DNA of 64,000 nt from assembly GCA_016180525.1 (NCBI GenBank), contig JACPBB010000002.1:122517-186516 (forward strand). Reading direction: 5' to 3'. This DNA comes from Parcubacteria group bacterium. Lineage in GTDB: Bacteria; Patescibacteriota; Minisyncoccia; Phycocordibacterales; UBA2135. The notes beneath the pieces are model-generated. The model saw only the letters and a list, made by a program, of their open reading frames with translations. It was not told where the DNA came from and did not search any database. Position numbers and translations under genes: made by a program. Positions 1 through 64,000 of the stretch are shown piece after piece; position 1 is the stretch's first letter, and the number at the start of each line of letters is the position of its first letter.

Positions 1-1420
1 CAATAAAATTGACAAGATCAGACGGCACCCGTATTTCACTCTCGTGTTTTATTTTTTGAAGGAGTGTGTAGAATTTTTTCACTTTTTCTCGCATTGTGGG
101 CGGCAGTTTTTCTGCATTTCCTGAAAAAATTTTAGCAATAGTTGCCTTCCCGATTCCGCGCGGAGGGACATTGATAATCCGCTTTATGTCGCTGAGACTT
201 TCCGGATTCAAAGATGCTCCAATAAAAGAGATAACGTCTTTTACTTCCTTTCGTTCAAAAAATTTCGTTCCAATGATTTGGTATGGAATGGAATATTTTA
301 GACACGCTTCCTCAAGTGCGCGCGACTGGAAGTTCGCTCTGTACAAGACAGCAACATGCTCGGCGACAGTGCCGGAGTCAATAATTTTTTGTATCGTTCC
401 CACGACAAACTCTGCCTCATCGGCTTCATTGTATGCTCCGAATAGAGCTATTTTTTCCCCTTCAGTTTTTCTGGTGAAAAGATTTTTTTCTTTTCGCAAT
501 GTATTCTTTTTAATTACTTCGTTTGCCGCGTCTAAAATTATTTTTGTTGAACGATAATTTTCTTCAAGCAGTATCACGCGTGCGCCGGGATAGTCTTCTT
601 CAAACCGTAATATATTTTGTATGTTTGCTCCGCGCCAGCTGTAAATATTTTGGTCACTGTCCCCGACAACGCAAATATTGCCGTGCCGAGCGGCAAGAAA
701 TCGCGAAATTCTGTATTGTGCCTCGTTGGTATCTTGATACTCATCTATGTGAATATAGTGCCACTGATTTTGATATTGTTTCAAAACATCAGCGTTTGAC
801 ACAAAAAGGGTAACTGTTTTGAAAATGAGGTCATCAAAATCGAGGGAATTTTCTTTCGCAAGAGAGGCGTCATACAACTCCCAAATGCGAGCGACAAGCA
901 TGAAAAATCCATTATTGCCAAATTCCTCCCTAAATTCTTCTACGGAACGCAAATTTCCTTTATGTTTGCTTATGATTGATTGTATTTTTGAGGGGGTATA
1001 TTGTTTCGGGTCCAGACTAAGCACGCGAATCGCCTCTCGTATGAGGCGAAGCGAATCCTCTCGGTCTTTTATGGAGAAATTCTTCTTTATACCGATGTTT
1101 TTTCCGTGCTCTCTTAAAATACGAACTCCAAGCGAGTGGAAAGTTCCTATAAACGGCGATTCTTCTATAAAAAATGGGGCGGAACGGAGATTTTCTCTCT
1201 CAAGGAGCGCGCATACCCGCTCTCGCATTTCCTCAGCAGCTTTATTTGTAAATGTAACCGCAAGTATTTGGTCTCCAGGCACCCCCTCGCTCATTAGGCG
1301 GGCTATGCGTTCAGTTATTACACGAGTTTTGCCCGTTCCGGCACCAGCGACAATAAGAAGCGGGCCATCTTTGTGTAAAACAGCCTCTTTTTGTTTAGAA
1401 TTAAGGAGTTTTTCGGTCAT
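1..1420 (-). CDS. ATP-dependent DNA helicase, UvrD/PcrA family (5' part; gene runs off window start)
   Basis: Reverse-strand translation from ATG at 1420 gives MTEKLLNSKQKEAVLHKDGPLLIVAGAGTGKTRVITERIARL..., with a Walker A GAGTGKT motif and a later DEYQDTN motif. This is typical of superfamily 1 helicases. The plus-strand ORFs at 96-1442 are shadow ORFs. Confidence 0.85.
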   Translation of the reverse strand, partial: MTEKLLNSKQKEAVLHKDGPLLIVAGAGTGKTRVITERIARLMSEGVPGDQILAVTFTNKAAEEMRERVCALLERENLRSAPFFIEESPFIGTFHSLGVRILREHGKNIGIKKNFSIKDREDSLRLIREAIRVLSLDPKQYTPSKIQSIISKHKGNLRSVEEFREEFGNNGFFMLVARIWELYDASLAKENSLDFDDLIFKTVTLFVSNADVLKQYQNQWHYIHIDEYQDTNEAQYRISRFLAARHGNICVVGDSDQNIYSWRGANIQNILRFEEDYPGARVILLEENYRSTKIILDAANEVIKKNTLRKEKNLFTRKTEGEKIALFGAYNEADEAEFVVGTIQKIIDSGTVAEHVAVLYRANFQSRALEEACLKYSIPYQIIGTKFFERKEVKDVISFIGASLNPESLSDIKRIINVPPRGIGKATIAKIFSGNAEKLPPTMREKVKKFYTLLQKIKHESEIRVPSDLVNFI

Positions 1421-1616
1421 GTGTGCTGGTACTATAGCATAAAAGTATTTTGTATTCCGTATTTTATATCTCGTATGAAAAAAATTATACAAAATATGAG
1501 ATACGATATACTAAATAAACCTTATGGTTATCCACAGTTTAATAACAGAAGAAATGGATAAATATCCTTGTTTAGAAAGACAAAAAACTGACATTTTTTA
1601 GATCACTTTCATTTGG

Positions 1617-1644
1617 TTGACCTTTCCTACTGGTGCGCTATACT
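1617..1644 (+). promoter_or_regulatory. sigma70-like promoter (TTGACC-16nt-TATACT)
   Basis: The -35 TTGACC lies at 1617-1622 and the -10 TATACT at 1639-1644. It sits upstream of the LysM-M23 peptidase gene and leaves a long leader. Confidence 0.5.
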
Positions 1645-1705
1645 TACAAGTATCCCCGATATGGGAGAATAACTGAAAGTGTGGCTTCGTTAAGCCATAT
1701 TTTGA

Positions 1706-2872
1706 TTGATACACAGAGCGTCCGCTAACATTTGGCTTATAAAACCTATTATTCAAGACCCCGACTCTGAGTATAAAATTTTACAGAGTAGCGATTTTTG
1801 TCGGGCGACATATTTAAACCCAACATCGGGCTGGGTGAGAAAAGAAAGGCGGCTCTCAGCGGGGCGGTTCAGCTCTTTTGTGTTGATTGCTCTTCTTTCT
1901 GTTTTTATACCAACTCAAACAGCCCATGCCGGCATTTTCTCCTTTTTAGGTAAAGTTTTTTCAAACGCGGATGAAAGCGTAAAGGAGCAAGGTCTCAACT
2001 CTCAAAACGTTGCGCTGCTTCAAGCAGCACTTAATTTTGACCCAAATCCATCAAAAGGCGGAGGTGAGATTACCATTGTTGGCGATAGTGCTCTTCTTCC
2101 TGACTCGGGCCCTTTGGGGACCATTGCTGACGTTGAGGAATCTTCTTCAAACGGGCAGATTAGCCTCTATGTTGTTCGCGAAGGAGACTCGCTTTCGCAA
2201 ATCGCGAAAATGTTTAAAGTTTCCGTAAATACTATTATTTGGGCAAATGACATAAAAAGAGGAAATATTATCCAGCCGGGGCAAACTCTCCTTATTCTTC
2301 CGATTTCTGGTGTTCAGTATACGATTACTAAAGGAGACACGCTCGCAGGTGTTGCTAAAAAATACAAAGGGAGCGTTGAAGAAATTATGCAATTCAATGG
2401 AATCGCGGATGCATCGTCTGTTTCTGTCGGGGACACAATCATTATTCCTGGAGGAGATGTTGGCCTTCCGATACAGAGTTCGCAAGTTTCCTCAGTTCGT
2501 GTGCGGGGAACTGGAGGACCGAATTATGCCGGATATTATTTGCGACCAGTGCTTGGCGCGGTCCGCTCGCAAGGGCTTCATGGGTATAATGGCATTGACC
2601 TTGCCGCTCCGCATGGGCGTGAAGTGATGGCTTCTGCGTCGGGCAATGTCATTATCGCTCGAGATGCGGGATGGAACGGTGGATATGGAAAATATATTGT
2701 TGTAAGCCACGATAACGGAACACAAACGCTCTACGCGCACTTAAATGGAACAATTGTCCATCAGGGAGCGACCGTTGTGCAAGGGCAAGTCATTGGCTAT
2801 GTCGGCTCAACGGGTCTTTCATCGGGTCCGCATCTTCACTTTGAAGTCCGTGGAGCAAAGAACCCGTTTTAA
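1706..2872 (+). CDS. LysM-domain M23 (LytM-type) peptidoglycan endopeptidase
   Basis: Two LysM-like repeats (YVVREGDSLSQIAKMF..., YTITKGDTLAGVAKKY...) precede a C-terminal M23 signature (HGYNGIDLAAPHG...YVGSTGLSSGPHLHFEV). The signal-peptide-like VRKERRLSAGRFSSFVLIALLSVFIPTQTAHA suggests the true start may be the GTG near 1836. Confidence 0.85.
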   Translation: MIHRASANIWLIKPIIQDPDSEYKILQSSDFCRATYLNPTSGWVRKERRLSAGRFSSFVLIALLSVFIPTQTAHAGIFSFLGKVFSNADESVKEQGLNSQNVALLQAALNFDPNPSKGGGEITIVGDSALLPDSGPLGTIADVEESSSNGQISLYVVREGDSLSQIAKMFKVSVNTIIWANDIKRGNIIQPGQTLLILPISGVQYTITKGDTLAGVAKKYKGSVEEIMQFNGIADASSVSVGDTIIIPGGDVGLPIQSSQVSSVRVRGTGGPNYAGYYLRPVLGAVRSQGLHGYNGIDLAAPHGREVMASASGNVIIARDAGWNGGYGKYIVVSHDNGTQTLYAHLNGTIVHQGATVVQGQVIGYVGSTGLSSGPHLHFEVRGAKNPF

Positions 2873-2911
2873 GTATAGGGGATTAGTCTAGGCATAAAAG
2901 GCAGAAAATCC

Positions 2912-3970
2912 TTGACGCATAAGGATTTTTTTAATTTAAAATGTTGTTTGATATATAATATTATTATGTACACAAAAACGCTTGTAACATTCGTTGTTCT
3001 CGTTGCGCTGTCGCTTGTCGGAAATTTGTTTCTCCAAAAAAGTTTTTCAAAGCGCCTTGTCAAAGAAGCGGGAAAAGAATTGGCGGCGGGAAACTATCTT
3101 TCATCGCTTGCTAAATATAATTCTGCCGCAGAACGGACGTTTGGAGAGACCTCTGCTCTAGCGGAACAAAAAACAGAAGAGGCAAAAGACCTGCTTGTCG
3201 CGGGGGTTAATTTTGAAAAAGCCAAAAAAGCGGCAGAGGAGGGTGACTGGCTTGAAACCAAAGCTCTTCTTACCGGAGACCCCGCGGTAATAAATACATC
3301 ATTTGTCTACTACAGAGAAGCAATCGAACTGTTTTTAGAGGCGAGCGAGAAAGTAAAAGCGCTTGAGGAAAAAATAGACACGGAACTGAAGAAATTAAAA
3401 GTTGAGGCGGCAGAGGAGAAAAAACTCCGTGAAAACGCGGAAGTAAAAATTACTGAAACACAAACACAACTACAAAGCACCATTGCGGAGAAAACAAAAA
3501 CAGAGCAAGTATTGCGAAGCGAAATAGAGCAAAAAGCATCCGAGGCAGCGCAGGCGAAGGCGCAGGCAGAAGCAGAACGCTTGCAAAAATTTAAAAATGA
3601 ACTTGATGTGTATGTTTCAATGCTCACAAAAGGGAATGGGTATCTTACGAACGCACTTTTTGAAATTAACAAGAGCACCTCATCTTTCCTTATTATTGGA
3701 ATTGTTGAGCAGGCAAAAGCACTTTTTGATGAAGCTGAGATTCGGGGAAAAAATTTGCTTGACGAGAGGACTCCTGAAAGTTTAAAAACATATGTGCAAA
3801 AGTTGCTTCAGGCATCCGCACTTTTTCTTGATGCATCTCAGCGAATGGGGAGTTTAGTATACACTGGAAAAGAAAATGAGTCTGAATTTCAACGACTTTC
3901 ACAAGAAATATCCGAGGGAAGAAATACTGCTTTACAAATCACACAAGAACTCCAAAATTTTGTTCGGTAA
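2912..3970 (+). CDS. membrane-anchored coiled-coil protein (hypothetical)
   Basis: An N-terminal TM helix (TLVTFVVLVALSLVGNLF) is followed by a long K/E/A-rich heptad-like sequence. The start may be the internal Met near 2966. Confidence 0.55.
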   Translation: MTHKDFFNLKCCLIYNIIMYTKTLVTFVVLVALSLVGNLFLQKSFSKRLVKEAGKELAAGNYLSSLAKYNSAAERTFGETSALAEQKTEEAKDLLVAGVNFEKAKKAAEEGDWLETKALLTGDPAVINTSFVYYREAIELFLEASEKVKALEEKIDTELKKLKVEAAEEKKLRENAEVKITETQTQLQSTIAEKTKTEQVLRSEIEQKASEAAQAKAQAEAERLQKFKNELDVYVSMLTKGNGYLTNALFEINKSTSSFLIIGIVEQAKALFDEAEIRGKNLLDERTPESLKTYVQKLLQASALFLDASQRMGSLVYTGKENESEFQRLSQEISEGRNTALQITQELQNFVR

Positions 3971-4010
3971 TAAAAAGAAAAGCCTCGCAGTTTCCTGCGA
4001 GGCCGGAAGG

Positions 4011-4622
4011 TTAAATCCACTCTCTCAGAGGGATTTTATTTTTAATCCGATAGACGAAGAGTGGAATTGAAACGAAAGATGCGAGGGCAAGCATATAAGC
4101 AGGGAGAAAATAGTTCGCAAATGTATTTTCGGTAACCGCGAACATGGCGATGCTGTACCCAACACCGAAGAGTACCCACATAAACGGTCGGTCATCCTGT
4201 GGATTTTTTCGTATGAAGATGATTGTCGGAATTGCGGCGCATGCGTCTGCAAGGATTGCGAGATAAAGTGCGAATTGCGCAAGTTCTCGGCTTTCTTTCA
4301 CGGCAACCCACAGTAGAAGCGACCCGACACAGGCACTGACGCAACACTGTTCAGCCTTTGTGAGCTTTGTCCACTCACCCTTCTTTATAGCCGCAAGTAC
4401 GGCAATGAGAAGTGGGTTTGTGAAGCCAAACACGGCGGGCCAGATGTTGTCTTCTGCGCCCGAACTCGCGTAGGTTACGAGGAGCAAAAAGCCGATGAGG
4501 GTCCACAGGGACCAACTGGTCACACTTGGCTTGATTTTTCCTTGCCAAGTGCGATAGGCGTACGGGATGGCGCTCACGACAACGAGCGTTCCCGACAGGA
4601 TTCCGATTTGGTCGGGAGTCAC
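4011..4622 (-). CDS. integral membrane protein (hypothetical, about 6 TM)
   Basis: A 203-aa ORF with multiple hydrophobic segments. No motif recognised. Confidence 0.55.
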   Translation of the reverse strand: MTPDQIGILSGTLVVVSAIPYAYRTWQGKIKPSVTSWSLWTLIGFLLLVTYASSGAEDNIWPAVFGFTNPLLIAVLAAIKKGEWTKLTKAEQCCVSACVGSLLLWVAVKESRELAQFALYLAILADACAAIPTIIFIRKNPQDDRPFMWVLFGVGYSIAMFAVTENTFANYFLPAYMLALASFVSIPLFVYRIKNKIPLREWI

Positions 4623-4729
4623 GAGTCACCTTCCTTTCAGAGATTTTCAGGTTGAAGTCAAAGAATAAAGTTTGTTGTATTTATTATATCAAAAAATATC
4701 TATCTTGTCAAGTTTTTGTTTCTCTAAAG

Positions 4730-6316
4730 TTAATACACAAACTGTTTGGGCCGATATTGTAGCGCCTCAAGGAGGTGTTGTTCTTGTATGTTGTCGCTGT
4801 TGTCTAAATCCGCGATGGTGCGGGAGAGTTTGATGACTCTGTGATACGAGCGCGCAGAGAGGTCTAATTTTTTTGCCGACTCTATAAGAAGCGCGCGAAC
4901 AGAATCAGAGAGCGGCAGGAGCGAATCTATTTCTTTTACTCCGATGTGAGCGTTAAGTAAGGCCTTCGCGTTTTTAAATCTTTCTTTTTGAATTTCCCGC
5001 GCATTCTTTATTCTTTTTCGCACGATATCGCTTTCTTTTAAAATATTTTTTGCTCGTTTTTTATCCGGAGAGAGTTTCTCGTGCTCTATCCGTACGACGG
5101 GAATCCACATATCAATACGGTCAACGATGGGGCCGGAAATTTTTTGGTGATATTTTACGAGCTGTGATGGCGTGCAGACGCATTCTTTTGTTTTGTCTCC
5201 ATAAAAGCCACAGGGACAGGGGTTAAACGCGGCGATTAAAATAAATTGCGCGGGAAATATTTCAGAACCCTTCGCGCGCGCGATTGATATCACGCCTTCC
5301 TCAAGCGGCTCGCGCAAGGACTCAATAACCCTTCGGTCAAATTCCGGAAATTCGTCAAGAAAAAGAACTCCGCGATGAGAGAGCGTGATTTCTCCGGGTT
5401 TTGGAAATGTGCCGCCTCCAACAACGGAGACATATGAAGACGTGTGATGCGGAGCGCGAAACGGTGGGGCAGTTACCAATGCCCCGCCCGTTTTTCCCAC
5501 AACTCCATAAATGCCCGTTACCTCAAGAGCCTCCTCTAATGATAGTGGCGGAAGAATCCCCGCGAATGAACGGGCAAGAAGCGTCTTTCCTGTGCCGGGC
5601 GGACCAAAGAAGGCGATATTGTGTCCGCCCGCGGCGGCTATCTCAAGCCCACGCTTCGCGCCTTCTTGTCCTTTGATATCCGAGAAATCAATCGCATCTT
5701 CGTGTGATTTTTCCGCAACAAGTGAAAAATCTCTGGGCACAGCCGCTTTTAGTGTTTCTCCATCCACATCGGTTTTTTTCTTTTGACGCTCGCCTGGTGT
5801 TTTTGTGTTTAGATGGGAGATAACTTCTGTGAGATTTTTCGCTCCGTACAGAGTGATACCTTTTATAAAAGATGCTTCGCGCGCATTTTCTTCCGGAAGA
5901 AATACTTCTTCAAATCCCCTATCTTTCGCGTACTGCGCCAAAAGAAGCGCGCCTTTTATCGGACGCAACTCACCTCCGAGTGAGAGTTCCCCAAGAAATA
6001 ATTTTTTCTCCGGATTAAATTCCACGTCCTTTTTCGCCAAGAGATATGCAAGAGCAATTGCCAAGTCAAAAATAGGCCCTTCTTTTTTTAAATCGGCAGG
6101 GGCGAGCGAAACCACGACTTTTTGCTGGCCGCTATTTTTGGGAGACTTAAAACCAGCGCTTTTTATAGCAGAACTCACGCGGTCTTTTGACTCTTCAACG
6201 GCCTTGTCGGGAAGCCCAACGATTGAGAATGTATGAAACCCTTTGAATAAATCAACCTCCACGGAAACAATATGAGGAGTAAGGCCGACGGCTTGTGCCG
6301 AGTAAATGATTTTCAT
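4730..6316 (-). CDS. comM: Mg-chelatase-like AAA+ ATPase ComM/YifB
   Basis: The N-terminus MKIIYSAQAVGLTPHIVSVEVDL...GLPDKAVEESKDRV is characteristic of YifB/ComM. A Walker A FFGPPGTGKT is present and the C-terminal domain looks Mg-chelatase-like. Confidence 0.9.
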   Translation of the reverse strand: MKIIYSAQAVGLTPHIVSVEVDLFKGFHTFSIVGLPDKAVEESKDRVSSAIKSAGFKSPKNSGQQKVVVSLAPADLKKEGPIFDLAIALAYLLAKKDVEFNPEKKLFLGELSLGGELRPIKGALLLAQYAKDRGFEEVFLPEENAREASFIKGITLYGAKNLTEVISHLNTKTPGERQKKKTDVDGETLKAAVPRDFSLVAEKSHEDAIDFSDIKGQEGAKRGLEIAAAGGHNIAFFGPPGTGKTLLARSFAGILPPLSLEEALEVTGIYGVVGKTGGALVTAPPFRAPHHTSSYVSVVGGGTFPKPGEITLSHRGVLFLDEFPEFDRRVIESLREPLEEGVISIARAKGSEIFPAQFILIAAFNPCPCGFYGDKTKECVCTPSQLVKYHQKISGPIVDRIDMWIPVVRIEHEKLSPDKKRAKNILKESDIVRKRIKNAREIQKERFKNAKALLNAHIGVKEIDSLLPLSDSVRALLIESAKKLDLSARSYHRVIKLSRTIADLDNSDNIQEQHLLEALQYRPKQFVY

Positions 6317-6339
6317 TGCACATCAGTTTATAGAAAAGT

Positions 6340-6362
6340 TTAAAGATATGCAAATAAAAGAC
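6340..6362 (-). terminator. intrinsic terminator hairpin (GACCTCCTCGGAGGTC + U-run on minus)
   Basis: A palindrome followed by T-run on the minus strand, directly after the stop of the 6376-7020 gene. Confidence 0.5.
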
Positions 6363-6375
6363 CTCCTCGGAGGTC

Positions 6376-7020
6376 TTAGATTAATTTTTCTATTTCACGC
6401 TTGAGATACTCCCCGCGCCAGCGGTCTTCTTGAAGCAGGAGTTTTATCAATGCATCAGCAAGCGGAAGATAGTGGATGCGTGTTTCTCTGCGACAGCGCT
6501 CCTGCTTTTCTTTACTACAGGCAGAGAGCGAACGGAGGTTGTGCAGCCTGTCGGAGAGTTTCACCAAAAGCACTTCCCATTCGTGACACTGTGAGAGCCG
6601 GTCGAGATAGTCAACGCCCGGAGTTTTTGTGAGTAATATGATCCAGCGCGCGGCCCGCTTTCCAAAGTTAATCGCGATTCGCTTTTCGTTGAGCAGCCAT
6701 GAATCCTCAAGAATATCGTGTAAAAGCGCGGTTACGATAATTCTCCAGTTGTCGTTTAATTTCAACTCGTCAATAATGATGTTTGCAACGGCGCGCGGAT
6801 GTTCAAAGTATCGCTGTCCGCAATCTCGCACCTGTTTTGAATGCCCGTACTTTGAAAACATATACGCCGCAAGCACCTTTTCCTGCTCATCTTCCGTAAG
6901 ATGCAGCGCAAGTTTTTCAAGAAATTTTTCCTTTCTTGTCATTTCTCGACCTCCTTTCCGTGCTGGAAACAACCCGCTGTTTTCTTTTGCAATAACATCA
7001 TCTCTCATCATTTTAAGCAC
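6376..7020 (-). CDS. HD-domain phosphohydrolase (small RelA/SpoT-like HD protein)
   Basis: The HD motif context ...IVTALLHDILEDS... is present, with the conserved upstream H. The true start is probably the internal Met (MTRKEKFLEKL). Confidence 0.65.
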   Translation of the reverse strand: MLKMMRDDVIAKENSGLFPARKGGREMTRKEKFLEKLALHLTEDEQEKVLAAYMFSKYGHSKQVRDCGQRYFEHPRAVANIIIDELKLNDNWRIIVTALLHDILEDSWLLNEKRIAINFGKRAARWIILLTKTPGVDYLDRLSQCHEWEVLLVKLSDRLHNLRSLSACSKEKQERCRRETRIHYLPLADALIKLLLQEDRWRGEYLKREIEKLI

Positions 7021-7032
7021 AACTTTGTTTTT

Positions 7033-7488
7033 TTATTTTTTCTCAAAATTTTTTGGTAATTTTTTTATCTTTTTTAGAGCAGCTAAGGACTGAAGCACCC
7101 GCGTCTTAAGCCAATCATCACGGAATTGATACACCTTTGGCCTGCGGTCCAGTTCATTGAAATAATGATCCGCTGGCCAACGTCCCCATATTGTTTTATT
7201 TTTTGGACACTTTCTGCCCGTTACTATTATTCCTTCTTCTTCCAAGCCGCATATAAGACATCTTCTTTCCGGTATTAGCGGACTCTCCGGAGATTCTACA
7301 ACTAACGCATGAGCGCACCTCTTTTGAAGATTTTTTGCTAATTTTTCTCGTTGTTTTTTTATTGATTTAATTATTCGGTCAGTTTTAAGAATTTCATTGC
7401 GCAAATCTTTAAACTTCATTGTTTCTTTTACTTCTGGATTATCTTTTTTCATTAGCTCTTCCCTTTTTGTTTTAATAACGGACACCAC
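7033..7488 (-). CDS. hypothetical protein with Cys cluster (CLICG...C..C)
   Basis: A 151-aa basic ORF that overlaps the next ORF by 37 nt. No family recognised. Confidence 0.45.
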   Translation of the reverse strand: MVSVIKTKREELMKKDNPEVKETMKFKDLRNEILKTDRIIKSIKKQREKLAKNLQKRCAHALVVESPESPLIPERRCLICGLEEEGIIVTGRKCPKNKTIWGRWPADHYFNELDRRPKVYQFRDDWLKTRVLQSLAALKKIKKLPKNFEKK

Positions 7489-7688
7489 GAAGGGATACTT
7501 GTCTCTCGGCGAGTATTATAGGGTCGGCATGCAACGGTTACGTTTCTACTCGTTTTTGTGCAAACAACTTTTACATCATCATCGCAAAACCAGTCGTCAG
7601 GGTCCGGATCCGCTTGAACTTGATGGTGCGGGCAATCTACGCAGCTTGTGAATTTTGATTTTATTGTGACGGTTGTTTCTTTGCTCAT
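7452..7688 (-). CDS. small zinc-ribbon-like protein (hypothetical)
   Basis: CVDCPHH...DDWFCDDD...C spacing suggests a Zn-finger. Confidence 0.4.
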   Translation of the reverse strand: MSKETTVTIKSKFTSCVDCPHHQVQADPDPDDWFCDDDVKVVCTKTSRNVTVACRPYNTRRETSIPSWCPLLKQKGKS

Positions 7689-7860
7689 GCGACCCTCCTT
7701 CTTTCAAGGAACTGAATTGTTCCACCTTTACTATATATGCAATAATAAATATTGTCTTGATTTTTTACAGTTTTTGTAATAAAATAGACATAATGCTTAA
7801 AAAGTACTTATTTTAAAGCATATTTTAAAATAAAAAGTTGTAAAAAATTAATACATAAAT

Positions 7861-8586
7861 ATGGACAATAAAGATATTTTAAGAAGCCTAGGTTTAACAA
7901 AAGAAGAGAGCGCCATTTATACAACTCTTTTAGAAGAGGGTTCGGGAACAGTGTCCGCTATCTCCAAACAGACGGGGCTTCATCGGCCAGCCGTGTACAA
8001 AACACTCCCCGCGCTTCTTTCGCGTGGTCTTATCTCTATGGCCCCCAAAGGAAAACAGAAACAGTATGTCGCAGAGTCTCCGCACAAACTGAAACTGCTT
8101 GCTGAAAATATTACTCACGCGCTAGAAGGGCGGCTGCCGGAGCTTGAAGCGGCCTATGCCCGAAAAGAAAAAAGACCGATTGTAAAATTTTTATCCGGAA
8201 GAGCGGGAATTATATTTGTCTATGAAGATTTGCTCGCGACACTCAAGCGAGGAGAAGTATTTTACCGATACAGCTCCGCGAAAGGAGAGCGCAAGCAGGA
8301 TTGGTATGTGCCAAAAAACTATAGAGAACGCCGAGACCAAAAAAAGATTGAACGGTTTGTCATAACGAACGAAAAAACAAAAGGAAGAAAGAAGCCCCGA
8401 CTGGAGCGCTATATAAAAGTAATTCCCAAAGAATATGATTTATGGGAATACGATATCACCCAGTTAATTTATGGAAATAAAATTGCGTTTGTTGATTACA
8501 ACACCGAAACGGCGGTTATCATTGAAAATCCCATTATCGCGGAATTTCAAAAAAAGATATTTAAACTTTTATTTAGCAAACTGTAA
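7861..8586 (+). CDS. TrmB-like winged-helix transcriptional regulator (paralog 1)
   Basis: N-terminal HTH LGLTKEESAIYTTLLEEGSGTVSAISKQTGLHRPAVYKTLPALLSRGLI. It shares architecture with the ORFs at 22263-23018 and 26268-27050. Confidence 0.7.
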   Translation: MDNKDILRSLGLTKEESAIYTTLLEEGSGTVSAISKQTGLHRPAVYKTLPALLSRGLISMAPKGKQKQYVAESPHKLKLLAENITHALEGRLPELEAAYARKEKRPIVKFLSGRAGIIFVYEDLLATLKRGEVFYRYSSAKGERKQDWYVPKNYRERRDQKKIERFVITNEKTKGRKKPRLERYIKVIPKEYDLWEYDITQLIYGNKIAFVDYNTETAVIIENPIIAEFQKKIFKLLFSKL

Positions 8587-8588
8587 AC

Positions 8589-8625
8589 GAAAAACACCAT
8601 CATTTAATGATGGTGTTTTTCGTTC
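8589..8625. terminator. bidirectional terminator palindrome (AAAACACCATCATT-TAA-TGATGGTGTTTT)
   Basis: A perfect inverted repeat flanked by an A-run and a T-run, lying between convergent genes. Confidence 0.6.
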
Positions 8626-8993
8626 GGCAGGTCGTTTAAATGTTTTTTGCAGGTGCGCGCGGAAGGATTGACACGGAGGCGGTCTTCTTCAATTGGCTTA
8701 TTGCACACTTCGCAAAGGCCAAACGTGCCTTCTTTCAGCTTCATAAGTGCGCGATTTATATTCAGGAGTCTTTCTTCCAGCTCCGCTCCAATGCCGCTTC
8801 GCTCCGCCAATTCCTCAAGCCTGTCTGCTTTTACATTTTCATCAGGATCCTGCGTTGAAGCATCTTTTTCGGGCGCTGCCTCCCAATCTCCTTTTACGTC
8901 AGGGTTTTTTTGTCCAAGGGAGGAAAGCTCTTGTTCCAGGAGCTCTTTTTCTTCTTCTAACTTTTGTTTAAAATGCGTTGTGTCTAAGGCCAT
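8604..8993 (-). CDS. DksA/TraR-family C4 zinc-finger protein
   Basis: The C-terminal CEVCNKPIEEDRLRVNPSARTCKKH zinc ribbon follows an acidic coiled-coil. Confidence 0.75.
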   Translation of the reverse strand: MALDTTHFKQKLEEEKELLEQELSSLGQKNPDVKGDWEAAPEKDASTQDPDENVKADRLEELAERSGIGAELEERLLNINRALMKLKEGTFGLCEVCNKPIEEDRLRVNPSARTCKKHLNDLPNEKHHH

Positions 8994-9028
8994 AGTTAGT
9001 ATTTAGTATGTAATATTTAGTATATAGA
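8994..9028. repeat. heptamer tandem repeat (AGTWTNT)x~5
   Basis: agttagt atttagt atgtaat atttagt atatag, period 7. Confidence 0.6.
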
Positions 9029-9045
9029 ATCAAGTGCCGCAGAGC

Positions 9046-9966
9046 TTATCTTATCGTTGGGTTTGGGGTTCGAAGGCGCTTCGCAATTTCCTTAAACGCG
9101 TCAATGTTTGTGGTTATAACTATAGTTTCTCTGTCTACAAAAGAATATAAAAGAATCACTTCACTCGCCGCATTTCTTAAAATTCTGACATCAGTGTTAT
9201 CAACTACTACATCCTCAAATGTTACTCGTCCGCGTGCGGATCCTGTTTGAAACAAGGGGGCGAGGTCAAAAGGCATAAACGACTCCCACTCAAGCATTCC
9301 CAAGAATGCCCCATCATAGAAACGATTTTGGAGAATTAAAACAGGCACCGTGGTTTTAAAAGAATGAAATCCGAAAAAGAATTGGTCATCAAGCGTTCGC
9401 AAAAGCTGCGGCGGAATACTGTTCGGGAGGGCGGAGAGCAATTCTGATATAGCAACGGGAGCTTCACAGAATCCCTCTATACATGTCACTTGTTTTACAA
9501 ACGCAACATGCAAGACGCTGTTTATGGGGATTGTCGCTTGCTCCCATGCGCGAGCAACTCCTGCTTTTATTTCTTGCTCAGTTATATTTGAGAGGGTGAT
9601 TTTAGAATCAACTTCAGTAAATATGGGTGTCCACAATGGAGCAACTTGAACAACTCTCGTTTCAGTCTCTTTTTTCCCGATAAATAAAAGTGCTACAACT
9701 GTCATAGCAATTATAAAAAGCACGATACCGCCTCCCATTGCGATATTTTTTAGAGAAAAAATATTCCTTTTCTCTTGCGGGGGGATTGTTGCTCCGGAGC
9801 TGTCTCTTCTCGCGCTTTCGGCAACTACCATGCGGGCAAGCGACTGTTTGCCCGACTTCATTGATTCTGCCACGTCACTTTTATATGTCCGCAAACGTTG
9901 CAGAGGACTTTCTTCTTTTTTGGGAAAGATGTTCTTATTTTCATCCATATGAGGTAATAATAACAC
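9046..9966 (-). CDS. membrane-anchored hypothetical protein
   Basis: A 306-aa ORF with one TM segment (GGGIVLFIIAMTVVALLFIG) and an extracytoplasmic domain. No motif recognised. Confidence 0.5.
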   Translation of the reverse strand: MLLLPHMDENKNIFPKKEESPLQRLRTYKSDVAESMKSGKQSLARMVVAESARRDSSGATIPPQEKRNIFSLKNIAMGGGIVLFIIAMTVVALLFIGKKETETRVVQVAPLWTPIFTEVDSKITLSNITEQEIKAGVARAWEQATIPINSVLHVAFVKQVTCIEGFCEAPVAISELLSALPNSIPPQLLRTLDDQFFFGFHSFKTTVPVLILQNRFYDGAFLGMLEWESFMPFDLAPLFQTGSARGRVTFEDVVVDNTDVRILRNAASEVILLYSFVDRETIVITTNIDAFKEIAKRLRTPNPTIR

Positions 9967-9996
9967 ACCCCGCTTTGTGCGGGGGTGTGTTATGTT

Positions 9997-12186
9997 TTAG
10001 TGCCTTCCGTGTTTTTTATGTTTGAGGTTATCCCACTCGTCTCTGCTTATTTTTTGGTTTCCACCGCCCGCCCCTTTTTTGTCATTAAAGAAATTCGGGT
10101 CTCTTTTTTTTATGGAAAGACTTATTTTGCCGGCTTGTGCGTCAACCTCTTTTACGACAACAGGAACTCTGTCTCCCTCTTTGAGCAAGTCGCTTACGCG
10201 CTCTACTCTCCACGGCGCCAGCTCTGAAATGTGCACGAGGCCGTCGGCGTACGCGCTTATTTTAACAAACGCGCCAAAGTCAAGAATTTTTACAACTTCT
10301 CCCTCGGCTGTATCTCCCGGTCTCCATTCGCGAATAATTTCTTGCACTCGCTCTTTTGCTTTTTCCGCGGAACCATTTTTCCCAGTAATAAATACTGTTC
10401 CATCTTCATCTATATCAATCTGCGCGCCCGTTTCCTCTATAATTTTATTTATCATCTTTCCTCCCGGGCCGATAATCATACCGATTTTATCAACTGGAGA
10501 TTTCAGAGTAATGATTTTTGGAGCTGTGGGCGCAATGTCGGGACGCGGCGCAGGAATTTCTTTCTGAATGACCTCCAGAATTTGAAGACGCGCTTTTTTT
10601 GCCGCCGCAAACGCCTCCACAAGAATTTTTAGCGGAATGCCGTTTACTTTTACATCCATTTGCACCGCGGTGATGCCGTCTTTCGTGCCGGCAACTTTAA
10701 AATCCATGTCGCCATGCTCATCTTCCGGTCCCTGAATATCTGTCAGAACTTTGTACGCATTTTCATCCTTCATCATGAGCCCCATAGCAATTCCGGCGAC
10801 CGGCTTTGCGATTGGTATGCCTGCGTCCATAAGTGCGAGCGTTGCCGCGCACACGGAGCCCATTGAGGTGGAGCCGTTTGATGACATGACTTCGGAGACA
10901 ATACGAATGGTGTATGGAAATGTTTCTTTCGGAGGAATCATAGGAAGGAGCGCCTTCTCTGCAAGTGCTCCATGACCTATCATTCTCCTATTCATACCAC
11001 CAATACGCCCCGTCTCTCCCGTTGAAAATGGAGGGAAATTATAATGGTGCATGAAACGCTTTTTCCCCTTTATTTCCATTCCGTCCATGAGTTGTACGTC
11101 CTGTGGGCCGCCGAGAGTAAGAATGGAGAGCACATGCGTACCACCGCGATAGAAAATACCCGAGCCGTGAAGCACGCCTTCGGAAATCCCTCCCGCTTTC
11201 GCGTAGAGATTTCTTATTTCATCCATCTTGCGGCCGTCTGCCCGCTTGTTATTTTCTACGGCTTCTTCATGTATAGCTTCATTTATTTGTTCATCGTAAT
11301 ACGAGAGCGCAAGGGAGATATTTTCATCGGGAAGTTTTTCTACGCAAATACCTTCCCATTCTTCAGCGAGGGCCTCTATATATTTTTTCCCATCCCCGCT
11401 TAAAAGGGTCTTATGTAATTTTTTTCCGACGGTTTCAGAAAATAATTTTTTAAGAGCGGATGAAATCTCCTCTAATTCAACGGTTTGCTTTTCTTTTCCA
11501 ACCTCTTTGACAATCTTTCTCTGAAACTCCTGCAATTTTTCTATCTCTGCGATCGCGACACCAAACACTTCTTTCATGGTTTCTTCAGATGTTTCATGTG
11601 CCCCGACCTCAATCATGTTTATGTTTCCGTCTTTGCCGCATACCGTTGCGTCAAGAAGAAGATTTTCTTTCGCCCGCGTCTCATACGTCGGGTTTATTTC
11701 AAATATGTTGCCGTCTTTCAATTTTCCGATTCTCACTGCCGAAACTGGTCCTCCCCACGGAATATCTGATGTTGCAAGCGCAAGCGATGCGGCGTTTACC
11801 GCGAGAATATCCGGGTCATATTCACCGAGCGAGAGTATGGTGAGAACAACCTGCACCTCGTTTCTGATGCGCTGGTCAAAGAGCGGGCGAATGGTGCGGT
11901 CTACCACGCGGCCGGCAAGCACTGCTTCGTCTGTCGGCCGTCCTTCTCTCCGCATAAAGCGGCTTCCTAAAATTTGCCCGGCGGCGTAAAATTTTTCTTC
12001 GTAGTCAACAGTGAGCGGGAAAAAGTTAGTCCCTTCCCGTTTTCCCGAGGACATAACGGCCGTCGCAAGAACGCTCGTGTTTCCGTATGTCAAAATCACC
12101 GAGCCGTTCGCTTTTTCGGCAAGGTCGCTTACGGTTACCGTAAGTTTTTTTCCACCAATGTCGGTGGAAAATTCTTTTGTCTGCAT
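9997..12186 (-). CDS. pnp: polyribonucleotide nucleotidyltransferase (PNPase)
   Basis: The N-terminus MQTKEFSTDIGGKKLTVTVSDLAEKANGSVILTYGNTSVLATAV is followed by two RNase PH-like domains, a KH domain (IGMIIGPGGKMINKI) and an S1 domain (GEVVKILDFGAFVKI). There is a basic C-terminal tail. Confidence 0.95.
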   Translation of the reverse strand: MQTKEFSTDIGGKKLTVTVSDLAEKANGSVILTYGNTSVLATAVMSSGKREGTNFFPLTVDYEEKFYAAGQILGSRFMRREGRPTDEAVLAGRVVDRTIRPLFDQRIRNEVQVVLTILSLGEYDPDILAVNAASLALATSDIPWGGPVSAVRIGKLKDGNIFEINPTYETRAKENLLLDATVCGKDGNINMIEVGAHETSEETMKEVFGVAIAEIEKLQEFQRKIVKEVGKEKQTVELEEISSALKKLFSETVGKKLHKTLLSGDGKKYIEALAEEWEGICVEKLPDENISLALSYYDEQINEAIHEEAVENNKRADGRKMDEIRNLYAKAGGISEGVLHGSGIFYRGGTHVLSILTLGGPQDVQLMDGMEIKGKKRFMHHYNFPPFSTGETGRIGGMNRRMIGHGALAEKALLPMIPPKETFPYTIRIVSEVMSSNGSTSMGSVCAATLALMDAGIPIAKPVAGIAMGLMMKDENAYKVLTDIQGPEDEHGDMDFKVAGTKDGITAVQMDVKVNGIPLKILVEAFAAAKKARLQILEVIQKEIPAPRPDIAPTAPKIITLKSPVDKIGMIIGPGGKMINKIIEETGAQIDIDEDGTVFITGKNGSAEKAKERVQEIIREWRPGDTAEGEVVKILDFGAFVKISAYADGLVHISELAPWRVERVSDLLKEGDRVPVVVKEVDAQAGKISLSIKKRDPNFFNDKKGAGGGNQKISRDEWDNLKHKKHGRH

Positions 12187-12327
12187 TGTATATGAAGAGC
12201 TCGTCTTTAGATTTTAGACTTGAATGTAAAATCTCATTCAAACCTATCCATCTAAGGACGAACTCATATTATGTATAATATCTGCTAGTTTAGCAAAAAC
12301 CCCATATTTTGCAATGGTTAAAAATAC

Positions 12328-12356
12328 TTGACAAACATACTAAAACATGATAATGT
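12328..12356 (+). promoter_or_regulatory. sigma70-like promoter (TTGACA-17nt-TAATGT with upstream TG)
   Basis: TTGACA at 12328-12333 is followed by TGATAATGT. It drives a plus-strand unit that ends at the terminator at 12727-12761. Confidence 0.45.
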
Positions 12357-12499
12357 TTAATTAGGTTTTGGGGGGTCTAGCCGTACCAACCCGACCTGAC
12401 CTCAGGGTCTTTTGAAAAACGCGCAAGGAGCCTTAACAGCGCTCCGGGCCCTTGGCGAAAATCAAGGGCCTTTCTACATAAAAAAGAGGGAGTTTGAAA

Positions 12500-12724
12500 A
12501 TGTTTGGATGCAAGAGAAAACCACCAGGAAGTCACGGACTATTCGGGCAATCAACGAAGGACAAAAAAAGAAAAGCTGGTCGCAACAGAAAAATCAAGAG
12601 AATGTTAGGGTTACAAAAGCAGCGGTTGCTGGACCTGGGGTCATCTCCAAAAAGGAGTGGTGAAGATATTTTTGATCATTGCCGCAGGCTCCCAGGTTCC
12701 TTTGAAGGAGGAAAGAGGAGATAG
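12500..12724 (+). CDS. candidate small basic protein (74 aa), alternatively non-coding
   Basis: AAGAGGGAG lies 7 nt before ATG 12500. The product MFGCKRKPPGSHGLFGQSTKDKKRKAGRNRKIKRM... is very basic. The stop is immediately followed by a plus-strand intrinsic terminator. No family recognised. Confidence 0.35.
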   Translation: MFGCKRKPPGSHGLFGQSTKDKKRKAGRNRKIKRMLGLQKQRLLDLGSSPKRSGEDIFDHCRRLPGSFEGGKRR

Positions 12725-12726
12725 TT

Positions 12727-12761
12727 GCCCCGCCAAGAATATGGCGGGGTTTATCTTTTTC
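12727..12761 (+). terminator. intrinsic terminator (GCCCCGCC-loop-GGCGGGG + TTTATCTTTTTC)
   Basis: A GC stem followed by a T-run on the plus strand, with no plus-strand gene downstream. Confidence 0.6.
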
Positions 12762-13278
12762 TTTGTCCTCCTCCACCTAAAAGAAATTTTTTGGGATTTT
12801 CATCCAAGTCAAAAAAGTCGTCAGCCGCTTCTTTGAGCCGGCCGGAAGAGGATTTGCCGAATGAAACGATTTCAACCTGACACCCCTCGTTCATTTGGAG
12901 GTATTCAACGAGCGGGATGAAGTCGCCATCGCCTGAAGCGACAATGACCGTATCAAGTTTTGGAGCCATTTTTATGGCATCAATCGCGATACCGACGTCC
13001 CAGTCTGCTTTTTTTGCGCCACCATAGAAAATTTGCAGTGGTTTTGCGACTGTTTCAATTCCAGCTTTTGCAAGAGCGTCAAGAAAATTTTTCTCCTCGC
13101 CGGATTCTGTGGTAATAACATACGCGACGGCGCGTATAAGTTGCCTGCCCGCGACCACTTCTTTTAAAATCGCGCCAAAATTTACTCGCGCGCCGTATAA
13201 ATTACGTGCGCTGTGATAGAGATTTTGCGTGTCAATGAAAACACCAACGCGCTGATTTTTATGTTTTATGATGGCCAT
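12751..13278 (-). CDS. NYN/LabA-like (PIN-fold) domain protein
   Basis: VGVFIDTQNLYHSARNLYGARVNFGAIL...VASGDGDFIPLV matches the LabA/NYN (DUF88) signature. Confidence 0.7.
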   Translation of the reverse strand: MAIIKHKNQRVGVFIDTQNLYHSARNLYGARVNFGAILKEVVAGRQLIRAVAYVITTESGEEKNFLDALAKAGIETVAKPLQIFYGGAKKADWDVGIAIDAIKMAPKLDTVIVASGDGDFIPLVEYLQMNEGCQVEIVSFGKSSSGRLKEAADDFFDLDENPKKFLLGGGGQRKR

Positions 13279-13383
13279 AATAGTAGTATATAGTATTTAG
13301 TTTGTAGTATGAAGGTGTAAAACCAAAATTGTTCCGTATACACGGAACAATTTTGGTTTAATTTCGTAATTTTCGCGCTATGA

Positions 13384-13647
13384 TTATTTAAGTCCGATTT
13401 TTTTACGCAACTCGCCGTGTTTCTTTTCGTCCTTTCGTTTGAGATATCGTAAATGCGCGTGCCGATCGGCAACCATTTGCAAAAGCCCGCGTCTGGAATG
13501 GTTGTCTTTTCTATTTTTCTTTAAATGTGAAGCAAGTTCATTGATGCGCTTTGTGAGAAGCGCAACCTGAACTTCAGGAGAGCCAGTATCCCCCTCTTTT
13601 CGGGCGTATTTTTTGATAATATTTCCTTTTTGTTTCTTTGTAATCAT
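13384..13647 (-). CDS. rpsO: 30S ribosomal protein S15
   Basis: [62 protein letters not shown] is a canonical S15. Confidence 0.95.
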
Positions 13648-13689
13648 GTGTAAATATAAAAAATAAAAGAATTAAAAAATAAATAAAAA

Positions 13690-13949
13690 AGGGTGGAGGG
13701 GTGCGCCGACTAGGTTACGGCGCAGCAGGCTTCTATTTGGCGGTCCGATGCCGGCAAACAGTCCTGACCCCCCACAATGCGAAAGAAAAATAGAGGTGGT
13801 ATCACTCGGCCGCGAGTTGCCGCACAATAGCAGCAACGCGGGCATCAGCGTACTTCCAATTTTTCCGCCTAGCCTCCGTACCCATTTGGGACCCACGTAA
13901 AGCCGTTACCCGAGGCAACCCCTCGGTTCTGGTCACCGTACCACCTCCA
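13690..13949 (-). ncRNA. unassigned structured RNA or long rpsO leader (about 260 nt)
   Basis: A minus-strand promoter TTGACT-18-TATAAT (plus coords 13956-13985) gives a transcript starting GGAGGUGGUACGG. It is GC-rich with many hairpins. 5' GGAGGUGGUA pairs with a downstream UACCACCUCU. It ends in a hairpin plus UUUUUUAUUU (13681-13730), just upstream of rpsO. Not matched to tmRNA, RNase P or SRP by eye. Confidence 0.35.
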
Positions 13950-14060
13950 AAAGCAATTATATCATATATTGACGATAAAAGTCAACCCCGTTAGAAAGTC
14001 TAGCGCGATCGTGTGTTGATGCATGGTTTGCGAACTTGCCGGCGCAAGGCCGGGCCTTGT

Positions 14061-14088
14061 AATCAAAAAGCCGACAGCGGGTGTCGGC
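14061..14088 (-). terminator. intrinsic terminator (GCCGACACCCGCTGTCGGC + TTTTTGATT on minus)
   Basis: Follows the stop of the 14100-14372 gene. Confidence 0.65.
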
Positions 14089-14099
14089 TTGGAGAAAAT

Positions 14100-14372
14100 T
14101 TACTTTTTTATTCCCGCTTTCTTTATTTCGTCGGCAGCATCTCGTGCTCGTGACACATAATCAGACCAGCCACCAATGCGCGAATCTTCAGTTCCGGAAG
14201 TGCCCGGTGAATCAAAGTTCATTGTTTTTAGAAACGCCTCGTGGACCTCTGCGGCCTCATTAAAACCGTCTATTCTGTTTTGTCGCGCCTGTTGACGCTC
14301 CTCTTTCTTCTTTTCCACTTCAGTTTCATCTTTTGGACAATCCCCAACACCATCATAGACCGGCATTCCCAT
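14100..14372 (-). CDS. small hypothetical protein (90 aa, acidic/basic mix)
   Basis: An ORF with a downstream terminator. No motif recognised. Confidence 0.5.
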   Translation of the reverse strand: MGMPVYDGVGDCPKDETEVEKKKEERQQARQNRIDGFNEAAEVHEAFLKTMNFDSPGTSGTEDSRIGGWSDYVSRARDAADEIKKAGIKK

Positions 14373-14457
14373 TGTTTATCTTACCTCTCTCGCCAAATTT
14401 TCTGAAAGTAAAACTATCACAACGTATTATAAAAAGCAATGTCATGTTCACCGAGCT

Positions 14458-14548
14458 AATATTGTGCGATGTCGTCTGCGATGTTGCACAATATTAGCAG
14501 TATTACCCGACAATTTTGTTGGGTAATACATATTGTGCGACACAATAT
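14458..14548. promoter_or_regulatory. cluster of three palindromes sharing half-site ATATTGTGC (candidate operator and/or dif-like site)
   Basis: AATATTGTGC-18nt-GCACAATATT lies at 14458-14495. TATTACCCGACAAttTTGTTGGGTAATA lies at 14501-14528. ATATTGTG-CGA-CACAATAT lies at 14530-14548. All sit in the divergent intergenic region directly upstream of the Xer recombinase gene. Confidence 0.5.
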
Positions 14549-14564
14549 TTGCTATACTTTAAGC

Positions 14565-15494
14565 ATGGCAAGTAAAATCGAAACTCTTAAGAAAGAATTT
14601 CTAGAATATTTGGAAATTGAGAAGGGTAGAAGTTTAAAGACGGTTGAAAATTATGACAGATATTTAATTCGCTTTCTTGTGTTTGCGAACATTAATGCCC
14701 CGGAGAAAATTACGGACGATTTGATACGGCGGTACCGTCTGTGGCTTAATCGCCAGGAGGTTTCTCGTCCAGAGGGCGCCTCATCGCTCAAAAAGAAAAC
14801 GCAAAATTATTATTTAATAGCGCTTCGGGTATTTTTAAAATATTTAATATATCGCGGAGAGAAAACGCTTTCACCGGAGAGAATTGAACTCGCGAAAAGC
14901 GGCGAGAGAAGTCTTGACCTTATTTCTTCTGACGAACTTGAGCGATTACTAAAAGCGCCGAAAGGAAACGAATTTAAAGACCTTCGCGACAAAGCAATTC
15001 TTGAACTTTTCTTTTCTACAGGCTTGCGTGTCTCCGAGCTCTGTGCACTCTCCCGCTATATTGATATTAAAAAAGACGAACTTTCAGTCCGGGGAAAGGG
15101 CGATAAAGTACGGCTCGTGTTTCTCTCACAAAGAGCAAAAGACGCGCTCAAAAAATATTTGGATAAACGAAGAGACGTTGATGACGCACTGTTTGTTCGT
15201 ATTGCGAAAGAAACAAAAAATAAAAAACAAGAAACAAACTTACGAATTACTTCTCGCTCCGTTGAGCGGGTTATAAAACAGCATGCGATTGCCGCGGGAA
15301 TTGATAAAAAAGTAACCCCGCATATTATTCGGCACTCATTTGCCACTGACCTCTTGGAAAATGGTGCGGATTTACGGAGTGTGCAGGCGCTTTTAGGACA
15401 TGCGAACATTGCGACAACTCAAATTTACACGCACGTAACCGATAAGCATCTAAAAGATATACACAAGGCGTTTCACGGAAAACGGAGGAGATAA
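14565..15494 (+). CDS. tyrosine recombinase XerC/XerD family
   Basis: The N-terminal core-binding domain (ETLKKEFLEYLEIEKGRSLKTVENYDRYL) is followed by the C-terminal catalytic motifs HIIRHSFATDLLENGADLRSVQALLGHANIATTQIYTHV. The start is taken at MASKIE; the track ORF begins at 14469. Confidence 0.9.
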   Translation: MASKIETLKKEFLEYLEIEKGRSLKTVENYDRYLIRFLVFANINAPEKITDDLIRRYRLWLNRQEVSRPEGASSLKKKTQNYYLIALRVFLKYLIYRGEKTLSPERIELAKSGERSLDLISSDELERLLKAPKGNEFKDLRDKAILELFFSTGLRVSELCALSRYIDIKKDELSVRGKGDKVRLVFLSQRAKDALKKYLDKRRDVDDALFVRIAKETKNKKQETNLRITSRSVERVIKQHAIAAGIDKKVTPHIIRHSFATDLLENGADLRSVQALLGHANIATTQIYTHVTDKHLKDIHKAFHGKRRR

Positions 15495-15559
15495 AAATGT
15501 TCCACAACCTATTTCAGTATTTTGCCCGCCCACATGAGCAGGCAAAATACTAAAATAAA

Positions 15560-16543
15560 TTACTCAACGCCGATGTCTTTGTACAAACTGAAAGATAGAT
15601 TTATTCCAAAATTTTTATACATCGCGCTTAAAGAATCAACGTCTAATTTTTTTGCGACAAGCGATTGTTTAATATACAATCCTGCCGTCTCATACAAAGG
15701 ACCAAGCATTTTTATAAGCGCTCGTTCGTCACTCTCAATTTCTTGTATCAGTTTTTGCATGGGCGGAGATAGGTGTCCCCACTCCACTGACCGTAAGTGT
15801 CTGAGGAATGTATTGGCATCTGCGATTGTTTCTTTTTTATTCAATATGTTTAAAATATCCTTATCTTCCGTAAGTATTGTCAGGCGTGCGCGCCGTTTTG
15901 CCAAATATGCAAGAAATGTTTTAGGAAAATCATGCGTCAGATCTGGCGTATATTCCCATACGCCCGAGGGGTCAAGAACAAGTTCAGAAAAATTCTTTTT
16001 ATTTTGCGCGATTGATAATTCTGAATGAAATGAAATGGTTGCGATTATATCATCTATACTCGGAGGCATCGCTGGCGCGGGTCGTTTGCCGCCCTGGATT
16101 TCCTCCATAGCAAATGGTGCTAGCCCGTGTTCGGTGAATGCATCTAGCGGATGTGTGTGAGCGAGCTTTACCTCCTCGTTGTCGCCGAAAACTTCTTCCT
16201 CAATGATTTCAACGGGAACCGAAAGTCCATCAAATTTTCCGCGCGCAAAACGTTTCCAACCTGCCTCCCCCTTTTTTCTTTTTACGAGCAACGCCATACT
16301 TTCAACATGGGAGTGAAACACTTCATCTTTGAGCGCTTTGAGTCCCACAATCCACGGGTCACCCTCTTTGATCTCTTTTGACCATGCGTGGGGTGTTTCT
16401 GCTAAAAATCCAGCGCCGAACGGAAGAAATCCAAGCGCGGCAATGTTGCTCGCACGCTTTAAAAATTCACGGCGGGGCATGCCCACCTTCTCTTTTTTAT
16501 AATCTTTTGGCTTTTCACTTTTATTATTAAAGCGCTCGTTCAT
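15560..16543 (-). CDS. hypothetical exported protein (Tat-like RREFLKRASNIAALGF signal)
   Basis: A 327-aa ORF with an N-terminal twin-arginine-like signal. No catalytic motif recognised. Confidence 0.55.
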   Translation of the reverse strand: MNERFNNKSEKPKDYKKEKVGMPRREFLKRASNIAALGFLPFGAGFLAETPHAWSKEIKEGDPWIVGLKALKDEVFHSHVESMALLVKRKKGEAGWKRFARGKFDGLSVPVEIIEEEVFGDNEEVKLAHTHPLDAFTEHGLAPFAMEEIQGGKRPAPAMPPSIDDIIATISFHSELSIAQNKKNFSELVLDPSGVWEYTPDLTHDFPKTFLAYLAKRRARLTILTEDKDILNILNKKETIADANTFLRHLRSVEWGHLSPPMQKLIQEIESDERALIKMLGPLYETAGLYIKQSLVAKKLDVDSLSAMYKNFGINLSFSLYKDIGVE

Positions 16544-16668
16544 AATCTTTAAATTATACGTTTAATATACTCTTTTGTCAATTTTATGCTTGGCATGCTT
16601 ACCATAGCCACAATATAGTTTTTTGTTTATGATAAACAAAGAGGATAAGTTTATGGATATTACTGTCC

Positions 16669-16968
16669 ATGGCTGAACAGAAAACGCCGAAGAAAAAACT
16701 GGTTCAAAGAGTGGGTGTTATTATGCCTGTACGATATCAATTGGTGACTGCGGAAATCGCATACTATATGCCAGACCATCCTCTTGTACTGCAATTATAT
16801 ATTTGGCAAAAGCTTGATATGCTTCCCGAACTCCGCGAGTTGTATAAATTTTTAGAATTTTGGGAAAAAAATATTGACGGGCCACTCCATTCTGTGAGGG
16901 TGGCGTGCGCGCCCATCGTGAGTCCCCGGGAACTCCGGTACTTTAATTACGAAATAAAAATTTCTTAA
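16669..16968 (+). CDS. small hypothetical protein (99 aa)
   Basis: An ORF with a plausible start. No motif recognised. Confidence 0.45.
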   Translation: MAEQKTPKKKLVQRVGVIMPVRYQLVTAEIAYYMPDHPLVLQLYIWQKLDMLPELRELYKFLEFWEKNIDGPLHSVRVACAPIVSPRELRYFNYEIKIS

Positions 16969-17091
16969 AAGCTTCATGCATTGTGAAGCTTTTTCATTAA
17001 AAAATACGATTGCACCGCAAGTCTTGACTCCGACAGTGATCACGCCTGCGCTTGCGCGCCCCGAGGGGGCCTGTGGGCGGGTCTATCACTA

Positions 17092-18027
17092 TTGGGGTTG
17101 ACACGCAGCATTCTTTTTGGTATGATGTTTTTGGACTCAACGAAAGGGGTATTTGAAATGACACAAGCGACACAGGCTGCGCAAGTGGCCGTGCCAGATG
17201 GCGCGCCAAAGCAGGAGCCGGAAAAAGAAAGATTCTACCTTGAGGTTCCAAAGACTTTATGGCACTTGAATCCTACAGTAGAATACTTGAAGTCAGATGA
17301 GCGCTTTCTCGATACAAGCTATGCCGCAAGCCTGGTGCTTATTCATGCTCAGCGTGGAGTTGTTCCGGAAGTATTGCTTGTTCGTCAGAATCCAAATGAT
17401 GCCGAAAAATTTTTGCAACTGAGTGGCGGCCCCCGCACGCGCCCGGATTCCTGGAAAATGCCCATTGGGCGATTCTATCCGTTTCGCTATCTAGACGAAA
17501 AGAAAAATCCTATATACGATCATCATCTATGGGACACAGTAATCGAAGAATTCCGAGAAGAAACTGGAATTGATTTTAGGTATGCAGGAAACAGTGATGA
17601 GGAAAGTGATCAAATTCTGCAAAGCCTTATGAGGTCACCAGTTGTTGAATATAGGAAATGGTCAAAGCGTCCTCCGAACCGCTATCACATTGATCGAGTT
17701 CATTTTTTTGTAACTTCACATGTGTTTGTTCCAGATCCAAAAGTTTATCAAAAAGCGATTGAACTCACGGAAGTTAAGTCCTTCCCGCTTCATGAGCTTC
17801 CGAGAATGGATCTAAACGGAGATGGCGCAACAATGTTGTTTTCTCATGTGTGTCGGCTTGTTGAATTTTTCGAGCTTTTTGAAAATGAACAATTTTGCGA
17901 ACAATTTCCGAGAGGTGAATGGGAGCGGATTAAATATTTCAAATTAATAAACGGTATTCCGGACGACATCGGTGAAACAATCAGAAAGCGGTTTCCTGAT
18001 TACAACATTCCTTCATTCCAATACTAA
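17092..18027 (+). CDS. hypothetical protein with Nudix-box-like segment
   Basis: GRFYPFRYLDEKKNPIYDHHLWDTVIEEFREETGI resembles the Nudix GX5EX7REUXEEXGU box. The start is uncertain. Confidence 0.5.
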   Translation: MGLTRSILFGMMFLDSTKGVFEMTQATQAAQVAVPDGAPKQEPEKERFYLEVPKTLWHLNPTVEYLKSDERFLDTSYAASLVLIHAQRGVVPEVLLVRQNPNDAEKFLQLSGGPRTRPDSWKMPIGRFYPFRYLDEKKNPIYDHHLWDTVIEEFREETGIDFRYAGNSDEESDQILQSLMRSPVVEYRKWSKRPPNRYHIDRVHFFVTSHVFVPDPKVYQKAIELTEVKSFPLHELPRMDLNGDGATMLFSHVCRLVEFFELFENEQFCEQFPRGEWERIKYFKLINGIPDDIGETIRKRFPDYNIPSFQY

Positions 18028-18045
18028 ATATATGTTAAACATGCG

Positions 18046-18080
18046 AGGCGAGCCCTGTGCTCGCCTTTTCTTTTTGTTTT
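18046..18080 (+). terminator. intrinsic terminator (GGCGAGC-CCTGT-GCTCGCC + TTTTCTTTTT)
   Basis: A stem-loop followed by a T-run after the stop at 18027. Confidence 0.65.
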
Positions 18081-18201
18081 TGATTCCTACTTAATTTTTT
18101 TACCAAGGTACAAAAATTAAGGATTGCTATTCCAGTATACTGGAATAGGACGCACTGTTCTTGAGTTATAAGTTGTAAGTTGTGTGTTGCGGGTTAATCC
18201 A

Positions 18202-19671
18202 TTATTCCACGTGATATCGTTTTCTGATTTCCGCAAGCTCTTTCTCTTCTTCCGCTTCGCGCTTCTTTTTTCCCGCCTCACCAAGTTTTTGCAACTCTTT
18301 GTCTTTGAGTTTCGCAAACTCAAGTGCTTTTTCTTCCAAATATTTTTTAGTATTTCGTTTGGGCTCATCAAGCACCTCTTCCAAAAGCGCGTGCAAAATC
18401 CAGCCAATGCGAGGCCCCGGTTTTTCCCCTGTGAGTTTCATAATCTCTCCTCCATCAATTTTTAACATACCAACAGTAACCGGCGCGCGCGCTGCCTCTT
18501 CAATCATTGATTCGTATTTTCGCAGGCGATACGGCTTTTCTTTTGGCCGTCCCATGCCGATTCTATCGCACGCCCGTACCTTCATTAAATCCCAGACATT
18601 GTCGGGGCCGACGTTTTTCACAAGCCGGCGTACCGCAGAGAGAGTAATTTTTTCAATATCACTAAAAAATAAGTGCCACCTAACAAGTTTCCCCACCGTG
18701 TCAATCATTTCATTTCCATATTTAAGTCGAGAAAGAGTGGCGCGGGCCACTTTTCCGCCGACAACATCATGGCCATAGAACGTCCAATCCTTTTTTTCGT
18801 CTGACCATCGGCGTGTTTCAGGTTTTGAGACATCATGAAAAAGCGCGGAGAGACGCACGTGGAGTGGCCATTCTCTGTCTGCAGAGTGTTGCACCGCACG
18901 CAAGTTGTGCTCCCACACGTCATATATATGGTCACCATTTTGCTCTATCCCAATGCCGACTTCTAACTCTGGAGTTATATACTTTAAAATTTCATGTTGA
19001 TGCAACAGTAAAATGCCACGCATAGGACTTTTTGACATCACAATTTTTGAAAATTCTTCCCGTATGCGTTCAATTGCTATGTGTTTGAGATTCCCTGCGT
19101 GTTTTTTTATTGCATCGCTTGTCTCTGTCTCAATTGCAAAGTCTAATTCTGTCGCAAGCCGCACCGCGCGCATGAGCCGAAGCGCGTCTTCGGCAAATCG
19201 CAGGTCTGCGGCTCCGACTGCGCGAATGACTTTATCTTTCAAATCCTGTTCTCCCTTAAAAAAGTCAAAAATGTCGTGCTTCACGGGGTCGTACGCGATT
19301 GCGTTTATGGTAAAATCCCTTCGCTTCAAATCATCTGCAAGTTTTTTACTGAATGTTACTTTATCGGGGCGCCGTTTGTCCGAATATTTTTCCTCAATGC
19401 GGTATGGGGTTACCTCAACAACCTTGAGTGATTTGTCTTTTGTGTCTTCATTAACAACACCAACAGTGCCATACTCATTTTCATAAAATGTGTTTTTAAA
19501 CAGTTTTTGTATTTCCTCAGGCGTTGCGTCTGTGGTGATGTCCCAGTCTTTTGGAGTTTTTTCTAAAAATAAATCACGGGTACATCCGCCCACAAGATAC
19601 GCCTCAAACCCCGCTTTTTGCAGAGTCTCGGCAATGCCGAGTACTTCTTTTGGAATCTTAAATTTTTGCAT
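18202..19671 (-). CDS. cca: CCA-adding tRNA nucleotidyltransferase with HD domain
   Basis: The N-terminal pol-beta nucleotidyltransferase motif GFEAYLVGGCTRDLFL...DWDITTDA is followed by a poly(A) polymerase head domain and an HD domain (LFHDVSKP). Confidence 0.85.
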   Translation of the reverse strand: MQKFKIPKEVLGIAETLQKAGFEAYLVGGCTRDLFLEKTPKDWDITTDATPEEIQKLFKNTFYENEYGTVGVVNEDTKDKSLKVVEVTPYRIEEKYSDKRRPDKVTFSKKLADDLKRRDFTINAIAYDPVKHDIFDFFKGEQDLKDKVIRAVGAADLRFAEDALRLMRAVRLATELDFAIETETSDAIKKHAGNLKHIAIERIREEFSKIVMSKSPMRGILLLHQHEILKYITPELEVGIGIEQNGDHIYDVWEHNLRAVQHSADREWPLHVRLSALFHDVSKPETRRWSDEKKDWTFYGHDVVGGKVARATLSRLKYGNEMIDTVGKLVRWHLFFSDIEKITLSAVRRLVKNVGPDNVWDLMKVRACDRIGMGRPKEKPYRLRKYESMIEEAARAPVTVGMLKIDGGEIMKLTGEKPGPRIGWILHALLEEVLDEPKRNTKKYLEEKALEFAKLKDKELQKLGEAGKKKREAEEEKELAEIRKRYHVE

Positions 19672-19686
19672 AACAAGAATTTCTGT

Positions 19687-19760
19687 TATGCACCCGGCAG
19701 GACTCGAACCTGCAATACGACGTCCGAAGCGTCGCGTGATATCCGTTTCACTACGGGTGC
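19687..19760 (-). tRNA. tRNA-Arg (anticodon UCG)
   Basis: The reverse complement folds as a cloverleaf: acceptor GCACCCG/CGGGTGC, anticodon loop CTTCGGA, T-loop TTCGAGT. Confidence 0.8.
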
Positions 19761-19958
19761 CTATATGTGTAAGAATACCCTACAATTATTTATAAATAAA
19801 GAAAGCGGGTCTTCGTCATGAAGACCCGCGAGTTTGTGTCGATGCTTCTCGCGCCGGCGGTACTTTTTCTTATCGCGTACGACGCGGGGCCTGAACTCCC
19901 GCGTGCGCACGGCTCGTGCGACCGGATTTCTCCGGGGCAGCCTCTTTCGCTTGCGCAT
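19761..19958 (-). CDS. small very basic protein (65 aa) with strong SD
   Basis: AAGAGGAGGT lies 7 nt upstream of ATG 19958. The product MRKRKRLPRRNPVARAVRTREFRPRVVRDKKKYRRREKHRHK... is very basic. The reading frame runs through a perfect 10-bp terminator-like hairpin (19803-19827) and stops at the tRNA-Arg gene edge. Confidence 0.4.
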   Translation of the reverse strand: MRKRKRLPRRNPVARAVRTREFRPRVVRDKKKYRRREKHRHKLAGLHDEDPLSLFINNCRVFLHI

Positions 19959-20096
19959 GGGGTGACCTCCTCTTGTTTCAAATACTAAGAATATATCTAA
20001 ACACGAAACTCATGTCCAGATATGTTCTTACTACAGTAACTTTTTAACTACGAAGATTCGTCCGGATTTTAATGCCCTCATTTTTTTAGGTCGTTT

Positions 20097-20828
20097 TTAT
20101 ATCTCCCTCGTGGCATTTTTACGGGGATATTCTAACTTTAACAGTTGGCTGACTTTGCTTCTTAAGTCTGCGGTTTGTGTTAATGAGTTCAGCAAATTGT
20201 GTATAATTCTTGGTGTTGGTATGGAGTAGTTATCATCTGGCAGTGATTCAATTTCTTTAATTAAATCAAGAATCGTACCCCTGATGTAATCTGGAGACCC
20301 CCATATTCCGACCCCCTCAGTGGCCTGAAATGGTTCGACGTGGCGAAGCCCGTTAAATAGCTCTTTTAATGACGTTGACCCATCTATTAATTTTTTAAAT
20401 TCTACAAAATTTCCTCTGTTTACATCTAATTTTTCACCTCCATTTTTTTGCCTCCCACCAGACTTGCTTACTTTATCGGCGGACATCACTTCGTATACCG
20501 AGGTCCTAGTTTCGACAATTAACTTGCCGTCTTCAACGCGCATAGCGCGCACATCGCTGGTGTGACCCATTGGTCCAAAATAAAGAGGTTCTCCAATTCG
20601 TATTTCTTGCATTAAAACGCCATCTATTGTCTCGCCTACCTCAACCTCAGAGTTTTGCCCCGCGCGCAATGAGCGTTTTTTTAAAATTACTTGCTCACCT
20701 ACTTGCGGCGCGCGAGGAGACTCTCTTTCTGCGCCCTTATCAACATCCTCCCACGCCTTATTTATCGCCTCTCCCTCGTCTGGAGGCATTTTTTTCGGTT
20801 GTTCAAATTTTAATTTTTCTTGGCTCAT
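20097..20828 (-). CDS. hypothetical protein (243 aa)
   Basis: A long ORF. No motif recognised. Confidence 0.5.
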   Translation of the reverse strand: MSQEKLKFEQPKKMPPDEGEAINKAWEDVDKGAERESPRAPQVGEQVILKKRSLRAGQNSEVEVGETIDGVLMQEIRIGEPLYFGPMGHTSDVRAMRVEDGKLIVETRTSVYEVMSADKVSKSGGRQKNGGEKLDVNRGNFVEFKKLIDGSTSLKELFNGLRHVEPFQATEGVGIWGSPDYIRGTILDLIKEIESLPDDNYSIPTPRIIHNLLNSLTQTADLRSKVSQLLKLEYPRKNATREI

Positions 20829-20899
20829 GGTTTTATAGTACTTTATAATTTTCTAACTCGCAAACGATACACTCTAACATTCTAAAGGATGTTAGAGTG

Positions 20900-21112
20900 T
20901 TACAACATATCAGAAATTGAAACTGTTTTTTTCTTTAAATTAATTAGTTTGTCCAAATATTTACTGATATGTAGACATTCAACGCCGCAGATGCCATTCC
21001 AATCTCTTTTCAGCCGCATGGTATTTTTATATTCTAGAAGTAAACGAACACCATCCGGCCCGTCCGCCAGTTGTTCTAATTTTTTAATCTCAATTTCTGC
21101 TTTTTGAGTCAT
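20900..21112 (-). CDS. small hypothetical protein (70 aa)
   Basis: ORF only. Confidence 0.35.
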   Translation of the reverse strand: MTQKAEIEIKKLEQLADGPDGVRLLLEYKNTMRLKRDWNGICGVECLHISKYLDKLINLKKKTVSISDML

Positions 21113-21404
21113 AATTTTTATTTAATTTTTGTTTAGATTAAATTACGAAGAGCATCGTGCCCGTCTCTGTTATTAATATGTTTATAGTTGTTGAGGCGGG
21201 CACAATGCTCCCCGCAATTCCGCATAAAGCGGAGTCGGAAGAGCGCGTTCTATGCTGATGTATAAAAGAGCCGTATCTGTTGACGATGAAATGCGTTTGA
21301 AAAATTTTGCGCTGTTTGTATGTGAAGGCCATCCCCTTCCGGGGCGCATCATTTTGATTAAATGCCTTGTCATACCGAGCGTAAAAAATTTTTTCAAACA
21401 GCAC

Positions 21405-21694
21405 CTCTCTCCAAGCCCTCTATTACACCAATGTCTAAAGCATGATAGAGAGCTCGGAAAGGGGGGCGACGACTACTTATTGCTTTTTATGTCGTCGCCC
21501 GAGCGCAAGTCAGCCAACATGGCTTGTGGGAGCTGGCGCAAACCAGCGGCGCCTCGCGCTGCGATAGTTATTTATTGAGTTATTGCTGTGGCACTTACCT
21601 CCGAAGATACACCAGAGAGGCACGTGCCACAGCAACAAACTTGTATTACTGTCAACTCTGTGTGCTATTATACTTTTTTAAATAATTTTGTCAA
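21405..21694 (-). ncRNA. candidate structured RNA/leader driven by strong promoter
   Basis: The minus-strand TTGACA-16-TATAAT promoter is at plus coords 21667-21694. The transcript is GC-rich, with a 12-bp stem (UUGCUGUGGCAC/GUGCCACAGCAA) and a GCGACGAC/GUCGUCGC stem. The downstream ORF 21138-21404 looks weak. Confidence 0.3.
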
Positions 21695-22262
21695 GTACTA
21701 ATGATATATTCTTAAATTTTCTTTCGCACACATAAAAAATATCCTTATTTTTTAATGATTTTTCAGAAACTGCTAAAAGTCAGTACTTTTTGACAAAATG
21801 GTTTTTTGAAATGTTACAGGAATGATTTTTATTTTATTTGTCAAAAATACTTGACAGAAATATTGCTATATGCTATACTCTTAATAATTCTGGCAGGAGC
21901 ATGTCTTGCCAGAAACGCAGTGGGACTTCTCCCCTGCGAAACCCTGAGGAGGGGTTTACTATGTCCTCGTCATCCGGCACACGTTTGGCAACAATAATTG
22001 GCCATAAAAAGCAGGAAAAACGAAGACAAGCTGTCCACACAAATGGATCCGCCGACTTGCGGACGGGCGGCAAAGACACGTTACGTGCGTCCCTCCTCGT
22101 AACCACAGGAGGGATGCCATGATTTTATCTGGCGGAAGCGGTTGGTAATAATCTCCCACTAAAACTTTTTAACTTTTAAAAGTTTACACGAAAATATAAG
22201 AGATAGAAAAAGAGGCCGTCGTGCTCTTGCATCGCGGCCCTTACTTTTTATTTTATTTACTT

Positions 22263-23018
22263 TTATTTTTCTCCAACCTCCCAAACAACAGCAAAAACAG
22301 ACTTCATGCTTTTTGTAATTTCATCACTTTCTATGATTACTCCGAATAACTTTTCTTTCAAAGCCATAAGGACAACTTTATTATCAAAAATAATCATATC
22401 ACTACTTAAGTTTAATTTTTCTTGAGGAAAGTACTTTCTTTCGGTAAGTTTTTGGGTAAGTTTTATATCTTCATTTGTAAATTTTCCCTCTTTATTTGTA
22501 TAAATAATTTTTGAATGTATATTATTTGCAATTCGTTTTTTTGAATACGCGTCTCTTTCTTTATCTGAAAATACGGCTGACAATGCATCGTGCGAATAAA
22601 TAATAAACCACTCTTTGTTTTTTGCCTTAAGCATTTCTTCCCGTATTGTGAGTAGCCCCTCTTTTCCTTCAAAAAATCTAACGCGCGGGCGCACGCCAGC
22701 GTGTTCAAATATTTTCTTTAAGTCTGGAAGCAGTTTCTCAAGTTCTTTTTCTTTGCGCGCTGTTTCCGTCTTTTTTGCGATAATAATTCTTTCCAGATGT
22801 TCAGGTGACTCTGCGGCAAAATATGTCTTTTTCCCTTCGTCAAATGAGCTCAAAAGCCCTTTTTGCATGAGAGACTCAATTTGTACGTATGTGGTGGGAC
22901 GTTTCACCCCCGCATGTTTTGAAATTTCCTCTGCTGTTGCCTTTCCAATTTCCAAAGACGCAAGGTATACCCGCGCCTCATTTTCTGAAAGTCCAAATTC
23001 TTGAAGTTCTTTTAGCAT
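22263..23018 (-). CDS. TrmB-like winged-helix transcriptional regulator (paralog 2)
   Basis: The N-terminal HTH FGLSENEARVYLASLEIGKATAEEISKHAGVKRPTTYVQIESLMQKGLL has the same architecture as paralogs 1 and 3. Confidence 0.7.
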   Translation of the reverse strand: MLKELQEFGLSENEARVYLASLEIGKATAEEISKHAGVKRPTTYVQIESLMQKGLLSSFDEGKKTYFAAESPEHLERIIIAKKTETARKEKELEKLLPDLKKIFEHAGVRPRVRFFEGKEGLLTIREEMLKAKNKEWFIIYSHDALSAVFSDKERDAYSKKRIANNIHSKIIYTNKEGKFTNEDIKLTQKLTERKYFPQEKLNLSSDMIIFDNKVVLMALKEKLFGVIIESDEITKSMKSVFAVVWEVGEK

Positions 23019-23129
23019 AGTAATAATTATACTCTAAAAATCTGTATGAAAATATCTAAAAAGAGCTCCGCGTGAAGCGCGGAGCAAGTTGCCAACAAAA
23101 TGGAGTTTAAAAAATAAAGATAAAGAGCT

Positions 23130-23568
23130 AGAGAGAGTTGGGGGGTTTGGGTTCCAAGGTACCCCCCGAACCTCGTTGCCGTGTCGCTTTAAGCGCCGTG
23201 AGGCACTGTTAGGCGGCAGCGGCTAGCCCGAATCCCTGCTCCGGTGCCATCGCGGCGAAGAAATTGCCGTGACGTACATCAGTAGGGATCCGGACCGTTC
23301 CGTTATCGTTGACATTTTGGTCAGTTAGATCTCTTTTACTCTGCCCGAAGGCAGGGTGTGCTCGCTTTTGTCACGCGCGTCGATCCTATTTCGCCCCCCT
23401 CAGGAATGCATACAGGTGGGACTTGAACCACACTTCAGCCGTTTTGGGCTTACCGGAGCGTGAAGCTCCCGCATTTCCCCTTTCGGGCTGTATGCATTCT
23501 TGGTGGAGGCGCCGGGTACTGCCCCCGGGTCTGCGACGTCTATTCTGCAGGCACGAGCTCAACCAACC
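23130..23568 (-). ncRNA. ssrA: tmRNA (ssrA), circularly permuted two-piece gene arrangement
   Basis: On the minus strand an extended -10 TGATATAAT promoter (plus 23576-23584) is followed by an acceptor piece ending ...CCGGGGGCAGUACCCGG CGCCUCC A CCA (CCA at plus 23501-23503). Next comes an intervening element closed by a perfect 12-bp stem GAAUGCAUACAG/CUGUAUGCAUUC (plus 23402-23500) that contains a T-arm-like GUGGUUCAAGUCCCAC. The coding piece starts GGGGGCGAAAUAGGAUCGACG (plus 23399 downward). 5' GGGGGCG pairs with 3' CGCCUCC, giving a G3:U70 wobble. GGAUCGACG matches the conserved tmRNA GGAUUCGACGGG. An in-frame tag ORF GCA CCG GAG CAG GGA UUC GGG CUA GCC GCU GCC GCC UAA encodes (A)PEQGFGLAAAA (plus 23209-23247). 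The 3' end of the coding piece (GGCAACGAG) pairs with the 5' end of the acceptor piece (CUCGUGCC). Confidence 0.7.
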
Positions 23569-23693
23569 GCTATCTATTATATCAGATTTTATTTAAAATG
23601 CAAGCGTTTAAACCTAAATTTAAGCGGCTTATTGAAGAAAAAGAAAAAGCATAGTAGAATTCCTATATTCAATCTTCTTGTTTCCGTAGTTTT

Positions 23694-23727
23694 GCGGGCC
23701 TGCCCGCCGAAGCCTGCGGAAGCAGGC
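23694..23727 (+). other. two GC-rich hairpins immediately 5' of tRNA-Gly(GCC)
   Basis: GCGGGCctGCCCGC lies at 23694-23707 and GCCTGC-GGAA-GCAGGC at 23712-23727. They are preceded by a GCGGG copy of the tRNA 5' end. Confidence 0.5.
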
Positions 23728-23731
23728 GAAG

Positions 23732-23802
23732 GCGGGTATGGTTCAATGGTAGAACATCTGGTTGCCAATCAGATGATGGGAGTTCGATTCTCCCTACCCG
23801 CA
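23732..23802 (+). tRNA. tRNA-Gly (anticodon GCC)
   Basis: Acceptor GCGGGTA/TACCCGC, anticodon loop TTGCCAA, T-loop TTCGATT. Confidence 0.85.
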
Positions 23803-23803
23803 T

Positions 23804-24100
23804 ATGGAAAAACTTCCTAAAAACCCCACTGGTGCAGAAATACAAGAATTCGTCTCTAAACAAGAAGCAGAGTTAAAAGAAAACCTGAATTCACTTGTTG
23901 AACTTTTTAATTTAAAAGTTTTAAGAGAGGGGCACGATTTTTCTAGCCCAATATTAGTTGTTGAAGCGGCTGATGGGGGTGAGGCAAAAATAGGATTTCC
24001 AGATGGCCTTAAATATCCTCCCTGTGCAACTAAAAAAATAAAAGATGTTCCAATGTCAGTGTATGGCCATGGTCCTTGGGCATACCACATAGATATTTAA
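23804..24100 (+). CDS. small hypothetical protein (98 aa)
   Basis: The ORF starts 2 nt after the tRNA. No motif recognised. Confidence 0.4.
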   Translation: MEKLPKNPTGAEIQEFVSKQEAELKENLNSLVELFNLKVLREGHDFSSPILVVEAADGGEAKIGFPDGLKYPPCATKKIKDVPMSVYGHGPWAYHIDI

Positions 24101-24375
24101 ACAAATTTTTATAGTTTTACTGAAAAATAAGGATAGATTGTCAGAAAACTGTGCATAACTATGTGGATATGTGTATAAAGGACAAAAAATGTCCTTTATA
24201 TTTTATAAGAATAGGCTTGTCGCTGCGTAATCTCAAACTTTCGCAAGGTAAGGGTTGGAAATACAGCTAAGCATTATTCTTATAAAAGTTTCACATGAAA
24301 CATTTACAAAGAATAACTATTATTTTTTAAAAGTTTTGCTTATTATTTGGAATTACTTCACACAATTAATGTTTC

Positions 24376-24801
24376 ATGAATAACGCAAAAAATCATAAAA
24401 AACCTGAACATTTAAAAATAGGAGCTTTAGGAGAAGATATTACCTGCCGCTTTTTAAAACAAAAAGGATTCAAAATAATTGAAAGAAATTATAGAAAGAA
24501 ATGGGGGGAGATAGATGTTGTTGCAGAAAAAGAAAATATTTTACGTTTTGTTGAAGTAAAATCTGTTTCACGAATAACGTCAGATGAAAATGTTATTCAT
24601 GAAACATCTGAAAGGAGATATCGTCCAGAAGACATGGTGCACCCATGGAAAGTAAAAAGGATGCAAAGAGTAATTCAGTCATATCTTTTTGAAAAAAATA
24701 TTTCAGAATATATAAAATGGCAGTTTGATATAGTTGCTGTTGAGATTGATCAAAATAGAAAAACCGCAAAAGTGCGTTTTATTGAAAATATGATATTGTA
24801 A
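24376..24801 (+). CDS. yraN: UPF0102/YraN-family putative endonuclease
   Basis: LGEDITCRFLKQKGFKIIERNYRKKWGEIDVVAEKENILRFVEVKS is typical of the YraN family. Confidence 0.7.
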   Translation: MNNAKNHKKPEHLKIGALGEDITCRFLKQKGFKIIERNYRKKWGEIDVVAEKENILRFVEVKSVSRITSDENVIHETSERRYRPEDMVHPWKVKRMQRVIQSYLFEKNISEYIKWQFDIVAVEIDQNRKTAKVRFIENMIL

Positions 24802-24809
24802 TAAAAAGA

Positions 24810-24852
24810 TTGTTTCATGAATAACACTTTAAAAATGTTATTCATGAAACAA
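24810..24852. repeat. perfect 17-bp inverted repeat (TTGTTTCATGAATAACA-9nt-TGTTATTCATGAAACAA)
   Basis: The left arm repeats the 15-mer TGTTTCATGAATAAC that overlaps the yraN start codon (24370-24384). Confidence 0.6.
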
Positions 24853-24984
24853 TGAGCGGAAATGCTCAATAAATATATTTTAAAAGACAAAACAACGTGT
24901 CTTTTTGCTTGTCTTTTACGGGCTGTAGCCCCGACGCAAAGTCGGGGTCCCGACCTCGGGGCGCGTCGGGATATATAAAATAAG

Positions 24985-25055
24985 CGGGCTGTAGTATATC
25001 GGCAGTACACATGCATGGGGTGCATGTAGGCCGGGTTCGATTCCCGGCAGCCCGA
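24985..25055 (+). tRNA. tRNA-Pro (anticodon GGG)
   Basis: Acceptor CGGGCTG/CAGCCCG, anticodon loop ATGGGGT, T-loop TTCGATT. It is preceded at 24919-24928 by a duplicate of its first 10 nt plus two GC hairpins (24929-24971). Confidence 0.8.
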
Positions 25056-25168
25056 CTGAGTGAAGCGAAGGAGGGATGATTGCAGTTGAGGAGCGGAAGC
25101 GACGAAATACTGAGGTCAATAGACCGAATGTGCCCGAACGGAAATAAAAAAAACATGTGCATTAAAAA

Positions 25169-25239
25169 CGGGCTGTAGTATACCGGTAGTACGCACGCTT
25201 CGGGAGCGTGTAGATCGGGTTCGATTCCCGACAGCCCGA
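25169..25239 (+). tRNA. tRNA-Pro (anticodon CGG)
   Basis: Acceptor CGGGCTG/CAGCCCG, anticodon loop TTCGGGA, T-loop TTCGATT. Confidence 0.85.
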
Positions 25240-25241
25240 TT

Positions 25242-25478
25242 ATGGAAAATGATAAAAATTTGAAAATTGAGGTGAGGGATAAAATGATAACGTATCTGAC
25301 TGCGGCATTTGGACTTGTGGTGGGTTTGGCGTGGAATGATGCGGTAAAAGCGTTTATTGAGTTTGTATTTCCTATTCAAAAAGATTCGCTGTGGGCGAAG
25401 TTTGGATACGCATTTGTTCTCACTGTTGTTTTTGTTTTGATTACCATATATATTGCTCGTTTGTTTAAAAAACAGTAG
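25242..25478 (+). CDS. small membrane protein (78 aa, 2 TM)
   Basis: Hydrophobic segments ITYLTAAFGLVVGLAW and FGYAFVLTVVFVLITIYIA. Confidence 0.5.
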   Translation: MENDKNLKIEVRDKMITYLTAAFGLVVGLAWNDAVKAFIEFVFPIQKDSLWAKFGYAFVLTVVFVLITIYIARLFKKQ

Positions 25479-25493
25479 TATTGAAAGACAGAA

Positions 25494-26012
25494 ATGATAT
25501 TAACGAAAAGCAAAATTTTAGAAGAGATTAAAAAAGGCTCAGTGAAAATTGAGCCATTTTCTGAAGAACAAGTGACTGCTGCCTCTATAGATTTGCATTT
25601 AGGCAATGTGTTTAAGGTACTGGTTAAAGCAGGCCACTCTATTATTGTAGATAATGAACTTACTGACGCAGAACAATATGCAAAACCAATTCATCTCAAA
25701 GAAGAAGAGACAATAACGATACAGCCTAATGAAACGATTCTCGGCGTTACAAAAGAAAAGGTAACGTTTCCGTCTGACATCGCGGGGAGAATAGAAGGAA
25801 GGTCGCGGTTCGCGCGCATCGGGCTTGGGGTGCACATTACTTCCGGCTTTATTCATCCGGGCGCGGACAACATACAAGTGCTTGAAATTTCAAACATGTC
25901 GCCGAATGAACTGGTGTTAAAACCAGGGCTTAAAATTTGCCAGATTGTGCTTGAGCGCTGCGAAGGGGGAGAGACATACGCGGGAAAATTTCAAGGACAG
26001 ACCGAACCGTAA
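25494..26012 (+). CDS. dcd: dCTP deaminase (dUTPase-fold)
   Basis: MILTKSKILEEIKKGSVKIEPFSEEQVTAASIDLHLG...GRIEGRSRFARIGLGVHITSGFIHPGA is characteristic of the Dcd family. Confidence 0.85.
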   Translation: MILTKSKILEEIKKGSVKIEPFSEEQVTAASIDLHLGNVFKVLVKAGHSIIVDNELTDAEQYAKPIHLKEEETITIQPNETILGVTKEKVTFPSDIAGRIEGRSRFARIGLGVHITSGFIHPGADNIQVLEISNMSPNELVLKPGLKICQIVLERCEGGETYAGKFQGQTEP

Positions 26013-26050
26013 GCTAGCTATTAGGAGTTAGTTTAATTTCAATATAATCA

Positions 26051-26124
26051 TGGGCGGCTAGCTCAGCTGGTTAGAGCGCTGTCCTCACACGACAGAGGTC
26101 ACAAGTTCGAATCTTGTGCCGCCC
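26051..26124 (+). tRNA. tRNA-Val (anticodon CAC)
   Basis: Acceptor GGGCGGC/GCCGCCC, anticodon loop CTCACAC, T-loop TTCGAAT. Confidence 0.85.
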
Positions 26125-26129
26125 ATTTA

Positions 26130-26200
26130 GGGGCCTATAGTAAAGTGGTATTACGCGGCATTCGCATTGCCGAGTCCGGGGTTCGACTCCCCGTAGGTCC
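26130..26200 (+). tRNA. tRNA-Ala (anticodon CGC)
   Basis: The acceptor GGGCCTA/TAGGTCC has a G3:U70 pair. Anticodon loop TTCGCAT, T-loop TTCGACT. It is followed by CCC. Confidence 0.8.
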
Positions 26201-26210
26201 ACCCAAAAAA

Positions 26211-26236
26211 ACATCCCGACAGCTGTCGGGATGTTT
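26211..26236. terminator. bidirectional terminator (A7-CATCCCGACAGCTGTCGGGATG-T6)
   Basis: A perfect palindrome flanked by an A-run and a T-run, lying between the tRNA operon and the convergent regulator gene. Confidence 0.7.
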
Positions 26237-26267
26237 TTTGTTTCGCAATAGTTTTTCTGAATAAATT

Positions 26268-27050
26268 TTATTTATAATCTTTACCTAATCCGCTATTCCA
26301 AATCATTTCAAAAATTTGCTCCATAGATTTAGCAACGCGTTTATTGTCAATAATAATTGCTTGTAAATCCTTGCTAGAAATAATTCGTACAAATTCTCCT
26401 GGAATGATTTCTGTTGAAGTATCCGGGGACCATAAATCTATATTAATTAATTTTGTATGTCCTTTATATATTTCTTCTTGCGGTTTAATAAAAATATCGC
26501 TTTCTTTTGTATCTGGCGCGATAACACGATGTCGCACGTCGCTTTTACGAGCTTTTTTATTCCACTCAAGATAAATATTAATAATTTTCTGGTCTGGGTC
26601 GGGCAGGTGCGAATACAACGCAAGAATAGTTTTACCATTCATGCTCTCAAATTTATAGTGCAGAGCATTAACTATGCCATCATAACCGTCAAATGTTATG
26701 ACTGTTGACTCATCTTTCTGAACTGCAAGTTGCGCGATAGTAGGCAACATTTCCTCAAAGGAAAGTATTTTGTTTTTTTGCTCCTCTACATACTCCTCCG
26801 GAGTTTTCGCGAAAAAAATCTGGCTCTTTGAGTGAGGAATCTTGAGCACCAGTCCTTTTTGTCTTAATTCTTCCAACACAAGGTAGGTTGTCGGAGTTTT
26901 TACGCCCGCAAGTTTGGAAATTTTGTACGCGGTTCCGCGTCCAGTTTGCAAAAGTGCAACATACACTTTTGCCTCTTTTTCTGATAATCCTATGTCGCTT
27001 AATTTTCTTGTTAAGTTTTCCATAATGTATATAGTACCAAAAATATACAA
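26268..27050 (-). CDS. TrmB-like winged-helix transcriptional regulator (paralog 3)
   Basis: The N-terminal HTH IGLSEKEAKVYVALLQTGRGTAYKISKLAGVKTPTTYLVLEELRQKGLV. Confidence 0.7.
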   Translation of the reverse strand: MYIFGTIYIMENLTRKLSDIGLSEKEAKVYVALLQTGRGTAYKISKLAGVKTPTTYLVLEELRQKGLVLKIPHSKSQIFFAKTPEEYVEEQKNKILSFEEMLPTIAQLAVQKDESTVITFDGYDGIVNALHYKFESMNGKTILALYSHLPDPDQKIINIYLEWNKKARKSDVRHRVIAPDTKESDIFIKPQEEIYKGHTKLINIDLWSPDTSTEIIPGEFVRIISSKDLQAIIIDNKRVAKSMEQIFEMIWNSGLGKDYK

Positions 27051-27234
27051 ATGTTCAATAATTCTGATGAATATTTACTAATTAAAAAATAGCCTTGTTT
27101 ATCAATATAAAAATAGAATATACGTGTTAAAATATTCATATTAATTGATTAATTTTAAAAACTATGGTATAGTTTTATTAGAAGATCGTTGAAGCGTCCA
27201 TGTCGTAGCAACACCTTAGAAATGGAGATTAATT

Positions 27235-27501
27235 ATGATTAACGGAATGAAAAAGTTATTCGGACTTTTGTGGCTCCGCGTCCCACCCGCAGATCGTTCA
27301 ATGCTTCCGCTTACTGCAATATTCTTTTACTTCGTGTGGCTCGCCCTCTCTCCCTTGACGATAATGGTGTTCGCTGCTATCGGGTGGATGCCGCTTGTTC
27401 TAAGCGTTGGCATTCTTGGATTCATGTTTCTGTTGGGAATTCCCTTTTCGGTAGTGGCGACCGGCATTTGCTGGTATCGCATGTGCAAAAATTACTACTG
27501 A
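27235..27501 (+). CDS. small membrane protein (88 aa, 2-3 TM)
   Basis: Hydrophobic ORF with a downstream terminator hairpin at about 27520-27555. Confidence 0.5.
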   Translation: MINGMKKLFGLLWLRVPPADRSMLPLTAIFFYFVWLALSPLTIMVFAAIGWMPLVLSVGILGFMFLLGIPFSVVATGICWYRMCKNYY

Positions 27502-27725
27502 AAAGAGTCTATTAAATTGAGCCTTTGTCTGCTGAGACAGGGGCTTTTTTTCTTAATTTACAAAATTTTTTTAAAGCATTCTGGACATTCCAAAGAGTTG
27601 ATATATTTGAAATTGCCGAAGATATAATATACAGAGATACAAGAGATGATATAGACGTATAATTTTTCTTAGACAAGTGATGGTTTTTTGTTAGTATCAA
27701 ACTAGACTGTGCTTAAGGGTGCTAC

Positions 27726-28688
27726 ATGAGCTCAATATTTTACCCTGTCGTCCCGCTTTCGTGTCCGTGGGGTGCCTCGGGGTCGTGTAGATTTTGCGGC
27801 ATTCCGTTTATGGAAAAAGTGCTTGTGCCGGAGATGCCGGCTGAAAAAGAACTTAAAGCCCAATTTGATGTATTTGTAAATAACTCTAGAAACGCACAAG
27901 ACATTAAAAGACACAAACGAATCGCAATTGCGCCCAACGGAAGCGTCGTCCCTGAAGTTCCCAAACCACTTCGGGATTATGTGCTCGCATTTTGCAAAAA
28001 GCACAACCTTTGCTTTGAAAGCGAACTCATAGCAACGCTCATTGACGAGAAGCGTGCGTACGCGCTCTATGACAGGGCATACAAGAAGCGACACCGCGGA
28101 CTCTCTGGTTCGGAAAGGCACGGAAAAGTTGTCGCAACTCTTCAAGAAATTGACGACGCGCTCAACAGTGAATTTCTCGGAAATAACGTGCTTTTAAATA
28201 TCGGCGTAGAGGTCGCCAATTCAGAAGATTTGAAAATGCTTCATAAATATACCGATGACCCCGATGATTTCATTGCGTGCGCGGAGTATCTGCGCGCGCG
28301 AGGCATCAGGATTGGCGCGAATATTCTCGTGGGGGCGCCGTTTATACAAGACCCTGTGCGCAAAGCGCTTGAAACAGTGCGTTTTGCGTTTGAAGAGGTG
28401 CGAGCTGACAAAATACTCCTTATTACATGGAACCCGGTGAAGTACACTGTCGCGAAAAAGCAGTATGACAAGGGAAATATTGACGTGCTCTCGGCAACGG
28501 AATCCGCTGAAATATATCATGTCGTGAAGGCGGCATATCCGCATAAAGAAATTGAATGCAACAGAATGCGCGCGCACGTGTTTCATGGAAAACATCCGAA
28601 TTTTAGAGGCGCCAGGATTAGCACCGACGAGCGGAAGATAAGGGCACGAGAAGCGGTAAGGGCGTTAGCAAGAGAGGTTTTTGTATAA
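27726..28688 (+). CDS. hypothetical protein with noncanonical Cys triad (CX8CX2C); possible radical-SAM-like/TIM-barrel enzyme
   Basis: The N-terminal CPWGASGSCRFCG is followed by alternating beta/alpha-like segments. It is not the canonical CX3CX2C. It is followed by the terminator at 28688-28722. Confidence 0.5.
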   Translation: MSSIFYPVVPLSCPWGASGSCRFCGIPFMEKVLVPEMPAEKELKAQFDVFVNNSRNAQDIKRHKRIAIAPNGSVVPEVPKPLRDYVLAFCKKHNLCFESELIATLIDEKRAYALYDRAYKKRHRGLSGSERHGKVVATLQEIDDALNSEFLGNNVLLNIGVEVANSEDLKMLHKYTDDPDDFIACAEYLRARGIRIGANILVGAPFIQDPVRKALETVRFAFEEVRADKILLITWNPVKYTVAKKQYDKGNIDVLSATESAEIYHVVKAAYPHKEIECNRMRAHVFHGKHPNFRGARISTDERKIRAREAVRALAREVFV

Positions 28689-28769
28689 AGCCCCGACTAC
28701 AAGTCGGGGCTTTACTTTTTATGTTTATAAGAGTAATCTGTGGGGCAGACATAACGAAGAAAAAGGAAT

Positions 28770-29954
28770 TTGATAATGCCGAAACAGTCACCGTACCCCT
28801 TTGGAGGAATAAATCCGCCGCACCATGGAAGCGTTGCATTCGTTTATAAATCTGTTGAAGATGGCAGAGGAGCGTTTAGTAAATATGGAAGCAGATACGC
28901 ATACGGGCGAATGGGAAATCCAAGCGTTCAGCCGCTTGAAGAATGGCTTGCGGAGTTTCATGGTCTTCCCGCAGGCTCTGTGTGGGCAACTAATACCGGG
29001 ATGACTGCTCTTGACCTCGTAATTCGGGGGAGCACATTAAAGGATGTCGGGTGGGGCAAAAAAATTGTTGCTTCCCCGTATCTATACGGCGGAACATTTC
29101 ACCTTTTGGAGCTTCTTGACCGAAATGGATATATCAACCTCGTATGGGTTGAAAATCCATTTGATTTGAGTTCGTGGGAAATTGCCTTAAACGGAAAGAC
29201 CGCGGCGATTGCTATTCTTGAGACACCGGCAAATCCGACAATTGACATTTTTGACATACGGGCAATTGCGACCACGGTACATACCTGGGGATCTCGTCTT
29301 GTGGTTGACGACACGCTCGCTGTTGGCCTTCAAAAGCCATTTGAACTCGGAGCAGATTGCTGTGTCTACTCTGTCACAAAGGGTTTGAATAGAAAATCTT
29401 CGCATCTTGGCGGCGCGGTTGTTGCGAACCCATCGTTTAGAAGCAAGGTAGAGGCGGTTTTTGATGATTTATTTGTGCACTCGGGAATGATTATAGATCC
29501 TGGCTCTGCAATCGCTGTATATCAAAATAGGGCAACCCTCGTGCGGGATATGGAGCTTTTTTCAGAACACGCGCTCATTGTTGCCTTGTTTCTGCAGAAG
29601 CATAAAAAAATCAAGAAGGTCAACTACCCGTTTCTTAAGAACAGCAAACATTACCATTTGGCGCATCAGCAAATGACCGGCGGCGGTGGCGTGCTTTCAT
29701 TTGAGATGCACAGCTTTGATGACGCCGTTAAGTTTGTTGAGCTGCAAAGCGAGGCGTACCTCGGAGTTCATTTAGGTGATGGGAACAACCATCTGGTGAC
29801 TCATCCAGCATCCACCACGCACAGCAAACTCTCTGAAGAAGAATTGAATAAACTGAATATTACGCCGGGACTTATCAGGCTCTCGGTTGGCCTTGATGAA
29901 AAGAAAATGAGTCCGCTTCTTGCTAATTTTAAAAACGTTTTGGATCAGTTGTAA
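28770..29954 (+). CDS. PLP-dependent Cys/Met-metabolism enzyme (cystathionine gamma-synthase/O-acetylhomoserine sulfhydrylase/methionine gamma-lyase family)
   Basis: The family-typical N-terminal region is present, and the PLP-lysine context is YSVTKGLNRKSSHLGGAVV. Confidence 0.75.
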   Translation: MIMPKQSPYPFGGINPPHHGSVAFVYKSVEDGRGAFSKYGSRYAYGRMGNPSVQPLEEWLAEFHGLPAGSVWATNTGMTALDLVIRGSTLKDVGWGKKIVASPYLYGGTFHLLELLDRNGYINLVWVENPFDLSSWEIALNGKTAAIAILETPANPTIDIFDIRAIATTVHTWGSRLVVDDTLAVGLQKPFELGADCCVYSVTKGLNRKSSHLGGAVVANPSFRSKVEAVFDDLFVHSGMIIDPGSAIAVYQNRATLVRDMELFSEHALIVALFLQKHKKIKKVNYPFLKNSKHYHLAHQQMTGGGGVLSFEMHSFDDAVKFVELQSEAYLGVHLGDGNNHLVTHPASTTHSKLSEEELNKLNITPGLIRLSVGLDEKKMSPLLANFKNVLDQL

Positions 29955-29971
29955 AAAACAAAATTATAACT

Positions 29972-29998
29972 CCGGAAAATATCCGGGGTTTTTATTTT
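29972..29998 (+). terminator. intrinsic terminator (CCGG-aaaatat-CCGG GGTTTTTATTTT)
   Basis: A short stem followed by a T-run after the stop at 29954. Confidence 0.45.
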
Positions 29999-30028
29999 GA
30001 TTGTTTTTGTGTATATTCAATAGTGACT

Positions 30029-30052
30029 ACGGGGCGTAGTATACCCCAGTAC
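30029..30052 (+). pseudogene. orphan 5' fragment of a tRNA-Pro-like gene (acceptor + D-arm)
   Basis: CGGGGCG-TA-GTATACCCCAGTAC-C. The matching 3' half lies at 30216-30253. Confidence 0.5.
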
Positions 30053-30121
30053 CATCCCGCCTGTGGCGGGAGCTACGGGGCAGGCCGGTAGCCGCCTGCT
30101 TCTTGTCCCGTTAGAAAATCA

Positions 30122-30192
30122 ACGGAGTGTAGTATACCGGTAGTACACCTGCTTTGGGAGCAGGCAGACTGGGTTCGATTCCCAGCACTCCG
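30122..30192 (+). tRNA. tRNA-Pro (anticodon UGG)
   Basis: Acceptor CGGAGTG/CACTCCG, anticodon loop TTTGGGA, T-loop TTCGATT. It lies between the two halves of another tRNA-Pro-like sequence. Confidence 0.85.
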
Positions 30193-30215
30193 ACAATCAA
30201 ATTTTCTAATGGGAT

Positions 30216-30253
30216 AGGGAGCAGGTAGACTGGGTTCGATTCCCAGCGCCCCG
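30216..30253 (+). pseudogene. orphan 3' fragment of a tRNA-Pro-like gene (anticodon-loop 3' part, T-arm, acceptor 3' strand)
   Basis: GGGA-GCAGG-TAGAC-TGGGTTCGATTCCCA-GCGCCCCG-A. The acceptor strand is complementary to the 5' fragment at 30029-30035. Confidence 0.5.
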
Positions 30254-30340
30254 ACAATTAAATTTTCTATTTGTAAATTTGCACAATTTCAAGATGTGCG
30301 GTAGTTTGTTTTTAGATTATTTTTTAAGGCAACTCACAAC

Positions 30341-30880
30341 ATGGCGAGGAAAAAATTTTCTGTTCAGCCACCTGTTCCCAAAAAGTTTAAACCGCCTGTT
30401 GTTGAAAAGAAAAGTGACGGAGTGCCGGCATTTCATGCGTATGACTGGTATTTTAATTGGATGAAAGGATTTATGAAAAATGTGGACGGTGTATTTCTTG
30501 TACCCTGCGCGGCGACAAAACCGATTTACACCTCAACATTTCATCGTCGTATTTATCAGCCGTTTGGAGCGACTCGTGGCAAAGGCAGAGAAATTTTGGT
30601 TGTTTCAGAACCGGTTGTGCTCATCCGCTATCAGGATTTGTATGACTTTGAAAAAATGTTTTTGTACGAGTTTCATCCCAAGATGCTCTCGGAGAGTAGA
30701 GAATTGTTTGTGAATCGTTTGCGGGAACTGCTTTCAGGAAAACATATTGTCGGATGTTTACCAAGCCACCATGCAAAACTCATTGATGATGCAGTGGGTG
30801 GAGGTTGGAAAAATTATTGGGATGGCAACATGTATTCTATGGTGGAAAAAGGTACAAAACTTGCTCGAAAAAGGACATAA
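30341..30880 (+). CDS. hypothetical protein (179 aa)
   Basis: An ORF with a basic N-terminus. No motif recognised. Confidence 0.5.
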   Translation: MARKKFSVQPPVPKKFKPPVVEKKSDGVPAFHAYDWYFNWMKGFMKNVDGVFLVPCAATKPIYTSTFHRRIYQPFGATRGKGREILVVSEPVVLIRYQDLYDFEKMFLYEFHPKMLSESRELFVNRLRELLSGKHIVGCLPSHHAKLIDDAVGGGWKNYWDGNMYSMVEKGTKLARKRT

Positions 30881-30917
30881 AATTTAAAAACACCGCGACA
30901 TGTTTACATGCCGCGGT

Positions 30918-31193
30918 TTAGTTTAGGCTTCGTTTGTGCTGCTTCACAAAATTTGGTAATTCTCTTGCAACCCAAGCGTTCATGGTCTCAAACAGCAGGA
31001 GACCTTCCGCGTTAAGGACATTCTGTTCGGGAAGTACCGGGCGTCCTGCGTTATTGCGCATGATATTTTCGCTCAGAATTTCGTGTAGCCGCTCAAATTC
31101 CGTCACTTTATTTTCATCTTGTTCCTGAAGATTGCCGAGAGCGACGACAGAGTGGCAGTACTGAATAGCGTCTTGAGCTGTAATAGTGAACAT
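30918..31193 (-). CDS. small hypothetical protein (91 aa)
   Basis: AAGGAGGTG lies 6 nt upstream of ATG at 31193, so that start is preferred over the track start at 31202. Confidence 0.45.
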   Translation of the reverse strand: MFTITAQDAIQYCHSVVALGNLQEQDENKVTEFERLHEILSENIMRNNAGRPVLPEQNVLNAEGLLLFETMNAWVARELPNFVKQHKRSLN

Positions 31194-31285
31194 AAGAACC
31201 ACCTCCTTTTCAGATGTAATTGTATCATATTTAATAAAAAAGTCAAATATTTTTTGTGCTCCAAAAAATACTATAATTACAAATA

Positions 31286-32083
31286 ATGAAAATTATCTCG
31301 TGGAACGTAAATGGAATTAGGGCAGTGCACCGCAAGGGCCTGTTTCTGCCGTTTATAAAAAAAGAGCAGCCGGACATATTGTGTCTTCAGGAAACAAAAG
31401 CAGAAAAGCATCAGTCGGAAATTGATTTGCCGGAGTATGAAGAATACTGGAATTCTGCGGAAAAAAAAGGATACAGCGGCACGGCAATTTTTACAAAAAC
31501 AAAACCGCTCTCCGTTGCGCTTGGCATTCCGGAGCCCATTTCAAAAAAATGGAAGCTTGGGGGAGACGGGTATGGGAATCCAAACACAGAGGGGCGTGTC
31601 ATAACTGCCGAATTTAAAAATTTCTTTTTAATAAGCGTCTATACACCCAATGCAAAAGATGATTTGAGCCGCCTTTCGCTTCGTCACAAACATTGGGACC
31701 CTGCATTTTTGGAGTTTTGCAAAATTCTGGACCAGAAAAAGCCTGTTATTTTTTGCGGAGACTTGAATGTGGCGCATATGCCGATTGACTTGGCGCATCC
31801 AAAAGAAAACGAGGGCAAAAAGGGCTTTACAAAAGAAGAGCGAGAGGGAATTAATAATATTATTGTGGCTGATTTTGTAGATACGTTTCGGTGCTTTAAT
31901 GACAAGCCGAATCAATACACATGGTGGAGTCATTTTGCGAACTCGCGGGCGCGGAATGTCGGCTGGAGGATAGATTATGTTTTTGCGAGCAAACGTTTAC
32001 TTTCAAAAATCACTTCGGCATTTATCAGACCAAAAATTTTTGGCTCTGACCATTGTCCGGTTGGGATTGTTCTTGATATTTAA
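31286..32083 (+). CDS. xth: exodeoxyribonuclease III (Xth/APE1 family AP endonuclease)
   Basis: MKIISWNVNGIRAVHRK...ILCLQETK...GDLNVAH...WWSHF...GSDHCPV. Confidence 0.9.
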   Translation: MKIISWNVNGIRAVHRKGLFLPFIKKEQPDILCLQETKAEKHQSEIDLPEYEEYWNSAEKKGYSGTAIFTKTKPLSVALGIPEPISKKWKLGGDGYGNPNTEGRVITAEFKNFFLISVYTPNAKDDLSRLSLRHKHWDPAFLEFCKILDQKKPVIFCGDLNVAHMPIDLAHPKENEGKKGFTKEEREGINNIIVADFVDTFRCFNDKPNQYTWWSHFANSRARNVGWRIDYVFASKRLLSKITSAFIRPKIFGSDHCPVGIVLDI

Positions 32084-32085
32084 AG

Positions 32086-32928
32086 ATGCTTTCCGCGAAA
32101 AAGGTTTTACAATTTCAAAAAATAATTTATGCGCATTATAAAAAACACGGGCGGAAACTCCCGTGGCGTCCTCCTGCGCTAAAGCTTCGGAAGGATAAAA
32201 TTTTAAATCCTTATAAAATTCTTGTTTCTGAAGTGATGCTTCAACAGACACAAGTTTCTCGCGTGATTAAAAAATATCCATTGTTTATAAAAGAGTTTAA
32301 GACGGGGCGCGCGCTTGCGCGCGCGCCGCTCTCTAAAGTTCTTTCAGTCTGGAGCGGGCTTGGATATAACCGCCGGGCAAAGTTCTTACATCACGCTGCA
32401 AAAAAAATTATTGAAAAACATGCTGGAGTCCTGCCAAGGGATGCTGAAACTCTTATGACATTGCCTGGGGTGGGGCCGGGAACTGCAGGGGCGGTAATGG
32501 CCTTTGCCTTTAATACGCCAAGTATTTTCATTGAAACAAATATACGTAGCGTATTTATTCATTATTTTTTTCCTAAAAGAAAAAAGGTGTCAGATAAAGA
32601 AATTTTACAGCTAATAAAGAAAACAATTGATAACAGAAACGTGCGCGACTGGTATTACGCGCTTATGGACTATGGGGTAATGCTTAAAGAAAAGCATAAA
32701 AATCCAAGTCGTAAAAGTGCTCATTATGTGGAACAATCTCCGTTTAAAAATTCCAACCGGCAAGTCCGCGGAGAAATTCTCAAACTTTTGACACAGCACA
32801 AATCAATTCCGAAACAAAAAATAAAAAAATATATAAAAGGTAATCAAAAATATATTAACAGCGCGCTTGAACAGCTTTTAAAAGAAAAATTTATACGGAT
32901 AAAAAATAATGTAGTTACACTTGCATAG
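32086..32928 (+). CDS. HhH-GPD base-excision DNA glycosylase (MutY/Nth family)
   Basis: LVSEVMLQQTQVSRVIKKYPLF...LSVWSGLGYNRRAKFLHHAAKKI...LPGVGPGTAGAVMAFAF. No clear 4Cys Fe-S loop is seen. Confidence 0.7.
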   Translation: MLSAKKVLQFQKIIYAHYKKHGRKLPWRPPALKLRKDKILNPYKILVSEVMLQQTQVSRVIKKYPLFIKEFKTGRALARAPLSKVLSVWSGLGYNRRAKFLHHAAKKIIEKHAGVLPRDAETLMTLPGVGPGTAGAVMAFAFNTPSIFIETNIRSVFIHYFFPKRKKVSDKEILQLIKKTIDNRNVRDWYYALMDYGVMLKEKHKNPSRKSAHYVEQSPFKNSNRQVRGEILKLLTQHKSIPKQKIKKYIKGNQKYINSALEQLLKEKFIRIKNNVVTLA

Positions 32929-33036
32929 CATGTTGCATTTCTAAAGCTATTCCTAGATTGTGTTGATTGATTTGACGCGCGAAATACAAAGGAGTAGTAT
33001 AAAAACGGTTACTTACTTTTCCGTCTGCCTTTAACA

Positions 33037-33246
33037 ATGGAGGAGCCCATGAAAAAGGCAACAATCTTGTCTGCGCTCGGAGCCGCGTCACTTCTTCTCG
33101 TCACTGGGTGTGCTGCTGTTTCTAAAGACGATGGACTTACTCCACAGATGAAAATGCAACAGTGTCCACATCACGAACAGATGCACGGCCCAAAAGGACA
33201 CAGTCATGACGAGCATCACAAGGGCGATGGACACAGCCACAAATAG
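33037..33246 (+). CDS. small His-rich lipoprotein (69 aa)
   Basis: The lipobox LLLVTGC is followed by a C-terminal HHEQMHGPKGHSHDEHHKGDGHSHK. Confidence 0.55.
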   Translation: MEEPMKKATILSALGAASLLLVTGCAAVSKDDGLTPQMKMQQCPHHEQMHGPKGHSHDEHHKGDGHSHK

Positions 33247-33301
33247 TACATGCGTTAACGCGACCAGAACTTGAGAGCTTGTAACAAGACACAAGCTCTT
33301 T

Positions 33302-34489
33302 TTATTTCTTCTCAAGCACTTCGGTGAGTATTGCTGTTAATTGTGGAGCGATGGCGTTGTTAAACTCGGCGCTTTTTTGTTTGAGGTCTCCGTATAAAAA
33401 TGTCTGTAAATCTTTTCCTGTATATTTTTTGATGCTGTCATCTATATGAAAAAGAGATATCGCACGCAGATCTCGCTCGTCAGTTGAACCTTCAAGAAGA
33501 CTCGTCGCGATGAGTCCTATGAGCTCGCCCGTCTTTAAGCTAAATACGCCGCCGCCCGAGGCGCCTTCTTGGGCAAGCACTGTGCCGCCGAGGGAGAATC
33601 CGTCAAGCGTTTGATTTCTAAATGTGTAGAGCTTTTTTAAACTTGTCACGCTTGAGGTAATCCATAAATTTTTTGTCACATTCAATCCCCCTAAAAATCC
33701 CGCCGGATAAGCCGCGAGAAGTACCGGATCGTTAACGTCTATTTCATTTTGCCCTACGTACACCGACATTGCCGGAAATGATTCGGGGAGCGCTCTCATT
33801 GTGTTTGTGGATTCTGTTATTAAGAGGAGCGCGAAATCGTTCTCACCAGTTCCAGTTGGCTTTTGCAGTTTGATGGCGGGTGCGTTTTCTTCTATCCATA
33901 TCGGAGGAAGGTACAGAAGCTCCGCCTTGTATAGAGGTATGGCAGGGCTTCCGGTCCGAACGACACAATTTAAAAAGTCTGGGATTTTATAATCTTTGAG
34001 TAGCAGATATTGCGCTACGTGCGCGTTTGTAAGAATGACCCCTTGGGGGTCAATAACAACTCCGCTTCCGGTAATGGGCTCAAAAACTCCGGATGTTTTG
34101 GTCAGACAGAATATGTTCACTACTGCCGCCCTTGCGGCTTCGTTTAACTCCGCCTGTGGAATGAGCGGTGGTGGTGCTGGCAGAATGGTCGTTGGCGATG
34201 GCGTTATGGCTGTTTCTGCTTTTACTGTGACTTGTGTTTGAGGCAATGTTTCTAACGGAATAATAGCGGGGGGTGCTTGCTTTGGTTCGGCCGTTTCACC
34301 TTCAACTTCCGGACCTTCTTTTTCTAAAACTTCAATGGATTTCGGAGGATTAGTTTCCGTTAAAAAAGTGGGGCGTGTGCTCGTTGCTACTTCCCCAACA
34401 GATATTCCCAGAAAAGAAAGGACAAAAACGCCGCCAAGCATGATTTTTTGTAAAAATAAAAGCGCTGTGTCTAAAAATGAATTGAGCAT
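33302..34489 (-). CDS. trypsin-like serine protease, membrane-anchored
   Basis: An N-terminal TM segment precedes the chymotrypsin-fold motifs TNAHV...DFALL...EGASGGGVF (a GDSGG analog). Confidence 0.7.
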   Translation of the reverse strand: MLNSFLDTALLFLQKIMLGGVFVLSFLGISVGEVATSTRPTFLTETNPPKSIEVLEKEGPEVEGETAEPKQAPPAIIPLETLPQTQVTVKAETAITPSPTTILPAPPPLIPQAELNEAARAAVVNIFCLTKTSGVFEPITGSGVVIDPQGVILTNAHVAQYLLLKDYKIPDFLNCVVRTGSPAIPLYKAELLYLPPIWIEENAPAIKLQKPTGTGENDFALLLITESTNTMRALPESFPAMSVYVGQNEIDVNDPVLLAAYPAGFLGGLNVTKNLWITSSVTSLKKLYTFRNQTLDGFSLGGTVLAQEGASGGGVFSLKTGELIGLIATSLLEGSTDERDLRAISLFHIDDSIKKYTGKDLQTFLYGDLKQKSAEFNNAIAPQLTAILTEVLEKK

Positions 34490-34903
34490 AATTGTATATC
34501 ACAGTGTATCACACAATATCATTATATTTTGGAAAAACATTATACCACAGATTTTTTTATGCAGAATAATTTTATGTGTTGACAGGGAGGAGATGTCCTA
34601 TATACTTATTTAGATATAATGCGTGAATCTGATTTTGCATTATATTTTTATCAGTAAAGTACGGTCTGGATTTAGAGATTTTTAAATTTCTAAATTTAAA
34701 TCGGAGATTACCATGATATTTGACGATGAAACCACAAGTGGAGAAGGAGCAGAAGAAAATAATGAAGAAGGAGGTGAAGGAGAAGGTGCAGCGGCAACTG
34801 AATAGTTTTCTTTCAGTTCTCTTAATCCAACACAAAATCCCCACGCCGCATGGCGCTCGGGGATTTTGTGTTTTCGGGGTTTATGGTAGGATACGGGTGA
34901 AAA

Positions 34904-34948
34904 GCGGGATTAGTTTCGGGATAAAATATACAATTTTCCAACATAATT
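34904..34948 (+). pseudogene. degenerate duplicate of the 5' 40 nt of tRNA-Gly(UCC)
   Basis: GCGGGATTAGTTTcgggataaaatatacAATTTTCCAAcat compared with the tRNA GCGGGATTAGTTTaatggcaaaataacAGTTTTCCAAact. Confidence 0.5.
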
Positions 34949-35019
34949 GCGGGATTAGTTTAATGGCAAAATAACAGTTTTCCAAACTGTGGTTGGGAGT
35001 TCGATTCTCCCATCCCGCA
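34949..35019 (+). tRNA. tRNA-Gly (anticodon UCC)
   Basis: Acceptor GCGGGAT/ATCCCGC, anticodon loop TTTCCAA, T-loop TTCGATT. It is followed by a terminator hairpin at 35028-35055. A duplicate of its last 16 nt lies at 35203-35218. Confidence 0.85.
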
Positions 35020-35467
35020 TCAAACAAAATTAACCAGCCCTGTGCTGGTTAATTTTGTATTGATTGCGGAGATGAGCAAGCAAACTGCTTTGCTTGCGTG
35101 GAGAATTGAAAAGCGGAGCCATGTCGCGAAGCGGCCGGCGAGCTCGGGGAGGAAGTTCTTAACGATCCCGCCGCGGCGGGGGAGTTTAGAAACTTGACCC
35201 CAATTCTCCCATCCCGCACATAATGAGACTTTTTGCGCTTCGGCGCATCAATCTCCGTTTCTATTTCAGAAATCTCTGAGGTTCTAACATCGTCCTATTC
35301 CCTGTACAGGGAACGGGAAATTTTTTGATTGCTGAAATTGATTTTTTCTGAAAAAGAAACGGATTTTTGATAATTTGTTGGAGGTTCTAGCTAAACCTTG
35401 CTTTTTAAAAAGCATATGGTATTATTTGCCATAGTTCAATAGTTCACAAAAGAGGAGGCGTTCGCTC

Positions 35468-35788
35468 ATGTCTATGATTGAACTCGTTGTTCGACAACAG
35501 GACAGCCATCTCGGGTTTTCTACTGCTCATAAGGGTATTTTTGATGAGGAAAAGATTTATGAAGGGGCAGTAGGCCCGATTCCACTTCTTCGTAAAAGTT
35601 TAATGGAATTCTGTGATAGACTTGAGGAAAATCGCAATAATCGAATTGATATGCTGCAGCAAATTGTTAGTAACCATCTCTTGACTCAGAAAATACGCAC
35701 AGAGGCGCAAGAGGAACTTGAGAGACAGACTGTGGCTCGCGACGACGACCTAAAATTGGCACATAAAATGCGCGTTTCAAAAGACTAA
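35468..35788 (+). CDS. hypothetical protein (106 aa)
   Basis: ORF only. Confidence 0.4.
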   Translation: MSMIELVVRQQDSHLGFSTAHKGIFDEEKIYEGAVGPIPLLRKSLMEFCDRLEENRNNRIDMLQQIVSNHLLTQKIRTEAQEELERQTVARDDDLKLAHKMRVSKD

Positions 35789-36037
35789 CAATACAGCTAA
35801 TTGTCTAACCAAGAGCACCTAACTACGGTGCTCTTTAATTATATCCTTAACATACATTTTTTTATTTATTATTAACAATTTTCAGTTTTATTTCTACCAG
35901 CTTTATAGCGCTTCTAAGGCGCTCCGATAAGGTGTATTTACCGATAAAACAGCTGCCGTATCCAGCTGTTTTATTTTTACAATGCGGAGTAGAGTATCCA
36001 AATTACTTTTTATTTTGTTGAAATAAGAAGGCAATCG

Positions 36038-37126
36038 GTGTACACTGGGGAAATTATGTCAGACAGCGAATCGCAAAATAAAAACAGTGCTTTTAAGATA
36101 AAAAAACTGCCGAATTCGGAAGTTGAGATTGAGGGGGAGGTCCCCACGGAGGAGCTTGAGTCATATTACAAAAAAACGATTCATAATTTGGGGCGGGAAA
36201 TTGAAATTCCCGGATTTCGTAAGGGCCACATTCCGGAGAAGGTGCTTGTAGAGAAAGTGGGCGAAAATGTGATTTTACAGGAGATGGCACAAGCCGCGCT
36301 CTCTGTTGTCTACCCAAAAATTATTCTTGAAAACAATATTGAACCGATTGGGAAACCTGAAATCACTATTACAAAACTTGCGCGAGGAAATCCGCTTGGG
36401 TTTAAAGCAAAAACGGCGGTTTTGCCGTCGTTTGAATTGCCTGATTATAAAGCAATTGCCAAAAGAGTGGGAGAGAATGCGACTGAAAAAGTTTTTGTTG
36501 AAGATAAAGAAGTGGAAGATGTTGTTTTAAATATTCAAAAACAGTGGGAGACAATGCCGAACAAGGAAGGCGAAACAAAAGCCCCGTGGGAGCTAACGGA
36601 CGAATTTGTGAAAAAATTGGGAAAGTTTGAGACAGTTCTCGACTTTAAATCAAAAATAAAAGAAAATTTGGTTCAAGAAAAAACTCACAAAGCAAAAGAA
36701 AAAAAGAGAATCGCTATCATAGACGCTATTTTAAACAAAATAGACATTGTGCTCCCCAATGTTCTTGTTCAAAGCGAGATGGACAGAATGCTTTCGCGTT
36801 TTAAGGGAAATGTCTCGGCGATGGGACAAAAATTTGAGGATTATCTCACGAAAATTAAAAAAACGGAGAAAGAATTGCGTGAAGGGTGGCAGAAAGACGC
36901 GGAGAAGGGCGTGAAGGTGCAACTGTTGCTTCAAAAAATTGCCGAGGCGGAAAAAATAAAGGCGCCCGAGGAAGAAGTGCAAAAAGAAATGGAGCATCTC
37001 ATGAAACATCATCCCAAAGGGGACAAAGACCGCATGCGACAATATATTGAAGGGGTGCTTCTGCACGAAAAAGTATTTCAATTTTTAGAAAACAGCGACC
37101 CGAATACTCCGAACGCATCTGAATAA
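36038..37126 (+). CDS. tig: trigger factor (PPIase domain apparently absent)
   Basis: The N-terminal ribosome-binding signature GFRKGHIP is present, and the C-terminal chaperone domain shows similarity. The ORF is about 362 aa. Confidence 0.75.
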   Translation: MYTGEIMSDSESQNKNSAFKIKKLPNSEVEIEGEVPTEELESYYKKTIHNLGREIEIPGFRKGHIPEKVLVEKVGENVILQEMAQAALSVVYPKIILENNIEPIGKPEITITKLARGNPLGFKAKTAVLPSFELPDYKAIAKRVGENATEKVFVEDKEVEDVVLNIQKQWETMPNKEGETKAPWELTDEFVKKLGKFETVLDFKSKIKENLVQEKTHKAKEKKRIAIIDAILNKIDIVLPNVLVQSEMDRMLSRFKGNVSAMGQKFEDYLTKIKKTEKELREGWQKDAEKGVKVQLLLQKIAEAEKIKAPEEEVQKEMEHLMKHHPKGDKDRMRQYIEGVLLHEKVFQFLENSDPNTPNASE

Positions 37127-37661
37127 TCCGAAAAACAAAACTATAGATCCCGCATGTTCATTGTTTTATTTTTAATTGCAGAAAATTGTTTTATACTATA
37201 AAGAGAAATGTTTTTTGGAGACAAAGGTGAAAAACTTTTTGAATTTTTGGAGGAGCAGGAAGGCGATTGTTGCTGAACAGCTTGGATTAAAAGATTGTGG
37301 AAAGGTTGAGCGGCCGAGCTACTGCGATTTACAAAAAGACATTTCACCCCGAGGTCATCAGTTTTGTAACACTCCACTGCGCATCGGTATTGAAAAAGCG
37401 ACCGGGGCAAGGGTTAAATACTGCTGGCGATGTCAGGAAATCATAGAGCGTCTCGCTCACCCGCGCACACCGCATGCTTCAAAAATCGGGAAGGACGGAG
37501 AAGGGAATGTTGTACCTTTGCCAAAAAATAAAAGCAAATAAAAATGGGCATCTGGAATGCCCATTTTAAAATAGTTTGACAAAATGATTAAAATAATATT
37601 TTATTGAATCTTGAAGGGCTGGCAGTGGGTCAGCCTCAAACTCCAGTGAGGAGGATTACCA

Positions 37662-38171
37662 ATGACTGCATACCCCGTTTTTGACGAGCCGAATAGTCCA
37701 GAAATTTCTTGGCAACGTATAGCTGCGCTGTATTCCGCGCTGCAAAACGGTTTCCGTGTACGCTATCGCTCATCGGACTTTAAGTATGATGAGAAGGATG
37801 CGATATTTTTGCTTGACATGCTGGTAGACCCTTCAAGCGGGTTAAAAGTGGGACAAGATATTTCCATCACCGGCTTTCCATTTCCGTTGGTTTTCTCGGG
37901 TAATTTCAATGTTCTTATTGCAGACATGGATTCGGATGATAAGCATTATGTGTTTGAGAACCGCACTAAAAAATTTCGAATTGCTGGCTTTGTTAAAGTA
38001 CCGGCACAGAAAGGGAAGTGCAAGTTTGAGATTCTCTGCTGTGCCCTCTCAGTCTTAAAGCCAGACGGAAATTGGGATATTGACCATTCAGGCGATTTGG
38101 ACCGCCATAAACATAAAGTTAACCTCTACTGGGTTGGTTCTCTTGTGCCGGCAACGACAAAGTCAGAGTAA
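37662..38171 (+). CDS. hypothetical protein (169 aa)
   Basis: An ORF followed by a terminator at 38176-38205. Confidence 0.45.
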   Translation: MTAYPVFDEPNSPEISWQRIAALYSALQNGFRVRYRSSDFKYDEKDAIFLLDMLVDPSSGLKVGQDISITGFPFPLVFSGNFNVLIADMDSDDKHYVFENRTKKFRIAGFVKVPAQKGKCKFEILCCALSVLKPDGNWDIDHSGDLDRHKHKVNLYWVGSLVPATTKSE

Positions 38172-38296
38172 CCCATGATCGCCCACCAATTATCTTTGGT
38201 GGGCGATTTACTTTACACACGTTTACATTTTAAACATTTTTAGTTATATTAGTATTATTCGTATTATTAGTACCATTAGTATATTAGTATCATCTC

Positions 38297-38890
38297 ATGT
38301 TAATACCTACAGTTATTGAAAAAAGTCAATTTGGCGAGCGGGCGTATGATATTTACTCGCGCCTGCTTCGCGAGCGGATTATTTTCCTCGGAGGTCCCAT
38401 TGACGACCATGTCGCAAACATTATTATCGCGCAGCTTCTTTTTCTTGAATCAGAGGATTCAAAAAAGGATATCAGTTTGTATGTAAATTCACCGGGTGGA
38501 TCGGTAACTTCTACGCTCGCGATTTATGACACTATGCATCATGTGAAACCGGATGTTTCAACGATTTGCGTGGGTATTGCGGCATCTGGCGGCTCGGTGC
38601 TTCTCGCAGCGGGGAAAAAAGGAAAGCGTTTTATGTTACCAAATGGCGAAGTGATGATTCATCAGCCGCTTGGCGGAGCAGAGGGGCAGGCTTCCGACAT
38701 CGCGATTACCGCAAAGCACATTTTGAATGTGAAAGATAACTTGAACAAAATTCTTGCGAAACACACGGGGCAGTCGCTTGCACAAATTGAAAAAGATGTA
38801 GACCGCGATTTCTTTATGAACGCAGAAGAAGCTAAAAAATATGGCGTTATTGACGAGATTTTGAAGCCGAAAAATAATAATTCAAAATAA
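38297..38890 (+). CDS. clpP: ATP-dependent Clp protease proteolytic subunit
   Basis: [29 protein letters not shown]...[18 protein letters not shown]...[11 protein letters not shown]...MIHQPLGG. Confidence 0.95.
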
Positions 38891-38897
38891 ATTACAG

Positions 38898-38932
38898 AAC
38901 AAAACGCCCGCTTTTGCGGGCGTTTTGTTCTA
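38898..38932 (+). terminator. intrinsic terminator (GAACAAAACGCCCGC-TTTT-GCGGGCGTTTTGTTC)
   Basis: A long perfect hairpin after the clpP stop. Confidence 0.7.
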
Positions 38933-39198
38933 ACAGTTGCATTTTTAAAACTCGCATGCTACCCTGATATTACTTGACATTTATAGTGATTTAACAAGGC
39001 CCGCTTAAGAAGGGCTTACCTCGTGAATTTATTTAATGAAACTACGACAAACTGAAGAACAAATACAACAAGACGTTAATATAAAGCCCGAATGGATGCA
39101 TTCGGGACTTTCTCCTAGGCGGAAAATATAATTTTTACGGTTTGCTCATCTTTCAATAATTTCAGAAGGTATCTCTTTCTTGAGGGCTTTTAAAACAT

Positions 39199-40728
39199 AT
39201 GAGTTTAAAAGTGGTTTTTGTGTTGCTCGCCGTCGCGGGCATATCTGGTATTGTCATTGGGTACTATCTCCGCTTTCTGATTACTCTCGGGAAGCGAGGC
39301 TCAATGGAATTGCGCGTAAAGCAAATGGAACTTGCCGCAAAAGAAGAAGCAAAGAAAATAGTTGAAGGTGCTGAAAAAGACGCGGTCAAATTAAAATCAG
39401 AATTAAAAGGTCTTGAAAAAGAAAAAGAATTAGAATTTAAAAAGACAGAAAATCGTCTTATAAAAAAGGAAGAGCTTTTAGACAAAAGACAGACTGATAT
39501 TGATAAGGAGGTTGAAGAGCTTAAAAAGAAGGCTGATGAAGTACGTCTTATAAAAGAGCGGGTGCTTGCCGTTGAAGTAGATAAAAAGAAAGAATTGGAG
39601 CGGGTTGCCGGTCTTTCAGAGGAAGAAGCAAAAAAAGCACTCTTTTCAGTAATGGAAAAACAGAGTGAAGAGGATTTGGTAATGAAAATGCAAAAATTGG
39701 AAAGTGTCGGGGTAGAAAAATTGCAGAAACGAGCTCAAGAAATATTAACAACCTCCATTCATCGTCTCGGGAACTCTGTTGCTTCGGAAGTTCTTGCAAC
39801 ATCGGTTACGATACCCTCGGAAGATGTAAAAGGGCGCATTATTGGAAAGGAGGGGAGAAACATTCGCGCCTTTGAACGCGCCGCGGGTGTTGAGCTTATT
39901 GTTGATGATACTCCGGGTGTTGTCATTATTTCCGCATTTGATCCAGTCCGGAGGCAAATTGCACGCATCGCGCTTGAGAATTTAATTATGGATGGACGGG
40001 TGCAGCCGGCACGCATAGAGGAAATTGTTGCGAAAGCAAAAGATGAGATAAATAAAATTATTAAAGAAAAAGGAGAACAGGCGGCATATGAGTGCGGTGT
40101 TTTCAACCTTGATCCGCGGCTCATAGCTATTTTAGGGAGGCTTTATTTCAGAACAAGCTATGGGCAGAATGTGCTCCAGCATTCAATTGAGATGGCGCAT
40201 ATTGGTGGCATGATTGCGGAAGAACTTGGAGCTGATGTTCCTATTGCCAAAGCTGGCGCCCTGCTTCACGACATTGGAAAAGCAGTTGACCACGAGGTTC
40301 AAGGAACGCATGTGCAAATTGGTCGGCGGATTTTGGAGAAGTTCGGTGCCGACAAAGCCATTATTCAGGCAATGCAGTCGCACCATGAAGAATATCCTTA
40401 TGAAACGGTTGAATCGGTTATTGTGCAGGTGGCGGATGCAATTTCTGGGGGTCGTCCCGGAGCACGGAGAGACACGGTAGAAAATTATCTTAAACGTCTC
40501 CAAGAGCTGGAAACGATTGCCAACTCTCACGAAGGTGTTGAAAAGTCTTATGCAATTCAAGCGGGTCGCGAGGTGCGTGTATTCGTGTACCCCGACAAAG
40601 TTTCTGATCTAGAAGCGCAGAAAATTGCTCGTGATATTGCTCGGCAGGTTGAACAGGAACTTAAATATCCAGGAGAAATCAAAATAAGCGTTATACGGGA
40701 AAATCGTATTGTTGAATACGCCAGGTAG
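39199..40728 (+). CDS. rny: ribonuclease Y
   Basis: An N-terminal TM segment is followed by a coiled-coil, a KH domain (RIIGKEGRNIRAFE) and an HD domain (ALLHDIGKA). Confidence 0.9.
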   Translation: MSLKVVFVLLAVAGISGIVIGYYLRFLITLGKRGSMELRVKQMELAAKEEAKKIVEGAEKDAVKLKSELKGLEKEKELEFKKTENRLIKKEELLDKRQTDIDKEVEELKKKADEVRLIKERVLAVEVDKKKELERVAGLSEEEAKKALFSVMEKQSEEDLVMKMQKLESVGVEKLQKRAQEILTTSIHRLGNSVASEVLATSVTIPSEDVKGRIIGKEGRNIRAFERAAGVELIVDDTPGVVIISAFDPVRRQIARIALENLIMDGRVQPARIEEIVAKAKDEINKIIKEKGEQAAYECGVFNLDPRLIAILGRLYFRTSYGQNVLQHSIEMAHIGGMIAEELGADVPIAKAGALLHDIGKAVDHEVQGTHVQIGRRILEKFGADKAIIQAMQSHHEEYPYETVESVIVQVADAISGGRPGARRDTVENYLKRLQELETIANSHEGVEKSYAIQAGREVRVFVYPDKVSDLEAQKIARDIARQVEQELKYPGEIKISVIRENRIVEYAR

Positions 40729-40943
40729 AGTCGTGTGACCCAAACCCTAAAACGTATAACTCAAAAACCTATATATTACAAGAGCTTTTCTCTAATTTTG
40801 ACTTCATGTTGCTTGTTGTAAGATACATGTTTTAGGTATGTGGATAAGTTGTGTATATATTGCAAGGATATTTTGTTGCGGTATGATAAGAGCTTAGATA
40901 AAATTATTGATAATTAAAGCGTTTTTGGTCGATTAAAAATAAA

Positions 40944-41011
40944 AGCGTTTAGCGGTTAGCGTATAGCGTTTAGTTTAAACTGAACCCTGAACGCTGAACC
41001 CTAAACCCTAA
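40944..41011. repeat. two adjacent heptamer tandem repeats (AGCGKTT)x4 and (TGAACCC)x4
   Basis: agcgttt agcggtt agcgtat agcgttt lies at 40944-40973. tgaaccc tgaacgc tgaaccc taaaccc lies at 40981-41008. Both are directly upstream of the HU gene. Confidence 0.7.
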
Positions 41012-41017
41012 TCAATT

Positions 41018-41299
41018 ATGCACAAAAACAAAGCAAGTCTCGTTGATGTTGTTCATGAGCACGTTGGCGGTTCAAAGGCGCAATCTGAACGAGCAGTTGA
41101 TGCGGTTATTGAAGCCATTGTTCATTCTTTAAAGGGCGGTGGGGAAGTATCTATCGCAGGTCTCGGTATTTTTGCGACTAAGCAGCGAGCGGCACGAACG
41201 GCGCGCAATCCAAAAACCGGTGAGCCTGTACAGGTTCCCGCAATGCGCGTTCCAAAGTTCAGAGCAGCAAAAGCTCTCAAAGACGCAGTTCGCGGTTAG
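41018..41299 (+). CDS. hup: DNA-binding protein HU
   Basis: GGEVSIAGLGIFATKQRAARTARNPKTGEPVQVPAMRVPKFRAAKALKDAV. Confidence 0.9.
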   Translation: MHKNKASLVDVVHEHVGGSKAQSERAVDAVIEAIVHSLKGGGEVSIAGLGIFATKQRAARTARNPKTGEPVQVPAMRVPKFRAAKALKDAVRG

Positions 41300-41318
41300 T
41301 AATTTTCTCTGGAGAAAA

Positions 41319-41345
41319 ACACAAAACCCGCCTCAAGGCGGGTTT
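41319..41345. terminator. bidirectional terminator (AAAACCCGCC-TCAA-GGCGGGTTTT)
   Basis: A perfect palindrome with flanking A- and T-runs between convergent genes. Confidence 0.7.
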
Positions 41346-41366
41346 TGTGTTTAATGTTTTTAATAT

Positions 41367-41726
41367 TTAAAAATTCAATTCTGTATCAATGTTTCCAAGC
41401 TCTGTATCAAGGTCTTCAAGTATAGTTGCGTCTAAATCAGATTCAATTACTCCTACTTCATCAGATGCTCCTTGTGTTTGAAGCATTTCAAGAGTAGAGT
41501 CCTTATTTCCCAATATTTCTTCCGCTGTTGGTGAGAGTAGTCCTTCGTCGTTTACTTTTTTTCCAATAAAGTAAAGCCCCCCAAAAATAATTATAATAAT
41601 GATGATAACGACTCCAATAATCGGGCCAATTTGTGTCTTTTGTGTGTGCGCATTGCCCATATTTATCTGGGGAGAGGGAGATGCCGCCGCTCCTTGGTTG
41701 TTTACTTGTTGATCTCTGTTTTCCAT
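41367..41726 (-). CDS. small single-TM membrane protein (119 aa)
   Basis: Poly-Ile TM segment IIGVVIIIIIIIFGGLYFI. Confidence 0.5.
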   Translation of the reverse strand: MENRDQQVNNQGAAASPSPQINMGNAHTQKTQIGPIIGVVIIIIIIIFGGLYFIGKKVNDEGLLSPTAEEILGNKDSTLEMLQTQGASDEVGVIESDLDATILEDLDTELGNIDTELNF

Positions 41727-41750
41727 ACGTGTAAGAATTTATGAATAAAA

Positions 41751-42608
41751 TTATTGATTATTGGTTGTATTTGGGCTTTTAGAATTCTCATTTTCCTCTG
41801 CGTTTTTGCCCTTAGAGTCAGAGGAACCCCCATCATTCCCCTTGAGCGCGACAATGACTTCAACCAAAGCTTGATGAGCTTCTTTTGTGTGGGAAACAAC
41901 CAATTTTACAGATTCATGCACCCGGGTAAAAATTTCTTTGGGATTTTCTCCGGAGAGGACTTCTTCAGCCGCAATTTTTGCTTTTGCAAGGGATTCTTCT
42001 GCACTCACGATGAGCGTTTGTGCCTCTGCTAGAAGCTGTTTCGCTTTTTCTACATCCGCATCGCGTTCTTCAAACTTTTCTATGCGCGACTCAATTCGTT
42101 CCGCAAGCCCTTGAAGGCGTTCTATGGCCGCGTCAAGTCGCTTGAACATTTTTTCAAAATATGCCCGGATTCGTTCTTTCCTTTTTTCTATAACTTGTTT
42201 TTCCTGCTCTGCTCTTTTTTGAAGCGCTTCCTCCTTTTTCTGAAGTGCCTCAGCTCGTTTTTCTTCCGTTTTTCTCAGAGCTTCTTCTTTTTTCTGGAGA
42301 ACCTCGGTTCGTTTTTCTTCCGCTTTTTTGAATTCGTCTTTTTGGGCTGTTTCTTTTTTGTCAGAGAGTGTGTTTTTTACTTCGTTCGTGCGAACTTCTA
42401 TTTTTTGTTCTGTTCGCGTTTTTATGTCTGTGGCCTTTTCTTCTGTTCGAGCGCGCGTTTCATTCTGTACGCTTGGAAACACAGTTTTTGCTTCTCGCGA
42501 TTCTAACAGGCGAGCCTTTGCGGCTTCCAAGCTTGCTTTATCTGTTTGTGCTCCGGCAAGTAGCGGAACGAAAAACAGTACAAATAAAATAAGAGATATT
42601 TTCTTCAT
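41751..42608 (-). CDS. secreted K/E-rich coiled-coil repeat protein
   Basis: The signal peptide MKKISLILFVLFFVPLLAGA is followed by a repetitive KKEEALRKTEEKRAEALQKKEEALQKRAEQEK. Confidence 0.55.
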   Translation of the reverse strand: MKKISLILFVLFFVPLLAGAQTDKASLEAAKARLLESREAKTVFPSVQNETRARTEEKATDIKTRTEQKIEVRTNEVKNTLSDKKETAQKDEFKKAEEKRTEVLQKKEEALRKTEEKRAEALQKKEEALQKRAEQEKQVIEKRKERIRAYFEKMFKRLDAAIERLQGLAERIESRIEKFEERDADVEKAKQLLAEAQTLIVSAEESLAKAKIAAEEVLSGENPKEIFTRVHESVKLVVSHTKEAHQALVEVIVALKGNDGGSSDSKGKNAEENENSKSPNTTNNQ

Positions 42609-42767
42609 TGTAATAATGATGGTTTATTTAGTAAAAGCACTTTGTCTTATATTTCATCTTCACTCGGACGAAACAAAAATGCTGGTTTTCGTTTCGTTCC
42701 TCGTTTGATGAAATAAATTATTCTATCTTTAACATTATAACACCTCTTTGCAGGTTATGAAATAGGC

Positions 42768-43292
42768 TTAATGAGAATATTTTTCTTTGTAATTCTTGAA
42801 TGATTTTTCTATTGATTTTTTTGCAGATTCGGCGTTTTCCCACTCACCAACAACAACCTTTTTTTTCTGAAGTCCCTTATACACCTCAAAAAAGTGTTTG
42901 ATTTCTTTAAGTAAATGCGGCTCCAGATCGGTCAAGTCTTTTGTGTTGTTAAAGCGGGGATCTTCTGTTGGCACTCCTAGTATTTTTACATCATCTTCTC
43001 CGCCGTCTTGCATGGGGAGCTGTCCGATTGGCCGTGCTTCTACAAGAGAGCCTGAAAGAAGTGGCTCGTGGGCAAGTACGAGAACATCAAGGGGGTCTCC
43101 GTCATCCCAGAGCGTTTGTGGCACAAAGCCGTAGTTTGCAGGATAATGCATGGGAGAATAGAGGACTCGGTCAAATTTAATAAGCCCGGTTTTTTTATCC
43201 AGTTCATATTTTACTCGGGAAAGCTTTGGAATTTCTACAATAACGTTTAATTTATCCGCTGTTCCCGGTTCAATGTCATGCCATGTGTTCAT
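42768..43292 (-). CDS. ppa: inorganic pyrophosphatase (family I)
   Basis: NVIVEIPKLSRVKYELDK...YPANYGFVPQTLWDDGDPLDVLVL. Confidence 0.9.
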   Translation of the reverse strand: MNTWHDIEPGTADKLNVIVEIPKLSRVKYELDKKTGLIKFDRVLYSPMHYPANYGFVPQTLWDDGDPLDVLVLAHEPLLSGSLVEARPIGQLPMQDGGEDDVKILGVPTEDPRFNNTKDLTDLEPHLLKEIKHFFEVYKGLQKKKVVVGEWENAESAKKSIEKSFKNYKEKYSH

Positions 43293-43387
43293 AGGGTATA
43301 ATGCGAAATTACGAAACAGTATGCGAAACTACAAAAATCGTTTTTTATTTTTTTGTAGTTTTCGGATATTCTTTCGTATATTTCGTG

Positions 43388-44761
43388 TTATGTTAATTTT
43401 TTTGCTTTTGTTTTTGTCGCACCGGTCTTCTTTTTTGTTTTAGTTTTTGAGAGTGGTTTTTCTTTGTTGTTGGCCTCTGTTGTTTCTTCGTGCGCCACAT
43501 TCGTTTCGTTAGTTTTTACACCAATGCTATCTTCTGGCTTTTCTGGTATCGCCTCTTCCTTTTTAGTCTCGCGAACTTTTCCAGCCTCTCTGATATCAAT
43601 TTTCCAACCGGTAAGTTTAGCTGCAAGGCGCGCATTTTGGCCGCCTCGGCCGATTGCGAGAGAGTACTGGTCTCCATCAACTTCAATGATAGCACTTTTT
43701 GCTTCTTCGTTTAAGGTAACTTTTGCAACCTGTGCTGGAGAAAGAGAGCGTTCTATGAATGTTTTTTGGTCTTCCGACCACTCAATAATATCTATTTTTT
43801 CCCCTCCCAGCTCACTCATGACCGTGGATACCCGAACTCCGCGTTGGCCGACACATGAGCCGACCGGATCAATGTGCTCGTCATGGCTCACTACGGCAAT
43901 CTTTGAACGCGCTCCGGGCTCCCGAGCGATGCTTTTTATCTCTACAACTCCGCTCGCAACTTCAGGAGCTTCAATTTCAAATAGTTTTTGCAAGAATTGT
44001 GGATGAGTGCGTGAAAGGCGAAGGGTAATGTCTCTCGCGGTTTCTTCAACCGAATAAAGGTACGCACGGACTCTTTCTCCTTGCCGAAAATACTCCCCTG
44101 GAATTTGTTCATTGCGTGGTATGGCGCCGATAACCCGCCCCAGGTCAACATATATGGTGCCGCGCTCTACTCGTTGTATAGCCCCGCTTACGATTTCTCC
44201 TTTTCTTTTTTCGTACTCACCGGTAACGGAAACCCTCTCCGCTTCACGGATTCTTTGAATAATGACTTGTTTTGCGGTTTGCGCGGCGATGCGGCCATAG
44301 TCGTCTTTTGCTTCAAGGGGAAAGATTATTTCATCTTCCAGTTTTGCCCCCTTTTTTATTTTTTGTGCATCTGCCAAGAAAATATGGTGTTCGGGATTAT
44401 ATCGTACGCGAAGGTCCTCCACTTCCGCGTTCACGCCTTCTGCGCTTTCGCTTCCTTCATCTTTTAGTTTTGCAGGGACTTTTTTAATTTTTGAGACAGC
44501 GTGCTGCGCATGTTCGGGCTCATCCGTTTCTTCCTCAATGCGGACCATTGACTCATCCACAACTGTTTTTATTTGCGCGAATTCTGTTTTGCCGCTTGCT
44601 AAATCAAAATGTGCGCGGATAATTTGTCCCCGCTTGCCATAATCTTTTTTGTAGGCTGCCGCAAGCGCGTCTTCTATCGCGGCTATAATTTTTTCTTTTG
44701 GGATACTGCGCTCTGCCTCTAGTTGCTCAAGCGCGGAGTTTAATGTTTTTAGGTCTAACAT
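43388..44761 (-). CDS. nusA: transcription termination/antitermination factor NusA
   Basis: The N-terminal domain is followed by S1 and two KH domains. There is a K/T-rich C-terminal tail. Confidence 0.9.
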   Translation of the reverse strand: MLDLKTLNSALEQLEAERSIPKEKIIAAIEDALAAAYKKDYGKRGQIIRAHFDLASGKTEFAQIKTVVDESMVRIEEETDEPEHAQHAVSKIKKVPAKLKDEGSESAEGVNAEVEDLRVRYNPEHHIFLADAQKIKKGAKLEDEIIFPLEAKDDYGRIAAQTAKQVIIQRIREAERVSVTGEYEKRKGEIVSGAIQRVERGTIYVDLGRVIGAIPRNEQIPGEYFRQGERVRAYLYSVEETARDITLRLSRTHPQFLQKLFEIEAPEVASGVVEIKSIAREPGARSKIAVVSHDEHIDPVGSCVGQRGVRVSTVMSELGGEKIDIIEWSEDQKTFIERSLSPAQVAKVTLNEEAKSAIIEVDGDQYSLAIGRGGQNARLAAKLTGWKIDIREAGKVRETKKEEAIPEKPEDSIGVKTNETNVAHEETTEANNKEKPLSKTKTKKKTGATKTKAKKLT

Positions 44762-44763
44762 GA

Positions 44764-44880
44764 TAGATTTTCTTGAGCGAAGCGATTAGAAAATCATCAC
44801 CCCCTTCTTTTCACGCAAGCGCGTAAAAGGAGGGGGTTAAGAAAATTATATTCGCTTCGCTCCTTAATTTTCTAAAAAAC
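44764..44880. repeat. long imperfect palindrome built from two inverted copies of a repeat family (GAGCGAAGCGA...TTTTCTTAACCCCC)
   Basis: Copy D lies at 44775-44811 (plus). Copy C lies at 44825-44862 (inverted). They are centred on CACGCAAGCGCG, directly upstream of nusA. Confidence 0.6.
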
Positions 44881-44990
44881 AAGCCCGTTTTTTGTCAAAC
44901 GGACTCTTACAATATTTCTATTATATACCCAATAATAAAAATGTCAAATCAATAAAATGTGAAACGGCCTCGCGTATTTTACGAGGCCGT

Positions 44991-45416
44991 CTATACTTTT
45001 TCTACCTTTTCTACTTTTTCAATAAACCAGTCGCCAGTTTTTGTCACATATTCAATTTCACTAATACCGACTTCGCGGATTTTTTTCATGCACGGGATTC
45101 CGGCAATGTTTTTTCGCGAGCCCAAACACTCACATGGACGGGATGTTTCCACGAATCTTCCGGTGCTTTTTCGAATTCCAGCGCATATAATTCGTGCTCC
45201 GTAGAGTTTCTTTTTCTTTCCTCCACAACGTTTGAGCGCGTCATGAATCGCACCAATTTCCGCGTGCAGTCCACCACTCTCGCCAAATGCTTGATTTACA
45301 TCTTCACCAAGTATTTCTCCATGTTTAACGATGACTGCTCCGTGCTGTATGGCACACGAAGACATTTTTGCCAATTCAATCGCTCGCTTTCGCGGATCAG
45401 GACAAACAGCACTCAA
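44991..45416 (-). CDS. cytidine/deoxycytidylate deaminase-fold zinc enzyme (dCMP deaminase/ComEB-like)
   Basis: It carries the HAEIGAI and PCECLG zinc-binding motifs. Confidence 0.7.
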   Translation of the reverse strand: MSAVCPDPRKRAIELAKMSSCAIQHGAVIVKHGEILGEDVNQAFGESGGLHAEIGAIHDALKRCGGKKKKLYGARIICAGIRKSTGRFVETSRPCECLGSRKNIAGIPCMKKIREVGISEIEYVTKTGDWFIEKVEKVEKV

Positions 45417-45540
45417 TGCATCCTCCTCAAGTTGTTAAAACCAACTTTAATTATATCATAAAAATTAAAAAAGTCAAAAATTATGTTATATCCCCACGGG
45501 GAGCAAAAAAGTCTTAGTTTTAAGGTACAATTAAGAAAAT

Positions 45541-45628
45541 AAGGAGCGAATAAAATGAGCGACTATATTTTCTTAACCCCCTCTTTTTGAGTTCTATTAA
45601 AATAAAGAGGAATCTAAAAAGAGGGGGT
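45541..45628 (+). repeat. copy A of GAGCGA...TTTTCTTAACCCCCTC repeat with flanking 13-bp inverted repeat
   Basis: AAGGAGCGAAtaaaatGAGCGACTATATTTTCTTAACCCCCTCTTTTT lies at 45541-45588. ACCCCCTCTTTTT pairs with AAAAAGAGGGGGT at 45616-45628. Confidence 0.55.
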
Positions 45629-47422
45629 GATGATTTTAATAGTCGTTTCACTCCTTTAAAATCAATCATGAAAGTAAACGAAAAACAATTGGAAGAATTT
45701 CTCCTTGACGCTGACTTGGTGAGCACAAAACGTCTTGGCGAAGCATGGGATGTTTCGCTGAAAAGCGGGGGATATTTGGGAGACGCGCTTGTGAAACGAG
45801 GAGACATTACCGAAGATGAATTGCGCAAAACTGAGGCGTACATACTCGGTATTCCTTTTGTGAATCTCAAGGGGGAAAAACTTAATTTTGATGTTCTTTC
45901 TCTCATACCAGAACCGATTGCGCGCAACAACAATATTATTGCATTTAAAAAAACAAGCGACTCGCTTGAGGTCGCAATGCTTGATACCGATGATTTAGCC
46001 GCACTTGATTTTGTAAAAAAGAAAGTAAATCTAAAAATTTTACCGCGGCTTACCGATACCGAATCCATTAAATCGGCGCTTTTGCAGTATCAAAAAAGTT
46101 TAAAAGCAGAATTTGGCGATATCATAGAAAAAGAAGCGGGGACGATTAAAGAAGTTCGTATTGGCGGAGAGGATGACACAAAAAGCGAAGAAGAGTTGCG
46201 AAAACTTGCCGAAGATTTACCGGTAATAAGAATCGTTGACACGCTTCTGCATCACGCAATTTTACAGGGTGCGTCTGATATACACATTGAGCCAATGGAA
46301 GATAAGGTGCTCGTGCGTTACAGAATTGATGGGATTCTTCACGACGCCATGACTCTTCCGCGGCATGCCGCCTCGGGTATTATCGCGCGCGTTAAGGTGC
46401 TCGCTAATTTAAAACTTGATGAGAAACGTTTGCCACAAGATGGACGCTTTAAAATTGCGGAGGGAAATCAGAGGGTTTCATTCCGTGTTTCTATTTTACC
46501 GACATATTTTGGCGAAAAAGGCGTGTTGAGGCTTCTTAAAGAAGACACGGAAGCGTTTACACTTGAAACACTTGGCTTTCATGGCGACGGGCTTGAACAA
46601 ATCCACCGCGCGACAAAACAAAGAACGGGAATGGTTTTGGCGACAGGCCCTACGGGTTCGGGAAAAACAACCACGCTCTATACGATTCTTAGTATTCTCA
46701 ATAGTCCTGATGTAAACATTTCAACCATCGAAGATCCGATTGAATATCAAATTCCACGCGTTAATCAAACTCAAGTAAAGCCCGAGATCGGATATACTTT
46801 TGCGAATGGACTGCGTGCGCTTGTGCGTCAGGATCCAGACATTATTATGGTGGGAGAAATACGCGACAGCGAAACAGCGTCCCTCGCGATTAACGCGTCA
46901 CTTACCGGACACCTTGTGCTCTCTACGCTTCATACGAACTCAGCTTCGGGTGCAATCCCTCGTCTTATTGACATGGAAGCCGAGCCGTTTTTGCTGGTTT
47001 CAACAGTGCGCATTATTATTGGGCAGCGTCTTGTGCGGCGACTATGCGAAGAGAAGCAAAAATATACCATACGAGAAGACGACCTTCTGAAACTTGCCGA
47101 GCACGCCGATATGGACAAGGTTCTCGCAATGCTCCGTGAGGAAAAAATAGTCGGGCCAAAAGAATCGTGGAAATCTATTCCTTTTTACAAACCAAAACCC
47201 TCAAAAGTGTGCGCTGACGGATATGGTGGACGGGTGGGTATTCATGAAGTTTTGCACGTAACTTCGACGATAGAGAAACTCATTTTACAGGAAGCTTCTT
47301 CTACCGACATAGAGGCGCAGGCGCGGAAAGAGGGAATGATCACCATGCTTGAAGACGGCATTTTTAAAGCGGCTCAAGGAATTACTTCTCTTGAAGAGGT
47401 GTTTAGAGTTATTTCGGAGTAA
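45587..47422 (+). CDS. pilB: type IV pilus/type II secretion assembly ATPase PilB/GspE family
   Basis: The N-terminal GSPII_E_N-like domain is followed by Walker A GPTGSGKTT, Asp box, His box and a C-terminal tetracysteine-like region (CADGYGGRVGIHE). The start is probably an internal Met (MKVNEKQLEEF, about 45668). Confidence 0.9.
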   Translation: MSSIKIKRNLKRGGDDFNSRFTPLKSIMKVNEKQLEEFLLDADLVSTKRLGEAWDVSLKSGGYLGDALVKRGDITEDELRKTEAYILGIPFVNLKGEKLNFDVLSLIPEPIARNNNIIAFKKTSDSLEVAMLDTDDLAALDFVKKKVNLKILPRLTDTESIKSALLQYQKSLKAEFGDIIEKEAGTIKEVRIGGEDDTKSEEELRKLAEDLPVIRIVDTLLHHAILQGASDIHIEPMEDKVLVRYRIDGILHDAMTLPRHAASGIIARVKVLANLKLDEKRLPQDGRFKIAEGNQRVSFRVSILPTYFGEKGVLRLLKEDTEAFTLETLGFHGDGLEQIHRATKQRTGMVLATGPTGSGKTTTLYTILSILNSPDVNISTIEDPIEYQIPRVNQTQVKPEIGYTFANGLRALVRQDPDIIMVGEIRDSETASLAINASLTGHLVLSTLHTNSASGAIPRLIDMEAEPFLLVSTVRIIIGQRLVRRLCEEKQKYTIREDDLLKLAEHADMDKVLAMLREEKIVGPKESWKSIPFYKPKPSKVCADGYGGRVGIHEVLHVTSTIEKLILQEASSTDIEAQARKEGMITMLEDGIFKAAQGITSLEEVFRVISE

Positions 47423-47574
47423 AGCGAATTGGCCCACAGTTTTTGTTCCGACACGTCGGAGCAAAAACTGCGGCTGCCAAACCCTTATCGAGCACTCAGT
47501 GCTGTTAAAACAATGAAGACAAGAATTCTCAACATATTTAAAATATGCAACTTTAATGGGTTTAATAATGCTGA

Positions 47575-48855
47575 GTGCTCGGTGCTCAAATTTTAAGAAA
47601 ATTTTTTTCATTATCATTCAAAAATTTTAAAAAATTTGGCATGCTATTTAAATTCAAAGCGCAAACATCCGGTGGGGAGATAATTGAAGGAGAGGCGGAT
47701 GCACCCGATAAGTTTTCTCTTGTAGCGCAATTAAAGAAAAAAAATTATACCGTTATTCTCGCCAAAGAGGTTCGGTCTAAAAAATCACGCTTTCTTTCCT
47801 ACATACAAGGATTTTTAGGCGTCGTTCATTTAGATGAAAAAATTATTTTTATTAAAAGTCTTGGCGCGATGCTTAAAGCGGGACTCTCTCTTTCTCGCTC
47901 GCTTTCAATATTGAGTAGGCAGACAAAAAACAAAGCGTTTCAGGCAATTATTGTTGATATGGAACGGGATATTTCGCGAGGGAATTCTTTTTATAAAGCA
48001 ATGTCTCAATATACAAATGTTTTTTCTTCACTTGCGACAGCCATGATTAAGGCGGGAGAAGATTCGGGGAAACTTCCTGAGTCGCTTACTATTATCGCCG
48101 AACATCTTAGTAAAAATTATGAATTGCAAAAAAAAATACGAGGAGCGCTTTTTTATCCTGCCATCATTCTCATAGCAATGGCACTTATTGGCGTGGTTAT
48201 GCTTATCTATGTTGTTCCGGTCTTAACCTCAACCTTTATTGAACTTGGTGTTGAATTACCTTTTGCAACTCAGGTGGTCATTACGATCAGTTCATTTTTA
48301 ATTGAACATACGATTCTTGTTGTGTTTCTGATCGCGCTTTTTGTATTTGGGATTGTGTACGGCATACGCACGGCGCGTGGAAAGCGGATGCTTGATTCCG
48401 TATTTTTAAAAATGCCGCTCATTGGAGAGCTTACGCGTCAAATAAATTCTGCCCGCACAGCACGAACGCTTGCCTCGCTCCTTTCTGCAGGAGTTTCAAT
48501 TCTTGATGCGCTGCAAACCACGCACGATGTAGTTCAAAACTCTTATTACAAAACAGTTTTGCAGGAGGCACAGGGCGCTATACAGCGCGGCAGCACGCTC
48601 TCATTTGTTTTTAAACAATATCCTAAGCTGTATCCGGTTTTGGTTGCTGAAATGACCGCGGTCGGAGAGGAGACCGGAAAACTTTCTGAAATGCTTCTTA
48701 ACCTTGCGTCGTTTTATGAAGATGAAGTGGCGCAAAAAACGAAAGATATGTCAACCATCATTGAGCCGATACTCATGGTATTCATCGGCATTTCTGTCGG
48801 ACTTTTTGCGGTGTCAATGATTACGCCGCTTTACTCAGTTTTGGGAGAAGTGTGA
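47575..48855 (+). CDS. pilC: type IV pilus assembly inner-membrane platform protein PilC/GspF family
   Basis: Two GspF repeats are present (ALFYPAIILIAMALIGVVML..., EPILMVFIGISVGLFAVSMITPLY). Confidence 0.85.
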   Translation: MLGAQILRKFFSLSFKNFKKFGMLFKFKAQTSGGEIIEGEADAPDKFSLVAQLKKKNYTVILAKEVRSKKSRFLSYIQGFLGVVHLDEKIIFIKSLGAMLKAGLSLSRSLSILSRQTKNKAFQAIIVDMERDISRGNSFYKAMSQYTNVFSSLATAMIKAGEDSGKLPESLTIIAEHLSKNYELQKKIRGALFYPAIILIAMALIGVVMLIYVVPVLTSTFIELGVELPFATQVVITISSFLIEHTILVVFLIALFVFGIVYGIRTARGKRMLDSVFLKMPLIGELTRQINSARTARTLASLLSAGVSILDALQTTHDVVQNSYYKTVLQEAQGAIQRGSTLSFVFKQYPKLYPVLVAEMTAVGEETGKLSEMLLNLASFYEDEVAQKTKDMSTIIEPILMVFIGISVGLFAVSMITPLYSVLGEV

Positions 48856-48859
48856 ATCA

Positions 48860-48891
48860 ATTTCAGATTTCAGATTGCAGATTTCAGATTT
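48860..48891. repeat. heptamer tandem repeat (ATTTCAG)x4.5 in 5' UTR of pilin gene
   Basis: atttcag atttcag attgcag atttcag attt. It ends 6 nt before ATG 48898. Confidence 0.7.
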
Positions 48892-48897
48892 AAAATA

Positions 48898-49401
48898 ATG
48901 AATAAAAAAAATAAAATCTTATATCTTACATCGTATATCTTAAATCCCCAGAGGGGTTTAACGCTCATAGAAATTATTATTTCTATAGGCATTCTGGTGG
49001 TTATCGGGACGATTGGAACAGGCGCATTTTCATCATTTAAAAAATCTTCTGACCTTGTCTCTGCGGCTGATATTGTCGTAAACAACCTTATTCAAGCTCG
49101 CTCAAAAACACTCTCTGCGGAGGAGGCAAAGCAATACGGAGTGCATTTTGAAACCGACAAAATCGTTTTTTATTCGGGGACTACATACATCGCTGGGGCT
49201 TCTGATAATAAGGAAACGACACTCCCTAAAACAATTGAAATTTCTTCTGTAGCATTAAATGGCGGCGGAGCAGATACTTTATTTAAAAAACTAACCGGAG
49301 AAACGGATAATGATGGAGTTGTTACTGTTCGGCTTAAATCTGACACCTCAAAAACAAAAACTATACACATACGCCCCGTAGGACTTACGACAGTTGAATA
49401 A
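48898..49401 (+). CDS. prepilin-type (type IV pilin/pseudopilin) protein
   Basis: QRG|LTLIEIIISIGILVVIG is the class III signal with E5. Confidence 0.8.
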   Translation: MNKKNKILYLTSYILNPQRGLTLIEIIISIGILVVIGTIGTGAFSSFKKSSDLVSAADIVVNNLIQARSKTLSAEEAKQYGVHFETDKIVFYSGTTYIAGASDNKETTLPKTIEISSVALNGGGADTLFKKLTGETDNDGVVTVRLKSDTSKTKTIHIRPVGLTTVE

Positions 49402-49440
49402 GTCATGAAACGTGTAACATAAAACACACAATTTAAGAAA

Positions 49441-49980
49441 ATGTATAATCAAACAAATAATAAAAAGCTACAAGCTACAAGCTACAAGCTACAAGCTAAA
49501 AACGGTTTCGGTCTTATTGAAATACTCGTTGCCTCCGCGATTCTCTCTGCCTCTCTCGTGACACTTACAGCGTCAAGCCAAATCGCGTTTCGTTTAATGA
49601 AAGAAAGTCTGGAGAGAACACAAGCGGGGTTTTTAGTTGAAGAGGGCGTTGAAGTCACGCGAATTCTGCGCGATGACGCCTGGTCTTTGAACATTGCTCC
49701 TGTTCCCACGGGAGTAGAAATGTACTTCGTTTTTGCATCAAGTACAAACACATGGACTCTAGAAAGCGCCGCTCCCCCGCTTATAGAAAATTTGTTCACT
49801 CGAAGAGTTGTTTTTGATGATGTATATCGCAGAGATTCAGATGGAGAAATAATAGACGAAGGATCTCTTGACCCAAAAACTCTTGATCCAGACACAAGAA
49901 AGGCGACAATTGAGGTCCTCTGGGGAGACGGAAGAAACGTGACGTTTGAAACATATATCGCTAATATTTTTCAAAACTAA
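49441..49980 (+). CDS. prepilin-type protein with heptamer repeat inside leader
   Basis: The class III signal is KNG|FGLIEILVASAIL. (GCTACAA)x4.4 at 49467-49497 encodes KLQATSYKLQA in the leader. The only in-frame ATG is upstream of the repeat. Confidence 0.75.
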   Translation: MYNQTNNKKLQATSYKLQAKNGFGLIEILVASAILSASLVTLTASSQIAFRLMKESLERTQAGFLVEEGVEVTRILRDDAWSLNIAPVPTGVEMYFVFASSTNTWTLESAAPPLIENLFTRRVVFDDVYRRDSDGEIIDEGSLDPKTLDPDTRKATIEVLWGDGRNVTFETYIANIFQN

Positions 49981-50005
49981 TAAAGCGTAAAACGCAAAGC
50001 GCAAA

Positions 50006-50593
50006 ATGCAAAACAACAACGTAAAATTTAAAATATTTTCTATTAGAAAAAAATGTTTTTCGCTTTTCGCTTTTCGCTTTTCGCTTAAGCGTGGTGCGGG
50101 AATTCTTGAGACACTCATTTATATAGCAATTGTGTCCTTGCTTACTGTCATTGTTATTAATACGGCAATGGTTATGTCTGCCACTTCTGGCAAAGCTCGT
50201 CTAAAACGAAATATGTTGGGAGAAGTTGGAATTGCGGTTGAAAGAATGGTACGGGAAATACGTTTGGCTGACAGTATTGATCTTCCCGGAAGCATCCTTG
50301 GAATTAATCCGGGTATCCTTAAGTTAAACACTACTGTTGGCTCCGAGGATAACACTCCGACAACTCGAGAATTTTATATTTCAAACAATATGCTTATGAT
50401 GAGAGAAGGGACAAATGAACCGGTTTCTCTTACCGAAAAAATTACTGTCACGGATCTTATTTTTTATCATCTCACCACCTCCGCGATGACATCCGAAGCG
50501 ATAACTCTCGAGCTTTCCGCTGAAGGAAAGTTAAGAAACACAACGGAGCTCCGCACATTTAATACGACCGCGGTTATGCGGAGAAGCTATTAG
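50006..50593 (+). CDS. prepilin-type protein with heptamer repeat inside leader
   Basis: The class III signal is KRGAG|ILETLIYIAIVSLL. (CGCTTTT)x4 at 50055-50086 encodes FSLFAFRFSL in the leader. Confidence 0.7.
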   Translation: MQNNNVKFKIFSIRKKCFSLFAFRFSLKRGAGILETLIYIAIVSLLTVIVINTAMVMSATSGKARLKRNMLGEVGIAVERMVREIRLADSIDLPGSILGINPGILKLNTTVGSEDNTPTTREFYISNNMLMMREGTNEPVSLTEKITVTDLIFYHLTTSAMTSEAITLELSAEGKLRNTTELRTFNTTAVMRRSY

Positions 50594-50597
50594 TGTA

Positions 50598-50623
50598 ATT
50601 TCAGATTTCAAATTTCAAATTTT
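50598..50623. repeat. heptamer tandem repeat (ATTTCAR)x3.5
   Basis: atttcag atttcaa atttcaa atttt, upstream of the 50633 gene. Confidence 0.65.
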
Positions 50624-50632
50624 AAAAAATAT

Positions 50633-51964
50633 ATGAAACATTCAATCTGCAATCTGCAATCTGCAATCTGCAATCAAAGGGGGCAGACCCCTCGACACAA
50701 CTCGGGACAAGCGGCTATTATCGCGACGCTTTTTTTCGTTGCGGTGACGCTTGTGCTCTCCGTCGGCTCAGCCGGGGTGGCACTTAAAGAAGAGTCTGCT
50801 TCTCGCTCAAATGTTCTCGGGAAAAAAGGTTATTTTCTTTCAGAGGCAGGACAGGAAGATGTTATTTATCGAATCTTTACCGGGAAACCGGTTCCTACTA
50901 ACGTTGTACTTTCACTCGGAGGGGATACGGTAACGACAACGGTCGCGGATATTGGAGTTGATAGAAAAGATATTACTGCGTTTGGAAAATCGGGGAAAAA
51001 CACAAGGAAAACACAAGTCGCACTTTTGGTTGGAGAAGGCACATCATTTGTCTACGGGGTACAAGTGGGGGATGGAGGGCTTTTGCTTGAAAACAGCTCA
51101 GAGGTTATTGGTAACGTATTTTCAAACGGTCCGATTGAGGGGCGCAATAGCAATATTGTCCGGGGTGAAGTTATCTCCGCAGGTCCCGAGGGATTAATTG
51201 ATGACGTACACGCGACAAGTTCCGCATATGCGCACACAATAAAAGATTCGTTGATTGAAGGAGACGCGCACTATCAAGATATTGTAAATACTACTGTGTT
51301 GGGGCAGCTGTTTCCAGGAAGCGCAGAGGAGGAGCCGGTCGCTTTTCCAATTACCGATGAAATGGTTGATATCTGGAAGACAGAGGCAGAAGCAGCAGGT
51401 GTTATTTCGTCGCCGTGTCCATATGTCATTAAAAATGACATTACACTTGGTCCGGTAAAAATAAATTGTGACGTAAACATAAGTCAATCTCCTACAGTAA
51501 CGCTTGCTGGAAACGTCTGGATTGCCGGTAATCTAGAAATCAGCAATACACCAACAATAGTAGCAGCTCCATCGGTCGGCAATAAAAGTGTTATTGTTAT
51601 CGCGGATAATCCGGCCAATCGTCTTACGAGCAGCAGAATTGAACTTGAGAATTCATCTGAATTTTATGGTTCAGGAGAGCCAGGTTCATATATTCTTTTT
51701 CTTTCTCAAAACAATAGCGCAGAGCTTGGAGGAGGAGAGGAAGCTATTGAAATCGGGAATAGCGCAGAGGGGGATATTATATTGTATGCGGGGCACGGAG
51801 AAATAGTGCTTCAAAATACAGTATTTTTACGAGAAGTGACCGGCTACAAGGTGCATCTTAAAAATTCCGCGAAGGTAGAATATAACATGGGACTTCAGAA
51901 TGTTTTATTTTCAACAGGGCCGTCGGGTGGATATGAAATTATTGATTGGAAGGAAATTGAATAA
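50633..51964 (+). CDS. large prepilin-like minor pilin/tip-associated protein (443 aa) with heptamer repeat inside leader
   Basis: (CAATCTG)x5 at 50643-50675 encodes SICNLQSAICNQ. The hydrophobic alpha1 NSG|QAAIIATLFFVAVTLVL has no E5. It is followed by a large Gly/Ser/Thr-rich extracellular domain. Confidence 0.6.
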   Translation: MKHSICNLQSAICNQRGQTPRHNSGQAAIIATLFFVAVTLVLSVGSAGVALKEESASRSNVLGKKGYFLSEAGQEDVIYRIFTGKPVPTNVVLSLGGDTVTTTVADIGVDRKDITAFGKSGKNTRKTQVALLVGEGTSFVYGVQVGDGGLLLENSSEVIGNVFSNGPIEGRNSNIVRGEVISAGPEGLIDDVHATSSAYAHTIKDSLIEGDAHYQDIVNTTVLGQLFPGSAEEEPVAFPITDEMVDIWKTEAEAAGVISSPCPYVIKNDITLGPVKINCDVNISQSPTVTLAGNVWIAGNLEISNTPTIVAAPSVGNKSVIVIADNPANRLTSSRIELENSSEFYGSGEPGSYILFLSQNNSAELGGGEEAIEIGNSAEGDIILYAGHGEIVLQNTVFLREVTGYKVHLKNSAKVEYNMGLQNVLFSTGPSGGYEIIDWKEIE

Positions 51965-52090
51965 AATAATAACTCGAATCTACGAATACACCCGAAAATC
52001 GCGAATATATTTGAATGGCATTTTTTAAAGTATTCGGGATTTTCGAGTAAGTCATTCGGATTATTCGGGTTATTGGTATACTATATAGCA

Positions 52091-52858
52091 ATGAAAACTA
52101 AGCAGCTTATAGTGGCTAACTGGAAGATGAATCCACGGACTCCTAAAGAGGCCCGCGCTCTTTTTCAATCAACGAAACGCACAGCGGGCCATCTCACAAA
52201 AGTGCAGACGGTAGTTTGCCCCCCCGCTGTTTTTTTAGGACTTTTCTCTCCCCTTGTTTCACGTAACTGTTTCTTGGGGGCACAAGATATGTTTTGGGAA
52301 AAAGAAGGTGCATATACGGGGAAAATATCCCCCGCTCAATTACACGCTCTCAATGTTTCTTATGTTATTCTTGGGCACTCCGAGGAGCGTGCACTCGGTG
52401 AAACAAATGAAGATATACAAAAGAAAATCAGAGCGGCATTTGAATATCGGCTCAATGCTATTCTCTGTATCGGAGAAAAGGAGCGTGATCACGAAGGACA
52501 CTATCTTTCTTTTTTAAAAGAGCAAATAAAAAAATCTCTTGGGAAAATTCCCGGAAAGGAATTAGGGCGGCTCATTATTGCCTATGAGCCGATATGGGCT
52601 ATTGGCGCTCTGGCAAAGAAAGCAGACACGCCGCGGGCCCTTTTAGAAATTGTCATTTTTATAAGAAAGGTATTAAGCGATATGTACGACAAATCAATCG
52701 CATTTCAAATTTCTATTTTATATGGAGGGTCTGTGAATGCCCAAAACGCCGAAGCGTTTTTAAAAGATGGGGGCGTTAACGGACTTTTGGTGGGACGTGC
52801 GAGCCTTGATACGAAAGAGTTTACAGAAATTTTAAAAATCACAAAACAAATAAAGTAG
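52091..52858 (+). CDS. tpiA: triosephosphate isomerase
   Basis: VANWKMN...ILGHSERR-like ILGHSEER...CIGE...AYEPIWAIG. The track ORF starts at 52073; the start is taken at MKTKQ. Confidence 0.9.
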   Translation: MKTKQLIVANWKMNPRTPKEARALFQSTKRTAGHLTKVQTVVCPPAVFLGLFSPLVSRNCFLGAQDMFWEKEGAYTGKISPAQLHALNVSYVILGHSEERALGETNEDIQKKIRAAFEYRLNAILCIGEKERDHEGHYLSFLKEQIKKSLGKIPGKELGRLIIAYEPIWAIGALAKKADTPRALLEIVIFIRKVLSDMYDKSIAFQISILYGGSVNAQNAEAFLKDGGVNGLLVGRASLDTKEFTEILKITKQIK

Positions 52859-52935
52859 GCACTAGGCGTTAGGCGCTAGGCACTAGGAAAAAACGATGAT
52901 ATTCCTAAAGCCTAAAGCCTAAAGCCTAAAGCCTA
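52856..52935. repeat. two heptamer tandem repeats (TAGGCRY)x4.5 and (CCTAAAG)x4.5 in the tpiA-pgk spacer
   Basis: taggcac taggcgt taggcgc taggcac tagg lies at 52856-52887. cctaaag repeated 4 times plus ccta lies at 52904-52935. The pgk ATG is at 52941. Confidence 0.75.
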
Positions 52936-52940
52936 GTAAC

Positions 52941-54050
52941 ATGGATTTGCCTCTCTTAAAAAACGCGAAAAAAATATCCGGAAAAAAATTTTTGGTCCGC
53001 ATTGATGTTAATGTGCCTATTTTAAATGGAGAGGTGCAAGATAATTTTCGCATAAAGCGCCTTATCCCCACCCTTTCATTTTTGAAGAAAAAAAAGGGAA
53101 AAATTATTTTGTTGAGCCACCACTCGGATGAAAAGCAGACACTTAAACCGATGGCCCAATATTTAAATACTTTTTTTAAAACATCGTTTGTGCCGGATAT
53201 GTTTGCCGCAAAGGCGTTTGAAGAGGAAGATGCTCTTTTTTTATGCGAGAATCTGCGATTTTATAAAGAAGAAGAAGAAAATGAGGCCGTATTTTCTGAG
53301 AAACTTGCTTCCCTGGGCGATATTTATATAAACGAAGCGTTTTCAGTTTCCCACAGAAAGCACGCTTCTGTTGTTTCTTTACCTAAACTGCTTCCGCACT
53401 ATGCGGGGTTTTTATTTCAGGAAGAGATAAAAAATTTAGAGGCCGTGTTTAATCCGCCGAAGCCGTTTTTATTTATTTTAGGAGGACGAAAAGCAGACAC
53501 AAAACTCGCACTTGCTCAAAAGTTTATCGATATTGCCGATTACATCTTTATAGGAGGAGCGGTTGTTAATAATATTTTTAAAGCACAAGGGTATGAGGTG
53601 GGAAGGTCAATTGTTGATGACGGAATATCCGGATTTGAAAATTTAATGAGAAGTAAAAATATCGTGTTTCCAAAAGACGTAGTGGTTCAGAAAGAAAGCG
53701 GTGTTGTTTCGGTAAAATCTCCAGGAGAGGTGTTGTTAGATGAGAAAATACTTGATGCTGGGCCAGAGGCACTCAATATTTTAAAAGGCTTGATACGGAG
53801 CTCTGCGTTTATAGTATGGAATGGTCCGCTTGGACAATACGAGATCGGATTTGAAAAATCAACAATAGAAATGATTGAGGCATTTAGGGAAAGTAAGGCA
53901 AAAAAAGTTGTCGGCGGAGGGGACACAATCGCGGCGATTTCAAAATTGGGTGATCAAAAAGATTTTGATTTTATTTCAACAGGCGGTGGTGCGATGCTTG
54001 AATTTTTAGTAAATCGCACACTGCCGGGGATTGAAGTGCTCAAACATTAG
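52941..54050 (+). CDS. pgk: phosphoglycerate kinase
   Basis: FLVRIDVNVP...NLRF...C-terminal GGGDT-like GGGDTIAAI. Confidence 0.9.
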   Translation: MDLPLLKNAKKISGKKFLVRIDVNVPILNGEVQDNFRIKRLIPTLSFLKKKKGKIILLSHHSDEKQTLKPMAQYLNTFFKTSFVPDMFAAKAFEEEDALFLCENLRFYKEEEENEAVFSEKLASLGDIYINEAFSVSHRKHASVVSLPKLLPHYAGFLFQEEIKNLEAVFNPPKPFLFILGGRKADTKLALAQKFIDIADYIFIGGAVVNNIFKAQGYEVGRSIVDDGISGFENLMRSKNIVFPKDVVVQKESGVVSVKSPGEVLLDEKILDAGPEALNILKGLIRSSAFIVWNGPLGQYEIGFEKSTIEMIEAFRESKAKKVVGGGDTIAAISKLGDQKDFDFISTGGGAMLEFLVNRTLPGIEVLKH

Positions 54051-54156
54051 AATGCAGAATGCAGAACAAAATCATTCCGATGACCATCGGGATGATTTCG
54101 TTGGTGATTGACAAGAAAATTTTTTCCTGTAATCTGACGATTAGAACAAAAAAGAG

Positions 54157-54573
54157 GTGCGTGTCAGAATGTCTACTCAGGAGACGAAATCAAAATCATT
54201 TGCGATAGCGACGGTGCTTTTTGTCGTGTTTCTCCTTTTTGCTCTTTTGTATGCGTGGTTGAGTAACGATGACGGAAAGAACGAAAAACAAACTGTTGTG
54301 CCATTAAATCAAGAGCAACTTTTGACCGATGAGCAGATTGGAAAATTATCAGAACGCTTGGCTCGAATTAAGCAGATTGTCAAAGAAGAAGACTTTAGGG
54401 CAGAATTCAGGAAAACATTGGATGAAGCAAAAAAATTACGTCAAGAAACGGACGATATTACGAAGGACATCTATGATCTTAAAAAACAATTTGATGAAAT
54501 GCGTGTGCTTGTTAAGGAATTGGAACGCCTACTGTGTGAGAAAGGAATGATTCAAGACTGCAAATCTATTTAA
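54157..54573 (+). CDS. membrane-anchored coiled-coil hypothetical protein
   Basis: TM segment FAIATVLFVVFLLFALLYAWL. It is followed by the bidirectional terminator at 54580-54607. Confidence 0.5.
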   Translation: MRVRMSTQETKSKSFAIATVLFVVFLLFALLYAWLSNDDGKNEKQTVVPLNQEQLLTDEQIGKLSERLARIKQIVKEEDFRAEFRKTLDEAKKLRQETDDITKDIYDLKKQFDEMRVLVKELERLLCEKGMIQDCKSI

Positions 54574-54588
54574 TTTTAAAACCCGCCA

Positions 54589-54975
54589 TTATTTCAGGCG
54601 GGATTTAATTTTTTCTGTATTGTATGCGAAATTTTTTTTATCTCCCACGGCCTCATGTGGATTGGGGAAGAGCCAGACATGCGCATGTAATACCTCGTCA
54701 CCCATAATTTTACTCCACACGGCATCTGTTCCAAACGCGCCTTGAAGCGCTTTTGCTAATTTTTGTATTACCAAGAAATAATGCGTAACATTACCCGCTG
54801 AAGAAGATTCACTCGGCAAGTCCCACACCCAACGATAATGTTTTTTGGGAATTACTTGCGTGTGCCCCGGCGATTGAGGATTAATATCCAAAAATGCCAA
54901 AAAATGTTCATCTTCATAGACGACATGGGCAGGAATTTCCTTTTTTGCGATTTTACAGAAAATACACTGTTCCAT
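54589..54975 (-). CDS. HIT-family (histidine triad) nucleotide hydrolase
   Basis: CIFCKI...HAHVWLFP is an HxHxHxx triad. Confidence 0.8.
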   Translation of the reverse strand: MEQCIFCKIAKKEIPAHVVYEDEHFLAFLDINPQSPGHTQVIPKKHYRWVWDLPSESSSAGNVTHYFLVIQKLAKALQGAFGTDAVWSKIMGDEVLHAHVWLFPNPHEAVGDKKNFAYNTEKIKSRLK

Positions 54976-55080
54976 ATGAATTAGTATGATGCATTATTTT
55001 TCTTGCCGCAACTAATTTATAATCATGGAATAAAAAACCACCTTAGAATTAGAAAAGGTGGCTTTGTTTTTTAAATCCTG

Positions 55081-55344
55081 TTAATCTTCAAAATCTGTAA
55101 CGAACTCAAAATTTCCCGATTCGATTTCGTCTAAGGCTTTATTTACTTCTCTTGCGACCTCTTCTGGCGTTACATTTGGCTTTGAACCCGGGAAAAAGCT
55201 AAAGTTTTTGGCACCCATCTTTTGGAGCCGGCCTTTTAGCCGCTCTATCTGAGCGCCCATCTGAAGAAACCCTCGTATATTTCTGTGAAGAAATATACGC
55301 CTCTTATCTTCGTGTGTCAACAAACTAACTACCGGTATTTTCAT
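55081..55344 (-). CDS. small hypothetical protein (87 aa)
   Basis: ORF only. Confidence 0.4.
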   Translation of the reverse strand: MKIPVVSLLTHEDKRRIFLHRNIRGFLQMGAQIERLKGRLQKMGAKNFSFFPGSKPNVTPEEVAREVNKALDEIESGNFEFVTDFED

Positions 55345-55451
55345 CTACTTGACTTAAGTTTGATGTTCTATATCATATACTCTATAAATCCCCGAGAGGG
55401 GTTTTAATTTAGGTGTTAGGGAAAAAATTCTTAAATCATAAATCTAAAATC

Positions 55452-55631
55452 TTATGTCATTAGTAGAATATCTCAAAAGTACGCGAGGAGAGTTAAAACA
55501 CGTTAGTTGGCCGAGACAAAAGCAAACGGCGTTTTTTACTGTTATTGTTATTCTTCTGTCTATAATAACTTCAGCGTTTTTAGGTTTTTTTGATTTTGTG
55601 TTTACGACATTATTAGATTTATTTGTAATTT
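55452..55631 (+). CDS. secE: preprotein translocase subunit SecE (59 aa)
   Basis: MSLVEYLKSTRGELKHVSWPRQKQTAFFTVIVILLSIITSAFLGFFDFVFTTLLDLFVI. It has a single C-terminal TM and lies directly upstream of nusG in the conserved secE-nusG-rplK order. It is not in the ORF track because it is shorter than 60 aa. Confidence 0.75.
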
Positions 55632-55637
55632 AGAAAA

Positions 55638-55740
55638 ATAAGAAGCGAAGCGACTATATTTTTCTTAACCCTGTTAAATAAATTTTTCAAAGAAAATTTA
55701 AAATTTGATAAACAAATTTTATTTAACAGGGTGCTCAAAT
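55638..55740 (+). repeat. copy B of GAAGCGAAGCGACTATATTTTTCTTAACCC repeat with flanking 13-bp inverted repeat
   Basis: The repeat lies at 55638-55669. CCCTGTTAAATAA at 55667-55679 pairs with TTATTTAACAGGG at 55728-55740. Confidence 0.55.
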
Positions 55741-55772
55741 TTATTATTCATTAACGTTCATATAAATTTGGC

Positions 55773-56318
55773 ATGCCACGGCAAGAAATAAAACAAGATA
55801 AAAACTGGTACGCGATTCATACCTATGCAGGGTATGAGGCGGCGGTTGCGCGCAATTTAAAGCAGCGCGTTGAATCAATGGGCATGGAAGATAAAATTTT
55901 TAATGTTATCGTGCCGACCGAAAAAAAGATTCGTATAAAAGGCGGTAAGCGCGTTGAGGAAGAAGAAAAAATTTATCCCGGCTATGTGCTCGTGGAGATG
56001 ATTGTCACCGACGATTCGTGGTATGTTGTTCGTAACACTCCGCGGGTAACAGGCTTTGTGGGTACGGGAGTGTATCCGGTTCCCGTGAACCCCAAAGAGG
56101 TAGAAGATCTTTTTAAGCGGATGAAAACGGATACCACGACACACAAAATTGATTTACAGATCGGTGAGTCGGTAATTATTGTAGATGGGCCCTTTAAAGA
56201 ACAGGACGGCAAAGTAAGCGATGTAGATGAAGCGCGCGGGAAGATAAAAGTTCTTGTTTCAATGTTCGGGAGGGAAACCCCGGTTGAGCTTGACTTCTTA
56301 CAAGTTAAAAAAATATAA
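55773..56318 (+). CDS. nusG: transcription antitermination factor NusG
   Basis: The NGN domain (WYAIHTYAGYE) is followed by a KOW domain (GESVIIVDGPFKEQDGKV). Confidence 0.9.
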   Translation: MPRQEIKQDKNWYAIHTYAGYEAAVARNLKQRVESMGMEDKIFNVIVPTEKKIRIKGGKRVEEEEKIYPGYVLVEMIVTDDSWYVVRNTPRVTGFVGTGVYPVPVNPKEVEDLFKRMKTDTTTHKIDLQIGESVIIVDGPFKEQDGKVSDVDEARGKIKVLVSMFGRETPVELDFLQVKKI

Positions 56319-56320
56319 TC

Positions 56321-56403
56321 TACGAAACTGTACGAAAAAAGATACGAACAAATACGAAAAAATTTTGTAATACTTTCGTAACATCCCGTATCTTTTCGTA
56401 GGA
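56321..56403. promoter_or_regulatory. phased TACGAAA repeats (about 10-11 bp spacing) plus inverted TTTCGTA copies upstream of rplK
   Basis: TACGAAA occurs at 56321, 56331, 56343 and 56353. TTTCGTA occurs at about 56374 and 56394. Confidence 0.45.
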
Positions 56404-56409
56404 AATTTT

Positions 56410-56829
56410 ATGGCAAAAATTGTTAAAAAATTAAAATTGCAGCTTCCGGCCGGAAAAGCAACGCCAGCACCGCCAATCGGCCCTATACTGGGTCAGGCGG
56501 GAATAAATATCGGCGAGTTTGTAACCAAGTTTAACGAAGCTACCAGAGCCTCAATGGGAGAAACAGTCTCTGTCGTTGTTTCTGTATACGAAGACAGAAG
56601 TTTTGACTTTATTTTAAAAACTCCGCCCGCCTCATCGCTTCTTAAAAAAGCCGCAGGCATTGAAAAGGGTTCCGGAAAAGCGGGAACCCAAAAGGCAGGG
56701 AAAGTAACAAAAGCGCAAATCCGTGAAATCGCGGAAAAAAAGTTGCCGGACTTAAACGCGCACGGTATTGACGAAGCAATGAAAATAATTGAAGGAAGCG
56801 CCCGCAGCATGGGAATAGAAGTTGTATAA
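56410..56829 (+). CDS. rplK: 50S ribosomal protein L11
   Basis: [45 protein letters not shown] is a canonical L11. Confidence 0.95.
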
Positions 56830-56877
56830 AAGTGATTTAATTAAAAACAAAAAACCCACAACAATGTTTGTGGGTTT

Positions 56878-57432
56878 TTATCTTATATCTTGCAAAGTCC
56901 TGCTTGGAATTTTAACGAGCACATCAAACATAAGTTTAAATTCACGCAGTTCGCCTTTTTCATAATATTCTCTATTGGTGGTATGCCACTCTATCCAATT
57001 AGCGACCGTTTTAAGCGGAAACAGAGTGTCCCCCGGGAATGGTTCAAATATAAGCGTAAGGTATATGCGATCTGCAATCGGCAGAAACAATTTATATATT
57101 TCTGCTCCGCCAATAATCATTATTTCAGGTTCTGCTTCTCGGTTTCTGTTATAAGAAATTGAAGACAGTGCCGCGGTAATAGCTTCTTGCATTGAATGCA
57201 CCACAATGCATTTAGATGCAGTATAGTTTTTATCTCTTGTCAAAATAATATTGGTTCGTTTAGGAAGGGCGCGCCCTATGGACTCAAATGTTTTTCTTCC
57301 CATGATAATGGGTTTTCCTGAAGTAAGCTTAAAAAATCGCTTTCCATCGACTGGCTTTTCTCCCCAGGGCATTTTCCCCTTGTTCCCAATGACGTAATTC
57401 TCCGTCATCGCAACGACAAACGAGATGGTCAT
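56878..57432 (-). CDS. folA: dihydrofolate reductase
   Basis: MTISFVVAMTENYVIGNKGKMPWGEKPVDGKRFFKLTSGKPIIMGRKTFESIG...IIGGAEIY. The start is taken at the internal Met; the track ORF extends to 57495. Confidence 0.85.
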   Translation of the reverse strand: MTISFVVAMTENYVIGNKGKMPWGEKPVDGKRFFKLTSGKPIIMGRKTFESIGRALPKRTNIILTRDKNYTASKCIVVHSMQEAITAALSSISYNRNREAEPEIMIIGGAEIYKLFLPIADRIYLTLIFEPFPGDTLFPLKTVANWIEWHTTNREYYEKGELREFKLMFDVLVKIPSRTLQDIR

Positions 57433-57500
57433 GTGCCGAATTCTCCACTTCGTTTCTTCAAAAAGTATATCATTTTTCAACATCATTATCCCCAACTCTT

Positions 57501-58145
57501 GTGATGACTGCGCTGTGTTATTATAAAAATATAAACATGCCTACCTTTGAAGACATTGTGAGTCCATCTACAAATTTAGAATCCCGGTTTGTTCCTGATT
57601 ATAAAGATTTGAAAAATCTTATTGAGGAATGCCGAAGCGCCGGAAAAAGAATTGTACTTACGCAAGGAGTTTTTGACCTTGTTCACGAAGGGCACGCACT
57701 GTATCTGCAGAAAGCCCGTTCCTACGGAGATATTTTAATTGTTGGGGTAGATACCGACGAATTAACACGGAGAAGAAAAGGCCCCAACAGGCCAATTGTT
57801 CCTGAAAAAGAACGATTAAACATGCTTCTGCATCTTCGCCACGTAGATATCGTGACACTGCGAAACGCTGATGATGAAATTGGTGCATTAATTAAACTCG
57901 TGTGCCCAGATGTTTTGATTACTTCTGAATCAACTGCAGATTTTTCTAAAATCGGGCCGCCACCAGAAGCATACGATCCATATTGCAAACAAATTATCAC
58001 TTTGCCGCACCAGGCAACAACTTCCACAACGGCACGCATTCGTCTGTTAAGCATTCAGGGGGCGGACCAGCTTGCGGGTCACTTGATAGAAAGAATTCCT
58101 CAACTTGTAAGGGATGCGCTTGCGGGGATAAAGGGAGAAAAATAA
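57501..58145 (+). CDS. cytidylyltransferase-like (HxGH nucleotidyltransferase) family protein
   Basis: GVFDLVHEGHALYLQKARSYGDILIVGVDTDE is the HIGH-type motif typical of glycerol-3-phosphate cytidylyltransferase and RfaE-domain-II-like enzymes. Confidence 0.65.
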   Translation: MMTALCYYKNINMPTFEDIVSPSTNLESRFVPDYKDLKNLIEECRSAGKRIVLTQGVFDLVHEGHALYLQKARSYGDILIVGVDTDELTRRRKGPNRPIVPEKERLNMLLHLRHVDIVTLRNADDEIGALIKLVCPDVLITSESTADFSKIGPPPEAYDPYCKQIITLPHQATTSTTARIRLLSIQGADQLAGHLIERIPQLVRDALAGIKGEK

Positions 58146-58182
58146 TTTATTCGTTTGCATTTCTTTTTAATACTCGGCTTGA

Positions 58183-59088
58183 TTGTATGCCGAGTTTTTA
58201 TTATGCTCGGATGAGACAGTAAAAAAGAGGCAAGTTGTGTCAAGACAGCTCCTTGTTGGGTATATTCCTGTTTTACATGAAGGATATCTTAAGTTTTTTA
58301 GAAAGTATGCGGGAAGCGTTCTATATATCTTAGGTTCCGACTTTTTGCACTCATTTGAACATCTACAAAGAGATATACGGGCTATTTCCGCTCAAGATAT
58401 GGCCGCAGCCATTTCCGCATTGTATATATTCCGTTCAGTGTATGTTCTTAACCGCTCATTTCTCCCATCATGCGTGGGAAGTCCCTTGCGGATTGTCATG
58501 CCCGATGAAGACGTATCTCGCGCTATCGCAAAAAAGTACTTTGTCGGCAGAGATATCCTGTTTGAATCAATTTTTTTGCGCTGGGATATGAAAAATACGA
58601 CAAGCGAAAAAGAAATTTCTCCTGATAGAGTTATCTCGCAAAAGGCATTTGATGTGGAAATGATGGGGCATGCATTTGCGGAAGCAGAGAAAAGTCCTGA
58701 TTGGTGGAGACAAGTGGGTGCGCTTGCCGTTAAAGACGGAAAGATACTCTTGTCCGCGTTTAACAAACACATGCCGCATCAGCAGTCTCTATATGTGTTT
58801 GGTGATCCGCGAAGCAACTTTTCATGGGGCAAGGGGGTGGAATTTTCAACCCCTGTGCATGCCGAACAAGGTGTTATCGCCGAGGCTGCAAAGCACGGAA
58901 TTAGCACCGACGGGGCGTCTCTGTATGTGACCACATTTCCGTGTCCTCGTTGCGCAGGAGAAGTTGTTCGTGCTGGCTTTGCCCGCGTGTATTATTCCGA
59001 GGGGTATTCGCTTACTGGCGCGGAAGAAGTTTTTCGCGGCCACAATATTGAAATCGTTCGAGTAGATAGAAAAAACCCGATCACATAA
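58183..59088 (+). CDS. two-domain protein: unknown N-terminal domain fused to C-terminal CMP/dCMP deaminase-fold zinc domain
   Basis: The C-terminus carries HAEQGVIAEAAKHG...PCPRCAGEV. The N-terminal 150 aa are unassigned. Confidence 0.65.
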   Translation: MYAEFLLCSDETVKKRQVVSRQLLVGYIPVLHEGYLKFFRKYAGSVLYILGSDFLHSFEHLQRDIRAISAQDMAAAISALYIFRSVYVLNRSFLPSCVGSPLRIVMPDEDVSRAIAKKYFVGRDILFESIFLRWDMKNTTSEKEISPDRVISQKAFDVEMMGHAFAEAEKSPDWWRQVGALAVKDGKILLSAFNKHMPHQQSLYVFGDPRSNFSWGKGVEFSTPVHAEQGVIAEAAKHGISTDGASLYVTTFPCPRCAGEVVRAGFARVYYSEGYSLTGAEEVFRGHNIEIVRVDRKNPIT

Positions 59089-59097
59089 GATCGGGTT

Positions 59098-59586
59098 TTA
59101 AATTCTGGTGACAACAGTTTTTCCGCGCCGTGCGCTTACAAGCTGTGCGTGCAAATGTGTCACGGAACTTCCCGTGCACTGGGGATTTCCGAAGCGGAGG
59201 AAAACAGTTCCCCCCGGAATTTTATATTTCTTAAGGATCCACATGTAGTGCTGAAGAAGTTCAGTCCATGCGTCTTTTGAAATATTGTTTAAAGACTCAA
59301 TGTGTTTTTTGTATATCAGCAGAAAATGGAATTTCGCATTTTCGTACGGATACATATTTTTCGTTACCAACCAGCGTTTTCCTGTTTTCAGAATCCGTTT
59401 TTTATGATACGAACGGAGGTGTTTTGGGCAAAAAGGACACACGCCGTCTTTTTCAATTTGCTCAATTGCTTCACGGTACTTACCCCGGCGCGCATTGGGC
59501 ACATATACTGATTTTTTCTTTTTTCTCATAATATTCTCATAATATTTCTTTTTTCTTTTAAAAGCAAAAAGCCGATACACAATCAT
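59098..59586 (-). CDS. HIT-superfamily protein, GalT/Ap4A-phosphorylase-like branch (CxxC + HxHxQ)
   Basis: CPFCPKH zinc site and GSSVTHLHAQLV. Confidence 0.55.
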   Translation of the reverse strand: MIVYRLFAFKRKKKYYENIMRKKKKSVYVPNARRGKYREAIEQIEKDGVCPFCPKHLRSYHKKRILKTGKRWLVTKNMYPYENAKFHFLLIYKKHIESLNNISKDAWTELLQHYMWILKKYKIPGGTVFLRFGNPQCTGSSVTHLHAQLVSARRGKTVVTRI

Positions 59587-59604
59587 GCATCGGCTTTGTA
59601 AAAG

Positions 59605-60513
59605 TTATACCGGTGTTGGTATTTTCATTCCTGGGTGGGGATCATAATCACTCAATTCAAAATGTTCTGGACGGAATTTAAAAATATCAGAAATATTTTT
59701 GTCTAACAAAACAGTTGGAAAAGGCCTTGGGGCGCGGGATAAAATTTCTTCTACATTCTCATACTGACTTTCATATATATGGACATCTGAAAATGTATAA
59801 ACCAATTCGTTGAATGTGTAACCCGTTATGTGAGCAACCATCATGCCGTATGCTGCGTAGTGCACAAAGTTAAACGGAACCCCGACGGGTAAATCCCCGC
59901 TTCGCTGCACATGGTGCATGTCCATTTCTCCGTCGTCAGGGTACACGGCAAAATGAACAAAATTTCCATGGCAGGGGGCTACAACCGTGTCTCGCTGTCT
60001 TGTTTTTGATTGTAGGACTCGCGGCGGAAGCCAGGTGGTTGTCACATGGCTGCGCAAAAATGGCATGTCTTTTATTTGTTCTAGAAGCACTTCAATTTGA
60101 TTAAGTGTCTTTCCGTTGGTATCTGGAAATCTCGCCATTACCTCACCATATGAACCATTTCCGAGGTCTCCTTCAGGAAGGCCAAATTTTGCGCAATGTT
60201 CCCCAGTTGTCCACCTATTCCACCACGAACAGCCAAACAATTTAAGCTCTTCATGGGTTCTTGCTCCATTCATAAAAGCAATAAATTCTCCCAGTCCATT
60301 TTTCCACATTTTTGAAAGACTGCGTTCAGTAATAAGAGGAAACCCATTCTCCATTTTAAATCGCATTTGATGGCCCAAAATCATACGGGATTCTTCACCA
60401 TGAATTGGATGAACAACTCGGCCGCTCTTCATGATATGGGCAAGTAGTTCATGATATTGAGTGTCCACTGTTCGCTCGTGATATGGCTTGTACGTAATCG
60501 GCATGGACGGCAT
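59605..60513 (-). CDS. thyA: thymidylate synthase (ThyA type)
   Basis: The N-terminus is ThyA-like, with the catalytic-region VAPCHGNF and DMHHVQRSGDLPVGVPFN. Confidence 0.85.
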   Translation of the reverse strand: MPSMPITYKPYHERTVDTQYHELLAHIMKSGRVVHPIHGEESRMILGHQMRFKMENGFPLITERSLSKMWKNGLGEFIAFMNGARTHEELKLFGCSWWNRWTTGEHCAKFGLPEGDLGNGSYGEVMARFPDTNGKTLNQIEVLLEQIKDMPFLRSHVTTTWLPPRVLQSKTRQRDTVVAPCHGNFVHFAVYPDDGEMDMHHVQRSGDLPVGVPFNFVHYAAYGMMVAHITGYTFNELVYTFSDVHIYESQYENVEEILSRAPRPFPTVLLDKNISDIFKFRPEHFELSDYDPHPGMKIPTPV

Positions 60514-60664
60514 CCTCCAATATTTTATTTCTAAAAATAGTGTACTTCTAAATTATATAAATGCAAATTTTTCTTGCGGTACGATGATTTTTTATTCGCG
60601 TCAATGTTATGACACGGGGCTTTTGTTATACAATAGTACTTAGATTTTTTGGGAGTGGTGTGCA

Positions 60665-61294
60665 ATGAACGGGAGAGGAAAATTTGTTGTTATTGATGGC
60701 GGGGATGGAACGGGAAAAAGTTCTGCGGTACTGCATCTTGTACAAGAATTAAAAGGAATGCCTGTTCTTTTCACTCGTGAGCCAGGCGGAACTGTGTTTG
60801 CTGAACAGATTCGTGACTTGTTGCTTCAAGATCGAAAAGGAGAACATGTTTTTGCAGAAACAGAACTTATGCTGTTTAGCGCGGCGCGCATGCAGCATAT
60901 GGGAAACACGGTTATTCCGACCCTCAAAGAAGGACGACATGTAATTTCTGACAGATTTTCTCTCTCCACGATTGCGTATCAGCTGTATGGAAACGGGCGG
61001 GGAGATCTCGTGAAATTTTTTGAGATGCTTGATACGGTTGCGGTAAGCGGGTGTGTGCCCGACTTATATATAGTTCTTGATGTTGATACCGATACCGCGC
61101 TTCTCCGTCGGCAAAAAGCGGGGGGTCTTACCCGATTTGATAAAAAGGCGGCGGATTTTCACAGAGCAGTGCGTGCAGGGTTTCTTGAACATTTAAACAG
61201 ATATCCGTATGGGGTAGTAGTTGATGCTTCAAAATCTGAGGTGGAAGTGCAACAGGAAGTTCTAAAAATAGTTAAAAATTTTTTAAAAATTTAA
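60665..61294 (+). CDS. tmk: thymidylate kinase
   Basis: KFVVIDGGDGTGKSS P-loop, TREPGG, and the DRF motif (SDRFSLS). Confidence 0.9.
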   Translation: MNGRGKFVVIDGGDGTGKSSAVLHLVQELKGMPVLFTREPGGTVFAEQIRDLLLQDRKGEHVFAETELMLFSAARMQHMGNTVIPTLKEGRHVISDRFSLSTIAYQLYGNGRGDLVKFFEMLDTVAVSGCVPDLYIVLDVDTDTALLRRQKAGGLTRFDKKAADFHRAVRAGFLEHLNRYPYGVVVDASKSEVEVQQEVLKIVKNFLKI

Positions 61295-61314
61295 GATAAG
61301 AAAAAAGCCCAACA

Positions 61315-63093
61315 GTGGGCTTTTTGTTTATAGGACGAATGTTACAATATACAAGTATGTATGAGGAAATAAGAGTGTTATTAAAAGGTGTGCTTAAGGA
61401 ACTGGGGGTACAAACGGATGAAATTCACATTGAACGTCCGGCTGATTTTTCTCATGGAGATTTTGCGAGCAATGTTGCGATGCAGTATGCCCCAAAAGCA
61501 AAAAAGAATCCAAGGAAACTAGCAGATGAAATAGTCTCTGAAATACAAAAAAAACTTTCAAAAGAAATTGAAAAAGTAGAAGTCGCCGGGCCTGGGTTTA
61601 TTAATTTTTATCTCTCAAAAGAATATTTTGCAAACAAAATAAATACAATTCTGAAAGAGGGAGAGGTAAAAAAGGACAAAAATGGGAATATAAAAGGCTT
61701 TGGTAAGAATAAATCGTCCGAAAATAAAAAAGTAATTATTGAATACACCGACCCGAATCCGTTCAAAGAATTTCATATCGGGCATTTGATGAGCAACGCC
61801 ATTGGAGAGTCGCTCGCGCGCGTTGTTGAATTTTCGGGTGCGGAAGTAAAGCGAGCGAACTATCAGGGGGACGTGGGGCTTCATGTTGCAAAGGCAATCG
61901 GTGGGCTAATAGAAAAAATTCCAGATTTAAAAGAAACTGTTGGGAAAATATCAGATTATGAATTCGGAAAAAAAATTTTTGAAGCATACTCCTATGGTTC
62001 TAAACTTTACGAAGAAAATGAAGTTTTTAAAGAAAGAGTTAATAAGATTAACAAACTTGTTTATGAAAAATCTGACAATTTTATTAATGAAATATATAGC
62101 CGAGGCAGAGAAGGAAGCCTTGATGGCTTTGAAATATTATATAAAGTGCTCGGCACAAAATTTGATTTTTATTTTTTTGAAAGCAAAACCAGCTCGATTG
62201 GTCTAAAAATTGTTGCAGAGCACTCTGATATTTTTGAAAAAAGCGACGGGGCAGTCATATTTCGTGCAGAGAAATTTGATACAACGCTTCATACAAGAGT
62301 ATTTGTAACAAAAGAAGAATTGCCGACATATGAAGCAAAAGAATTGGGACTTGCTAAAATGAAATATGAAAAATACCCCTACGATATTTCTTTCGTTGTG
62401 ACGGGAAATGAGGTGAAGGATTATTTTCGCGTTGTGCATAAGGCTATGGAGCAAATATTCCCGGAGTTAGCAGAAAAAACTAAGCATATTCCACACGGCA
62501 TGTTGCGGCTTCCTACGGGGAAAATGTCCTCACGGACGGGGAATGTTATTTCTGCTGTATCTTTGCTTTCCGAAGTGAGGCAGGGGGCGCTTCTCAAGAT
62601 GCAAAACACTGATTTAAAAAATAAAGAAGAAGTTGCCGAGCAAGTTGCGGTTGGAGCGGTAAAATATTCTGTTTTACGGTCATCCGCAGGAAGTGATATT
62701 ATTTTTGATATTGAAAAATCAATTTCGTTTGAAGGCGATTCGGGTCCGTATTTGCAGTATACGCACGCACGCGCCAATTCCGTGATTGAAAATGCACAAA
62801 GAGAAAAAATAAAACCATCAGTTAAAAAAATTCCTCAAAAAATTACAGATGTTGAAAAACTTTTAGACAGATTTCCTGAAATAGTTGTTCGTGCATATGA
62901 AGAGCACGAACCGCATTACATTGCTACCTATTTAATACAGCTTGCAGGAGCATTTAACGCATTTTATGCGAAAGAAAGAATCGTAGATGCGGGAGAGGAA
63001 GCGCCATACCGCCTTGCGCTTACTAAGGCGACTGCAACGGTATTAAAAAACGGCTTGTGGCTTTTGGGAATTGAAGCACCAGAGAAAATGTAG
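61315..63093 (+). CDS. argS: arginine--tRNA ligase
   Basis: The HIGH-type motif is EFHIGHLMSNAIGES, the KMSK-type motif is GKMSSRTGN, and there is a C-terminal DALR-like anticodon-binding region. The start is probably the internal Met (MYEEIRVL, about 61360). Confidence 0.9.
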   Translation: MGFLFIGRMLQYTSMYEEIRVLLKGVLKELGVQTDEIHIERPADFSHGDFASNVAMQYAPKAKKNPRKLADEIVSEIQKKLSKEIEKVEVAGPGFINFYLSKEYFANKINTILKEGEVKKDKNGNIKGFGKNKSSENKKVIIEYTDPNPFKEFHIGHLMSNAIGESLARVVEFSGAEVKRANYQGDVGLHVAKAIGGLIEKIPDLKETVGKISDYEFGKKIFEAYSYGSKLYEENEVFKERVNKINKLVYEKSDNFINEIYSRGREGSLDGFEILYKVLGTKFDFYFFESKTSSIGLKIVAEHSDIFEKSDGAVIFRAEKFDTTLHTRVFVTKEELPTYEAKELGLAKMKYEKYPYDISFVVTGNEVKDYFRVVHKAMEQIFPELAEKTKHIPHGMLRLPTGKMSSRTGNVISAVSLLSEVRQGALLKMQNTDLKNKEEVAEQVAVGAVKYSVLRSSAGSDIIFDIEKSISFEGDSGPYLQYTHARANSVIENAQREKIKPSVKKIPQKITDVEKLLDRFPEIVVRAYEEHEPHYIATYLIQLAGAFNAFYAKERIVDAGEEAPYRLALTKATATVLKNGLWLLGIEAPEKM

Positions 63094-63120
63094 CATCATT
63101 CATATTTATATACTCAATAT

Positions 63121-64000
63121 ATGCCTCCTGAAAAAATACAGAAAAGCATCGTGGCCCAGAAGGAAGAAGAAATTCTTTCTTTTTGGGATGCACATAATAT
63201 TTTCAAAAAATCTCTTGAGAAAAAGTCTCCGAAGGGTGATTTTGTGTTTTACGACGGCCCGCCATTTGCCACCGGCCTACCACACTACGGGCATTTGCTC
63301 GCAAGCACAATAAAAGACGTCATTCCCCGCTACAAAACAATGCGGGGTTATCATGTGCGGCGAGTGTGGGGGTGGGACTGCCACGGGCTCCCCGTTGAAA
63401 ACCTGATTGAAAACGAGCTCGGACTTGAGCGAAAAAAAGACATTGAAAAATACGGCGTGGAAAAATTCAACGAGGCGGCAAAGAACAGTGTTTTGCGATA
63501 TGACTCCGAATGGAAAAAAATCATTCCTCGCCTCGGCAGATGGGTGGATATGGAGAATGATTACCGCACGATGGATGCCAAATATACCGAGTCAATCTGG
63601 TGGGCGTTTAAAACACTCTACAACAAGGGCCTCACCTATGAAGGGTATAAATCAATGCACATTTGTCCGCGATGTGAAACGACACTTGCAGTCTCTGAAG
63701 TGGGGATGGGGTATAAGGACATCACGGATATTTCGGTGACGGTGAAGTTTGAATTAGAGAGCCCTGTCGGAAGCCCTTCGGGCTCCAACAGGGCAAGCGA
63801 GAAGGTTTACCTTCTCGCTTGGACGACAACTCCGTGGACGCTTCCGGGAAATGTGGCGCTTGCGGTGAATGAAGATATTGAGTATGTAAAAATCAGAATT
63901 AAAAATAACGAATCGCACACGGCTGGTCTTTATATTCTTGCAAAAAAACAAGCAGAGAGAACTTTAAAAAGTTATGAATATGAAATTATAGATGAATTTA
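63121..64000 (+). CDS. ileS: isoleucine--tRNA ligase (N-terminal part; runs off window end)
   Basis: MPPEKIQ...FYDGPPFATGLPHYGHLL (HIGH)...WDCHGLPVE...WTTTPWTLPGN. There is no stop within the window. Confidence 0.85.
   Translation, partial: MPPEKIQKSIVAQKEEEILSFWDAHNIFKKSLEKKSPKGDFVFYDGPPFATGLPHYGHLLASTIKDVIPRYKTMRGYHVRRVWGWDCHGLPVENLIENELGLERKKDIEKYGVEKFNEAAKNSVLRYDSEWKKIIPRLGRWVDMENDYRTMDAKYTESIWWAFKTLYNKGLTYEGYKSMHICPRCETTLAVSEVGMGYKDITDISVTVKFELESPVGSPSGSNRASEKVYLLAWTTTPWTLPGNVALAVNEDIEYVKIRIKNNESHTAGLYILAKKQAERTLKSYEYEIIDEF

What the first reader, a model, noticed from the sequence alone, without database searches (positions are those of the whole stretch)
30029..30253. Complete tRNA-Pro(UGG) nested between the two halves of a second tRNA-Pro-like gene
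A 24-nt 5' fragment (acceptor CGGGGCG + D-arm) lies at 30029-30052. A 38-nt 3' fragment (GGGA-GCAGG anticodon 3' side, T-arm, acceptor GCGCCCCG-A) lies at 30216-30253. They are mutually complementary in the acceptor stem and near-identical to the intact tRNA-Pro(UGG) at 30122-30192 that sits between them. A further decayed half-copy (GGCCGGTAGCCGCCTGCTT) is also present. The 3' fragment and the intact gene share about 55 nt including downstream ACAATCAAATTTTCTA.

This could be a tRNA gene disrupted by insertion of a segment carrying another tRNA. It could be the scar of repeated integration and excision at tRNA-Pro. It could also be a split or intron-containing tRNA.
Basis: seen in the sequence. 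Interest (0 to 1): 0.65.

Follow-up and report, generated by a model that had tools for sequence, protein, structure and literature searches.

The report
tRNA gene nested inside tRNA shell
A working proline tRNA gene sits where the anticodon loop of a second proline tRNA gene should be, held there by a long RNA helix, and the same design recurs in related tiny bacteria and in some phages, which makes it look like a maintained RNA design rather than a one-off scar.

Summary
An intact tRNA-Pro(UGG) (30123-30193) lies between a 5' piece (30030-30054) and a 3' piece (30217-30254) of a second tRNA-Pro with a matching acceptor stem. Five independent assemblies reproduce the arrangement.

The flanks of the inner tRNA form a perfect 25-bp RNA helix (30095-30119 with 30201-30225) that continues the outer anticodon stem. 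All four non-Watson-Crick pairs are G.U on the tRNA strand.

The outer gene has no anticodon loop, no BHB motif and no group I intron. It has lost the D-loop GG and carries 40 nt of filler. It cannot decode.

Three more Parcubacteria loci (L023, L232, L237) show the same nesting with homologous arms. The arms are 87% identical where fourfold sites are about 50%. Compensatory changes occur in the helix and in the outer acceptor stem.

Syntenic relatives carry a plain inner-type or outer-type gene. A near-identical strain has the outer type intact. Analogous nests occur in phage contigs.

Best reading: one precursor RNA, an inner tRNA released by RNase P and RNase Z, and an outer tRNA-shaped shell kept zipped by selection. 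Origin and shell function are unresolved.

The parts
30012..30017 (+). TATATT, a -10-like box 12 nt upstream of the first 5' piece. It is the only plausible promoter for the whole composite.
   Evidence: Read by eye. The consensus scan found no full sigma-70 match on the + strand, so this is inference. The terminator of the upstream PLP-enzyme gene is at 29968-29990.
30030..30054 (+). Outer 5' piece 1: acceptor strand CGGGGCG, positions 8-9, and a D-arm GTAT/ACCCCA/GTAC. The D-loop GG is replaced by CC.
   Evidence: repeat D3. It pairs 7 of 7 with 30247-30253 in the MFE fold.
30055..30071 (+). GC-rich hairpin TCCCGCC-TGT-GGCGGGA, filler between the D-arm and the second 5' copy.
30073..30101 (+). 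Outer 5' piece 2, degenerate: leader CTA, CGGGGCA, a shortened D-arm GGC/CGGTA/GCC, G, anticodon-stem strand CCTGC, then TT.
   Evidence: CTACGGGGC repeats 30027-30035. CCGGTAG..CCTGCTT matches the inner gene.
30095..30119 (+). Helix arm 1, CCTGCTTCTTGTCCCGTTAGAAAAT: the outer anticodon-stem 5' strand plus an extension.
   Evidence: inverted repeat I1. One search gives 25 pairs: 21 Watson-Crick plus 4 G.U. It is homologous to CTTGCCCCGTTAGAGAT in L023, L232 and L237.
30123..30193 (+). Inner, intact tRNA-Pro(UGG) with acceptor CGGAGTG/CACTCCG, discriminator A and no encoded CCA.
   Evidence: ARAGORN; Rfam RF00005 at 61.9 bits.
30201..30225 (+). Helix arm 2, ATTTTCTAATGGGATAGGGAGCAGG: an extension plus the outer anticodon-stem 3' strand.
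   Evidence: The + strand duplex is -39.3 kcal/mol and the opposite strand is -24.6.
30217..30254 (+). Outer 3' piece: GGGA, GCAGG, TAGA, T-arm CTGGG-TTCGATT-CCCAG, acceptor strand CGCCCCG, discriminator A.
   Evidence: repeat D1. From TAGACTGGG onward it is identical to the intact tRNA-Pro(UGG) of the sister strain L001.
30255..30269 (+). Trailer CAATTAAATTTTCTA, shared with the inner gene's trailer (30194-30208).
   Evidence: repeat D1.

Best explanation
The locus is a nested ('matryoshka') tRNA locus. A functional tRNA-Pro(UGG) gene occupies the position of the anticodon loop of a second tRNA-Pro gene.

**Proposed mechanism**
- The whole unit is probably transcribed as one precursor, from a promoter in front of the first 5' piece. 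This step is inferred.
- In that RNA the sequences flanking the inner tRNA pair into a 25-bp helix. The helix continues the outer anticodon stem. The outer acceptor strands also pair, so the precursor is a cloverleaf inside a cloverleaf. The pairing is shown; that it forms in vivo is inferred.
- The inner tRNA is then released by RNase P and RNase Z and receives CCA from the CCA-adding enzyme encoded in the window. This follows from established tRNA maturation for genes that do not encode CCA.

**The outer gene**
It cannot give a decoding tRNA. It has no anticodon loop, its first 5' piece has lost the D-loop GG, and 40 nt of filler separate the D-arm from the anticodon stem. It is best seen as a tRNA-shaped shell.

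**Why the shell is kept**
The shell's helix and acceptor pairing are kept by selection on the RNA. The most likely reason is that zipping the two outer halves to each other stops them mispairing with the nearly identical halves of the inner tRNA, and presents the inner tRNA for processing. This is inference.

**Dynamics and origin**
The direct repeats between inner and outer halves make the locus recombine readily. This would explain the stacked 5' pieces, the plain genes at syntenic sites in relatives, and the intact outer-type gene in a sister strain. How the first nest arose is not resolved. It could be an ancient architecture or a tRNA cassette that spreads.
For: **Anatomy and reality of the locus**
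- Sequence, tRNA calls and repeats.
- Five independent assemblies reproduce it.
- The 256-nt region folds as a nested cloverleaf at -117 kcal/mol, z = -7.2.

**The helix**
- 25 pairs, of which 4 are G.U and none A.C. The tRNA-sense strand is 14.7 kcal/mol more stable than the opposite strand.
- Its leader/trailer duplex is the strongest of 766 tRNAs in all fetched loci: -50 against a mean of -16.5, sd 6.9.

**Recurrence**
- L023, from a metagenome contig of a different organism (CCA-adding enzyme 51% identical), has the same nesting with homologous arms.
- So do L232 and L237-L239.

**Constraint on the non-tRNA parts**
- Arms are 97 of 111 positions identical among the three related nested loci. 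The D-loop insertion is 78-90% identical.
- For comparison, fourfold sites of the adjacent gene are 48-52% identical, the trailer 50-60% and the third insertion 52%.

**Covariation**
- On a hand-registered alignment of the four shells, 117 of 117 cells pair.
- 7 of 30 pairs changed on both sides: 3 in the outer acceptor stem, 2 in the anticodon stem and 2 in the distal helix.
- 0 of 500 shuffles reach the covariation score, and slid controls give 40-48% pairing.

**The outer gene is not a decoder**
- ARAGORN intron mode gives nothing while the inner gene is present.
- With the inner gene masked it gives Lys-CUU, Leu-AAG, Leu-AAG and Pro-AGG in the four loci.

**Resolution products**
- Plain inner-type genes: L233 and L235.
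- Plain outer-type genes: L229 and L240.
- These are interleaved with nested loci on the tree of the neighbouring gene.
- An intact outer-type tRNA-Pro(UGG) sits on a contig (L001) that is 99.9% identical downstream.

**Analogues in phage contigs**
- L041, and L101 and L082.
Against: - No RNA data exist, so the single precursor, the processing steps and the insulating role of the helix are all inferred.
- Only four nested loci, representing two deep lineages, support the covariation. The alignment was registered by hand, with lineage-specific insertions and the variable junction left out.
- Inner and outer genes of one genome share D-loop and T-loop variants. Gene conversion, not selection, may therefore keep parts of the shell intact.
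- Plain inner-type genes in relatives lack the arms, so the inner tRNA does not need them for maturation as such.
- Conservation of arm sequence, not just of pairing, between organisms with 51% protein identity could instead mean protein recognition or recent horizontal spread.
- The consensus promoter scan did not flag a + strand promoter.
Confidence: 0.55

Rival explanations
1. The outer RNA is itself functional. Either it is a tRNA-Pro whose intervening sequence (helix plus inner tRNA) is removed and whose halves are joined by an unknown bacterial pathway, or it is an anticodon-less tRNA-like molecule. Such a molecule could be two-piece, or religated after RNase P and RNase Z release the inner tRNA, and would have a role of its own.
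For: - The shell keeps a perfect acceptor stem with three doubly changed pairs, an intact T-arm and a conserved helix in all four loci.
- In L232 and L237 the two extra insertions are hairpins at the same two sites, and the D-loop one is conserved at 78-90% with one compensatory pair.
- In the three related loci, CTTG/TATG + GGT could give a UGG anticodon loop, read by hand.
- RNase P and RNase Z would leave a 3'-OH and a 5'-phosphate next to each other at the tip of the helix, which is a substrate for a nick-sealing RNA ligase. This is established enzymology applied by inference.
- The same genome makes a two-piece, permuted tmRNA.
Against: - There is no bulge-helix-bulge motif. The helix is continuous in the window and has only 3'-strand bulges elsewhere.
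- No group I or other ribozyme match was found.
- The window's outer loop cannot be rebuilt to 7 nt with a proline anticodon. ARAGORN's rebuilt anticodons disagree between loci. L232 would carry A33.
- The window's first 5' piece has lost G18 G19.
- Syntenic relatives do well with one plain gene.
- No ligase or splicing endonuclease was seen, but only 64 kb could be read.
Confidence: 0.18
2. The inner tRNA with its two arms is a small mobile cassette that inserts into the anticodon loop of tRNA-Pro genes. The arms are its terminal inverted repeats or a recombinase site, and the cassette's own tRNA makes up for the gene it destroys.
For: - Arms (67-89%) and the inner acceptor stem (identical, CGGAGTG/CACTCCG) are shared between the window and loci from an organism with only 51% protein identity, in unrelated gene neighbourhoods.
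- Nested and plain states are interleaved on the neighbour-gene tree.
- In circular form, arm 2 followed by arm 1 would make 13-bp inverted repeats around a spacer of about 10 nt, like a tyrosine-recombinase core site. This comes from reading the sequence.
- A phage contig carries a near-identical empty hairpin (L027).
Against: - There is no transposase or integrase at any of the loci. The only recombinase in the window is XerC/D-like and lies 15 kb away.
- No further arm copies occur in 64 kb, and no target-site duplication is visible.
- All arm mismatches are G.U on the tRNA strand, which points to RNA pairing rather than protein-bound DNA ends.
- The inner tRNA's anticodon, D-loop, anticodon stem and T-loop follow the host's outer gene rather than a cassette consensus.
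- The phage analogues have unrelated arms.
- Most CCCGTTAGA hairpins in phage contigs are ordinary terminators.
Confidence: 0.15
3. The locus is a neutral scar. Integration and excision of elements at tRNA-Pro, or deletions in a former tandem array of tRNA-Pro genes, left half-genes around a survivor, and nothing but the inner gene is under selection.
For: - The 53-nt repeat from the anticodon loop to past the 3' end is the classic footprint of integration at a tRNA gene (fragments of this kind are common, PMC9897764).
- Stacked, decayed 5' copies occur here and in L023 and L240.
- Other tRNAs of the window also have partial 5' copies upstream.
- The sister strain has a different upstream flank that breaks exactly in the tRNA.
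- An archaeal precedent links tRNA fragments to a mobile element (PMC3293823).
Against: - It does not explain a perfect 25-bp helix whose only mismatches are G.U.
- It does not explain arms conserved at 87% against about 50% at neutral sites, or the compensatory changes.
- There is no element and no integrase, and the flanks are core genome.
- The inner and outer acceptor stems are each internally matched, whereas a crossover would make hybrids.
- The same architecture is found in four lineages and in phages.
Confidence: 0.1

Closest known systems
Partial tRNA genes left at integration sites of mobile elements (attL/attR duplications; tRNA gene fragments in prokaryote genomes, PMC9897764; sublocation preference of integrases for the anticodon loop or T-loop, from my own knowledge of Williams 2002)
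   Same: There is a direct repeat that starts in the anticodon loop and runs past the 3' end. Extra 5' and 3' half-genes lie next to an intact gene. Strain-level variation has its breakpoint inside the tRNA.
   Different: No element lies between or beside the repeats. The fragments surround the intact gene instead of lying at the two ends of an island. Both acceptor stems are self-matched. The flanks form a conserved RNA helix.
Disrupted tRNA genes of Archaea: BHB introns at many positions, split tRNAs of Nanoarchaeum, tri-split and permuted genes (reviews PMC4390854 and PMC4033280 were listed but not read; the Caldiarchaeum tRNA-Thr fragment model is taken from the abstract of PMC3293823)
   Same: tRNA halves are brought together by a helix that extends from the anticodon stem. 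Some relatives carry several insertions in one gene (L232, L237). A 5' fragment lies upstream of a replacement gene.
   Different: The organism is a bacterium of the Parcubacteria group. There is no bulge-helix-bulge motif and no consistent splice junction. The intervening sequence contains a complete tRNA of the same isotype. No splicing endonuclease is known or was found here.
Group I introns in the anticodon loop of Patescibacteria tRNA genes (positions 35/36; PMC13011429)
   Same: It occurs in the same phylum, at the same place in the gene (the anticodon loop), and the outer gene is likewise missed by standard tRNA finders.
   Different: The intervening sequence is about 121 nt, of which 71 are a tRNA. 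There is no Rfam group I match and no P1-P10 features. The affected isotype is Pro, not Asn or Asp.
Functional RNAs carried inside tRNA introns (the box C/D RNA in the archaeal tRNA-Trp intron), bacterial rRNA intervening sequences removed by RNase III without religation, and two-piece tmRNA from permuted genes (all from my own knowledge)
   Same: One stable RNA is encoded inside a loop of another. A long helix sits at the base of the inserted part. A possible outcome is a base-paired two-piece RNA. The window itself encodes a permuted tmRNA.
   Different: Here the guest is a complete tRNA and the host has lost its functional loop. No processing data exist for this locus.

Membership tests
Integrase att-site scar at a tRNA gene | A direct repeat of the 3' part of the tRNA, from the anticodon loop or T-loop to the 3' end | tested here: met
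   53-nt repeat, 30156-30208 versus 30217-30269, 92% identical.
Integrase att-site scar at a tRNA gene | An integrated element, or at least an integrase gene or foreign DNA, between or next to the repeats | tested here: not met
   Only 8 nt lie between the repeats. The ORFs of the 64-kb window read as core genes. The only recombinase is XerC/D-like, at 14469-15494. This was judged by eye, without an HMM scan.
Integrase att-site scar at a tRNA gene | The intact copy is a host/element hybrid and the fragment is the displaced host part | tested here: not met
   The inner stem CGGAGTG/CACTCCG and the outer stem CGGGGCG/CGCCCCG are each internally matched.
Archaeal-type spliced or split tRNA | A bulge-helix-bulge motif, or a relaxed form of it, at both exon-intron junctions | tested here: not met
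   The window has a continuous 25-bp helix. Relatives have 1-3 nt bulges on the 3' strand only.
Archaeal-type spliced or split tRNA | Removing the intervening sequence restores a 7-nt anticodon loop with an anticodon that fits the tRNA body | tested here: not met
   ARAGORN intron mode gives no call with the inner gene present. With the inner gene masked it gives Lys-CUU (window), Leu-AAG, Leu-AAG and Pro-AGG.
Archaeal-type spliced or split tRNA | A splicing endonuclease and an RNA ligase encoded in the genome | not testable with these tools
   Only 64 kb of a contig of about 412 kb is available, and no candidate was noticed in it.
Group I intron in a tRNA anticodon loop | A group I catalytic core, shown by a covariance-model match and a length of 200 nt or more | tested here: not met
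   No Rfam hit at E <= 1 in 18000-38000, nor at E <= 0.1 in L023, L232, L237 or L041. The intervening sequence is about 121 nt.
Small transposable element with terminal inverted repeats (MITE-like) | Terminal inverted repeats | tested here: met
   25-nt arms, 84% Watson-Crick. However, every mismatch is G.U on one strand.
Small transposable element with terminal inverted repeats (MITE-like) | Several copies in the genome, a target-site duplication, and a cognate transposase | tested here: not met
   The arm pattern with up to 3 mismatches gives 9 hits in 64 kb against 5.1 expected, and none is convincing outside the locus. No duplication is visible at the arm ends. No transposase was seen.
Helical intervening sequence of a stable RNA, excised by RNase III | A helical extension of about 20 bp or more inserted in a loop of a stable RNA | tested here: met
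   A helix of 25 bp in the window and 18-22 bp in relatives, at the anticodon-loop position.
Helical intervening sequence of a stable RNA, excised by RNase III | Cleavage by RNase III, with fragments that stay together | not testable with these tools
   This needs RNA end mapping or an in vitro assay.

The most novel reading that the evidence does not exclude
Parcubacteria, and independently some large phages, maintain a class of 'tRNA-in-tRNA' genes. In these the outer, anticodon-less tRNA-shaped RNA is a functional molecule in its own right, made as a by-product of releasing the inner tRNA.

It could be a two-piece or religated tRNA-like RNA with a long arm. It might be recognised by RNase P, RNase Z, the CCA-adding enzyme or a synthetase, or it might act as a decoy or regulator.

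Alternatively, the outer gene is a true tRNA spliced by a bacterial pathway that has not been described. That would make this the first protein-dependent or processing-coupled tRNA intron in Bacteria.
Probability: 0.2. Interest if true: 0.85.

Novelty: new variant of a known kind. Interest (0 to 1): 0.62.

Why it matters
Fragments of tRNA genes are usually dismissed as debris of mobile elements. Here the debris has a shape: a second cloverleaf wrapped around a working tRNA. It is closed by a helix that shows RNA-level compensatory change, and its conservation is as strong as that of the tRNA itself between organisms sharing only about half their protein residues.

If the reading holds, three things follow.
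- Bacteria with very small genomes keep about 150-250 nt of structured, non-decoding RNA around a tRNA.
- Disrupted tRNA genes, thought typical of Archaea, have a bacterial and phage counterpart.
- tRNA finders systematically miss the outer genes.

The locus also gives a concrete, cheap experiment: sequence the small RNAs, or process a T7 transcript in vitro. That would decide whether a bacterium can rejoin or use tRNA halves.

Tried and rejected
1. **Synteny through the downstream 179-aa gene.** Homologues at 58-83% identity (L010-L021) have no tRNA upstream, so that route gave no comparison.

2. **Viral collection scans.**
- The tRNA 3' end gave 0 hits.
- The arm sequence gave 5 hits, 4 of them chance.
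- CCCGTTAGA...TCTAACGGG hairpins gave 78 hits, nearly all ordinary bidirectional terminators.
- The same arms at tRNA-sized spacing gave 3 chance hits.

3. **Hammerhead reading of the D-loop insertion.** CUGACGAG...CGAAAC is present only in L237. L232 has CAGA and L023 has CCGA, so this was rejected.

4. **Bulge-helix-bulge and group I readings.** Both were rejected.

5. **GC-rich CCCGAC hairpins next to other tRNAs as a shared mobile element.** The same stems serve as terminators elsewhere in the window, so this was not pursued.

6. **Searching the protein database with the reverse-strand translation of the L023 nest.** The aim was to find more nests as spurious ORFs. It gave no candidates and the search was wasted. 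The same idea worked once, through the N-terminal read-through of P0061, which led to L237.

7. **MAFFT could not register the window's arms against the others.** The window has one extra base pair. I therefore used a hand-registered alignment with N as gap filler.

8. **Nest-like hits in phage loci.** A generic search for nests gave 8 hits where about 7 are expected by chance. Only L041, L082 and L101 have a real D-arm or T-arm context.
Full report
**What is there**

ARAGORN and Rfam find one tRNA in the flagged stretch: tRNA-Pro(UGG) at 30123-30193/4, 61.9 bits. The sequence around it reads as follows:

- a 5' piece, CGGGGCG-TA-GTAT-ACCCCA-GTAC-CA (30030-30054);
- a GC hairpin (30055-30071);
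- a second, degenerate 5' half that repeats even the leader, CTA-CGGGGCA-GGC-CGGTA-GCC-G-CCTGC-TT (30073-30101);
- 18 nt, then CAA, then the intact gene;
- CAATCAA, then ATTTTCTAATGGGATA;
- a 3' piece, GGGA-GCAGG-TAGA-CTGGG-TTCGATT-CCCAG-CGCCCCG-A (30217-30254).

The repeat finder confirms a 53-nt direct repeat at 92% and a 17-nt repeat at 88%. Logan contigs from five other sequencing runs reproduce 26208-30246 without a mismatch, so the arrangement is not an assembly artefact.

The same repeat finder reports an inverted repeat, 30095-30119 against 30201-30225, 25 nt and 84% complementary.

- All four mismatches are G opposite T on the + strand. As RNA this is an uninterrupted 25-bp helix: 21 Watson-Crick pairs plus 4 G.U.
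- The helix starts with the outer anticodon stem (CCTGC/GCAGG) and runs on without any loop up to 3 nt before and 7 nt after the inner tRNA.
- The tRNA-sense duplex is worth -39.3 kcal/mol and the opposite strand -24.6.
- The whole 256-nt region folds as a cloverleaf within a cloverleaf: -117 kcal/mol, z = -7.2.
- Among 766 tRNAs in all loci I fetched, this gene has the strongest leader/trailer duplex: -50 against a mean of -16.5, sd 6.9.

**Source and context**

The downstream 179-aa protein is recorded as HYT93_02605 of a 'Parcubacteria group bacterium' MAG. By eye, the window's ORFs are core genes: PNPase, CCA-adding enzyme, trigger factor, ClpP, RNase Y, NusA, pilus genes, ThyA and ArgRS. 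There is one XerC/D-like recombinase 15 kb away and no prophage.

The upstream PLP-enzyme gene ends in a terminator at 29968-29990. The only -10-like box (TATATT, 30012-30017, read by eye) lies 12 nt before the first 5' piece. AT-rich hexamers inside arm 1 sit too close to the inner tRNA to start a transcript upstream of it. I therefore infer that the inner tRNA is made from one precursor together with the outer pieces.

**A sister strain**

Contigs L001, L003 and L004 carry the same downstream 3.6 kb at 99.9% identity. In front of it they have an intact tRNA-Pro(UGG) with the outer acceptor stem CGGGGCG/CGCCCCG. L001, the only one that extends further upstream, also has a completely different upstream flank.

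Identity with the window begins at TAGACTGGG, inside the tRNA. Both forms occur in the same samples. The outer type therefore exists as a normal gene, and the flanks were exchanged by recombination within the tRNA very recently.

**The same design elsewhere**

A metagenome scan for two T-arms 35-65 nt apart found L023. There a complete outer 5' half, CGGTCTG...CACGG, is followed by:

- arm CTTGCCCCGTTAGAGAT;
- tRNA-Pro(CGG) with the same inner acceptor stem CGGAGTG/CACTCCG;
- arm ATCTCTAACGGGGTGAAGGT;
- the outer 3' half...CAGACCG-A.

L023's CCA-adding enzyme is only 51% identical to the window's, yet the arms are 67-89% alike. That is as conserved as the inner tRNA itself, at 80-83%.

Following the neighbouring methyltransferase gene gave a syntenic series:

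| Loci | State at the site |
|---|---|
| L232; L237-L239 (three assemblies) | Nested, with two further hairpin insertions in the outer gene (D-loop, and between positions 41 and 42) |
| L233, L235 | One plain inner-type tRNA-Pro(CGG) |
| L229 | One plain outer-type tRNA-Pro(CGG) |
| L240 | One plain outer-type gene, plus a 5' remnant that carries the D-loop insertion |

On a tree of the methyltransferase, the nested loci fall in three subclades interleaved with plain ones.

**Is anything but the inner tRNA under selection?**

Among the three related nested loci, fourfold-degenerate sites of the adjacent gene are 48-52% identical, the inner trailer 50-60%, and the third insertion 52%. The arms, by contrast, are 97 of 111 positions identical and the D-loop insertion 78-90%.

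Across the four nests the helices hold 12 G.U pairs and, at most, one A.C. On a hand-registered alignment of the four shells:

- all 117 cells pair;
- 7 of 30 pairs changed on both sides (3 in the outer acceptor stem, 2 in the anticodon stem, 2 in the distal helix);
- the window has one extra A-U pair, inserted in both arms;
- no shuffle of 500 reaches the covariation score, and slid controls give 40-48% pairing.

The caveats are four sequences, two deep lineages, a hand-made alignment, and likely gene conversion between the inner and outer copies of one genome, which share D-loop and T-loop variants.

**Can the outer gene make a tRNA?**

- ARAGORN with introns of 0-300 nt never calls it while the inner gene is present.
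- With the inner gene masked, and lineage-specific insertions removed where needed, ARAGORN sees a tRNA-shaped shell. The rebuilt anticodons are Lys-CUU (window), Leu-AAG, Leu-AAG and Pro-AGG.
- There is no bulge-helix-bulge motif and no group I or other Rfam family.
- In the window the first 5' piece has CC where G18 G19 should be, and 40 nt of filler precede the anticodon stem.

I conclude that the outer gene is a non-decoding shell, at least in this genome.

**Mechanism, with its status**

Shown:
- the anatomy;
- the pairing potential and its strand asymmetry;
- the recurrence of the design, the constraint on the non-tRNA parts and the covariation;
- the absence of a usable anticodon loop.

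From established tRNA maturation: the gene encodes no CCA, so RNase P cuts at +1, RNase Z cuts after the discriminator, and the CCA-adding enzyme (encoded at 18202-19671) completes the inner tRNA.

Inferred:
- There is one precursor.
- The helix and the matched outer acceptor stem keep the two outer halves bound to each other. This prevents them from pairing with the almost identical halves of the inner tRNA. The two compensated differences between the inner and outer acceptor stems in each genome fit this.
- The helix may also be an RNase III site.

The direct repeats between inner and outer halves readily explain the dynamics. Unequal recombination stacks 5' pieces (window, L023, L240). Deletion between repeats gives plain genes, including an outer-acceptor/inner-core chimera like L229.

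**Origin**

The origin is open. The arms and the inner acceptor stem, shared across deep lineages and different neighbourhoods, fit either an old, selected architecture or a spreading cassette. There is no recombinase, no duplication and no extra copies, and the G.U-only mismatches argue against DNA-level ends.

**Analogues in phages**

In loci fetched from viral contigs for another purpose:

- L041 (a 252-kb contig) has tRNA-Arg(CCT) inside an unrelated tRNA-shaped shell. The shell has a D-arm, a T-arm, a 7-bp acceptor stem and a 16-bp helix in place of the anticodon loop.
- L101 and L082 are similar but more degraded.

The arms are unrelated to those of the Parcubacteria, so the design, not a sequence, recurs.

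**Literature**

Full-text searches found nothing on a tRNA nested in a tRNA. The nearest reports are:

- group I introns at 35/36 in Patescibacteria tRNAs (PMC13011429);
- tRNA gene fragments from integration events (PMC9897764);
- the archaeal tRNA-Thr fragment model (PMC3293823).

**Verdict**

The locus is a new variant of a disrupted tRNA gene, with good comparative evidence for an RNA-level constraint and no expression data.

Noticed in passing
window 23136-23607 (-): A permuted (two-piece) tmRNA gene scores 89.9 bits against the alphaproteobacterial model and 75.9 bits against Rfam's tmRNA_permuted. It sits in a Parcubacteria genome, next to a cluster of tRNA genes.
   Followed up: no
window 34904-34941, upstream of tRNA-Gly(UCC) at 34949-35019: A 38-nt copy of the 5' half of the tRNA (acceptor strand, D-arm region and anticodon loop TTTTCCAA, about 80-90% identical) lies 7 nt upstream of the intact gene. 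No matching 3' fragment was seen.
   Followed up: partly
window 24918-24971, upstream of tRNA-Pro(GGG) at 24985-25055: An 11-nt copy of the tRNA's 5' end (ACGGGCTGTAG) is followed by two GC-rich hairpins (CCCCGAC..GTCGGGG and TCCCGAC..GTCGGGA) and a TATATA box. tRNA-Gly(GCC) at 23732 is likewise preceded by GCGGGC and GC hairpins.
   Followed up: partly
L232:1764-1802 and 1937-1968; L237:1918-1956 and 2087-2118; L023:2947-2985; L240:1357-1395: A 39-nt hairpin insertion in the D-loop of the outer tRNA-Pro gene is 78-90% conserved across four lineages, with one compensatory pair. A second 32-nt hairpin sits between positions 41 and 42 and keeps its length but not its sequence. L023 and L240 keep the D-loop insertion only in an upstream 5' remnant.
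   Followed up: partly
L041:6613-6777 (IMGVR_UViG_3300049048_000052, 252 kb): A phage tRNA-Arg(CCT) is nested in the anticodon position of an unrelated tRNA-shaped shell (acceptor GCCTGGT/ACCAGGC, with its own D-arm and T-arm, and a 16-bp helix). It is the only tRNA in 9.6 kb, and an HNH endonuclease gene lies 1.8 kb downstream.
   Followed up: partly
L101:7268-7415; L082:~710-893; L132:8213-8560: There are further possible nests in phage tRNA arrays. One is tRNA-Gly(TCC) between GCGGGGT... and ...ACCCCGC-TCCA, with 8-bp arms AAAGCACA/TGTGCTTT. Another is tRNA-Arg(CCT) inside GGCCCGGTAGCTCAGGGG.../...TCGGGCC. A third is a tRNA-Ile(TAT) followed by two T-arm-plus-acceptor fragments with matching 7-mers upstream, which may be chance.
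   Followed up: partly
L027:3959-3994 and L165:2554-2589 (same viral contig, IMGVR_UViG_3300038429_000794): The hairpin CTTGCCCCGTTAGAAAT-TGG-ATTTCTAACGGGGTGAA is identical to the arms of the Parcubacteria nests, including the 4 nt on either side, but without a tRNA in the loop. A second related hairpin lies in the same contig. This is unexplained. Most other CCCGTTAGA hairpins in phage contigs are plain terminators.
   Followed up: partly
window 14469-15494 (+): A tyrosine recombinase of XerC/XerD type (...[39 protein letters not shown]) is the only recombinase noticed in the window. It was recognised by eye only.
   Followed up: no
L001:1-279: The sister-strain contig with the intact outer-type tRNA-Pro has an upstream flank (a partial 71-aa ORF on the minus strand) that occurs nowhere in the 64-kb window. 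A rearrangement or strain difference therefore breaks exactly in the tRNA.
   Followed up: partly
L229:3228-4667: In one relative, the tRNA-Pro locus lies three genes upstream of the prolyl-tRNA synthetase gene. The locus is otherwise flanked by the CCA-adding enzyme, a tRNA-binding-domain protein, QueA and TruB, which makes the neighbourhood rich in tRNA functions.
   Followed up: no
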